The notes under the pieces: model-generated
The model's input: only the letters and a program-made list of their open reading frames with translations
Databases searched by the model: none
Told to the model about the DNA's origin: nothing
Translations under genes and position numbers: made by a program
Shown: piece after piece, positions 1 to 35,893 of the stretch
How positions within the stretch are numbered: position 1 is the stretch's first letter
How the letters are laid out: each line of letters begins with the position of its first letter
Assembly: GCA_964576115.1 (NCBI GenBank)
Contig: CAZNUA010000037.1
Location: 1-35,893, forward strand
Length of the DNA stretch: 35,893 nucleotides
Source of the DNA: an uncultured Gemmatimonadota bacterium
Lineage (GTDB): Bacteria; Blakebacterota; Blakebacteria; Blakebacterales; Blakebacteraceae
Reading direction: 5' to 3'

Positions 1-948
1 AGCGCCTTCCGCCTGCGCGATCCCGACTTCACCGGTCTCGTGGGACTGCATGATGCCGTGTACCTCGAACTGGAGCCGGGCGAGAACGAGCTGGTTCTGG
101 CCGTCTCGGAGAACTTCGGCGGCTGGGGGCTGATCGCGCGGTTGACCGATCCGGGCGAGACTCTGGTCGAACTGCACGAGGGAGTCGAACCGCTCTGGAC
201 CGCGGCGGGTGGGCTGACCGTGCCCGAGAGCGTCCTGTTCGATCCCGACCGGGATGTTCTCTATGTCTCGAATTACGTTCCCGGAGCCGGGTATGTCTCA
301 CGACTCTCCCTCGACGGCACCGTTCTCGAAGACCGCTGGGTCGAGGGGATTCCCAGTGCTACAGGCATGGGCTTGGATCGCAACCGGCTCTTCGTGGCCG
401 GTCTGACCTCCGTCTACGAGATCGATATCGATGCCGGGCAGATCGCGGCCGAACATCCGGTCGAGGGAGCGCGCTTTCTCAATGACGTCGTCATCGATTC
501 CCGCGGCACCCTTTTCGTCACCGACGGTCAGGCCCGCACGATCTTCAGCCTGCGCCGGGGGCACAGCTCTGTCTGGCTCACCGACGACCGGTTGGCGGGG
601 GTCAACGGTCTCTGCCTGGCCGGCGACAGGTTTCTGGCCGGTGCGGGAGGCGGCGGCGTCCTGTTCGAGATCGACCGATCTTCGAAGATGATGAGCGAGG
701 TCGTCTCCCTGGGCCCCGGTGCCATCGTGGACGGAATCGCCGTCTACGATACCGATCGGTACCTGGTATCGAACTGGAACGGAATCACCTTTCTGGTTGA
801 TCGCGAGGGCACGGTGCTCCCGCTCATCAACACCCTGCGGGTGAACATGAAACAGGCTGATTTCTGCTGGCTGGCCGACCGTCGGCTCCTGATCGTACCG
901 GCTTTCGGTTCCAACAGCGTGGCTGCCTGGACGATCTCTGTCCGCTGA
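1..948 (+). CDS. 5'-truncated protein with C-terminal SMP-30/gluconolactonase-like beta-propeller
   Basis: Frame is open from base 1 (SAFRLRDPDFTGLVGLHDAVYL...). Propeller-blade motifs PESVLFD..LYVSN, FLNDVVID..GTLFVTD, GVNGL, DGIAVY..YLVSNW. Confidence 0.75.
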   Translation, partial: SAFRLRDPDFTGLVGLHDAVYLELEPGENELVLAVSENFGGWGLIARLTDPGETLVELHEGVEPLWTAAGGLTVPESVLFDPDRDVLYVSNYVPGAGYVSRLSLDGTVLEDRWVEGIPSATGMGLDRNRLFVAGLTSVYEIDIDAGQIAAEHPVEGARFLNDVVIDSRGTLFVTDGQARTIFSLRRGHSSVWLTDDRLAGVNGLCLAGDRFLAGAGGGGVLFEIDRSSKMMSEVVSLGPGAIVDGIAVYDTDRYLVSNWNGITFLVDREGTVLPLINTLRVNMKQADFCWLADRRLLIVPAFGSNSVAAWTISVR

Positions 949-968
949 GCGTCACTCTCCCGCGAGGT

Positions 969-998
969 TTGTCCCCCTCCGCCGGCCGGGTATATACT
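969..998 (+). promoter_or_regulatory. putative sigma70 promoter (TTGTCC-N18-TATACT)
   Basis: TTGTCC at 969-974 and TATACT at 993-998 in the intergenic gap upstream of the gene at 1133. Confidence 0.45.
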
Positions 999-1008
999 CA
1001 TTCCCGAC

Positions 1009-1027
1009 CGGAAAAGGTCCTTTTCCG
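1009..1027. promoter_or_regulatory. perfect 9-1-9 palindrome, candidate operator
   Basis: CGGAAAAGG-T-CCTTTTCCG just downstream of the putative -10 box. Confidence 0.45.
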
Positions 1028-1132
1028 CATTTCTGTCCCGGAAAACCCGCCGGTGTCCATCCCCAGTGCCCGGCTGGCCACATTATTCGATACTGCGAGC
1101 GGGATGTCCGTGACGAGAGGGGGAGTAGTGTC

Positions 1133-1498
1133 ATGACAAAGAACATGGGTCTCGCCGACCGGTTGATCAGAACTCTGCTGGCGGTCGTGGTCATCGTGCT
1201 TTACCTCACGAACCAGATCACGGGTACTGCGGCCGTGATTCTGGGCATCATCGCGATTATCTTTCTGCTGACCAGTGCGGTTGGCCTCTGTCCGCTCTAC
1301 CTGCCGCTCAAGCTCTCGACGACAGGTACGGTCGAAGCGGCACCGCCGGAAGCGACCGAAGCGGTCCCGGTCGAACCCGAGCCGCCGGCGGCCGCCCCGC
1401 CTTCAGAACCGGCTCCGGAACCGGCTCCAGAGACAGCCGCGGAAACGGCGCCGCCGGACACACCGGAAGAGGGGCCTGAGGAAGGATTTCATCCCTGA
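1133..1498 (+). CDS. DUF2892/YgaP-like small membrane protein with Pro/Ala/Glu-rich tail
   Basis: KNMGLADRLIR...LLTSAVGLCPLYLPLKLST signature; two hydrophobic helices; RBS GGGGGAG. Confidence 0.85.
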   Translation: MTKNMGLADRLIRTLLAVVVIVLYLTNQITGTAAVILGIIAIIFLLTSAVGLCPLYLPLKLSTTGTVEAAPPEATEAVPVEPEPPAAAPPSEPAPEPAPETAAETAPPDTPEEGPEEGFHP

Positions 1499-1543
1499 TG
1501 GTTCCTTCCGGTGCGGCCGCGAGAGTGAAAGCGACCTGACAGC

Positions 1544-2251
1544 GTGAACGATCCCGACCGATCGACGCCCGACCGCATCCTCATCGTGGACGACGTTCCC
1601 GTCAACGTGGCCCTGATGGAAAAGTACGTCAGCGGGAAGGGCTACGAGACCGTGAGCGCCGCTTCGGGGGCCGAGGCCCTGCGTCTGATGGCCGAGCAAC
1701 CCCCCGACCTGGTCCTGCTCGATGTAGTCATGCCCGACATGGACGGATTCGAGGTCTGTGAGGCTCTACGGCGCGATCCCGCCACCGAGCAGATCCCCGT
1801 CATCATGGTCACCGCCCACGAGACCGAATCGGAGGCCAAGGCCCGCGGTCTGCGAAGCGGCGCCAATGATTACCTGACCAAGCCGGTCAATCGTGACGAG
1901 CTGCTGGCCCGGATCGAAACCCAGCTCCGGCTGCGCGACCTCGAGGCCAAGCGGCTCCTGCTCGAGAAACTGAATCTCACCTCGCAGATGGTCACGACCC
2001 TGCACCACGAGATCAACAATCCCCTGACCGGCATCCTCGGGTATGCGCAGCTGCTCATCGGCCGGCTGGAGAAGGGATCTCCCGATCCCGACGAACTCCG
2101 TACCGCTGTAAACCGCATCAGGGATGCCAGCGAGCGCATCCGGGAGGTGATGATAAAACTGAACCGGATCACCGATCCCGACGCCACTCGCTCCTCGGGC
2201 GGCGTGACCATGCTCGAACTGGACGACGAAGAGTCCGGGGCGGGGGAGTGA
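1544..2251 (+). CDS. response regulator, REC + HisKA (no HATPase domain)
   Basis: ILIVDD, LVLLDVVMPDMDG, MVTA, DYLTKP; H-box TLHHEINNPLTGILG; the protein ends before any N/G1/F/G2 boxes. GTG start. Confidence 0.85.
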   Translation: MNDPDRSTPDRILIVDDVPVNVALMEKYVSGKGYETVSAASGAEALRLMAEQPPDLVLLDVVMPDMDGFEVCEALRRDPATEQIPVIMVTAHETESEAKARGLRSGANDYLTKPVNRDELLARIETQLRLRDLEAKRLLLEKLNLTSQMVTTLHHEINNPLTGILGYAQLLIGRLEKGSPDPDELRTAVNRIRDASERIREVMIKLNRITDPDATRSSGGVTMLELDDEESGAGE

Positions 2252-2308
2252 AACGCTCTCTCGCGGCCGTCTTTCCCTCTGTCGGGTAAGCCGTCGGATG
2301 AGATCGGC

Positions 2309-3493
2309 ATGCTCGTAGTCGCGGCCGCTACCGCTCTCTACCTCCTTTGGCTGTGGCTCGAGGCCCGCCGGCACGAGCGGCGGCGGCGGGCCCTGCCGCT
2401 CTGTATCGCCGTGACCGGCACCCGCGGCAAATCGGGGGTCGTCAGGCTCCTGGCGGCGGTTCTGCGCGAAAGCGGCCGGCGGACCATGGCCAAAACCACC
2501 GGTTCGCGTCCGATGCTCCTGTTCCCCGACGGTTCCGAACGGTTCATCCGGCGGCGGGGATCGGCTTCGATCATCGAACAGAAGCGGCTGGTGCGCGAAG
2601 CCGTCCGCCATGAAGCTGACGTCCTGGTGGCCGAGATCATGAGCCTGCACCCCGAATGCCACCGCATCGAAGCCCGGCGCCTGCTGTGTCCCGAACTGGT
2701 CGGACTCACCAACGTGCGCCGCGACCACCTCGAAGCCATGGGCGGGACCGAGGCCGGGATCGCGGCAACGCTCGCCCTCGATCTGCCCCCCGGAGCGGAT
2801 CTGTTCGTGCCCGCCGCCGAAGGGCGCGACGAGTTCCGCCGCGCCGTCCGCGCGGGTGGGGGGCGCTGCGTCGAGGTGCCCGCCGGCGCCTCGGCCTGGC
2901 TCACTGCGCAAACCGCTGAACCGGGCTCGATGTCCGCCCTGCATTTTCCTGAGAACCTCGATCTGGTCTGTGCCCTGGCCGACGAACTCGGTCTGGAGCG
3001 CGAGGCCGTGCGGCGGGGGATCGCACAAGCCAAGCCCGATCTCGGATCGCTCGGCATCTGGCAGCTGACCTCCGCGGACCACGGGCGGCGGATCTGGCTG
3101 GTGAATGCCTTTGCGGCCAACGATCCCGATTCCACTGCCCGGGTTCTGGAAAGGGTGCGCGCCCGTCTGCCGCAACCCCTCGCTCCGGTCACCGGTCTGC
3201 TCAGTCTGCGGGCCGATCGGGGCGAACGAACGCGGCAGTGGATCGCGGCTCTCGGCGATCCGCTGGCCGGTGCCTTCACCGACCTCTGGTTCTGCGGTCT
3301 GCACGCCCGGGCGGTGCGCCGTCGCCTCGGACGGGGCCGGCTGCTCGCCGCAGCCGATCCGGCCGACATGACCCGGACGGTCACCTCTGACATGCCCGAC
3401 GGAGGAATACTGTTCGGCTGCGGAAACATCGGCGGTCCGGGCCTGGATCTGGTGCAGTTCTGGCGAAAGGCGGCTGAACCGTATGGGCTATGA
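2309..3493 (+). CDS. pgsB: poly-gamma-glutamate synthase PgsB/CapB (Mur-ligase family)
   Basis: N-terminal TM; IAVTGTRGKS, AKTTG, TNVRRDH, NAFAANDPDST motifs; followed by pgsC. Confidence 0.92.
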   Translation: MLVVAAATALYLLWLWLEARRHERRRRALPLCIAVTGTRGKSGVVRLLAAVLRESGRRTMAKTTGSRPMLLFPDGSERFIRRRGSASIIEQKRLVREAVRHEADVLVAEIMSLHPECHRIEARRLLCPELVGLTNVRRDHLEAMGGTEAGIAATLALDLPPGADLFVPAAEGRDEFRRAVRAGGGRCVEVPAGASAWLTAQTAEPGSMSALHFPENLDLVCALADELGLEREAVRRGIAQAKPDLGSLGIWQLTSADHGRRIWLVNAFAANDPDSTARVLERVRARLPQPLAPVTGLLSLRADRGERTRQWIAALGDPLAGAFTDLWFCGLHARAVRRRLGRGRLLAAADPADMTRTVTSDMPDGGILFGCGNIGGPGLDLVQFWRKAAEPYGL

Positions 3494-3914
3494 GATCCCT
3501 TTCCTCGGTCTGCTTCTCTCCCTGCTCTTTATCGCCCTGACCGGTATCTACCCCGGCGGGATCATCGTTCCCTCCTGGCTGGTTCTCTTCATCCACGAAC
3601 CGGCCCGGATCGTCGGCACCCTCGTCGTTGCTCTGCTCGCTTTCGGCCTCTACCGCCTGGCATCACGCCGTCTCATCCTCTTCGGCCGCCGGCGGTTCGT
3701 CTTCCTGCTCCTGCTCGGCGGCGTGCTGGCGGCTCTCACCGCCCGGCTCCTGCCCTCCGTCTTTCCCGCTTCACTCGAGTTCCGGGTCATCGGCTGGGTC
3801 ATCCCGGGGCTGATCGCCAATCATTTCGAACGGCAGGGTCCGCTCGTGACCACGGCCGGGCTCGTCACCGTCACGGTCGCCCTGGCCCTGCTCGGACGGG
3901 TGCTGGGCCTGTGA
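3483..3914 (+). CDS. pgsC: poly-gamma-glutamate biosynthesis protein PgsC/CapC
   Basis: 143-aa hydrophobic protein; TGIYPGGIIVP, ILFGRRRF, IGWVIPGLIAN..ERQG; overlaps the pgsB stop. Confidence 0.93.
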   Translation: MGYEIPFLGLLLSLLFIALTGIYPGGIIVPSWLVLFIHEPARIVGTLVVALLAFGLYRLASRRLILFGRRRFVFLLLLGGVLAALTARLLPSVFPASLEFRVIGWVIPGLIANHFERQGPLVTTAGLVTVTVALALLGRVLGL

Positions 3915-4981
3915 GCCGGCGCGACCGTCTCATCGTCGCGGCCGGAGGAGCAAGCCTGACGGCCTGGCTGGTCGTATCCCTCTGCCTCCCCCCGGTCCGG
4001 CTGCCCTGGATTCCCGAGCGGCTCGAGGCGGCGCAGATCATGGACGAAGCCGTCGGAGCGGTACGCAGCCACTGCGAAACGCGGAACATCGCCATCGACG
4101 AGCGGATCGATCCCAACCGGACCGGTCTGATCGGCCCCGAACTCACCCCCCTGATGACCACTCTTGGCGATGTCGCCGCCAAGCGGACGACCACCACGCC
4201 CGATATGGCCGCCCTCGTCCTGTATCTTCTCCGCACCGCCGGCGTCGCTGCAGGCGATACCGTTGCGGTCGGGGCTTCGGCGTCCTTCCCGGCCCTGCTG
4301 GCGGCGGTCCTGGCAGCCTGTTCGGCGGGCGGCATCCACCCGGTCGTCATCATCTCGCTCGGAGCCTCTTCCTTCGGAGCCACCCGGCCCGAGCTGACCC
4401 TGCTCGACCTCTGCCGTATCTGGCGCGAGGCCGGCATCTTTCCGCATCTCCCGGTCGCGGTCACCCTCGGGGGAACCGGCGATGTCGGCCGGGAGTTCCC
4501 CGACGGGGTGCGGGCCGAGCTCGGTGAGCGTATCGGCCGCAGCTCTCTGGCGACCTTCGCCTGCGATGACCTCGAGACCAACGTCCGGCGACGCCTGCGG
4601 ATATATGCCGACGCCGCACCGCGTCTGGCCGCCTTCGTCAATATCGGCGGCAGCTGGGCCAATCTCGGCACGAGTCATCTCGCCCTGCGTCTCGAACCAG
4701 GACTGAATTCGCCCAACGGCCTCACCCTCCCGCCGCCGCAGCAGCGGGGTGTCCTGTTCGCCATGGCGGCCCGCGGTGTGCCGGTCATCCACCTGCTCTT
4801 CATCCGGGGGTTGGCCCGCCGTCACGGACTGGCGTGGGATCCGGTGCCCCTGCCTGCGCCCGGTTCGACGCCGTTGCTGAGCGGGGTGTCGGAGCAGGGG
4901 GTTCTCTTCTGGTTCGTGACGGTGATCTGGCTGGCGATCATGGGCGGTCTGATCCTCGTCGACCGTCCGAGTCGGAATTGA
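3911..4981 (+). CDS. poly-gamma-glutamate system protein (PgsW-like)
   Basis: IDPNRTGLIGPELTPLMTTLG..AKRTTT.PD, LGASSFGA, FVNIGGS.ANLG, GVPVIHLL; N- and C-terminal TM segments; GTGA overlap with pgsC. Confidence 0.85.
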   Translation: MSRRDRLIVAAGGASLTAWLVVSLCLPPVRLPWIPERLEAAQIMDEAVGAVRSHCETRNIAIDERIDPNRTGLIGPELTPLMTTLGDVAAKRTTTTPDMAALVLYLLRTAGVAAGDTVAVGASASFPALLAAVLAACSAGGIHPVVIISLGASSFGATRPELTLLDLCRIWREAGIFPHLPVAVTLGGTGDVGREFPDGVRAELGERIGRSSLATFACDDLETNVRRRLRIYADAAPRLAAFVNIGGSWANLGTSHLALRLEPGLNSPNGLTLPPPQQRGVLFAMAARGVPVIHLLFIRGLARRHGLAWDPVPLPAPGSTPLLSGVSEQGVLFWFVTVIWLAIMGGLILVDRPSRN

Positions 4982-5052
4982 TACCGGGGGCGTCGTGGGA
5001 TATCATATCTTTCTGTGCCCTCTGCCCGTGGTTGCGAATGAAGGAGCCCATC

Positions 5053-5670
5053 ATGAAGCACCTCTGGAAACCGGTGGCAGCGCTGGCCCTCGTCGTGGCG
5101 TTCGCGGCAGCGGTCCCCGGTCGTCTCACCGCCCAGGAGGAAACGCCCACCGCCGAGCTGCCGGTCCTGATCGCCTCGTGCGGTCAGAGCCCGGGACCCT
5201 CCTACTTCAACGTCTTCCTGCGCCGGCTCGGATACGACTACACCTTCAATACCCTGGCGACGGTCCAGGACCTGCGGGCCGGGTACGGCGAAGAGGGTGT
5301 GCCGTACAAAGCTCTCATCATCGTCACCGGTGCCAGCCTGAAGGGCATGGGCGCAGCCGGCATCTCGATCGATGAGGAACTGGCTCGTACCGAAGCCCTG
5401 ATCGACGCGGCCGAAGAGCTGGGGGTCACGGTCATCGGGGCCCATATCGAGGGCATGGAACGGCGGGCGCAGGGAGCCGCTCCCGGCGACAACTCCGACG
5501 AGCTCTCGATCGATGCCGTCTGTACACGGGCCGATTTTCTCATCGTTCTTCAAGAAGGGGATGAGGACGGCCGCTTCAGCGCCATCTCCGAGTCGAACGA
5601 CATCCCGATCATCCTCTACGAGATGCGGACGGGGCTGAACGATGTTCTGCAGAGCGTGTTCGGCGGGTAA
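5053..5670 (+). CDS. secreted protein, DUF6305-like
   Basis: RBS AAGGAG at 5041-5046, ATG at 5053; signal peptide; CGQSPG, GASLKGMGAAG, HIEGMERR motifs. Confidence 0.75.
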   Translation: MKHLWKPVAALALVVAFAAAVPGRLTAQEETPTAELPVLIASCGQSPGPSYFNVFLRRLGYDYTFNTLATVQDLRAGYGEEGVPYKALIIVTGASLKGMGAAGISIDEELARTEALIDAAEELGVTVIGAHIEGMERRAQGAAPGDNSDELSIDAVCTRADFLIVLQEGDEDGRFSAISESNDIPIILYEMRTGLNDVLQSVFGG

Positions 5671-5682
5671 AGGGCGCTTCGC

Positions 5683-6975
5683 ATGAGCATGTTCGCTTCG
5701 GCCGGGATCGTTCTCGGCGTCATGGTGGCGGTTTATGCCGCGGCCAAGATCTTCCGGCTCTCCACCGAACTGGCCATGCTGGCGGCGGCAGTGGTGGGGG
5801 CTCTGGTCGGCGGTTTCGGCTTTCCCGCCCGCCATTACGCCGAGGGAGCCATCACCTACCTCGACATCAACCTGATCTTCATCACCGCCACCCTCTTCAT
5901 GAACATCCTCAAGGAGTCGGGGGGGGTGGCCTTCGCGGTGCGGGGGATCCTGGCCCGCTTCCATAGCAATCGGGCCCTGCTGCTCATCCTCATGACCATC
6001 CTGCTGCTCCTGCCCGGGGCGCTGACCGGGGCGGGGAGCGTGACGGTGCTGATCACCGGCGGGATGGTGGCCATCGTGCTCTCCTACATGGGCATCACCC
6101 GGCGTCGTACGGCCGCCATCATATTCCTGATCGCGGGCATGAGCGCGGCTGCTCCACCGGTGAGCCTGTGGGCCATGATGACCGCTGCCGGGGTCAACAT
6201 GCCGTATGTCGGCTTCTTCATGCCCCTGCTCATACCCTGCGTGGTGGCCTCGCTGCTGACCGCCTTCATTCTGGGCTGGAAGGGGGGCGAAACCGATTAC
6301 GAGCGGGCCCTGGCCGAACTGCCCGAGCCCCCGGCGGGGATGAACTGGTTCAAGGTTCTGCTGCCCTTCGTGATCTTTCTGCTCCTGGTGCTGGTGGGAC
6401 GCTGGTTCCCGCACTCCACGCCGATTCTCGGTCTGCCGCTGATGTTCGTCTGCGCCGCCGTCATCTCGTTCCTGCTCTCCCCGGTCAGGCTCGACGTGGT
6501 GAAGATCAGCGAGCGCACCGTCGAGCAGCTCCTGCCCCTGATCGGCACACTGACCTGCGTGGGGATCCTGGTCCAGGTCATGACCCTGACCGGGGTGCGG
6601 GGCCTGCTGGCGGTTACGGCCGTGACCCTGCCGGTGGCGCTCGTCTTCGCCAGCCTCTTCTGGCTGATGCCGGTCTCCGAAGCGGTGCTCATGTACGGCG
6701 CCGCCCCGGTGATCGGGGTGCCGCTGATCCTGCTTTTCAACACCATGGGGCTGAACCCGATCGTGGCCCTGGCGGGACTGAGCGTGATCTGGCCGCTCGG
6801 CGACGCTCTGCCGCCCACCGCCATCATCGGCCGGCTGACGGTCGAGGTGGTGGAGTATCGCGAATCGTACACGAGCTTTCTGAAGGCCTGCACGGTGCCG
6901 GCGGTGATCATCATGATTCTCGGTACCCTGATGGTCGTCTTCAGTAAGCACCTGGCCTTCCTGACGGGATTGTAG
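5683..6975 (+). CDS. DctM-like/ion-transporter-superfamily permease
   Basis: 430 aa with about 11-12 hydrophobic segments; LPGALTGAGS, AAAPPVSLWAM, GDALPPTAIIG hairpin-like motifs. Confidence 0.8.
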   Translation: MSMFASAGIVLGVMVAVYAAAKIFRLSTELAMLAAAVVGALVGGFGFPARHYAEGAITYLDINLIFITATLFMNILKESGGVAFAVRGILARFHSNRALLLILMTILLLLPGALTGAGSVTVLITGGMVAIVLSYMGITRRRTAAIIFLIAGMSAAAPPVSLWAMMTAAGVNMPYVGFFMPLLIPCVVASLLTAFILGWKGGETDYERALAELPEPPAGMNWFKVLLPFVIFLLLVLVGRWFPHSTPILGLPLMFVCAAVISFLLSPVRLDVVKISERTVEQLLPLIGTLTCVGILVQVMTLTGVRGLLAVTAVTLPVALVFASLFWLMPVSEAVLMYGAAPVIGVPLILLFNTMGLNPIVALAGLSVIWPLGDALPPTAIIGRLTVEVVEYRESYTSFLKACTVPAVIIMILGTLMVVFSKHLAFLTGL

Positions 6976-6984
6976 GAGGCTGTC

Positions 6985-7149
6985 ATGGTCTTTCTGGGTA
7001 CAGTCATCACCATCATCTACTACCTGCTCGTGGCTTATCTGGTCGTCATCATGATCCGCAACCTGATCCGCACGAAGAGCTGGGAGAAGGAGATCCTCTA
7101 CGTCGTGGTACTGATCCCCTTCCTGCTGCGGCTCCTGCGGTTGAAGTAG
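6985..7149 (+). CDS. 54-aa two-helix membrane protein (absent from the ORF track)
   Basis: RBS AGGAGG overlapping the upstream TAG; MVFLGTVITIIYYLLVAYLVVIMIRNLIRTKSWEKEILYVVVLIPFLLRLLRLK*; fills the gap between operon genes. Confidence 0.8.
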   Translation: MVFLGTVITIIYYLLVAYLVVIMIRNLIRTKSWEKEILYVVVLIPFLLRLLRLK

Positions 7150-7157
7150 GGGGGGCG

Positions 7158-8366
7158 ATGGAGGCGGAAACGGGAACGGAAACGAGGCAGGCTCAAGGTA
7201 CAGGCGGTACCGGAACCGTGCGTAAATACATCTTCTGTGCCTTCGGTCTGGTGGTTCTGGTCGCTTCGGGGATCAGTTTCTACCAGAGCCGCCACCGCGC
7301 TGAACCGGTCGTGATCGGTGAGGGCGTGACGCAGGTCCGCAAACTGAGCGAGTACTTCTCTCCCCTGGCGGGAAGCGTCAACGACTGCAACCTGTACTTC
7401 CTTGAGGGCGAACGACCGGGAGCGACGATCTTCGTTCTGGGCGGTTCGCACCCCGAGGAGCCTGCCGGGCGGCTGGCGCCCTGGCTCTTTGCCGAGAACG
7501 GGGTCATGGAGGCGGGGCGGCTCATCGTCGCCATGAGCGGGAACCGCAGCGCCACCACCGTCACCCGCATCAGCGGCGGCTACCCGCCCGATTTCACCAT
7601 CCCGACCGATTGGGGCGGACAGACCTTCCGCATGGGTGACCGCTGGTCGAACCCGCTCGACCAGTGGCCCGATCCCGAGGTCTACATCCACCACCCCAGC
7701 CGCCAGAATCTGGCCTATGTGGACATCCGTAATCTCAACCGCTGCTGGCCGGGACGGCCCGACGGCACCCTGACAGAACGCACCTGCTACGCTTTCATGG
7801 AGCTGATCCGCACCGAGGAGGTCGACATCTTCATCGACCTGCACGAGGCCGAACTGCAGTACCCGGTGATCAGCACCATCGTGGCCCACGAGGACGGGGT
7901 CGATCTGGCCACCTTCGTTTCGATGATGCTGACCGACATGGAAGGCTTCAAGATGGGGCTGGAGTATTCGCCGAAAAGCCTGCACGGGCTCAGTCACCGC
8001 GAGGTGGGGGATTACTCAGATGCCATCAGCCTGCTCTTCGAAGCCCCCGAACCTTTCCTCGACGCCACCCGGGGGCGCACCACCCGCGAACAGCTTCTGA
8101 CCGGCAAGGACGAGTTCGTCGTCAAGGCCGGCGAGCACGGTCTGCTCTTCGAAAAGATCGACGAAAACGGCTGGCCGATCGACGTGCGGGTCGGCCGGCA
8201 CACCTCGGCCATACTGCAGACCATGGAGATCTGGTCGATGGATCACCCCGACCGCCCGCTCATCTGCAGCGGCGTACCCCGCTACGCCGAGGTGATCGCC
8301 AACGGCGTCGGGCATTACCTGCACGATCCGGCCCGGGCCGCGCCCGGCCGTGTCTATTACGAGTAA
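7158..8366 (+). CDS. succinylglutamate desuccinylase/aspartoacylase (M14-like) zinc hydrolase, membrane-anchored or exported
   Basis: GGSHPEE (HxxE), NLNR, IDLHE motifs; N-terminal hydrophobic segment. Alternative start GTG at 7218. Confidence 0.8.
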   Translation: MEAETGTETRQAQGTGGTGTVRKYIFCAFGLVVLVASGISFYQSRHRAEPVVIGEGVTQVRKLSEYFSPLAGSVNDCNLYFLEGERPGATIFVLGGSHPEEPAGRLAPWLFAENGVMEAGRLIVAMSGNRSATTVTRISGGYPPDFTIPTDWGGQTFRMGDRWSNPLDQWPDPEVYIHHPSRQNLAYVDIRNLNRCWPGRPDGTLTERTCYAFMELIRTEEVDIFIDLHEAELQYPVISTIVAHEDGVDLATFVSMMLTDMEGFKMGLEYSPKSLHGLSHREVGDYSDAISLLFEAPEPFLDATRGRTTREQLLTGKDEFVVKAGEHGLLFEKIDENGWPIDVRVGRHTSAILQTMEIWSMDHPDRPLICSGVPRYAEVIANGVGHYLHDPARAAPGRVYYE

Positions 8367-8389
8367 CCGTGACCTGAACAAGGAGTGCT

Positions 8390-10081
8390 GTGGTGAAATC
8401 GGAGCGTTTTCATAGAATCCTGACCGGGGTTCTCATCCTGTCGTTCTTCACCGTCGTGACGGCGGTCACACCGGCCGCCGCCCAGGTGCCGGCCGGGGCG
8501 GTTGCCTCCGATCCGGCTTACGGGATGGTGAATCCCGACGAGGCGGGCTGTACCTCGATCATGGTGGCCAAAGGGGCCTCGACCGACGGATCGGTGATCA
8601 CCTGCCATTCGTGTGACGGCAACTACCGGACCTGGCTCAACATCGTGCCGCACACTACCCACCAGGCCGGTTCTGAGCGCGATATCTACTGGGGCCGGCT
8701 GCACACCGAGACCGCCTGGGACATGCGGCGGATGACTTTGAAAGGCACCATTCCCCAGGTCGGGGAAACCTGGGCCTACATGAACGTCGGCTACCCCTGC
8801 ATGAACGAGAAGGGGCTGGCCATCGGCGAGACCACTATCGGCGGCCGGGGCGACCTGCGCAACCGCGACGGACTGTTTCTGATCGAGAACCTGCAGGCGA
8901 TCGTGCTCGAGCGCTGCACCACGGCGCGCGAGGCGATCCGGCTCATCGGCGAGCTGGTGGCCGAGTACGGCTACGGCGACAACGGCGAGTGCCTGACCTT
9001 CGCCGATGCTCATGAAGTCTGGCACTTCGAGATCATGGGCAGCACCATCCTGGAGATCGGTGCGGTCTGGGCCGCGGTTCGCATTCCTGACGATCATGTC
9101 GGCGTCTCGGCCAACATCCCCCGCATCAGCACTCTCGACCTGGACGATCCCGACCACTACATGGCTTCGGACAACGTCTTCAGCCTGGCCGAGGAGATGG
9201 GCTGGTACGATCCCTCCAGCAACGAGCCCTTCAAGTGGTGGAAAGCCTACGGGCGGACCGACCGCGAGGGCAATCCGACCCCGCCGTACTCGACCCGCGA
9301 GTTCTTCATCCTGAGCACAATGGCGCCCTCCCTCGGGCTGACCCGTGACATGGAGGAACTGCCCTTCTCGGTCAAACCCGACGAGAAAGTCTCGGTCCGC
9401 GACGTCATGCGCTACTACCGCGAGACCTACGAGGGTACCGACCTCGACGCCTCGCAGAATCTGACCGTAGCCCAGCGCCGCTATAACCGTGAGACGGGGC
9501 AGTTCGAGGTAGGCGAGAAGGTCACCAGCCCGCTGGCGTGCAACTGGACGGTGGGCCGCGACCTGGGCCAGCTCGTGAACGAACTCGTACCCGGTACGGT
9601 CGAGAGCCAGCGCACCATCGCCATCGCGGGGTGCTCGTACTCGCAGGTGATCCAGTGTCGCGACTGGCTGCCCCCCGAGATCGGCACCGTGGCCTGGTTC
9701 TCCTTCGACAACCCGGGACAGAGCCCGCGCATTCCCATCTTCGCCGGCACTCTGCGTCTGCCGCCGAGCTTCGAAATTTGCTGCCAGCACCGCTTCCGCA
9801 CCGACGCCGCGGGGTGGTGGTTCCGGCGGGCCAACCGTCTCTCGATGATCGTCTGGGGCCGCACCCGGGGGATGATCGAAGAAGCCGTCATGGCTTTCGA
9901 GGACCGGGCCTTCACCGAGCTACCCGCCGTCGAGCAGATCTATCTCGACATGGTGAGGACCGATTACGACGCCGCCCGGGAGTACATCACCCAGTACACC
10001 AACGACTTCGCCCACGCCGCCATGCACAAGTGGTGGGAACTGGGCGATGAACTCTGGGCCATTTACGCCCGCGGGTGGTAG
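8390..10081 (+). CDS. peptidase family C69 (Ntn-hydrolase dipeptidase), exported
   Basis: Signal peptide; AG|CTSIMVAKGASTDGSVITCHSCDG, MNEKGLAIGETT, TTAREAIRLIGELVAEYGY; RBS AAGGAG. Confidence 0.9.
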   Translation: MVKSERFHRILTGVLILSFFTVVTAVTPAAAQVPAGAVASDPAYGMVNPDEAGCTSIMVAKGASTDGSVITCHSCDGNYRTWLNIVPHTTHQAGSERDIYWGRLHTETAWDMRRMTLKGTIPQVGETWAYMNVGYPCMNEKGLAIGETTIGGRGDLRNRDGLFLIENLQAIVLERCTTAREAIRLIGELVAEYGYGDNGECLTFADAHEVWHFEIMGSTILEIGAVWAAVRIPDDHVGVSANIPRISTLDLDDPDHYMASDNVFSLAEEMGWYDPSSNEPFKWWKAYGRTDREGNPTPPYSTREFFILSTMAPSLGLTRDMEELPFSVKPDEKVSVRDVMRYYRETYEGTDLDASQNLTVAQRRYNRETGQFEVGEKVTSPLACNWTVGRDLGQLVNELVPGTVESQRTIAIAGCSYSQVIQCRDWLPPEIGTVAWFSFDNPGQSPRIPIFAGTLRLPPSFEICCQHRFRTDAAGWWFRRANRLSMIVWGRTRGMIEEAVMAFEDRAFTELPAVEQIYLDMVRTDYDAAREYITQYTNDFAHAAMHKWWELGDELWAIYARGW

Positions 10082-10121
10082 GCGGGCAGGTCCTGCCACC
10101 GATCGCCACAGCCGGTTTGTA

Positions 10122-10162
10122 CGCCCGCTCCGGGATTCTGGTCCCGGAGCGGGCGCTCCTCT
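10122..10162 (+). terminator. strong hairpin ending the pgs/peptidase unit
   Basis: Perfect 14-bp stem CGCCCGCTCCGGGA / TCCCGGAGCGGGCG with a 6-nt loop; pyrimidine tail CTCCTCT, not a true U-run. Confidence 0.6.
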
Positions 10163-10310
10163 GCCGAACTCCGTGATCATAACTGTCCCGAGAGGCCCCT
10201 CTTTTCACTTGTAACCTGGATGGTTGCGGACTTCTTATGACCTGCTCCCGTAGCCGGGATCAGGCCTCAGAGCGGTGTCCGATCCCGGGTACCGGCCGGG
10301 AGGTTCGGTC

Positions 10311-11558
10311 ATGAGTGAGAAGGTCATCCTCGCCTACAGCGGCGGTCTCGACACCTCGGTGATCCTCAAGTGGCTCCTCGTCGAAGGCTATGAGGTCATC
10401 GCCTATATCGCCGATGTGGGCCAGCGCGACGACCTGGAAGCGGCCCGGGCCAAGGCTCTCGAGACCGGTGTCAGCACGGTCTATGTCGAGGATCTCAAGC
10501 GGGAATTCGTCACTGACTTCATCTTCCCGGCTTTCAAGGCCAACGCCATCTACGAAGGCCGCTACCTGCTGGGGACCGCCCTGGCACGACCGCTGATCGC
10601 GAAGCGTCAGATCGAGATCGCGGCCGCCGAGGAAGCCCCGTACGTCGCGCACGGCGCGACGGGGAAGGGGAACGACCAGGTCCGGTTCGAGCTCTCCTAT
10701 TACGCCCTGAATCCCCGGATCAAGGTCCTCTCCCCCTGGAAAACCCCGGCCTTTCTCGATCAGTTCCAGGGCCGCAGCGATCTGCTCGCCTTTGCTGCTG
10801 AACACGGGATCGAGGTCACGGCCACGGCCGAGAAACCGTTCAGCGAGGACGAGAACCTGCTCCACATCTCGCACGAGGCCGGCATCCTCGAGGATCCCCT
10901 CTACGAGGCGACTGAGGAGGTCTATTCGTGGACCGTCGCTCCCGAGGCGGCCCCCGACGAGCCGGAGCGCATCGCGCTGACCTTCCAGGACGGCATCCCC
11001 GTCGAGGTGCGCAACCTCGACGACGGCACGGTGCACACCGACCCGCTCGAACTCTTCACCTACCTGAACTCCATCGGCAGCCGGCACGGCATCGGGCGGC
11101 TCGACATGGTCGAGAACCGCTATGTCGGGATCAAGTCGCGGGGCGTGTACGAAACCCCCGGCGGCACCATCCTGCATGCGGCGCACATGGATATCGAGGG
11201 CATCGCCATGGACCGCGAGGTGATGCGCCTGCGCAATATGCTCACCGCCAAACTCTCCGAACTGATCTACTACGGCTTCTGGTTCAGCCCCGAGATGGAC
11301 TTTTTGATGGCCGCCATCGATGCCAGTCAGGACGTCATCGACGGCACCGTCACCCTCAAGCTCTACAAGGGAGTCGCCCTGCCGGTGGCCCGGGAATCCT
11401 CGTCCTCGCTCTACGACCGGGAGTTCTCGAGCATGGATATCGAGGGCGGTTTCAACCAGGTCGATTCGGCCGGTTTCATCCGGACCAACGCCATCCGCCT
11501 GATGGCCCACAGCGCCATCATGAAGCGTAAGCACCGCCGTTGGGGGATGGACTCATGA
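10311..11558 (+). CDS. argG: argininosuccinate synthase
   Basis: [64 protein letters not shown] before ATG 10311. Confidence 0.98.
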
Positions 11559-12796
11559 CGCTCTGGAACGTGGGGGGCGAGACAGATCCCGAAGTGCTCC
11601 GCTTCTCGGCCGGTGATGAGTACCGGCTCGACCAGCGCCTTGTACCCTGCGACTGCCGGGCGTCGATCGCCCACGCCCGCATGCTGGGCTCGATCGGGGT
11701 TCTGACCGCCGATGAAGTGACCGACCTGACCGCCGGCCTGGAAGAGATCATCCGCCTGCATGCGGCCGGGGAGTTCGCCATCGCACCCGAACAGGAGGAT
11801 TGCCACACCGCCATCGAGCAGTGGCTGACGGCCGAGGTCGGCGAGGCCGGGCGGAAGATCCATGCCGGCCGCTCGCGTAATGATCAGGTGCTGACCGCCC
11901 TGCGGCTCTGGCAGAAGGACGCCCTGGCCGAGATGGACCTGCAGCTCGAGACCTACCGGACCGCCCTCTCGGCCCGGGCTGGCGAACTCGGATCGGTCGA
12001 GATGCCCGGCTATACCCACCTGCAACGAGCCATGCCGACCACGGCCGGGATCTGGCTTGGCGCCTTCGCCGAAGCTGCCGCGCAGGACCGCGAAATCCTG
12101 GCGAGCACGTGCGATCTGATCGATGCCTGTCCCCTGGGAACCGGGGCTGGATACGGGGTGCCGGTCTTCGAGCTGGATCGGGAGATGACCGCCCGCGAGC
12201 TGGGTTTCGCCCGGGTCGAGGAGAATCCGATCCACGCCCAGATGACCCGCGGGAAGTACGAAGCAGCCCTTCTGGCACTCTTTTCGCAGATCATGTTCGG
12301 CCTCAACCGCCTGGCCTGCGATCTACTGCTCTTCACCACCCGGGAATTCGGTTTTGTCACCCTGCCCGAGGAACTCTGCACCGGTTCCTCGATGATGCCG
12401 CAGAAGCGCAATCCCGATGTGCTCGAACTCATCAGGGCCCGCTACAGCGTCGTGCTGGCCCGGGAGTTCGAAGTCAGGAGCCTGATCGGCAACCTCATGA
12501 GCGGCTATCAGCGCGATCTCGGCCTGACCAAGGCCCCGCTCTTTGCCGCCTGTGACATCACCCTCACGAGTCTGGATATGATGCGCCGGGTAGTTGAAGG
12601 CTTCCAGTTGAACGAGGAGGCCTGTCGCCGGGCGCTGACACCGGAGCTGTATGCGACCGAGGAAGCCAACCGGCTCGTCCGGAAGGGACTGTCCTTCCGA
12701 GAGGCGTACCGGCAGATAGGAGAGAAGTACCGGCCGGGGACCGCTGGCGACATCGGTCGTTCCCATCCGGAGGCCGGGCTGGAGGATCGGCCCTGA
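11555..12796 (+). CDS. argH: argininosuccinate lyase
   Basis: [44 protein letters not shown] overlap with argG. Confidence 0.96.
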
Positions 12797-13716
12797 CCCG
12801 CACGGTCGAGATAGCGGTCATCGGCGCCGGACCGGCTGGCTGCAGCGCTGCGGTCCAGTGCCTCAGGCTCGGTTCGCATCCCCTGCTCATCGACCGCAGC
12901 GGCCGCGCGGGGGGACTGATCGTCAACGCCTGGCGGATCGAGAACTATCCCGGTCTCGAGCCGGTCAACGGGCGCAGGTTTGCAGCCCGGCTGGCCGGCT
13001 TTCTCGACCGTTTCGGCCTCCAGGTCGAGCCGGGCGAGGTGACCGGCCTGACTGTCACAGAGACAGGTTTCCTTCTCGACATCACCGGCAGGGAGGCGAC
13101 CGCTCGCAGTGTCATCGTCGCCACCGGCACCAGGGCGGTTCCTCTGGATATTGCCGGGGCGCGTGAGTTCGAGGGATCGAAGCTCTTTTACGAAGTCGCC
13201 ATCCTGCTCGAACAGTACCCCGAACCCGAACGGATCGTCGTGATCGGAGGGGGCGAAGCGGCCCTGGATTACTCGCTCACCATCGCCGGGCAGGGAGCCG
13301 AAGTCATCCTGCTCGTGCGGGGTGACGGCCTGCGGGCGAATGAACGGCTCGTCGAGGCCGTCTCCCTCGCCGACCGGATCGAGACGATCCACGGAGTCGT
13401 CCCCGTCGGGCTCACGGAAGATGCCGGGGAAGTGGTCGTCGAGACTGCTTCGGTCGCGGGCGATCGGACTTTCACGGGTCAGGCCGTGATCGCGGCCATC
13501 GGTCGGGAACCGACACTGCCGGCTCTGGAGGGGGCTATCCTTCCCGCCGGTTCGGCCCGGGTCGCGACCCCTGTACCGGGACTCTACCTGGCCGGTGATG
13601 TCCGCCACGGTTCGCTGGGCCAGGCGGGAATGGCGGTCGGGGACGGGCTTGCAGCTGCCCGGCAGGCGGCATTGTATCTCAGGGGAACACAGCCATGGGT
13701 AAAGGAACGGGAATGA
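12793..13716 (+). CDS. TrxB-fold NAD(P)/FAD oxidoreductase lacking CxxC; inferred CTG start
   Basis: The frame upstream of the tracked 13039 start encodes VEIAVIGAGPAG...GGL...IENYPG; also VIVATG, IGGGEAA, GLYLAGDV. GGAGG at 12781-12785; CTG at 12793 overlaps the argH TGA. Confidence 0.85.
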   Translation: MTRTVEIAVIGAGPAGCSAAVQCLRLGSHPLLIDRSGRAGGLIVNAWRIENYPGLEPVNGRRFAARLAGFLDRFGLQVEPGEVTGLTVTETGFLLDITGREATARSVIVATGTRAVPLDIAGAREFEGSKLFYEVAILLEQYPEPERIVVIGGGEAALDYSLTIAGQGAEVILLVRGDGLRANERLVEAVSLADRIETIHGVVPVGLTEDAGEVVVETASVAGDRTFTGQAVIAAIGREPTLPALEGAILPAGSARVATPVPGLYLAGDVRHGSLGQAGMAVGDGLAAARQAALYLRGTQPWVKERE

Positions 13717-14621
13717 AGCTCGAAATCGTTCACCAGACAGGTGAGGACGACCTGGCGCAAGTGTTCGTCGGTCGGCTCGAAGACGGGTCGCTGATCGAAC
13801 TGGTCGAGAGCGTGCAACCCCCCGTACCGCGCGACGAGAAATGGGTCCTGATCGTCTCGAACCTGAAGGGCTGCCCCGTCCGGTGCCCCATCTGCGACGC
13901 CGGTGGTTCGTACGCCGGCCCGCTCACCGCCGACGAGATCATGGGCCAGATCGCCTTTCTGGTCGAGCGTCGCTTTCCCGGTGGCCGGGTCCCGGTTTCC
14001 AAGCTCAAGGTGCAGTTCGCCCGTATGGGCGATCCGGCCTTCAACGATGCCGTTCTCGATGTTCTCGAAGAACTGCCCCGGCGGTTCGACGCTCCCGGAC
14101 TGATGCCCTGTGTCTCCACCATCGCTCCGGCCGGTCGCGAGACCTGGTTCGAACGTCTGCTCGAGATCAAGAGCCGGTTCTATCCCGACGGTCGCTTCCA
14201 GATGCAGTTTTCCCTGCATGCCACCGATGAATCCACCCGGCGGTTGATGGTGCCGACCCGGACGTGGAGTTTCGCTGAGATCGCTGCCTGGGGAGAGCGG
14301 TTCTGTTTCTCCGGCGACCGGAAAGTAACCCTCAACTTCGCCCCGGCTCGCGGATACCCCTTCGAACCGGAACGGCTTACGGCCTGGTTTTCCCCCGACT
14401 CCTTTCTCATCAAGCTGACGCCTGTCAATCCGACCCGGTCCTCTGCCCGATCGGATCTGGTCGGTCTGATCGACCCCGCTGATACGGCGGCCACGAACGC
14501 CCTCGTCGACCGGTTCCGGGCCTGCGGTTATGACACCCTGCTCAGCATCGGCGAGCTGCGCGAAAACGAGATCGGCTCGAACTGCGGGATGTATATCGCC
14601 GATATGATCCGGGAGAGCTGA
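13713..14621 (+). CDS. radical SAM protein, short RlmN/Cfr-like
   Basis: GCPVRCPICDAG (CxxxCxxC), RMGDP, QFSLHAT, C-terminal GSNCGM; ATGA overlap with the upstream gene. Confidence 0.88.
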   Translation: MKLEIVHQTGEDDLAQVFVGRLEDGSLIELVESVQPPVPRDEKWVLIVSNLKGCPVRCPICDAGGSYAGPLTADEIMGQIAFLVERRFPGGRVPVSKLKVQFARMGDPAFNDAVLDVLEELPRRFDAPGLMPCVSTIAPAGRETWFERLLEIKSRFYPDGRFQMQFSLHATDESTRRLMVPTRTWSFAEIAAWGERFCFSGDRKVTLNFAPARGYPFEPERLTAWFSPDSFLIKLTPVNPTRSSARSDLVGLIDPADTAATNALVDRFRACGYDTLLSIGELRENEIGSNCGMYIADMIRES

Positions 14622-14645
14622 CGATCGGGGGCGGCCGTTCGCGGG

Positions 14646-14666
14646 CGGTCACAGCGGCTGTGACCG
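14646..14666. other. perfect 10-1-10 inverted repeat (terminator hairpin or enhancer site)
   Basis: CGGTCACAGC-G-GCTGTGACCG, 24 nt after the radical SAM stop. Confidence 0.5.
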
Positions 14667-14783
14667 AACGGTAACACCACCTCGGTACAGCTTCGAACCG
14701 GACTCTCCTACCCGCCCACATTGCCAACCATAATTGCATGCCGGACAACATGTTGTGCCTGCCCGGGCCAGTTCCCGGCACGG

Positions 14784-14799
14784 TGGCACACATTCTGCT
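14784..14799 (+). promoter_or_regulatory. sigma54 (-24/-12) promoter
   Basis: TGGCACACATTCTGCT: GG(14785-86)-N10-GC(14797-98), matching TGGCAC-N5-TTGC(A/T) with one mismatch. Confidence 0.7.
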
Positions 14800-14845
14800 T
14801 TCGATACCGGTCAGACAGATTCAGTCAGAAACCGGGAGGCGGACC

Positions 14846-14941
14846 ATGACCGCACACCGATCTGTTTTGAGCCTTATCGTCGCAACTTTCGGTCTGCTCG
14901 ACCGGTTCGTGGTCAGCGCCGGGATCGGTGTCCGGTTCTGA
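14846..14941 (+). pseudogene. 31-aa micro-ORF, possible internally deleted outer-membrane protein remnant
   Basis: RBS GGGAGG; MTAHRSVLSLIVATFGLLDRFVVSAGIGVRF*; signal-peptide-like start and beta-signal-like end. Confidence 0.35.
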
Positions 14942-14970
14942 TCAGACCCATGTTTCGAGGAGAATCAATC

Positions 14971-15558
14971 ATGACGAAGAGAACAGGTTTCATCACTCTG
15001 GTTGTCCCGCTCGTGCTCGCGGTGACTTCCCCCACAATTTCCGCTCAGACCGGTTCGGATCACCTGCCCCCCGGTCACCCCCGGATCGGACCCCTCAGGC
15101 AGGCTCTCCACACCCCCGATTCGACCGCCGCCTGGCTTGGACAGTTCGCCGGCAGAGCCGAACAGGGAGAATCCGGGGTCACCGAACAACAGGGTTCGGC
15201 CGTCGGTTCGGTCCTGGGCGCCGGGCTCGGTATGGCAGCCGGTACGGCCGGGGCGTTACTAATCGCATCGGCCTCCGGCGGGGATTTCTTTGATCAGCTG
15301 GCAGTGGCGGGATTGAGCCTTCTGATCCTCGAACCCGTCGGGGTCGGAGTCGGGGCCCACCTGGGCAACGGCGGGCACGGCAGGGCCGGTTCGGCCATCG
15401 GGGCTTCGTTTGCCTCGTTCCTGCTCGGGAACCTGGCCCTGTCCGCGGTGGCCGGTGATGAGGAGATCAGTCCGGTATTCAGCTTCGCTGTCCTGGGTCT
15501 GCAGATCGGTTCGGCGGTCACGGCCGAGCGTCGCTCGGCGCGCAACAGAGAGCGATAG
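14971..15558 (+). CDS. hypothetical exported/membrane protein with Gly-rich hydrophobic helices
   Basis: RBS GAGGAG; signal peptide ending ISA|Q; GSVLGAGLGMAAG and GVGVGAHLGNGGHG glycine-zipper-like segments. Confidence 0.7.
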   Translation: MTKRTGFITLVVPLVLAVTSPTISAQTGSDHLPPGHPRIGPLRQALHTPDSTAAWLGQFAGRAEQGESGVTEQQGSAVGSVLGAGLGMAAGTAGALLIASASGGDFFDQLAVAGLSLLILEPVGVGVGAHLGNGGHGRAGSAIGASFASFLLGNLALSAVAGDEEISPVFSFAVLGLQIGSAVTAERRSARNRER

Positions 15559-15568
15559 GGATGGGCGA

Positions 15569-15613
15569 GGCCCGGTCGGGAACGATCGGGCCCGGGCCGG
15601 GTAATGAACCCGG
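15569..15613. terminator. tandem GC hairpins between convergent genes
   Basis: GGCCCGGTCG-GGAA-CGATCGGGCC followed by CCGGGT-AATGA-ACCCGG. Confidence 0.5.
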
Positions 15614-15615
15614 TT

Positions 15616-16740
15616 TCAGAGAGCCTTGATGTACACCCGCCGGCGCTTATGCTGGCGGGCGTCGTAATAGCGCCAGAAGGTCTGCACCTTGACGTTCTCC
15701 TCCAGCTCGGCGTTCGATTCGGCGTACCTGATTCCCTTCTCGATACTCAAGTTCGTCATGTCGGTCATGAACAGAGCGTTGACCCCCTTGCCCTGGTATT
15801 CGGGCCGGACTCCGACCAGGAGAATATCCACCCGCTCGGGCACGCCCGTCATGGCCCGGCGCAGGTGCCACCAGCCGCAGGGGATGAGCCGTCCCCGGGC
15901 CTTCTGGAAGGCCCGCGACAGCGAGGGGATCGAGATCTGGAAACCGACCACCCGATCGTTCTGATCGAGGACGACAGTGCAGTACTCCGGATCGATGAAG
16001 GAGAAATACTGCCGGGTGAAGAGTTCGACCTGCTTCTCGGTCAGAGGCACGAAACCGTGCAGAGGAGCGTAGGCTTCGTTGACGACCTCGAAGACCTGCT
16101 GGGCGTAGGGCAGCAGTTCCCGGCGCGAGGTCGCCTTGAGAATTGTCAGTTTGTTCCGTTTGACCGTGATGTCGTAAATGCGCTGGGCCTTCTCGGGGAT
16201 CTCGGTCGGAGCTGTGACCTCGTATTCGATGTAATCGACGTCCTTGGTATAACCGTGCCGCTCCATGTGCTCGGGGTAATAGGGATGGTTGTAGTTCGCG
16301 GCGAAGGTAGGCAGTTCGTTGAATCCGTGGATCAGCATGCCCTGTGACTCGAAAGTGGAGAAGCCGGTCGGACCGGTCAGGCCTTCGACACCCCTGTCGC
16401 TGGCCCACTCCTCAACCGCTCCGAGCAGGGCCCGCGAGACCTCCTCGTCGTCGATGAAGTCGAACCAGTTGAACCGGCCGACATTGTGATCCCAGAGTTC
16501 GATGTAACGGCGGTTGATGATACCGGCGATCCGACCGACCGGTTGCCCGTCGCGCCAGGCCATGTAGTAGACGGCCTCACAGTGCTCGAAGGAGGGATTG
16601 CGGTCGCGGCGCAGGGTGTCCATCTGTGCCCGGTTCAGGGGGGGGATCCAGTACTCGCTGTCCCGGTAGAGCGAGAAGGGAAAACGGACGAACCGTCTGA
16701 GATCTGAAAGGCCGGTGACCTCGCGCAATTCAAGGGCCAT
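15616..16740 (-). CDS. GNAT-fold acyltransferase, YghO/bacterial ceramide-synthase-like family
   Basis: FVRFPFSLY...WIPPL, VGRIAGIIN, FDFIDD, GPTGFS..QGMLIHGF, YNHPYY, LVGVRPEYQGKGVNAL, ELEEN. Confidence 0.8.
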   Translation of the reverse strand: MALELREVTGLSDLRRFVRFPFSLYRDSEYWIPPLNRAQMDTLRRDRNPSFEHCEAVYYMAWRDGQPVGRIAGIINRRYIELWDHNVGRFNWFDFIDDEEVSRALLGAVEEWASDRGVEGLTGPTGFSTFESQGMLIHGFNELPTFAANYNHPYYPEHMERHGYTKDVDYIEYEVTAPTEIPEKAQRIYDITVKRNKLTILKATSRRELLPYAQQVFEVVNEAYAPLHGFVPLTEKQVELFTRQYFSFIDPEYCTVVLDQNDRVVGFQISIPSLSRAFQKARGRLIPCGWWHLRRAMTGVPERVDILLVGVRPEYQGKGVNALFMTDMTNLSIEKGIRYAESNAELEENVKVQTFWRYYDARQHKRRRVYIKAL

Positions 16741-16749
16741 GATTACACC

Positions 16750-18219
16750 TCAATCTTCAAAAGCCATCTTCTTGAAGATCTTCTTGCACTCGTTCAGCTT
16801 GCGGATGCTGTAGCCGTAAATGGCGACCTTCTCGGCTTCCTTGTTTCCGCCGCCGTGTTTGGAGCCGAACTGCAGCAGGCCGCTCTCGTTCGAGGCCACG
16901 AAGGTCCGGATCAGCTCGTTGACCCGGTAGTGGTCTTCGGCGCTCACGCCTTTCTTCCGTGCGAAGAGATCGCGCACGTGCTCGCCGTACTCGGGATCGC
17001 TCAGCAGTTCGGGGTAGGGCATGTTGGTGGGCAGCGCCCCGGCGAGATCCTGCAGGGTGGCGATGGCGGTGTGGAAATTCTGGCTCGAGAGATACTTGCC
17101 CATGTTCGAATAAACCGGATCGGGGAAGAGCACTCCGCTCTCGGTCTCTTTCGCCTCCTGGATGGCGGCGATCTGCATCGCCTGGACCATGATCGAGGTC
17201 TTGTAGATATCCAGGATCTTGTCGGAATTGTTCGACAGGAAATACTCGCCCTTGGTGCCGTTGTAGTCGGTGATCAGCATCGCCGCGCCGGTCATCAGGT
17301 CGTAGAGCGCGGGCTTGCAGGCGGTGTAGGAGAAGCGGTGCAGGGTGGCGAAGAGATCGGCGTAGACGGCGGCGAAATTGAACTCGCCTTTCAGGAAGAT
17401 CCGCTCGTTGGGGATGAAGACGTTGTTGAAGATGACCATCCCCTCTTTGTTCAGGTACTTGCGCCCGTGGGTGGCGCAGAACTCCCCGTGCAGAGTGACA
17501 ACATCTGGTCCCAGGACGTAACGTTCGACCCCCTCGGCATCGGCGGGAATGGCGAAGGCCACGGCGCAGTCGCTGTCGCTCTTGCCGTACTGCAGACCCG
17601 GCAGAGCGATCAGTTCCTCGGTATAGAGGCTCATCGTGATGGGGGTCTTGATGCCGCTGACGACGATCCCGTCGGGGCGCTCCTCGACGATGCGCACGTA
17701 GCTGTTGGGGGCTGGCTGCTTCGAGGGGGGCTTGCTGCGGTCGCCCTTGCCGTCTGTCACCGCGCCGGCCGGAGCGATGTCGTTCTCCTGGATGTAGGCC
17801 AGGTACCTCAGGAACCGTTGGTGGTACTCGGTTTCGAAGTTGTTGGCCTTGTCCGCCCGGTAGGTGCCCACGTGCAGAGCCCAGAGAGCGTCGCCCCCCA
17901 CGCAGCGCTGTACGCAGCCGACCTGCTTGGTCAGGCAGTTGATCATGGTCAGCCGGGTGGTCATTTCCTGGCGGGTGCGGGGGACGTGGTTGTAGCGGTT
18001 CACCACGCAGCCGATCTCGGGCGATTCGATCGCCATGTGCCCCTTGCACTGCGGATCCCGGGCCTGGTCGTAGGTCACCCCGACGACATTCACGCCCTTC
18101 TGGATATCCTCGTCCTCGTACGGCTCTTCCAGCAACCGGTCCCGAATGATGTTCGGGCGCATGGCCTTCAGCGCAGCGAGGTACTCCTGCGATGTCTTGA
18201 GGATTTCCTTCTTCTCCAT
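16750..18219 (-). CDS. 4-hydroxybutyryl-CoA dehydratase-like (AbfD/HpaB family) FAD/[4Fe-4S] protein, divergent
   Basis: CVQRCVGGDA and HRFSYTACK (three Cys plus His cluster ligands), AVTDGKGDRS, VVSGIK..IT, VIFNNVFIPNERIFLKGE; RBS AAGGAG. Confidence 0.85.
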   Translation of the reverse strand: MEKKEILKTSQEYLAALKAMRPNIIRDRLLEEPYEDEDIQKGVNVVGVTYDQARDPQCKGHMAIESPEIGCVVNRYNHVPRTRQEMTTRLTMINCLTKQVGCVQRCVGGDALWALHVGTYRADKANNFETEYHQRFLRYLAYIQENDIAPAGAVTDGKGDRSKPPSKQPAPNSYVRIVEERPDGIVVSGIKTPITMSLYTEELIALPGLQYGKSDSDCAVAFAIPADAEGVERYVLGPDVVTLHGEFCATHGRKYLNKEGMVIFNNVFIPNERIFLKGEFNFAAVYADLFATLHRFSYTACKPALYDLMTGAAMLITDYNGTKGEYFLSNNSDKILDIYKTSIMVQAMQIAAIQEAKETESGVLFPDPVYSNMGKYLSSQNFHTAIATLQDLAGALPTNMPYPELLSDPEYGEHVRDLFARKKGVSAEDHYRVNELIRTFVASNESGLLQFGSKHGGGNKEAEKVAIYGYSIRKLNECKKIFKKMAFED

Positions 18220-18306
18220 CACATCCGCTCCTTGCCCAGGTTGAACAGGCATTCTAGTGAAATCATGGGGGGAGCGAAAGACGCGATATATTGTGGACTG
18301 CGGCGG

Positions 18307-19041
18307 TTACAGGGCCTGACTGAGGAAGGTGAATACCTCGCTCAGGTCGTCGTAGCGCAAAGCGGCGTACGCGTCCAGGGGGGTCGGCATGTTGTTGACG
18401 ATGACGAGCTTGCCCCCGCTCTCGAGGGTGTACAGCGGTATCGAAGCGGCCGGCTGTACGATCAGGGTGGAGCCGCAGACCAGCAGGCAGTCGGCTTCGA
18501 AGGCGAGCTGGGAGGCCTGCTGGAGGGCGCTCTGCGGCAGGGCTTCCCCGAAGAAGGTGATATCGGGTTTGATGATACCCCCGCAGGCGGGACAGAGCGG
18601 CGGGATATCGCCCGCCCGGAGACGCTCGCAGATCGTCTCGTACGAATAGGTTCGATCGCAGTCGAGGCAGCGGTGCAGGCTGGGGGAACCGTGCAGTTCG
18701 ATGACCCTCTGCGAGCCGGCTTTCTGATGCAGCAGGTCGATGTTCTGGGTGATGACGCCGTGGATGATCCCCCCGCCTTCCAGACGGGCCAGCTCGTTGT
18801 GCACCAGCCCCGGAGTCCGGTCGTCGAGGCCGTAGATGATGTCGCGGCTGTGGGTGTAGTAGTACCCGGGATCGGCCAGGAATGCGTGAAGATCGAAGAT
18901 CCGGTCGGCATCGATCTCCTCGTCGCGGTAGATTCCGTCCTCACCCCGGAAATCCCGGATGCCCGAGAAGGTCGAGACCCCTGCTCCGGTGAAAGCGACG
19001 CAGTTCCGTGAAGTCGTGAGCAGATCGATCAGTTCGCGCAT
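18307..19041 (-). CDS. cobB: NAD-dependent protein deacylase (sirtuin)
   Basis: FTGAGVSTFSGIRDFRG, ITQNIDLLHQKAG, ELHGS, two CxxC pairs, KPDITFFGE, GSTLIVQPAA. Start codon uncertain. Confidence 0.93.
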   Translation of the reverse strand: MRELIDLLTTSRNCVAFTGAGVSTFSGIRDFRGEDGIYRDEEIDADRIFDLHAFLADPGYYYTHSRDIIYGLDDRTPGLVHNELARLEGGGIIHGVITQNIDLLHQKAGSQRVIELHGSPSLHRCLDCDRTYSYETICERLRAGDIPPLCPACGGIIKPDITFFGEALPQSALQQASQLAFEADCLLVCGSTLIVQPAASIPLYTLESGGKLVIVNNMPTPLDAYAALRYDDLSEVFTFLSQAL

Positions 19042-19249
19042 GGCTTCATTATCGCCGGAGTTTTCACTTTTCTGCAATACCACCATCACAGACACCGTCC
19101 ACCCTCTGTGGCCTACCTCTACCATCGATTGTCAAAACGGTCTCAGTTCCCTAACTTGTAAGCTTCCCATTCGATCGGATTTGACCCGACTCCGCTCTGC
19201 GGGCGGACAGGGTTCCCCTTTGCCGGCATTTTCTGCGGGATGGTAGAGT

Positions 19250-20836
19250 ATGAGTGAGAACAGACACGACCGGAGTCCCCGGGATCAGGAAAGTCCAAGC
19301 CTCGGAGCGCGTATCCGCGACTTCCTGATTCAGGCTGCTTCCCTGATGAAAGGGGGCGGCAGTGAGGCCCTCGACCGGCAGCGCAGTAAGGGCAAGATGA
19401 CCGCCCGCGAACGGGTGGAGTACCTGCTCGATTCCGACAGCTTCCTCGAACTCGATCTCTTCGTCGAACATACCGCCCGCGACTTCGGCATGGACAAGAA
19501 GAAACTGGCCGGGGACGGCGTCATTACGGGTTTCGGACGGATCGGCACCCGGCCGGTGGCTCTCTATGCCCAGGATTTCACCGTGGCGGGAGGATCGCTC
19601 GGCATGATGCACGCCGGCAAGATCGTCAAAGTCATGGACGGTGCCCGCGACCGGCTCATTCCCTTGATCGGGATCAACGACTCCGGTGGGGCCCGCATCC
19701 AGGAAGGGATCGATTCCCTGCGCGGGTACGGCGATATCTTCTTCCGCAACACCCTGCTGAGCGGGGTGGTGCCCCAGCTTTCGGTCATCCTCGGCCCCTG
19801 CGCCGGCGGAGCGGTGTACTCGCCTGCCCTGACCGATTTCGTCTTCGTCGTCGACGGTGTGTCGAACATGTTCATCACCGGGCCGCAGGTGATCAAGACG
19901 GTGCTCGGTGAAGAGGTCACCCCAGAGGAACTCGGTGGAGCCCGGGTGCAGACCACCGTGACGGGTAACGCTCACTTCTACGCCCGCACCGAACACGAGG
20001 CTTTCGATCAGGTCGCCCGACTTCTTACCTTCCTGCCGGCCAACTCGCGCCAGATGCCCCCTGCGGTGCATTGGAGACCGCCGGCCCGTCCGATCACCAA
20101 CGACATCATTCCTCCCGAACGCCGGCGCGCCTTCGATGTCGTCGACGTGATCCGCGGCATCGTGGACGATTCCGACTTTCTCGAGGTGCAGGCCGGATGG
20201 GCCCGAAATATCGTCATCGGGTTCGCCCGTCTCGATGGCCGTACGGTCGGGATCGTGGCCAACCAGCCGCGTATCCTGGCCGGGGTGCTCGATGTCGATT
20301 CCTCTGACAAGGCGGCTCGTTTCATCCGTTTCTGCGACGCCTTCAATATCCCCCTCGTCACATTCGTCGATACCCCCGGTTACCTGCCGGGCGTGGACCA
20401 GGAGTATGCCGGGGTGATCCGCCACGGAGCCAAGATTCTCTACGCCTATTCCGAAGCCACCGTTCCCAAACTCACGGTCATCATGCGCAAAGCGTACGGC
20501 GGGGCCTACATTGCCATGTGCAGCCGGCATCTGGGCGCCAATTTTCTCTTTGCCTGGCCGGGTGCCGAGATCGCCGTCATGGGTCCCGAAGGGGCCGCCA
20601 ACATCATCTTCCGGCGCGAAATCGAAGCCAGCGCCGATCCCGACGCAACCCGGGCCGAGAAGGTGCGCGAGTACGAGGAGAAGTTCGCCAACCCGTATGT
20701 CGGGGCCTCGAAAGGGTATGTCGATGCCATCGTGGAGCCCGAAAAGACCCGCGAGGCGCTCATCAGGGGATTGAACCTGTCGCGGAACCGCGAGTACGGC
20801 AAGGTCGAGCGCCGGCACGGGAACATGCCGCTCTGA
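19250..20836 (+). CDS. acyl-CoA carboxylase/decarboxylase carboxyltransferase subunit (PccB/MmdA family)
   Basis: GKMTARERV, QDFTVAGGSLG, DSGGARIQEG, GPCAGGAVYSPALTDF, RKAYGGAYIAM, RHGNMPL. Confidence 0.95.
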   Translation: MSENRHDRSPRDQESPSLGARIRDFLIQAASLMKGGGSEALDRQRSKGKMTARERVEYLLDSDSFLELDLFVEHTARDFGMDKKKLAGDGVITGFGRIGTRPVALYAQDFTVAGGSLGMMHAGKIVKVMDGARDRLIPLIGINDSGGARIQEGIDSLRGYGDIFFRNTLLSGVVPQLSVILGPCAGGAVYSPALTDFVFVVDGVSNMFITGPQVIKTVLGEEVTPEELGGARVQTTVTGNAHFYARTEHEAFDQVARLLTFLPANSRQMPPAVHWRPPARPITNDIIPPERRRAFDVVDVIRGIVDDSDFLEVQAGWARNIVIGFARLDGRTVGIVANQPRILAGVLDVDSSDKAARFIRFCDAFNIPLVTFVDTPGYLPGVDQEYAGVIRHGAKILYAYSEATVPKLTVIMRKAYGGAYIAMCSRHLGANFLFAWPGAEIAVMGPEGAANIIFRREIEASADPDATRAEKVREYEEKFANPYVGASKGYVDAIVEPEKTREALIRGLNLSRNREYGKVERRHGNMPL

Positions 20837-20885
20837 CGATTCGGGATGGGCGTGTCGGCCGGGACGAGAGGCCTGAAAGGACAGT

Positions 20886-21191
20886 GTGAGCGAGTTCGAA
20901 TATCTGAACATCGATGAGACTCTCTATGAGACTGAAATCCCCGCGGGGACCTTCACAGCCAGTGACGGTCCGCCCGACAGGCGTCAGGTCAGGGCCTTCA
21001 TTCCAGGGATCATCCATGAAATACGCGTCGGGGAGGGCGGCCGGGTCGAGACCGGTGACGTGCTGCTGCTGCTCGAGGCCATGAAGATGTACAACGAAGT
21101 CACCGCCATTCAAAGCGGCCGGGTGGAAAAGGTTCTCGTCGAAGCCGGCGACATCGTCGAGAAAAATCAGCTCTTGCTCACGCTTGACTGA
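20886..21191 (+). CDS. biotin carboxyl carrier protein
   Basis: LEAMKMYNEV biotinylation motif; 101 aa; adjacent to the carboxyltransferase gene. Confidence 0.92.
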   Translation: MSEFEYLNIDETLYETEIPAGTFTASDGPPDRRQVRAFIPGIIHEIRVGEGGRVETGDVLLLLEAMKMYNEVTAIQSGRVEKVLVEAGDIVEKNQLLLTLD

Positions 21192-21244
21192 ATCCTCCGG
21201 CGGGCCGTTCCGGTCACGCCTCCCGATCGTGAGTACGGAATTCC

Positions 21245-21281
21245 CGGAAAAGGAGAGGGCGGGCCCGACGGGGCCCGCCCT
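21245..21281 (-). terminator. intrinsic terminator of the VPS10-like gene (possibly bidirectional)
   Basis: Perfect stem GAGGGCGGGCCC-GAC-GGGCCCGCCCTC (21255-21281), followed on the minus strand by TCCTTTTCC. Confidence 0.75.
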
Positions 21282-21329
21282 CCGTGGTTCCGGCCGATCT
21301 CTCAGCCGGTCTGATCGCTCCGGTCCGCT

Positions 21330-24074
21330 CTACTTCTCGAAGCGGTAATCGTAACGGATCTCACCTGTCTGCTCGTACTCCCGGCCGTTGACGACCATGA
21401 CGATCCGGTAGGTATCGGGTGGGGCCTGAACGATGATGTTGTCGGGATCCTCCGGTTCGCGCGGCTCTCCCGGGCGCTGGAACTGCCGGCCGCCCATCTG
21501 CCCACCCCGCCGCGAACGCCGCTCGAGTTCTTCCTTCTCCTGCGGGGTGCGCGGGCGCTTGATCTGCATGTCCCAGATCTGCGTGTGCAGACCGGCATCG
21601 GTTCCTCCTTCCAGCTCTCGCACCAGCCGCGAACCGCGATAGATGCGGAAAGCGACCGCATCCACCTCGCGGGCCAGGTAGTATTCCAGCTCCATCCCGT
21701 TCGGCTCGCTCCGGGCGAAGGTGACGTTCTGGGAGCTCGAGTCGTACCTCGGTCCCGTTGCCCCCCGGGCGTACTCCGGCTCCACCGTGAAGAAATGAGC
21801 CTCGGCCCGCATGACCTCGGGGGTCAGCTCGCGCAGGGGCGAGATGTCGGCGATGAAGATGCTGCGGCCGTGGGTGCCCACCACCAGGTCACCGTCACGG
21901 GGGTGGATGACCAGATCGTGCACCGCCACGTACGGCATGTTGTTGCGCATCTGCGTCCAGCTTCGGCCCCGGTCGAGTGAAACGTAGACCGCCCGGTCGG
22001 TGCCGATCACCAGCAGGTCGGGATTCTTCTGGTCCTCCTTGATGACGTTGATCGGCTCGTCGGGCAGATTGGCGGCGATCGAGGTCCAGCTCTCGCCCGT
22101 ATCGGTAGTCATCCAGACGAAAGGCCGGAAATCGTCGCGCCGGAAGCCGGTGCAGCTCACGTACGCCACCGCCGGATCGTGATTCGACGCCGTCACCCGG
22201 CTGACCCAGTAGGCGGGGTAGTCGGGGATGCGGTCGTTCATCAACGTCCAGCTCCGTCCCGCGTCGGGCGAGTACTGCACGTTGCCGTCATCGGTGCCGA
22301 CCCAGAGCACTCCGGGGGTAATGGGGGATTCGTCGATGGTGGTGATGGTGCAGTGCTGAATGTTCCCGGTGCCGACGATTTTCGTCGAATCGGCGGTGGT
22401 CAGATCGGGGCTGATCTCTTCCCAGCTGTCCCCCCGATAGGACGAACGCAACAGCACGTTGGCGCCATGGTAAATCATGTTGGTGTTGTGCGGCGAAATC
22501 AGGATCGGCGCACACCAGTTGAAGCGCATCCCCTCACCCCGGTAGCGGATCGAGCGGGACTGCCCCGTCACCAGGTCGCGGATCGAGATCGGGCCGAACT
22601 GGCTCTCGTTGTAGAGATAGCGGTTGTTGGAGGGGTCGATGACGTTGTACATGCCGTCCCCGCCTCCGACACTCATCCAGGCCTCGAACGGTATCGTTCT
22701 CCCGCCGGGCAGCGAACTCGGGCCCAGATCCGAGCCGTTGTCCTGCAGACCCCCGGCCACATTGTAGGGGGTGGCCATGTCGACCCCGATGGCGTAGAGC
22801 TGCGCCAGCGGCATGTCGTCGGGGTGGTAGAAGGTCCGGCCCCCGTCATACGTGACCCCCATACCGTGGTCATAGCCCAGGATCATGTGGCGCGAATCCT
22901 CCGGATCGATCCAGAGGGCGTGGTTGTCACCGCCCACCTGAAAGCGGGCGCGCTCCCACGTCTTTCCCCCGTCGGTGGAATGGGTCACGCTGACGCCGAG
23001 GTTGTAAACATGCTCGGTGTCGTTCGGATCGATGATGATCTGGCCGTAGTAGTAGGGCGGGTTGCCGCCCACCGAGCCCTCCTCGTTGACCTTGCGCCAG
23101 CTGCGGCCGCCGTCATCGGTGCGGTAGACCTCGTTGCCGATGGTGCGCTCGCTCGGCGGGCGCCCCTCGAGCAGTTCCTGGCGCCGGACCTCGTCGGGAA
23201 CCCCTTCGGAGTTGGCGTTCTCGATCACGGCATAGAGGATGCTCGAGTTCTGCGGCGAGATGGTCAGGCCGATCCGGCCCAGCATGCCCCCCGGCAAGCC
23301 GCCCTCGAGCTGGGTCCAGCTCCGGCCCCCGTTGGTGGTCTTGAAGATGGCGCTTCCCGGCCCGCCCTCGTTGAAGGTCCAGGGCCGGCGGACCTTGTCG
23401 TAGGTCGCTGCGTACAGCGTATTCGACCGGCGGGGATCCATGACGACATCGACGACCCCGATATGCCGGTCCTCCACGACGTGGTCGAGCACCTTTTCCC
23501 AGGTCGTCCCGCCGTCGGTCGTCTTGTAGAGCCCTCGCTCGGGATTCTCGGAATACAGGTGACCGCAGGCCGCCACATAGACGATGTCGGGATTGGAGGG
23601 ATGCACCACGATCCGGCCGATGTGGTGGCTCTCCTCCAGCCCCAGATGCACCCAGGTTGAACCGGCGTCGACCGACTTGTAGATGCCGTCGCCGTAGTAG
23701 ACGCTCCGGCTGTTGTTCGCTTCCCCCGTCCCCAGGTAGAGGATATTCGGGTCCGAGGGGGCTACGGCAACGTCCCCGATCGAGATGATGTTCACGTCAT
23801 CGAGCAGGGAGGTGAAGGTTCGTCCCCGGTTCACGGTCTTCCACAGACCGCCCGAAGCGGTGGCGGCATAGAAGGTATGCGGTTCCTGCAGGGGTACCGC
23901 GTAATCCACGAACCGCCCCCCCTGCCGGGTGGGACCGATATTGCGGTAGGTGATCGAATCCAGGAGCCCGTCGGGGACCTGCTGAGCCCTCAGGGTTCCG
24001 TCCGGAATGGCGCCGATAACGAACAGCACCAGAAGGGCTGTCACCGGGCGGCGCCAGGCAGCCAGGTATCTCAT
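21330..24074 (-). CDS. exported VPS10/BNR (Asp-box) repeat beta-propeller protein
   Basis: Signal peptide; RNIGP..GGR, GTGEANNSRS, many S/T-x-D-x-G-x-S/T-W boxes, GGLQDNGS, GGGDG, RFNWCAPI, VVGTHGRS. Confidence 0.9.
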   Translation of the reverse strand: MRYLAAWRRPVTALLVLFVIGAIPDGTLRAQQVPDGLLDSITYRNIGPTRQGGRFVDYAVPLQEPHTFYAATASGGLWKTVNRGRTFTSLLDDVNIISIGDVAVAPSDPNILYLGTGEANNSRSVYYGDGIYKSVDAGSTWVHLGLEESHHIGRIVVHPSNPDIVYVAACGHLYSENPERGLYKTTDGGTTWEKVLDHVVEDRHIGVVDVVMDPRRSNTLYAATYDKVRRPWTFNEGGPGSAIFKTTNGGRSWTQLEGGLPGGMLGRIGLTISPQNSSILYAVIENANSEGVPDEVRRQELLEGRPPSERTIGNEVYRTDDGGRSWRKVNEEGSVGGNPPYYYGQIIIDPNDTEHVYNLGVSVTHSTDGGKTWERARFQVGGDNHALWIDPEDSRHMILGYDHGMGVTYDGGRTFYHPDDMPLAQLYAIGVDMATPYNVAGGLQDNGSDLGPSSLPGGRTIPFEAWMSVGGGDGMYNVIDPSNNRYLYNESQFGPISIRDLVTGQSRSIRYRGEGMRFNWCAPILISPHNTNMIYHGANVLLRSSYRGDSWEEISPDLTTADSTKIVGTGNIQHCTITTIDESPITPGVLWVGTDDGNVQYSPDAGRSWTLMNDRIPDYPAYWVSRVTASNHDPAVAYVSCTGFRRDDFRPFVWMTTDTGESWTSIAANLPDEPINVIKEDQKNPDLLVIGTDRAVYVSLDRGRSWTQMRNNMPYVAVHDLVIHPRDGDLVVGTHGRSIFIADISPLRELTPEVMRAEAHFFTVEPEYARGATGPRYDSSSQNVTFARSEPNGMELEYYLAREVDAVAFRIYRGSRLVRELEGGTDAGLHTQIWDMQIKRPRTPQEKEELERRSRRGGQMGGRQFQRPGEPREPEDPDNIIVQAPPDTYRIVMVVNGREYEQTGEIRYDYRFEK

Positions 24075-24309
24075 CGATGTCTTCTCCTCACTCGGATCCG
24101 GGCGCCGATCCCGGACTCACCCGGGCCGACCGCCGTCATATGTGTCAATACCTATACATCACACCGGGCATTCAGCACGAACGGAAACCGATCCGGAAAC
24201 GCTGTCATCAGATTCGGTCCGGCATCCGTTACAGGTGTGCAACGAGCCACTCTGCCTCTGCCCGCATCGTGTCTGCGTCTTCGGTTGTGTGTTATACCGG
24301 GAGAATGCC

Positions 24310-25116
24310 ATGCTGTTTCGCCGACTTCGCGCTCTGACCGCTCTCGTCGTGGCCTGCGCCATCCTGATCGGGCTCGGTAACTGTTCGAAAAAGCCGACCG
24401 GTCCCAATCCCGGCGATATCACGATTCTTTTCATCGGCAACAGCCTGACCTTCTGTAACACCATGCCGGCGTGGTTCGAGCACATGTGCAGCCAGATGGA
24501 TCGCCAGGTTTATGTCTACGACGGCTCTATCGGTGAGACCTATATGGTTCATCATATCGCCAACACCCGGACGATCTCTCTTCTCCAGGACCTCGATTTC
24601 GAGTGGGACGCCGTCATCCTGCAGGACTCGAGTGGCCTCGAGATCTCCCCGTCGAGCCGCGAGCAGCTCCGTGAGATATTTCTGATCATGAAGCTCTATA
24701 TCCGATCCGCCAACCCGCGGGCCGGTATCTTCACGTTTCTGGACTGGCCCGATGTCGGCAGTGAGGACGAAGCCTTCACCGCCGACCGCCTCATCGATGG
24801 CACGATCGCCCTGGCCGACAGCCTTAACCTGATGATTGCTCCGGTCGGGGCGGCCTGGAAGCGGGTGCGGGCCGAGCGCCCGGGCATGAAACTGATCGCC
24901 GACGACAATGTTCATCCCTCGAAGGCGGGATCCTACCTGCAGGCCTGCGTGTACCTGGCGGCCGTTTTCCAGGAAGATCCCCGCCTGATCACCTGGCGGC
25001 CCGACGGGGTGAGCAAACTCACGGCGGAGTACCTGCGCGAGGTGGCCGCCGAGACGGTCTTCAACGATCTTGAGCGCTGGAATATTCCCGACTGGAGCCA
25101 GCCGCCGCCCTTCTGA
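24310..25116 (+). CDS. SGNH/GDSL hydrolase-family lipoprotein
   Basis: Lipobox-like LIGLGN|C; ILFIGNSLTF, WDAVILQD, DNVHPS..GSYL; RBS GGGAG. Confidence 0.82.
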   Translation: MLFRRLRALTALVVACAILIGLGNCSKKPTGPNPGDITILFIGNSLTFCNTMPAWFEHMCSQMDRQVYVYDGSIGETYMVHHIANTRTISLLQDLDFEWDAVILQDSSGLEISPSSREQLREIFLIMKLYIRSANPRAGIFTFLDWPDVGSEDEAFTADRLIDGTIALADSLNLMIAPVGAAWKRVRAERPGMKLIADDNVHPSKAGSYLQACVYLAAVFQEDPRLITWRPDGVSKLTAEYLREVAAETVFNDLERWNIPDWSQPPPF

Positions 25117-25146
25117 GGATTTCAGCGATTTCTCCCGGAATTCCTC

Positions 25147-26322
25147 TCAGATCTCCTCGAGCCTGTCGGGGATGGCGGTGAGCCGCTCGCGTGCTTTCTC
25201 AGCGATCGCCGGGACGACCCGGATTCCCCAGACGACGAGGAAGACGGCTCCGGCCGCCAGCGTCACCACGAAGATCGCGAACATGCCCCACTGCAGGTTG
25301 ACCGGTATCGCGGCCAGGTCGAAGGTGCCCTCCAGGGCCCAGATGCGGGTCAGGTCGCGGAAGATGACCTGGCTCGCGATCGCAAGGGTGATGCCGAGCG
25401 AGGCTGAGATCAGGGCCCCCGGTCCGGCCGCTCCCCGGGCCCGATAGGCGAAGAGGACGAGGCCGATCAGGCCGATCAGGCCCACTGCAAAGAGTACCGG
25501 AGTGGCGCCGACCTCCTGCCAGAGGGCCTTGATCTCATTCCCCCGGGTCGCCAGCAGCCCGAGGGCGGCCACCAGCCAGACCGCGGGCGAGAGAAGCACG
25601 GTCCGCAGGCCGGTACGCTCCGAGATGTCGGCCGCCTCGGCCAGTCCCCACCGGCGCATGACATGCCCCCGCCACATCAGCGCCAGACCGGTGACCGCGA
25701 AACTGCCCGAGAGAAAGAGCAGGAAGCGCGGCACGATGGTGGGCTCACCGTGCAGCAGCACTCCCCCGCCCGGGTGGTCGGCGTACAGACCGGCGAACTT
25801 CTCCGGACTCATCGAAAGAGTGAGGTTGTTGACGTAGATGAAACCCACGTACAGCAGGAGCACGGCCCCGGTCACGACCAGCGCGGTCTGGCCCCGGGGG
25901 CGCGCGTCGCGCATGAACTTGTGGTAATAGAAGATGGCGTAGGCGGCCAGCATGACCGGGATCACCTGGATCCAGAAGGTACCCACGATTACCGAAGAGG
26001 CGTAGAAGAGCTGGCCGTACAGGACCTGCACGAAAAGCAGCGGCGGGATACCCAGGGTGATGATGTACGACACCCCGAGCGGAAAGCTGCTCCCCAGGAA
26101 GCGGGTGATGCCCTCGTGATCGGGTATTTTGCGCCAGCGCGCCCAGAGAAAGAGGATCAGCCCTCCGACCGTGAAGTTCATGGCCAGGAAATGCAGGGTC
26201 AGGGTCAGCCAGGCCAGGGCCTGCAGGATCCAGGGGGGCAGGGGGAAACCGAGCGGATCGGGGCCCGGTATCTGAGGCTGGGCCAGCGCACAGGTCAGCA
26301 GGGCGGTTGTCACGGTCGTCAT
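25147..26322 (-). CDS. multi-TM protein, second CydA-like subunit of a bd-like oxidase
   Basis: LTLTLHFLAMNFTVGG (helix-I His), ITLGIPPLLFVQVLYG; about 9 TM; ATGA overlap with the upstream CydA-like gene. Confidence 0.7.
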   Translation of the reverse strand: MTTVTTALLTCALAQPQIPGPDPLGFPLPPWILQALAWLTLTLHFLAMNFTVGGLILFLWARWRKIPDHEGITRFLGSSFPLGVSYIITLGIPPLLFVQVLYGQLFYASSVIVGTFWIQVIPVMLAAYAIFYYHKFMRDARPRGQTALVVTGAVLLLYVGFIYVNNLTLSMSPEKFAGLYADHPGGGVLLHGEPTIVPRFLLFLSGSFAVTGLALMWRGHVMRRWGLAEAADISERTGLRTVLLSPAVWLVAALGLLATRGNEIKALWQEVGATPVLFAVGLIGLIGLVLFAYRARGAAGPGALISASLGITLAIASQVIFRDLTRIWALEGTFDLAAIPVNLQWGMFAIFVVTLAAGAVFLVVWGIRVVPAIAEKARERLTAIPDRLEEI

Positions 26323-27755
26323 CGTCCACCCTCCCTTCCGCTGGCCGGCAGGTCTGCGCCGGGCCGGACCGCTCCGTTACCGTTGACTGTCCAGAGCGCG
26401 TCGGCCAGCGCTGCCGACCGCTCTGCGGCTACCAGTTCGGCGGCCGACACCGTCTGGCCTCCATGACTCGACACGATCCAGGCGGCCAGGGCAGCCCGGT
26501 CTTCGAGCGTGCCCTGGAAGGGCGGCATCACGCCGGTCTCGTGCATGGTTTCGAACCACCGCAGGCCGAACTCTCCGCTCCAGTTCTCGGTCCGGGCGGC
26601 CAGCGACCGGTACCCCTGCCAGGTATGGCAGCTCGAGCACTGCAGACGCCAGAGCCACTCTCCGTGTTCAGCGCTCAGGGGCTCGACAGGCGGGGCCCAG
26701 CGGGCCTGTTCCAGGTAGGGCCGGCCCATGTAATCGGGATCCTCCGCTTTCTCCTGCCAGAGGCTGTTGGAGTATAGAGTGCCGTACACGACATAGGGTT
26801 TACGGGCCATCTCCCGGAAGAACTCTCCGCCCATGAAACCGAACTGGGCGATCACGAACAGGGCGATCGCCCCGGCAGTGGTGGCGACCCGGGGCCGCCA
26901 GGCCACGAACGCCGTGCCGGCTACGATCAGGAAACCGGCTGAAATCGCCAGCCAGAAATAGCGGGTGAGGGCTTCGAGGCGTCCCCCCATGACACCGGTG
27001 ACGCCCTCCCGGAAAAGCGTGACCGTGGCCTCGGGCAGGGTCGAGAAGTACCAGAGCAGCAGGGGAGGAGTCAGAATGGCGGCCGGGATGACCCATCTGG
27101 CCGCGAAGCCGATTACCTTTTCCTTGAAAGCTTTGTCCTCGAAGCGGGTGGCGACGATGATCGCGAAGAGCCCGGCCAGCATGAACATGATCAGGGTTCT
27201 GATAAAGAGCGAGGGGAAGAACCCGGGGTTGAAGAAACCGGCGGCGATCGACGTGCCGGCCAGCGACCACTGACCCGGAGTGAGCATGAAGGTCAGGATG
27301 CCGTTGATGATGAACAGCGACAGCCAGGCGGAAACGAAATAGGCCCCGGCCAGGAAAATCTGCCGCCCGCGCCCGTAGCGGCCCCAGCCGTAGAAGTAGA
27401 AGTACAGGATGGTGAGTTCAGCCAGGAACATGACCCATTCGGTGGCCCAGGCGAAGACGAACTGGTGGATCAGCAGGCTCGTGCCTTCAGGGCTGGCCAG
27501 CTGGATGGCGAACCAGATCCCCACCCCCGTCACGGCCCCGAAGACGGTCGTGTAGACCAGGAACCAGGTGGCGTACTTGTGCAGCCACTCCCTGATCGCC
27601 TCGCCGTTCGGCTGCCGGTCCGACCAGATCTCGGCCACGAAGAGCAGAGCTCCGCCGCCGATCGCCAGGTGCGAGATCAGCACATGGATGATGGCGATGA
27701 TCGCGACGACGAGTCCCGCTCCCAGGAAGGGGACGTCCCAGACCGGGTAGTTCAT
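26319..27755 (-). CDS. cytochrome bd subunit I-like protein fused to a c-type cytochrome domain
   Basis: IHVLISHLAIGGG, FGAVTGVGIWF, WATEWVMFLAE, IINGILTFMLTPG, EFFREMARKPY; C-terminal CSSCH...GVMPPF. Confidence 0.85.
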   Translation of the reverse strand: MNYPVWDVPFLGAGLVVAIIAIIHVLISHLAIGGGALLFVAEIWSDRQPNGEAIREWLHKYATWFLVYTTVFGAVTGVGIWFAIQLASPEGTSLLIHQFVFAWATEWVMFLAELTILYFYFYGWGRYGRGRQIFLAGAYFVSAWLSLFIINGILTFMLTPGQWSLAGTSIAAGFFNPGFFPSLFIRTLIMFMLAGLFAIIVATRFEDKAFKEKVIGFAARWVIPAAILTPPLLLWYFSTLPEATVTLFREGVTGVMGGRLEALTRYFWLAISAGFLIVAGTAFVAWRPRVATTAGAIALFVIAQFGFMGGEFFREMARKPYVVYGTLYSNSLWQEKAEDPDYMGRPYLEQARWAPPVEPLSAEHGEWLWRLQCSSCHTWQGYRSLAARTENWSGEFGLRWFETMHETGVMPPFQGTLEDRAALAAWIVSSHGGQTVSAAELVAAERSAALADALWTVNGNGAVRPGADLPASGREGGR

Positions 27756-27792
27756 GCCTGTATCTCCCGTCGGGGGAAACTGGCGAGCGGGT

Positions 27793-28908
27793 TCACGAGA
27801 GCGCTCCCCAGAGGGTGAGGATGATCAGGGCCAGCAGGGCCGTGACGCCGAGCCGGGTGGTGAGCCGGCCGCGTTCGTCGCTCGGGATCGAGCGGTCGAA
27901 GAACGGAACGGCCACCAGACCGAGCGGGATCAGGGTCAGGATCGCCAGCCCGAGCAGTTCGATCCGGCCCGGGAACAGCTTCAGCAGCTGGAACTGCGAG
28001 AGAAAATACCACTCGGGTTTGATTCCGGCCGGTGCGGCGGCGGCCGCATTGGCCTCGGGCGCCAGGGGCCGCGGCCAGATCGCCGACAGCGCCACCAGCA
28101 GCACCCCCGTCGCCATCCAGATCGGGATCTCGCCGAACATGAATTCGGAGAAGAACTTCTCGTAGCGCTTCTTCTCCGGCGGCAGGGCCGCGAAGGAGTC
28201 TGGCTCGCTCATGCCCTGGAGCTGAATGAAGAGCAGATGCAGCCCCAGCACGGCCAGGATCGCGAGCGGCAGAACCATGACGTGCAGGGTATAGAAGCGG
28301 CCCAGGGTATCGAGGGTCACCTCGGGGCCTCCCCGGGCCAGGTCGGCCATGAAGTGTCCGAGCAGGGGCAGTTTATCCAACTCGCTGATCCCCACCCGGG
28401 TGGCGAAGAAGGCCAGGTCGTCCCAGGGAAGCAGGTAGCCCGAGAACCCGAAGACCAGGGTGATGGCGAACAGTCCCGCCCCCGTGAGCCAGGTGAACTC
28501 CCGCGGCCGGCGATAGGCCTTCATGAAGAAGGTGCTGAACAGATGCAGGAAAAGAGAGAGAACCATCAGGTTGGCGCTCCAGTGGTGCACGCTCCTGATC
28601 AGGCTCCCGTAGGGCACTTCCATGACGATCCGCTGCACGCTCATCCACGGCTCGGCCGGGCGGTAGTAGATCATCAGCAGGATGCCGGTGACGACCTGTA
28701 CGGCGAAGAAGAAGAGCGCGATTCCGCCCATGTTGTACCACACCGACTGGCTGTGCCGGGGGACCGTCTTGTCGGCCAGGTGGCGCAGGGCCGGCCAGAC
28801 CGGATAGCGGTGCAGGAACCAACGCGAGACCTTGCCGGGAAGTGTCTCCCCGGCCGGGAGCTGGGGTTCGGCCTCGGGGGGGATCGGGTACTCGGTCATG
28901 GTCTCCAT
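27793..28908 (-). CDS. petB: cytochrome b of a Rieske/cytb complex (unsplit)
   Basis: RSVHHWSANLMVLSLFLH, AYRRPREFTWLTG, GFSGYLLPWD, FYTLHVMVLP...LH, IKPEWYF. Alternative start at 28899. Confidence 0.93.
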   Translation of the reverse strand: METMTEYPIPPEAEPQLPAGETLPGKVSRWFLHRYPVWPALRHLADKTVPRHSQSVWYNMGGIALFFFAVQVVTGILLMIYYRPAEPWMSVQRIVMEVPYGSLIRSVHHWSANLMVLSLFLHLFSTFFMKAYRRPREFTWLTGAGLFAITLVFGFSGYLLPWDDLAFFATRVGISELDKLPLLGHFMADLARGGPEVTLDTLGRFYTLHVMVLPLAILAVLGLHLLFIQLQGMSEPDSFAALPPEKKRYEKFFSEFMFGEIPIWMATGVLLVALSAIWPRPLAPEANAAAAAPAGIKPEWYFLSQFQLLKLFPGRIELLGLAILTLIPLGLVAVPFFDRSIPSDERGRLTTRLGVTALLALIILTLWGALS

Positions 28909-28918
28909 CCCGCGCTCC

Positions 28919-29377
28919 TCAGCTCTCGGGCCGGTACACGTAGAGGAGGCCCTCCTCCTCGACGACGTCCAGTTCCCTCAGCGGTCGCGGCGGCGGCCCC
29001 GAGACGTTCTGTCCCTCCAGGTCGTACACGCCGCCGTGACAGTGGCAGTAGATCCGATCCCCCTCGAAAGCCACATTGCAGCCGGCGTGGGTGCACTTGG
29101 AATCGAAGGCCTTCAGTTCCCCCGCGGCATTGCGGAATACGATCAGGCCCCGGTTGCCGTAGGCCCCGTTCTTCCCCATGCCGGGATTCTTCACCTCGGC
29201 CAGGGTGATACCCTGGACCACGGCCCGGCCCTGTTCGTCGAAGGGATCGGGGGGCGCCTGCGGACTCAGGTAGCCGAAGACGGGCACCAGAGCGGCTCCG
29301 AGCCAGCCGAGACCGATGGCTCCCAGGAAACCGAGGAAGCGGCGTTTGGAAGGACTGATGGTCTGTTCCTCACCCAT
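28919..29377 (-). CDS. Rieske [2Fe-2S] protein
   Basis: Tat-like SKRRFLG plus TM; CTHAGC and CHCHGGVYD; GPPPRPL. Confidence 0.95.
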   Translation of the reverse strand: MGEEQTISPSKRRFLGFLGAIGLGWLGAALVPVFGYLSPQAPPDPFDEQGRAVVQGITLAEVKNPGMGKNGAYGNRGLIVFRNAAGELKAFDSKCTHAGCNVAFEGDRIYCHCHGGVYDLEGQNVSGPPPRPLRELDVVEEEGLLYVYRPES

Positions 29378-29420
29378 GCGCTCTTCTCCTGCCCGGCCGG
29401 TGTGTGCGGATCGGGTTCAT

Positions 29421-29443
29421 TTAATAGGATATGTTCCTATTAA
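29421..29443. promoter_or_regulatory. AT-rich perfect 9-5-9 palindrome, candidate operator of the respiratory operon
   Basis: TTAATAGGA-TATGT-TCCTATTAA, 43 nt upstream of the Rieske start in otherwise GC-rich DNA. Confidence 0.65.
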
Positions 29444-29651
29444 CATCTGCGCTCGCACCGGTTTCAACGATGAAACAGTCCGGTATTCACGGACTGCGAC
29501 GATGTCCATCCCCTCGCTCGAACAGACATGACGGTACATTCTCCCGCCTCTGCGGCGAACCGGCAAGGACCTTCCGGTCGGGATAAAAGTGGCGGTGGGG
29601 AGGAGTGTTTACCTCATTGCATCCGGGCCGGCGAACCGGAGGCGGAAGACC

Positions 29652-30818
29652 ATGGAGAGGACGCAGTTGCTGTCACAGCTTGCCGCACTTTCGGGCGAGT
29701 TCGGCACATCCCGTTACGTCCACGGCGGGGGGGGCAACACCTCGGTCAAAGAAAACGGGATTCTCTGGATCAAACCTTCGGGGCGGACTCTGGCCGGACT
29801 CGAACCGGGCGATTTCATCGGTCTCGAGAGGGCCAGCCTGGCCGACCTCTACGGCCCGGACCTGCCCGCCGAACCTGCGGATCGCGAAGAGGCGGCCCGC
29901 CGGATCCTGGCCGGGGCCGTTCTGCCCGGATCGACCGGGCGGCCTTCGGTCGAAACTCCCCTGCACGATTCGATTCCCGCCCGTTTCGTCGTGCATACTC
30001 ACGCCACCCTGGTGAACGGTCTGACCTGCGCTCGGGGGGGTCGGGAAGCCTGCGCCCGGCTCTTTCCCGACGCCCTTTTCATCGACTACTGCGATCCCGG
30101 TTGCCGGCTGGCCCGCCGGGTCAGGGAGGAACTTGCCCGACTCGGCTCCGGTGGGGCCGCGAACGGGCTGGTCATCTTTCTTCAGAACCACGGCGTTTTT
30201 GTGGCCGCGGATCAGCCGCCGCTGATACGGACCGCCTACGACCGCATCATGAAAACCCTCGCCGACCACTACCGCCGTCACGGTCTCGAAGTCGCGCTCG
30301 CCGATGCCCCCGGGACCGATACCGGTTCGGGTACCGCCGCCGAACCCGTATTCCTCACCGCCGGAGATCCGATACCGGCGTCTCTCTCGGAGCTGCTCCC
30401 CCAATCGACCGCGGCCGCGTTTGCCGGGCAAGCCGAACGCCTGTTCGCTGCCTGGCCGACGGACAATCCGCTCCATCTTGCGATCGGAACCGGTTCCGGG
30501 ACTGTCGGCGGTCCCCTGACCCCCGATCACATCGTCTATGCCGGAACCGAACCGTTTGCGGGCCCGCCGACGACCGAGGCAGTGGCTGCCTGGCGGCGGC
30601 GCTTCGGCTATGATCCGAAGGTGATCATCCTGGCGGGGGTGACCTGCGGAGCGGGTTCGACCCCCGACCGGGCCGCCCTGGCCCTCGAGGTGGCCCGGGA
30701 TGCGGTTGAGATCGTCCGGCTCGCCGATACCTTCGGGGGCGTGCGCTACCTCGATCGCGACGCGACCCGCTTCATCGAGGGCTGGGAGGTCGAGCGCTAC
30801 CGCAACCGGCAGATCTAA
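29652..30818 (+). CDS. class II aldolase/adducin family protein (rhamnulose-1-phosphate aldolase-like, no SDR domain)
   Basis: GGGGNTSVK, WIKPSG, RPSVETPLH, VVHTH, FLQNHGVFV, LTPDHIVY, WEVERYR; adjacent to rhaA. Confidence 0.82.
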   Translation: MERTQLLSQLAALSGEFGTSRYVHGGGGNTSVKENGILWIKPSGRTLAGLEPGDFIGLERASLADLYGPDLPAEPADREEAARRILAGAVLPGSTGRPSVETPLHDSIPARFVVHTHATLVNGLTCARGGREACARLFPDALFIDYCDPGCRLARRVREELARLGSGGAANGLVIFLQNHGVFVAADQPPLIRTAYDRIMKTLADHYRRHGLEVALADAPGTDTGSGTAAEPVFLTAGDPIPASLSELLPQSTAAAFAGQAERLFAAWPTDNPLHLAIGTGSGTVGGPLTPDHIVYAGTEPFAGPPTTEAVAAWRRRFGYDPKVIILAGVTCGAGSTPDRAALALEVARDAVEIVRLADTFGGVRYLDRDATRFIEGWEVERYRNRQI

Positions 30819-30833
30819 CCGGCGGAGGTGACC

Positions 30834-32105
30834 ATGGACAGCAGCACTCTCGTCGAACAGGCATACGAAATCGCCCGCGAGCGGTACGCCGCGATCGGGG
30901 TGGATACCGATGCCGCCCGGGACCGGCTGAAGGAGATCGCCGTCTCGGTGCATTGCTGGCAGGGCGATGACGTGGGCGGTTTCGAGGTGCCCGGTGCCGA
31001 ACTGGACGGGGGGGGCATTCAGGTCACCGGTTCCCACCCGGGGCGGGCGCGCACGATCGATGAATTGCGGGATGATCTCGATGCCGCCCTGGCCCTGATC
31101 CCCGGTACGCACCGCCTCAACCTGCACGCCAGCTACCTCGAGAACGGCGGTGTCTTCGTCGACCGTGATGCCGTCAGTCCCGAACACTTCGCCGGCTGGA
31201 TCGCCTGGGCGGCCGAACGGGGACTGGGACTCGATTTCAACCCGACCTGTTTCTCTCATCCGCGGGCCACCGACGGCTTCACCCTGAGTCACCCCGATCA
31301 GGGGGTGCGTACCTTCTGGATCGAGCACTGCCGCCGCTGCCGCGAGATCGGAGCCGAGATGGGCCGCCGGCTCGGCACGCCCTGTGTGACCAACATCTGG
31401 ATCCCCGACGGCTACAAGGATACGCCGGCCGATCGCAGCGCCCCCCGCCGGCGGCTGGTGGCGGCTCTGGATGACATCTTCAGCGTCGAGTACGAACCCG
31501 ACCACCTCCTCGACAGCCTCGAATCGAAGCTCTTCGGGATCGGTTCGGAGAGCTATGTGACCGGCTCGTGGGAGTTTTACCTCGGCTACGCCATCACGCG
31601 CCGCAAGCTGATCTGTATCGATACCGGCCATTTCCACCCGACCGAGGCGATCCACGACAAGATCTCGGCCGTGCTCCTGTACCTGCCCCGTCTCCTGCTG
31701 CATGTCAGCCGCGGCGTGCGCTGGGATTCCGATCACGTCGTCACTCTCTCCGACGACCTGCTGGCTCTGACCGGCGAGCTGGTGCGGAGCGGGGCGCTCG
31801 AACGAACCCACCTCGGGCTGGATTACTTCGACGCCAGCATCAACCGGGTCGCGGCCTGGGTCATCGGCACCCGCAACCTGCTCAAAGCCCTGCTGGCCGC
31901 CCTGCTTGAACCGGGCGACAAACTGCGCGAGCTCGAGCGGGCCGGCGACCTGACCGGCCGGCTGGCGCTGCTCGAGGAACTCCGGACGCTACCCCTGGGT
32001 GCGGTCTGGGATTCGTACTGTCTCGAAGCCGGCGTGCCGGTTGGCGAAACCTGGCTCGACGAGGTGCGGGCGTACGAGCGGACCGTGCTGGCCGGGCGGG
32101 AGTAA
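30834..32105 (+). CDS. rhaA: L-rhamnose isomerase
   Basis: [101 protein letters not shown]. Confidence 0.97.
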
Positions 32106-32109
32106 AGAC

Positions 32110-33159
32110 GTGGCATCCCCAGCTGCGGAACGGGGATCTGGCAGCGACCGATCTCACTCGGGCCGACTGCGGGTCGGTATCGACTCCTACGGTCTGCTCC
32201 CCCTCGGGCTCGAGCCGCTCGAGTTGCTGGCCTGGGCCCGCGAAAACGGCGCCGGGGGAGTGCAGTTCAGCGGTCTGAGCGAGGCCGGGAACGCCCGGGT
32301 CGACCGGGGTTATCTCGACGCCATGCGCCAGTACTGCACGGAAGCGGATCTGTATCTGGAGTGGGGTGGGGCCCAGCACATCCCCCGTGACATGCAGAGC
32401 TGGCAGGCCCGGGATATTTTGGCCGTGAACCGCCGGGCGGCCGAACAGGCGACGATCCTGGGCACTCGAATCGTCCGTTCCTGCTCGGGCGGGCTGATGC
32501 GCTGGGACGAGGCCAATCCCGACACCGACACCCTGCTGGCCGAAACCGCCCGGACGCTGCGCGATCAGCGTTCCATGCTGCGCGACCACAACGTGATTCT
32601 CAGCCTCGAACTGCACTTCGAGTTCACCACCTTCGAACTGCTGCGGCTCTTCGAGACCTGCGGGGCACAGCCGGGGGATTGGCTGGGCATCTGCCTGGAT
32701 ACCATGAACGTGCTGACCATGCTCGAGGAACCGGTCGCCGCCACCCGCCGGGTGCTGCCCTGGGTCACCTCGACCCACATCAAGGACGGCGGCATCGTGG
32801 TCGACGGTGAAGGGATGGTGACCTTTCCCGCCGCGGTCGGCGGCGGCATCGTGGATCTGCCCGCCATCTGCCGTCTGCTCGCAGGCGCCCACGAGCGAAT
32901 GAACCTGTCGATCGAAGATCACGGCGGATCCTTCTTCCTGCCGATCTCAGATCCCGCCTTCCTGGCCCGCTTCCCCGATCTATCGGACGACGAGTACGCC
33001 GATCTGCGTACGCTCGCCGCCCGGACCGCCGAACGCATCGCCGCCGGGAGCTGCTCGATCACCGGACGCGAGGCCTGGCCCGCCCTCTGCGAGCGCCGCC
33101 TCCAGCAGGACCTCGGTGCCCTGAATGCCATCGTGGCCGCGCTCGGCGACGGGGAGTGA
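32110..33159 (+). CDS. sugar-phosphate isomerase/epimerase (xylose-isomerase-like TIM barrel)
   Basis: Metal-ligand pattern LELHFE, CLDTMN, THIKDG, SIEDHG; GTG start 4 nt after the rhaA stop. Confidence 0.8.
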   Translation: MASPAAERGSGSDRSHSGRLRVGIDSYGLLPLGLEPLELLAWARENGAGGVQFSGLSEAGNARVDRGYLDAMRQYCTEADLYLEWGGAQHIPRDMQSWQARDILAVNRRAAEQATILGTRIVRSCSGGLMRWDEANPDTDTLLAETARTLRDQRSMLRDHNVILSLELHFEFTTFELLRLFETCGAQPGDWLGICLDTMNVLTMLEEPVAATRRVLPWVTSTHIKDGGIVVDGEGMVTFPAAVGGGIVDLPAICRLLAGAHERMNLSIEDHGGSFFLPISDPAFLARFPDLSDDEYADLRTLAARTAERIAAGSCSITGREAWPALCERRLQQDLGALNAIVAALGDGE

Positions 33160-33166
33160 AGCGGGT

Positions 33167-34497
33167 ATGAGTTCTTTCGCCCTGCGCGACGCCGACGACC
33201 TCCTGCACCTGGCCGGCGAACTGGGGCTCGACCTTCCCTGGAGCAAGAAGCTGGAGCCTCTTCTCGAACCGGTCGAGCTGACCCTGCCCGGTCCCGGCCG
33301 GATGCGGCTGCCCAACCGGTTGGGGGTGCACCCGATGGAAGGCTTCGATGCCGCACCCGACGGTTCGCCCGCAGAACCGGCCCGGCGGCGCTATCTCCGC
33401 TACGCCGAGGGGGGCAGCGGTCTGATCTGGTTCGAGGCCACGGCGGTGGTTCCCGAGGGGCGCTCGAATCCCCGTCAGCTCCTGCTCGATCCGGCCACCG
33501 TCGGGGCTTTCACCGAGCTGGTCGAGGCCGTCCGCCACCGCGCCCGGGCGGCTTTCGGCGCCGACCACCGCCCTCTGCTCGTCCTCCAGCTCACCCATTC
33601 GGGCCGTTTCAGCCGACCGGCCGGCAAACCGCAGCCCCTGGTGGCGGCGATCAATCCCCATCTCGATGCCCGGCCGGAGTCGGCACAGGTGCTCTCCGAT
33701 GACGATCTCGAGTCCCTGGTCGAGCGCTTTGTCGCCGCCGCCGGTCTGGCTGCCGGGGCCGGCTTCGATGCCGTCGACATCAAGGCCTGCCACGGCTACA
33801 TCCTGCACGATCTGCTCGCCGCCCGTGCCCGCAGCGGCAGCCGTTTCGGCGGCCCCGATCTGGCCGACCGGACCCGTGTCATGCTCCGGATCGTCGACGG
33901 CATTCGAGCCGCCTGCCCCGACCTGGGCCTGGCGGCCCGTATCTCGCTGACCGATTCCCTGCCGCCGCCCTGGGGCTTCGGCACCGCTGCCGACGGAGCC
34001 GTCGATCTGAGCGAACCGCACCGCCTGCTCGACGATCTCGAGCGCTCCGGTTGCCGGCTCCTCAACGTCACGGCCGGTATTCCCGCCCTTTTCCCCTGGC
34101 TCGGGCGACCCTCCGACCGGGCCGCCGGGGGGGGCGATCCCGGTCCCGAACACCCCCTGGCCGGGGTCGCCCGCCTGCTCGGACTGGCCCGCTCGGTTCT
34201 CAACGCCCATCCCGGTCTGACCGTGGTCGGCACCGGCCTGTCCTGGCTGCGTCATCTCTGGCCGGGAGTGGGGGCCGGAGCCCTCGCCGACGGCTGGGCG
34301 CACCTGATCGGGCTGGGGCGCAGCTCCTTTGCGTACCCGCAGGCGCCGCGCGATCTGATGCGGACCGGAACCCTCGACCGCCGGAAGGTCTGCGTGACCT
34401 GCTCGCGCTGTACCGAACTCATGCGGGCTCTCTCGCCGACCGGCTGTGCGGTGCACGACGAGCGGTACCGGGACCTCTACGGGGCTCTCGACCGTAT
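33167..34497 (+). CDS. NADH:flavin oxidoreductase (Old Yellow Enzyme fold) with C-terminal Fe-S motif; 3' end lost in the gap
   Basis: LPNRLGVHPMEGFD, GGSGLIWFEATAV, LQLTHSGR, DIKACHGY, IGLGR, CVTCSRC...TGC. Confidence 0.88.
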
Positions 34498-34597
34498 NNN
34501 NNNNNNNNNNNNNNNNNNNNNNNNNNNNNNNNNNNNNNNNNNNNNNNNNNNNNNNNNNNNNNNNNNNNNNNNNNNNNNNNNNNNNNNNNNNNNNNNN
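34498..34597. other. assembly gap (100 N)
   Basis: Run of exactly 100 N; true length unknown. Confidence 0.99.
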
Positions 34598-34788
34598 GTG
34601 AGTGTTATCCCGTGAACGGTCCTGCCTGTCTGTACAGAGCCCGAACGGGGGAGAACGATTCAAAATAACTGCCTCCTTCACTTATCTTACACAACTTCGC
34701 AATGACGCTCGATACGTTACCGTACTTATGAAGCGGTGTACTTCGCCTGCCGCCGCAGCCGGGCAGGTAGCACGTTCGCGGCGAGCTA

Positions 34789-34815
34789 ATGGCACGAATA
34801 AGATATTCGTGGCAT
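34789..34815. promoter_or_regulatory. 27-bp inverted repeat, candidate metalloregulator operator
   Basis: ATGGCACGAATA-AGA-TATTCGTGGCAT (11 of 12 positions pair), 65 nt upstream of the receptor start. Confidence 0.55.
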
Positions 34816-34880
34816 CCCGGGGAAAATGAAGTCATACTCTGCACTCGGACAGCCACCTCGGATCTCAGCGGAGCGTGCCG

Positions 34881-35893
34881 ATGCGTACCTGGAATGTCTG
34901 TGCCCTGATCGTTCTTCTCCTGCCCCTGACGGCGCCCGAAGCGGTCGCTCAGAGTCGCCGCGGTCGCCGGATTCTCAATGCCGACTCGCTGGCCGTGCAC
35001 TATGCCATGGATCCGATCGTGGTCACGGCCGCCAAGGACGCCACTCGCCGGCGCGAACTCGCCGCCAGCGTCTCGCTGATCGGAATCGATCGGCTTACCA
35101 CCGAGACCGCCGGCTCGGTTTTCGAGGCGGTCCAGCATCGCATTCCCGGTCTCTTTGTCACTGAATGGGGAGCGCTCGGGTACGGCGCCGCCGGGCAGGC
35201 GGCGGGAAAGATCTCGATCCGCGGTACGGGGGGCGGGGCCAACACCAATGTTCTGATCCTGCGCAACGGCCGACCCGATTTCATGGGCTTGATGGGCTGT
35301 ACCATCGCCGATGAGTTCTCGACCGACGGGGTGGAGCGGATCGAAGTGGTCCGCGGACCCGGCTCCTTCCTCTACGGCACCAACGCCACCGGCGGGATCA
35401 TCAACATCATTCCGCGCCGGCTCGAGCGCGACGGTTTCGAGACCCGCCTGGGGACCGGCTACGGCTCCTTCGACACCCGCCGCCTCAGTCTGAGCCACGG
35501 CGGCCGGAGCGGGGCCTTCGATTACTACCTGACCGTCTCTGACCGCCGGACCGACGGGCACCGCACCGACTCCGATTACACCGGCCGTCATTACACCGCC
35601 CACGCCGGCTGGAGATTCAGCCCCGACGCCTCGCTCGAGTTCAACGCCAATCTGGCCGACCTCATGCTCCGCGATCCCGGTCCGGTGAGCTCTCCCCGGG
35701 TCGACAACTGGTACGATCTGGTCCGCTCCGGCGGCGACCTGACCCTGGATGTACGCCGGGGCTCGGGAGAGCTGGTTGTCAAGGCGCACGCCAACTTCGG
35801 CAGCCACCGTTTCTTCGACGGCTGGCGCTCGAAGGACCGCACCCACGGATTGATGGCCTGGCGTACTTTCGGTCTGATAACCGGCAACGCCAC
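34881..35893 (+). CDS. TonB-dependent receptor, 3'-truncated by the window (absent from the ORF track)
   Basis: MRTWNVCALIVLLLPLTAPEAVA|Q signal peptide; TonB box DPIVVTA; plug motifs IPGLFV, ISIRG, VLILRNGRP, VERIEVVRGPGSFLYGTNATGGIINII; RBS GGAG. Confidence 0.93.
   Translation, partial: MRTWNVCALIVLLLPLTAPEAVAQSRRGRRILNADSLAVHYAMDPIVVTAAKDATRRRELAASVSLIGIDRLTTETAGSVFEAVQHRIPGLFVTEWGALGYGAAGQAAGKISIRGTGGGANTNVLILRNGRPDFMGLMGCTIADEFSTDGVERIEVVRGPGSFLYGTNATGGIINIIPRRLERDGFETRLGTGYGSFDTRRLSLSHGGRSGAFDYYLTVSDRRTDGHRTDSDYTGRHYTAHAGWRFSPDASLEFNANLADLMLRDPGPVSSPRVDNWYDLVRSGGDLTLDVRRGSGELVVKAHANFGSHRFFDGWRSKDRTHGLMAWRTFGLITGNA

Follow-up and report, generated by a model that had tools for sequence, protein, structure and literature searches.

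Almost all that is known of the biology of poly-gamma-glutamate (PGA) comes from Bacillus, and no function has been agreed on for the pgsBCW-type loci found in Gram-negative bacteria. The nearest known counterparts include pgsBCAE-pgdS and capBCADE of Bacillus. PgsBC alone are sufficient for PGA synthesis (PMC6029982), and CapsuleFinder treats CapB and CapC as a mandatory pair (PMC5542703). Among the enzymes that act on the polymer, phage PghP, a zinc enzyme resembling carboxypeptidase A, hydrolyses PGA, and the GGT of B. subtilis takes off single subunits (PMC4497714). In Francisella, the third gene of capBCA, FTT_0807, is labelled 'poly-gamma-glutamate system protein' (PMC5362203, Table 3); its product is an inner-membrane protein and the capBCA trio is dispensable for the capsule (PMC4688374). 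Fusobacterium nucleatum is a Gram-negative PGA producer with an operon lacking pgdS (Candela 2009, as cited in PMC3815933).

The locus described here lies in a contig of 35,893 nucleotides from an uncultured Gemmatimonadota bacterium, the whole of which is referred to as the window. It resembles the Bacillus systems in that PgsB and PgsC are orthologues above curated cut-offs and in that hydrolase genes follow the synthase genes. It differs from them in having PgsW for PgsA, in giving no match to PgdS, CapD or CapE, in its hydrolases, which are an AstE-type zinc enzyme and a C69 enzyme, in its linked transporter module and in its diderm host. With Francisella capBCA it has in common a diderm host and three genes in a B-C-W-type arrangement, the likeness of the third gene to pgsW resting on its label; a hydrolase or transport module, as found here, is not mentioned in the available portions of PMC4688374 and PMC5362203. 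Cetobacterium somerae, from the same family as F. nucleatum, carries the full module together with pgsBCW.

Organization of the locus

The pgs and module genes form a series of eight open reading frames, all on the forward strand, with intergenic distances of -11, -4, 71, 12, 9, 8 and 23 nt (Table 1). This arrangement agrees with an earlier reading made from the sequence only, which had described eight co-oriented genes spaced by 71 nt or less and a strong hairpin only 3' of the last gene. The hairpin is the strongest 40-nt fold within positions 2250-10320 (-34.5 vs -26.4 kcal/mol for the next); it was not among the terminator-like sites found by a terminator scan and no U-tract follows it. 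The sequence-only reading had also recognized no capA/pgsA, capD or capE, and indeed none of the 36 open reading frames scanned in the window contains a PGA_cap (PgsA/CapA) or GGT/CapD domain or matches CapE or PgdS. PGA_cap was likewise found in none of 189 flank proteins, nearly all cluster representatives (474 flank candidates, 335 clusters), a search that covered the flanks only. The lack of pgsA and capE had been regarded as a surprise, a view that is no longer held because PgsBC alone make the polymer (PMC6029982). A TonB receptor plug at position 34875 supports a diderm host. The presence, in many uncultured bacteria, of three polymer synthesis genes with putative breakdown enzymes and a transporter suggests that the locus may serve both the making of a glutamate polymer outside the inner membrane and its digestion and re-import.

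Table 1. Features of the locus (positions in the window).
Feature	Position	Strand	Basis or remark
pgsB/capB, Mur-ligase-type poly-gamma-glutamate synthase, N-terminal membrane anchor	2309..3493	+	TIGR04012 245.9 bits > cut-off 222.7
pgsC/capC membrane subunit, 4 predicted TM segments (hydropathy)	3483..3914	+	TIGR04011 100.3 > 96.45, a narrow margin; PF14102
pgsW, poly-gamma-glutamate system protein	3911..4981	+	TIGR04332 286.8 > 100; beside pgsBC
Candidate internal sigma70-type promoter, TTGATA-17-TATCAT	4978..5006	+	10/12 consensus match only
DUF6305 protein, signal peptide and single ~170-aa alpha/beta domain	5053..5670	+	PF19823 143.6; ATG after AAGGAG site
Permease, IT-superfamily (DctM/DcuC/CitMHS-like), about 12 TM segments	5683..6975	+	Atlas grouping
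54-aa protein, 2 TM	6985..7149	+	Conserved, accompanies permease
Membrane-anchored AstE/AspA-type (M14 clan) zinc deacylase	7158..8366	+	PF24827 25.1 vs cut-off 25, borderline
Exported C69 Ntn-hydrolase, Cys54 nucleophile	8390..10081	+	PF03577 189.2
Hairpin, perfect 14-bp inverted repeat	10122..10155	.	Without U-tract

Conservation and co-occurrence

The locus was compared across the best 80 of at least 588 GTDB relatives of the M14-like gene, a sample weighted towards close kin, in which common descent accounts for much of the co-occurrence. With adjacency judged within 10 kb of M14, pgsBCW stands beside the module in 29 of the 38 loci with enough flank, and the predicted genomic co-occurrence thus holds. 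At least one pgs gene is present in 51/80 loci, and the gene order of the window is repeated in 27/80, from at least four named phyla; the loci come from Gemmatimonadota, Bacteroidota, Ignavibacteriota, Acidobacteriota and Aminicenantes. Distances for M14 and for PgsB are correlated (Spearman 0.71, a statistic that ignores phylogeny). Five arrangements are seen, namely co-oriented, C69 first, convergent (13 loci), divergent (one locus) and module-then-pgs. The last is that of C. somerae, whose record is the only one among 72,556 plasmid records matched by M14, PgsW, DUF6305 or the permease. The other nine evaluable loci have no adjacent pgs genes, also by HMM; six fall within one Acidobacteriota clade and three elsewhere in the M14 tree, which is a quick tree. 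The proposal of a 'self-contained' system is not supported by these loci. No description of the module was found in the literature searched, which lay mostly outside subscription journals.

The linkage might be historical, a block already present in an ancestor having been passed on as a whole, by inheritance or transfer, without functional coupling between its parts. Consistent with this, the PgsB tree is largely congruent with that of M14, and vertical descent of the divergent locus (L074) was not rejected (AU p 0.46 for PgsB, 0.59 for PgsW). The separate idea that L074 had re-acquired a foreign pgsBCW was dropped on the same values. However, adjacency survives strand inversion and an order swap, as far as Fusobacteriota (M14 43% identity), and the genes that flank the locus in the window are not conserved with it (argG in 0/80 loci, a full-length response-regulator homologue in one). 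A purely historical linkage is thus considered very improbable.

Transcription units

A single transcript for all eight genes had been expected. The opposite strands of pgs and module in 14 loci and promoter-like sites in the gap between pgsW and DUF6305 speak against it, and two transcription units are probable, the second starting from a promoter ahead of DUF6305. The candidate site in the window, missed by the sequence-only reading, is the best of three sigma70-like sites in 12.1 kb, a number that is not above shuffled sequence (mean 1.5, s.d. 1.1). The median length of homologous pgsW-DUF6305 gaps is 76.5 nt (n=34), and matches of at least 8/12 were found by a sigma70 scan in 14 of the 34, a figure without a chance control. 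The Bacteroidota -7 element is exact in 10/17 upstream regions vs 0.59 expected. Three loci have gaps of just 11-23 nt, in which a promoter would not fit, so an internal promoter is not universal.

PgsB, PgsC and PgsW

Among 43 homologues of PgsB, conservation reaches 90% or more for the motifs GTRGK, KTTG, E-x-M-S, N-x-R-x-DH, FAANxP, R-x-DR and G-x-x-N, all of which are intact in the window. As pgsC adjoins pgsB, the CapB and CapC pair is present. The AlphaFold model of PgsW (pLDDT 89.6) contains helices 3-25 and 331-350, and would place an alpha/beta domain in the periplasm between N- and C-terminal TM helices. A Foldseek search with this model gave no match at E up to 0.001. When it was compared with known structures for likeness to the phosphatase-like fold of PgsA, the best match overall had Z 8.1 and r.m.s.d. 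3.5 for 137 aligned residues; a metallophosphatase was not among the matches listed, an absence compatible with kinship. Sequence searches of the PDB with PgsW, DUF6305 and the permease yielded no significant match.

DUF6305 and the transport proteins

The transport part is reminiscent of a TRAP (DctPQM) system, with a DctM-like large subunit and closely spaced genes for an exported protein, a permease and a small membrane protein. It differs in that the exported protein is the single-domain DUF6305 protein and in that the small subunit has 2 TM segments in 47-56 aa and no DctQ match, DctQ being a 4-TM protein. DctP-type binding proteins are two-lobed and about 300 aa long. The DUF6305 protein was rejected as a TRAP (DctP) binding protein, as it forms one small domain (~170 aa mature) with no DctP Pfam match. 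Its model (pLDDT 87.2) reached a Foldseek TM-score of at most 0.40, and the best structural match, PfkB (Z 9.7, r.m.s.d. 3.0, 146 aligned), tied with GT-B epimerases; a solute-binding protein was not among the matches listed, which leaves room for kinship. The residues S42, G44, Q45, G93, S95, K97, G98, H131, R137, R138 and D146 are invariant. Both DUF6305 and the permease are present in 69/69 loci having at least 2.4 kb upstream of M14. The putative role of the DUF6305 protein is to bind a ligand in partnership with either the permease or the hydrolase.

In the Atlas, the permease falls among DctM/CitMHS/DcuC clusters (score 0.99), and 12 hydrophobic segments were counted by hydropathy. Neither Pfam nor NCBIfam gives a match for the window permease or the 54-aa protein, while permease homologues match PF06808, PF03606 or PF03600, including the Cetobacterium orthologue (PF06808, 34.6 > 23.8). 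A complex prediction for permease and DUF6305 (score 0.00, controls not folded) speaks neither for nor against an interaction. Homologues of the 54-aa protein were found in 63/69 loci by tblastn and 75 were recovered by a local ORF scan; the family has a conserved C-terminal motif, shared by the 47-aa Cetobacterium copy. Fifteen copies gave no family match, and CapE and a shortened DctQ were both rejected as identities. The gene goes with the permease, not with pgsBC, which makes a CapE role unlikely; its product may be a small transporter subunit.

The zinc hydrolase and the Ntn-hydrolase

The M14-like protein is a putative gamma-glutamyl exo-hydrolase. It shares with the AstE/AspA/DoeB deacylases and phage PghP the H-x-x-E...H zinc ligands of the M14 clan and the catalytic Glu; the N-x-N-R motif is also present, and H98, E101, R191-N192-x-N194-R195, D227, H229, E230 and E295 are invariant in 82/82 copies. 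The profile matches AstE/AspA/DoeB structures (E 4e-12 to 2.5e-9). Weak matches to 4wcm/4q6m (E 2e-4 to 0.03) were also found, which we take to be H. pylori Csd4, a gamma-D-Glu-mDAP peptidase. Unlike these deacylases and PghP, the window enzyme is membrane-anchored (TM segment 24-42 by hydropathy), exported and in a family of its own, with 122 clusters at E up to 1e-30 and no relatives in the phage collection searched. Gamma-Glu-Glu is a close analogue of N-succinyl-glutamate.

That the nearest solved relatives are small-molecule deacylases would also fit a general scavenging unit, taking up gamma-glutamyl or N-acyl amino acids (glutathione, peptidoglycan fragments, N-acyl-glutamate or -aspartate) and lying beside pgsBCW to feed glutamate to the synthase rather than to digest its product. 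The promoter-like sites of the module, its opposite strand in some loci and the loci without adjacent pgs point the same way, as do further exported peptidases nearby (M28 in 13 loci, M14 and S41 in some). The module is also far more conserved (M14 69%, permease 71%) than PgsB (39%) or PgsW (42%), and so may serve a more general role. Against this, a dedicated and highly conserved family remains tied to pgsW-type loci, and two actinomycete pgsBC loci examined, both without pgsW, have no module. A PgsW-M14 fusion (P0251, TIGR04332 267 bits plus AstE) would moreover keep the hydrolase at the polymer exit; this and an M14-DUF6305 fusion (P0300) were each found once among the 150 representatives listed, and either may therefore be a read-through artefact. 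On balance, general scavenging appears unlikely.

The C69 protein matches the PDB dipeptidase 5iau (E 1e-15), scores under the NF033678 dipeptidase equivalog cut-off (182 vs 250) and has the Cys-Thr-Ser motif in 70/70 copies. Its gene is present in 36/37 co-oriented loci and in 0/13 convergent loci; C69, previously taken as a fixed component, is a replaceable part of the module. In Cetobacterium its slot, directly ahead of DUF6305, is occupied by a GGT (TIGR00066, 568 > 358), and tblastn with this GGT matched 0/80 GTDB loci.

An Ntn-hydrolase beside pgs genes could alternatively act as does CapD, a GGT-family Ntn-hydrolase that anchors PGA (PMC4497714, PMC3815933). Short gamma-glutamyl chains would then be made for or on an envelope component, with the Ntn-hydrolase transferring or anchoring them, M14 trimming their length and the permease salvaging the trimmings only. 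The C69 protein weakly matches a C45 acyltransferase model (E 1e-5), the weak 4wcm/4q6m match of M14 is compatible with such a role, and the Francisella polysaccharide capsule does not need capBC (PMC4688374). However, the convergent loci dispense with the Ntn-hydrolase, the score of the Cetobacterium enzyme is that of a canonical GGT, and the invariant core is permease, DUF6305 and M14, which points to uptake. The envelope role is accordingly rated as rather doubtful.

A proposed make-and-recover cycle

The reading preferred here, with a probability of roughly 0.55, sees in the two linked units a cycle by which a diderm makes and recovers a gamma-glutamyl polymer. PgsB, by its family membership, would polymerize glutamate with ATP at the inner membrane, and PgsC and PgsW would export the chain, PgsW taking the place held by PgsA in Bacillus. 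Beyond the inner membrane, C-terminal glutamate may be removed from gamma-glutamyl chains or from gamma-Glu-Glu by the anchored AstE/AspA-type zinc enzyme, while the Ntn-hydrolase (C69 in the window, GGT in Cetobacterium) would act on the other end or on short peptides. Glutamate or the dipeptide may then be imported by the permease, DctM-like by superfamily, aided by its 2-TM partner and by the exported DUF6305 protein. With its own candidate promoter the module could make breakdown separately switchable, for example in starvation. Lineages with the module only may be scavengers or may carry pgs elsewhere in the genome.

A wider proposal, put forward more tentatively, is that many mostly uncultured diderm phyla have a hitherto undescribed extracytoplasmic glutamate-storage cycle via PGA deposited by PgsBCW. 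The AstE-family enzyme would then be a new class of PGA exo-depolymerase, and DUF6305, the 2-TM mini-protein and the DctM-like permease a new binding-protein-dependent secondary transporter, with a single-domain binding protein, for gamma-glutamyl products.

The neighbourhood is the first functional lead found for DUF6305, its permease and the large AstE-like family. Two non-orthologous PGA-degrading enzymes are proposed, with a bearing on the control of polymer size and on PGA turnover in sediments, soils and guts. As C. somerae is a cultured fish-gut isolate with the whole set and a GGT, the question is directly testable.

The module and its association with pgsBCW

Searching GTDB with the M14 alignment gave at least 588 relatives, of which the 80 best, at 64-80% identity, were analysed. 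Among these, all 69 loci with 2.4 kb or more of upstream sequence have DUF6305 and the permease ahead of M14, and 63 of the 69 also have the small gene there. Of the best 80 loci, 51 have at least one pgs gene near M14 and 42 have all three. To make the count fair, 42 loci offering less than 4 kb ahead of the module or less than 5 kb beyond M14 were dropped; of the 38 kept, 29 contain pgsBCW and 9 no pgs gene, which bears out the co-occurrence that the sequence-only reading had put forward for checking. Applied to the 29 pgs-negative loci, HMMs built from the loci detected no pgs gene, and they matched three controls. The nine pgs-less loci belong to Acidobacteriota (seven, six of one clade) and Bacteroidota (two), and two actinomycete pgsBC loci without pgsW lack the module. 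The association is real and widely conserved; that it reflects historical linkage alone is highly improbable. Conservation is higher in the module than in the synthase. A general scavenging system that feeds the synthase is a doubtful alternative.

In four pgs-less Acidobacteriota loci (L046, L070, L078, L079) an M28 peptidase is found upstream of the module, at the position expected for pgsBCW, followed in L079 by phasin and ABC1 kinase genes.

The locus and its boundaries

The eight open reading frames have the coordinates and spacing first assigned to them. PgsB, PgsC and PgsW exceed NCBIfam cut-offs, and Pfam matches were obtained for DUF6305, AstE/AspA (borderline score) and C69. Of the neighbouring genes, argG occurs in 0/80 and a full-length response-regulator homologue in 1/80 of the best relatives (of at least 588), so the boundaries originally drawn are right. 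The strong hairpin placed after the last gene stands, except that a terminator-type U-tract is absent. PgsB branches beside Gemmatimonadota sequences, and a TonB receptor plug encoded in another part of the window speaks for a diderm host.

Features of the window within and around the eight-gene set
Feature	Position	Description
Response regulator-HisKA gene	1544-2251	57 nt upstream of pgsB; no ATPase domain match
M14 ATG start	7158-7220	adds ~20 residues absent from homologues
M14 GTG start	7218	would bring the length closer to the usual 384-390 aa
Hairpin	10122-10155	perfect 14-bp stem; strongest local fold; no U-tract
Second inverted repeat	10247-10295	imperfect; ahead of argG
argG and argH	10311-12796	229 nt downstream of the eight-gene set
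Respiratory cluster (- strand)	25147-29377	Rieske protein, cytochrome b, cytochrome bd subunit I-like/cytochrome c fusion; unusual

A 59% homologue of the receiver-HisKA protein directly follows C69 at L004:4122-4802, and in Cetobacterium a two-component pair precedes ggt.

Gene order and transcription units

The window order is repeated in 27 of the best 80 loci (at least 588 relatives), from Gemmatimonadota, Bacteroidota, Ignavibacteriota, Acidobacteriota and unassigned bins; Bacillota were left out of the supported phyla. C69 precedes pgsB in three loci, pgsBCW is convergent and downstream of the module in 13, all without C69 and many titled Aminicenantes, and one arrangement is divergent. 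The Cetobacterium somerae record, the sole match among 72,556 plasmids for M14, PgsW, DUF6305 and permease, has the order ggt, DUF6305, permease, 47-aa protein, deacylase, pgsB, pgsC, pgsW. Among 150 listed M14 representatives, P0251 is a candidate PgsW-M14 fusion via two TM segments and P0300 a candidate M14-DUF6305 fusion, each one sequence.

The tight operon proposed across both units is argued against by synthase and module lying on opposite strands in 14 of the best 80 loci (at least 588 relatives), and by promoter-like sites in the gap. The pgsW-DUF6305 gap of the window contains a sigma70-like site matching 10 of 12 positions. The -7 element consensus of Bacteroidota promoters is TAnnTTTG (PMC7366714), and exact copies lie within 100 nt upstream of DUF6305 in 10/17 Bacteroidota copies vs 0.59 expected from shuffles, the genomes being related rather than independent. 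The gap upstream of DUF6305 measures only 11-23 nt in three loci. A re-acquisition scenario for pgsBCW in L074 was not supported.

Aminicenantes-type loci (L047, L051, L057-L060, L062, L071, L073, L076) carry a conserved ~190-aa protein directly before the permease (e.g. L059:7895-8464). It combines two TM segments with a soluble domain and matches no Pfam family; in several of the loci, M28 peptidases lie on the opposite strand. L050, L051 and L060, titled Eubacteriales, group among Aminicenantes sequences, L060 being nearly identical to L059, and these titles may be wrong.

Synthase, hydrolases and transporter

PgsB retains the ligase motifs. The confident PgsW model has a TM segment, an alpha/beta domain and a second TM segment, the domain being probably periplasmic judging from charges beside the first helix. 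A scan of 189 proteins, almost all of them chosen to represent 474 flank candidates, turned up no CapA domain, and its GGT matches were confined to Cetobacterium and the Corynebacterium control. That pgsA is missing is no novelty, because PgsBC suffice for PGA production in B. subtilis (PMC6029982) and CapsuleFinder counts CapA and CapE as accessory (PMC5542703).

The zinc and catalytic residues of M14 are all invariant in 82 copies. Its nearest solved relatives are the AstE/AspA/DoeB deacylases, and it weakly matches structure entries that we take to be Csd4. Hydropathy suggests that M14 may be exported. The Cys nucleophile motif of C69 is present in 70/70 copies.

Most pgs-linked loci have a C69 with 57-71% identity to that of the window. 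Eight copies (L010, L035, L036, L039, L046, L074, L078, L079) share 37-41%, five of them in pgs-less Acidobacteriota, and their divergence suggests a swapped subfamily. A tandem second C69 paralogue follows the first, mostly in Bacteroidota (L002, L018, L026, L027, L034, L040-L042, L048, L055, L056, L064, L069, L072, L081), with a third in L018.

The permease, with 12 hydrophobic segments, falls among DctM/CitMHS/DcuC clusters, and two orthologues match those Pfams directly. DUF6305 is modelled as a single alpha/beta domain, predicted to be exported, and is not of the DctP type. Its invariant Gly-rich loops and Lys/Arg/His/Asp residues would fit carboxylate binding.

Proposed function

One amino group separates gamma-Glu-Glu from N-succinyl-glutamate, the substrate of AstE. 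We slightly favour (probability about 0.55) a system in which PgsBCW would export a gamma-glutamyl polymer, M14 and the Ntn-hydrolase would digest it from its ends, and recovery of the product would fall to the permease module under separate control. There are precedents for PGA breakdown: a carboxypeptidase-A-like zinc hydrolase, PghP, acts on the polymer, and GGT of B. subtilis takes single subunits off it (both PMC4497714). That the two hydrolases instead serve envelope anchoring and trimming is unlikely. F. nucleatum produces PGA from an operon described as lacking pgdS (as cited in PMC3815933). The third gene of Francisella capBCA bears the PgsW label (PMC5362203), and the main reason for caution over the product is that this locus is described in PMC4688374 as having no established capsule role.

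The literature searched gives no account of the module, and its association with pgsBCW is apparently undescribed; the supplements of PMC5542703 and PMC4497714 may list pgsBC-bearing genomes. The locus is a variant of PGA systems with a plausible recycling module, whose substrates and product we infer.

Follow-up and report, generated by a model that had tools for sequence, protein, structure and literature searches.

A c1-less Rieske/cytochrome b module encoded with a haem c-bearing, bd-type oxidase: a candidate copper-free respiratory chain

In the main text of their preprint, Murali, Gennis and Hemp describe the OR-C enzymes of the cytochrome bd superfamily as known from genomics only, in agreement with the original prediction for the present locus ("known mostly from genomes"), and infer for them an electron donor of the cytochrome c type. 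Their OR-C1 enzymes, which occur only in Bacteria and are known from genomes alone, pair two CydA relatives: an eight-helix CydA homologue that carries a periplasmic haem c extension at its C-terminus and has no quinol site, and an adjoining paralogue that lacks the channel glutamates. According to the same text, archaeal CydAA' (qOR4a/qOR4b), in which two CydA paralogues replace CydA and CydB, has been shown to reduce O2; unlike the system considered here, it has a quinol site, no haem c and no linkage to Rieske/cytochrome b.

The locus described below, part of a 35,893-nucleotide stretch of DNA that we call the window, shares the listed features of OR-C1 and the paired CydA paralogues of CydAA'. 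It differs from OR-C1 as presented in the preprint text, where the donor is "a cytochrome c", in that the oxidase is encoded together with a Rieske/cytochrome b module lacking cytochrome c1 and is strictly monohaem when so linked. The word "Rieske" does not occur in the preprint's main text; the operon drawings of its Figure 1 and supplement lie outside that search and may show the gene context. Apart from that figure and supplement, our literature search found no paper describing a linkage between Rieske/cytochrome b and OR-C.

The operon and its Rieske/cytochrome b genes

Four genes occupy positions 25147-29377 of the window, on the minus strand: Rieske, cytochrome b, a CydA-like gene whose product carries one CxxCH near its C-terminus, and another CydA paralogue. 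The features are as follows.

29378..29588, no strand: intergenic sequence separating the Rieske gene from the divergently oriented class II aldolase gene (position only)
28919..29377, minus strand: gene 1, Rieske [2Fe-2S] subunit, 152 aa (Pfam Rieske PF00355, E 2.3e-12)
27793..28908, minus strand: gene 2, cytochrome b, 371 aa (Pfam Cytochrome_B PF00033, E 9.7e-45, and Cytochrom_B_C PF00032, E 1.7e-8)
26319..27755, minus strand: gene 3, OR-C1a-type CydA homologue, 478 aa (Pfam, profile and fold matches)
26766..27755, minus strand: OR-C1a membrane domain, about residues 1-330 (profile match to G. thermodenitrificans CydA, 5doq_A, E 3.7e-7)
26451..26693, minus strand: OR-C1a cytochrome c domain, about residues 355-435 (PF13442 at 362-427; PDB profile matches)
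25147..26322, minus strand: gene 4, OR-C1b-type CydA paralogue, 391 aa (hhalign against the OR-C1a family; AlphaFold/Foldseek)

The close packing of these genes had been predicted, and the ORFs, coordinates and junctions (read off the sequence in gene order: spacings of 10 and 37 nt, then an overlap of ATGA) were all confirmed. The claim that no stand-alone cytochrome c is present also held: a search of the operon genes for CxxCH found none beyond gene 3, and the operon contains no cytochrome c1. Both flanks, with divergent rhamnose genes upstream and a convergent gene for a DUF4886 protein downstream, are unrelated to the operon. The promoter is presumably located within 29378..29588; a scan of 24900-29700 for the sigma-70 consensus found no promoter-like site. 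We found no RNA runs containing the locus.

The Rieske protein carries an N-terminal RRFLG twin-arginine/anchor segment and keeps both cluster boxes, CTHAGC and CHCHGG, with C95, T96, H97, C100, C111, C113 and H114 invariant in 15 sequences. Cytochrome b consists of a b6-like part fused to a subunit-IV-like part, and its best NCBIfam match was "cytochrome b6", under that model's cut-off. A 15-sequence alignment showed the four haem-ligand histidines (H108, H122, H209 and H224) to be invariant; residues 298-301 form the PEWY quinol-oxidation motif, and the protein has neither the Cys for covalent haem ci nor a fused cytochrome c. Genes 1 and 2 together make up a Rieske/cytochrome b module, predicted to oxidise quinol, to which neither cytochrome c1 nor cytochrome f nor a fused cytochrome c belongs.

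The two CydA-like proteins

The product of gene 3 has eight long helices, then a class-I cytochrome c domain on the periplasmic side, and ends in a low-complexity tail. Pfam Cyt_bd_oxida_I matched over residues 16-219 only (E 9.4e-8), and in Foldseek the matches of the membrane domain at ranks 1-10 were all CydA chains. The motifs TEWVMFLAE, REMARKPY, LFIRTL and CSSCH, on which the original prediction had relied, are present in the translation. Its helix-I His and two channel glutamates were borne out, as H19, E99 and E107 of E. coli CydA align to H24, E106 and E113, and the same alignment agreed that the Q-loop is absent. The Arg that had been placed at the position of the haem b558 His does exist, but E. 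coli H186 aligns to I185, adjacent to that residue (R186). For ExxRxP, the likeness of the motif, its position in the last helix and the fold match of the whole domain to CydA speak for equivalence; the sequence alignment fails to confirm it because the C-terminal halves of gene 3 and CydA do not align.

In an alignment of 28 OR-C1a sequences, drawn from every gene context and 34-66% identical to the window's protein, H24, H29, E42, E106, E113, R186, E311, R314, E315, R318, K319 and P320 were invariant, as were C373, C376, H377, M410, P411 and P412 of the cytochrome c domain. The latter domain matched Cytochrome_CBB3 (PF13442) at residues 362-427 with 24.0 bits, under the 27-bit cut-off, and profiles of cytochrome c6, CcoP and the actinobacterial bcc cytochrome c subunit in the PDB. 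Its single CxxCH is CSSCH (26625-26639, residues 373-377) and M410, in an MPPF motif, is likely the sixth ligand, in keeping with the monohaem His/Met domain predicted earlier. OR-C1a appears to keep the O2-site and proton-channel residues of bd oxidases (H24, E106, E113, E315/R318); the quinol site and the ligands of haem b558 are gone, and one periplasmic haem c (C373/C376/H377, M410) is carried instead. We propose that its membrane domain houses a dihaem O2-reducing site.

The product of gene 4 gave no match in Pfam or NCBIfam and no BLASTP similarity to gene 3. Comparison of the two families by hhalign, however, gave a probability of 97.4% (E 1.3e-11, 280 columns), and an AlphaFold model of the protein (pLDDT 92.2) retrieved cytochrome bd oxidase subunits at all of Foldseek ranks 1-16. 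Hence, of the two proteins that had been expected to match bd subunit I profiles, gene 3 does so directly and gene 4 through profile-profile and fold comparison only. As judged from these comparisons, gene 4 is a CydA paralogue despite the missing family matches. Invariant columns among 27 OR-C1b sequences include the helix-1 His, H44, and three arginines, R199, R322 and R326; by our own reading, Q99 would sit in the stretch that matches the channel-glutamate helix of OR-C1a. OR-C1b has no haem c motif. Together, genes 3 and 4 fit an OR-C1a/OR-C1b pair, probably a heterodimer of two CydA paralogues, and the predicted OR-C character of the proteins, with haem c and without a quinol site, was upheld.

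Could both proteins be non-catalytic, serving as a membrane anchor that presents haem c as the cytochrome c1 substitute of a bc-type complex with other acceptors downstream? The loss of the haem b558 ligands and Q-loop from OR-C1a, and of the channel glutamates from OR-C1b, would be compatible with this. We nevertheless regard it as highly improbable: H24, E106, E113, E311, E315 and R318 are invariant across all contexts, a conservation of buried charged residues unexpected for a mere anchor, and an anchor built of two subunits, some 870 residues in all, to hold a single haem would be very costly.

Linkage, haem count and the proposed electron path

The reading we favour, with moderate confidence, is that the four proteins form one chain. 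Quinol oxidation would take place at the Qo site (PEWY), by way of a Q-cycle; the Rieske cluster would then give one electron to the haem c borne by the oxidase, acting in place of cytochrome c1, and this haem would feed the bd-type dihaem site, where O2 would be reduced with cytoplasmic protons. We infer that the four proteins associate physically and that the Rieske cluster hands its electron directly to haem c. O2 as the substrate is suggested by residues common to canonical bd oxidases, with E315, the C-terminal haem ligand, not alignable to them by sequence. Such a chain would move about two charges per electron, as opposed to one for a canonical bd oxidase, and would need no copper.

In a survey of 80 loci holding an OR-C1a relative, cytochrome b lies directly upstream of OR-C1a in 41, and Rieske is also there wherever the contig reaches. 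The linked loci show two gene orders, that of the window (24 loci) and one with OR-C1b shifted ahead of Rieske (17), and span at least six phyla; the taxa include Myxococcota, Planctomycetota, Verrucomicrobiota, Hydrogenedentota, Acidobacteriota (Bryobacterales) and Sumerlaeota. Both gene-order groups are clades (SH-aLRT 99-100), with matching sub-groups, in the cytochrome b tree and in the OR-C1a tree, the latter built by a quick method. The linkage is therefore conserved and co-inherited, and the conservation of gene order proposed as a check on the original prediction was found.

All 37 complete linked OR-C1a proteins have exactly one CxxCH, whereas the 39 unlinked ones have two haem-c motifs in 33 cases (30 of 30 where OR-C1b adjoins) and one in six, from Armatimonadota/Fervidibacterota, so that a single haem does not in itself imply a Rieske partner. 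The pattern tracks three clades and hence reflects few independent events. Among the 37 linked loci with both OR-C1 genes, no further CxxCH ORF occurs within 2.5 kb on either strand in 31, or on the same strand in 34.

As an internal control, we considered ten second cytochrome b loci from seven genomes that also carry the linked cassette. A haem-c motif is fused to or adjoins cytochrome b in eight: three have a C-terminal cytochrome c fusion (L081-L083, two of them next to caa3 genes), four a small one-CxxCH ORF in nar operons (L084-L087) and one a pentahaem neighbour (L089). The ORFs examined at L088 and L090 contained no haem-c motif.

The window's own genome (93.66% complete, 0.04% contamination) gave no match to haem-copper oxidase, CydB, cytochrome c1 or NrfD, so that the predicted lack of cytochrome c1 appears to extend beyond the operon. 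The operon's cytochrome b and CydA-like genes were the only ones found, and the OR-C1a domain was the sole class-I cytochrome c (one PF13442 match, none to PF00034). The genome encodes complex I (NuoD) and cytochrome c maturation proteins and, elsewhere, two multihaem c-type cytochromes, a pentahaem and a NapC/NirT fusion.

These data bear on whether the genes share an operon and encode separate complexes, as in ordinary branched chains, with another carrier (for instance a so far unrecognised small cytochrome, a multihaem protein or a cupredoxin) taking electrons from Rieske/cytochrome b to the OR-C1a haem c. In 39 of 80 loci, OR-C1 stands apart from Rieske/cytochrome b and so can work with other donors, an additional cytochrome c gene follows immediately at the Polyangiaceae loci L009 and L014, on the downstream side, and the two multihaem cytochromes are at hand. 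Still, a Rieske head requires a haem within reach, and the genome and nearly all linked loci offer no other obvious one; none of the linked enzymes has retained a second haem c, and a haem c accompanies most of the other Rieske/cytochrome b modules examined in these genomes. We therefore consider separate complexes rather unlikely.

A coupled chain might instead end on nitric oxide, peroxide or another small oxidant, in detoxification or anaerobic respiration, a version to which we give a still lower probability. Our literature search found no characterisation of OR-C catalytic chemistry, and metagenome runs with the locus are labelled sediment and seawater. Desulfovibrionia are anaerobes. It is in this group that the preprint text places OR-C1a proteins carrying as many as eight haem c motifs. 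On the other hand, the conserved residues belong, in canonical bd oxidases, to the proton channel and the site of O2 reduction, and CydAA', of the same superfamily, reduces O2 according to that text. Moreover, 7 of 14 genomes with the window's gene order show no haem-copper oxidase, like the window's own, and complex I in them would then lack an accompanying O2 reductase. Haem-copper oxidase does occur in 17 of 25 searched genomes with the linked cassette and, in a same-genus genome, in a region without counterpart here, so the status of sole oxidase may reflect an assembly gap.

Comparison with known systems

In both subunits, the OR-C1a/OR-C1b pair shares its fold with canonical CydAB(X) of E. 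coli and G. thermodenitrificans (PDB 6rx4, 5doq); the helix-1 His is also common to them, as are two channel glutamates, at the shorter, Geobacillus-type spacing. It lacks the Q-loop, the H186/M393 haem b558 ligands and a CydB family match; electrons would enter through covalent haem c, and its proposed place is behind complex III rather than bypassing it.

The actinobacterial bcc-aa3 supercomplex, as described in PMC4505504 (PDB 7q21, 6hwh), likewise couples quinol oxidation to O2 reduction without soluble cytochrome c, and its cytochrome c subunit gives weak profile matches to the OR-C1a haem c domain (E 4e-5 to 2e-4). There, haem c belongs to the dihaem QcrC of complex III and the oxidase is of the haem-copper type; here, haem c is fused to a copper-free oxidase of the bd family. 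In green sulfur bacteria, following the account in PMC10172866, Rieske/cytochrome b with membrane-bound cytochrome c-556 also does without cytochrome c1 and hands electrons directly to a monohaem c that forms part of the acceptor or serves it, with no soluble carrier; the acceptor, however, is the photosynthetic reaction centre and the cytochrome is separate, as opposed to a bd-type oxidase with a fused haem c domain.

Finally, caa3/cbb3 haem-copper oxidases (CcoP; PDB 6xkx, 9g83) also take up electrons through a class-I haem c of their own, on a domain or subunit, and the unlinked OR-C1a forms are dihaem, as is CcoP. The catalytic superfamilies are unrelated, with a haem-copper site in the former and a putative dihaem bd-type site in what would be a copper-free respiratory chain, whose cassette recurs in many bacterial phyla.

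Composition of the operon

The original prediction placed four closely packed genes on the minus strand, and inspection of the DNA confirmed both the reading frames and their junctions: in order from gene 1 to gene 4, a 10-nt gap, a 37-nt gap and an ATGA overlap of genes 3 and 4.

Genes of the operon (coordinates in the window)
28919-29377, minus strand: gene 1, Rieske protein, 152 aa
27793-28908, minus strand: gene 2, cytochrome b, 371 aa
26319-27755, minus strand: gene 3, OR-C1a-type protein, 478 aa
25147-26322, minus strand: gene 4, OR-C1b-type protein, 391 aa

GGAG-like motifs precede the starts of the second and third genes; a sigma-70 consensus scan of window positions 24900-29700 returned no promoter-like site. 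Among the sequencing runs listed as containing the locus, none is of RNA. Upstream and divergent lie genes for a class II aldolase and an L-rhamnose isomerase, while the convergent downstream flank holds a DUF4886 protein and then a sortilin/BNR protein. Since these flanks are unrelated to the operon and oriented differently, the unit comprises exactly four genes. The divergent neighbours form a plus-strand sugar-catabolism cluster (29589-33159) of class II aldolase, L-rhamnose isomerase (E 3e-196) and a xylose-isomerase-like TIM-barrel protein, and the aldolase neighbour is retained in a genome of the same genus (locus L093, 58% identity). Elsewhere in the window, a minus-strand gene (16750-18252) encodes a 500-aa HpaB-family protein (PF11794 plus PF03241). 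This family includes O2-dependent hydroxylases and 4-hydroxybutyryl-CoA dehydratases, and the type to which the protein belongs bears on the use of O2 by the organism.

Gene 1 matched the Rieske family (E 2.3e-12) and carries both cluster boxes of the bc1/b6f superfamily (CTHxGC and CxCHG) in the form CTHAGC and CHCHGG; their cysteines, including those of the disulfide, and histidines were invariant among 15 sequences. Gene 2 matched the Pfam families Cytochrome_B and Cytochrom_B_C, and its haem-ligand histidines (H108, H122, H209 and H224) and Qo motif PEWY (P298-Y301), again as in the bc1/b6f superfamily, were invariant (n = 15). As anticipated, the operon contains no cytochrome c1 (PF02167), and no match was found in the 93.66%-complete genome; the complex is thus not a bc1 in the strict definition. 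Pfam searches revealed no cytochrome c fused to gene 2. The two helix D histidines are 14 residues apart, a b6-like spacing. A b6f-type complex with haem ci was ruled out, as the Cys of the CxGG site is absent from 15 of 15 cytochrome b sequences, where the position reads WYNMGG. Gene 2 is also a single, unsplit protein of 371 aa, outside the definition of the b6f and b6c types.

Gene 3 matched the bd oxidase subunit I family (PF01654, E 9.4e-8) over residues 16-219 only. Its family profile hit Geobacillus CydA (5doq_A) at E 3.7e-7, and when its AlphaFold model (pLDDT 83.1) was submitted to Foldseek, CydA chains took ranks 1-10 in the PDB. The protein shares with CydA the first four helices and the O2-reduction site within them: its H24, E106 and E113 share alignment columns with E. 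coli H19, E99 and E107, in agreement with the predicted helix-1 His and two channel glutamates. Eight long helices are present in the model (12-46, 51-87, 89-122, 129-158, 179-202, 208-239, 262-286 and 293-317), in line with the roughly eight transmembrane helices of OR-C1a; the modelled membrane part spans about 330 residues, and no long periplasmic loop connects helices 6 and 7, so that the expected absence of a large Q-loop was borne out. Alignment to E. coli CydA is weak past helix 5; M393 (the haem b558 Met) has no credible counterpart, and H186 falls on I185, beside the invariant R186. The claim that an Arg takes the place of the b558 His therefore stands as regards a conserved Arg at this spot, but the aligned residue is its neighbour. 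Gene 3 is accordingly without the quinol-binding features (Q-loop, haem b558 His and Met) that OR-C1a lacks, and the operon proteins, also without CydB (PF02322), fall outside the canonical quinol-oxidising bd type (qOR, CydAB).

A C-terminal, periplasmic class-I cytochrome c domain (PF13442, residues 362-427) with a CSSCH motif at residues 373-377 supplies the haem c of gene 3. In an alignment of 28 OR-C1a relatives from all gene contexts (34-66% identity to the window's protein), the residues H24, H29, E42, E106, E113, R186, E311, R314, E315, R318, K319, P320, C373, C376, H377 and M410 were invariant, the last four of which fit the predicted His/Met monohaem domain. As to the proposed retention of the ExxRxP motif of CydA, E315 is the putative counterpart of E445 by motif likeness and position, because the C-terminal halves of OR-C1a and of E. 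coli or Geobacillus CydA do not align reliably.

Gene 4 had no match in Pfam or NCBIfam and no BLASTP similarity to gene 3, and the kinship of the two is visible only through profiles and folds. Comparison of the two families by hhalign gave 97.4% probability (E 1.3e-11, 280 columns). An invariant helix-1 His (H44) and Arg residues are kept, Q99 falls within the segment equivalent to the channel-Glu helix, and bd oxidase subunits occupied Foldseek ranks 1-16 for the model (pLDDT 92.2). Because of the profile match, the retained His and Arg residues and the fold, we assign gene 4 as a CydA paralogue. Both CydA-like proteins had been expected to match bd subunit I profiles; gene 3 does so directly, whereas gene 4 is connected only through the gene 3 family. 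An assignment of gene 4 as CydB was rejected, given that PF02322 was not matched and that the profile match is to the CydA-like OR-C1a family. Like OR-C1b, gene 4 adjoins an OR-C1a gene, retains the helix-1 His and is devoid of the channel glutamates; in its model, a short N-terminal helix is followed by nine long ones, compared with the eight transmembrane helices of OR-C1b in the preprint of Murali, Gennis and Hemp.

In that preprint, OR-C1a is a CydA clade devoid of the quinol site, typically of eight helices and with haem c on a C-terminal extension; its adjacent paralogue is OR-C1b, the 'b' subunits being without channel glutamates, and a cytochrome c is suggested as the electron donor. 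A paper on Fervidibacter likewise assigns the CydA of that organism to this clade and states that CydB is lacking. As judged from sequences and models, genes 3 and 4 appear to show every feature in this summary of the preprint that could be checked. The oxidase itself adds a new member to a family that is known from genomics.

Gene linkage, haem count and phylogeny

The OR-C1a family is large: of 8000 candidates scored, 1616 proteins matched at E ≤ 0.001. Species-representative genomes contained 184 stretches that encode an OR-C1a relative, and the best 80 were searched with the window's four proteins. Conservation of the cluster was corroborated, in two gene orders: cytochrome b lies directly upstream of OR-C1a, beside Rieske where the contig reaches, in 41 of these best 80 of 184 loci. 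The window's order accounts for 24 of the 41, with OR-C1b seen downstream of OR-C1a in 21 and the other three limited by contig ends; Rieske is missing from three of the 24 (L006, L017 and L018), where the contig ends. In the other 17, OR-C1b precedes Rieske (seen in 16; the contig of L062 begins at the Rieske gene). Rieske and cytochrome b are absent from the other 39 loci of the best 80 of 184, of which 30 have OR-C1a followed by OR-C1b, six, from Armatimonadota/Fervidibacterota, have OR-C1a alone, and three end right after OR-C1a; in four of the 39 (L028, L030, L045 and L055) the module may still lie upstream, because the upstream flank is shorter than 1.3 kb. We also considered conserved extra neighbours and rejected them, as the flanks of 17 loci, when scanned with Pfam, held genes that vary between loci, with none shared.

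The number of haem c motifs followed the linkage. All complete linked OR-C1a proteins have one CxxCH (37/37); of the four remaining linked loci, three have an OR-C1a limited by the contig end, and one (L075) has a 351-aa reading frame that lacks the motif and looks broken. Unlinked OR-C1a proteins beside OR-C1b have two CxxCH (30/30), as do those in the three unlinked loci that end right behind OR-C1a (3/3), while the lone Armatimonadota/Fervidibacterota proteins have one (6/6). The broken frame, from a member of the Planctomycetaceae (L075:6001-7056), has no haem c domain, and in the same locus the match to OR-C1b is likewise short; this cassette may be decaying, or the assembly may be faulty.

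Within 2.5 kb on either strand, 31 of the 37 linked loci with both OR-C1 genes have no other CxxCH reading frame. An extra one on the same strand occurs in three of the 37 (L001, L009 and L014), that of L009 being a cytochrome c by family match. In two sister Polyangiaceae, the extra one-CxxCH frames (L009:8772-9482 and L014:9069-10845) lie just downstream of the cassette, and these are the only linked loci in which a separate carrier might be encoded alongside the cassette.

A quick maximum-likelihood tree of 76 OR-C1a sequences (unrooted, L075 excluded) contained a window-order clade of 22 rows (SH-aLRT 100) and a second linked clade of 16 rows (99), the unlinked proteins making up the remaining 38 rows (82). 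The tree of 47 cytochrome b sequences recovered the same two gene-order groups (22 and 17 rows, both 99), with sub-groups matching those of the OR-C1a tree, and phyla are mixed within each group. The module is therefore co-inherited, and it moves between phyla. Because the OR-C1a tree is unrooted, it is compatible with a single origin or with two origins of the linked state; few independent events underlie the haem-count rule.

Respiratory genes of this genome and of other carriers

The genome (G000; 3.96 Mb in 144 contigs, 93.66% complete, 0.04% contamination) has its sole CydA-like gene, sole cytochrome b and sole PF13442 domain in the operon. Within this 93.66% completeness, it gave no matches to haem-copper oxidase, CydB (PF02322), cytochrome c1, NrfD or PF00034. 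NuoD of complex I and two cytochrome c assembly genes are encoded. A motif scan found four frames with at least two CxxCH, of which two are real multihaem cytochromes. One, on contig C1 (L094:2387-3877, minus strand), is a pentahaem c-type cytochrome of 496 aa whose c7, c554 and NapC-like matches are weak. The other, a 509-aa protein on contig C22 (L095:2282-3811, minus strand), has a NapC/NirT tetrahaem domain at its N-terminus, to which an FGE-sulfatase (formylglycine-generating-enzyme-like) domain is fused; adjacent genes encode a xylose-isomerase-like TIM-barrel protein and a GFO/IDH/MocA oxidoreductase that weakly matches a Rieske-type TAT signal (E 9.7e-4, below the cut-off).

The collection holds ten species genomes of this phylum, of which four, including G000, carry OR-C1a and two have a haem-copper oxidase match. 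One of these two is a genome of the same genus (G028), and the region concerned has no counterpart in the G000 assembly. There, on contig C28 (L092), a haem-copper oxidase family gene (ORF 5817-7268, 483 aa, 259 bits to COX1) is accompanied by a 641-aa reading frame with five CxxCH (3895-5820); neither they nor their neighbours have a convincing counterpart in G000, one neighbouring frame giving a weak 31% match. Among the 25 genomes with a linked cassette, for which completeness is not given, haem-copper oxidase was found in 17; on the same footing, it was not found in 7 of 14 window-order genomes and in 1 of 11 with the other order. Because the same-genus genome and 17 of 25 carriers have this enzyme, the description of the operon product as the sole oxidase of G000 should be taken with caution.

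The same 25 genomes provided an internal control: 15 have only the cassette's cytochrome b and 10 have more, and ten of the extra cytochrome b loci were examined. In three of the ten, a class-I cytochrome c is fused at the cytochrome b C-terminus (L081:4567-6030, L082:3654-5132 and L083:4558-6171), and two of these fusions (L081 and L082) adjoin caa3-type genes, namely COX2 with cytochrome c, COX3 and CtaG. In their genomes, which have the OR-C1 cassette as well, the three are the ordinary complex III-IV loci. One further locus adjoins a pentahaem cytochrome. Four lie in nitrate reductase operons with narH and narJ (L085:3438-6438, L086:3732-6750, L087:3654-6723 and also L084; genomes G018, G015, G005 and G016), where a Rieske domain is fused to NarI (PF02665; 439-441 aa), followed by cytochrome b (367-370 aa) and a small one-CxxCH reading frame. 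The fusion has Pfam support in L086 and L087, partial support in L085, and is assigned by likeness in L084. On this sequence evidence, the nar loci probably represent another Rieske/cytochrome b module wired directly onto a terminal reductase. In the remaining two (L088 and L090), the reading frames examined contain no haem c. Thus, a Rieske/cytochrome b module in these genomes as a rule comes with a haem c of its own; the OR-C1-linked module, unlike most others there, has none.

A proposed electron path and its place among respiratory chains

These observations suggest a path in which the Rieske/cytochrome b module would oxidise quinol with a Q-cycle and the Rieske cluster would reduce the haem c of OR-C1a, which would replace cytochrome c1. 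From haem c, electrons would pass to a dihaem bd-type site, where O2 would be reduced with cytoplasmic protons taken up through the E106/E113 channel. From established bc and bd energetics, the expected yield would be about 2 charges per electron, in a copper-free chain. The unlinked dihaem OR-C1a proteins would instead draw electrons from soluble carriers, as cbb3 does via CcoP.

When Rieske, cytochrome b and OR-C1a (residues 1-440) were co-folded with a 15-row alignment for each, the score was 0.28 against a mark of 0.32, which counts neither for nor against their association. The association of the Rieske/cytochrome b module with the oxidase could be transient. The substrate of OR-C1 could also be other than O2. 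As a tentative proposal, which we hold with somewhat less than even confidence, the cassette would be an obligate copper-free complex III-IV machine whose mobile Rieske head docks directly on the haem c of a bd-family oxidase. Q-cycle and bd charge separation would then operate in series, at about 2 charges per electron (twice any known bd); the four genes would cross phyla as a self-sufficient aerobic kit and provide the only quinol-to-O2 route where haem-copper oxidases are absent.

In the searchable literature, including passages of the cytochrome bc evolution paper (PMC5600118), we found no description of a linkage between Rieske/cytochrome b and OR-C, nor does the word 'Rieske' occur in the main text of the preprint, whose operon figure (Figure 1) may show it. 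Subject to what that figure shows of the c1-less pairing, the searchable papers describe neither this pairing nor the haem-count rule, and likewise neither the co-divergence of the cytochrome b and OR-C1a trees nor the contrast with other Rieske/cytochrome b modules in the same genomes.

If the proposed chain is confirmed, thousands of genes that now carry the annotation 'cytochrome c' or 'ubiquinol oxidase subunit I' would gain a function. O2 respiration would also have to be inferred differently from metagenomes containing Myxococcota, Planctomycetota, Verrucomicrobiota, Hydrogenedentota and small candidate phyla where haem-copper oxidase was not found. In the textbook view, cytochrome bd oxidases take electrons from quinol, circumvent complex III and conserve only little energy. 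Our results suggest that a widespread branch of the bd superfamily would do the opposite: it would have given up quinol and would receive electrons from a Q-cycle module by way of its own haem c. One charge per electron is moved by a quinol-oxidising bd and three by bc1 plus aa3; the cassette would thus mean a copper-independent respiratory chain of intermediate efficiency. Complexes III and IV are coupled by soluble cytochrome c or within the actinobacterial bcc-aa3 supercomplex, and the coupling proposed here, if confirmed, would be a third kind.
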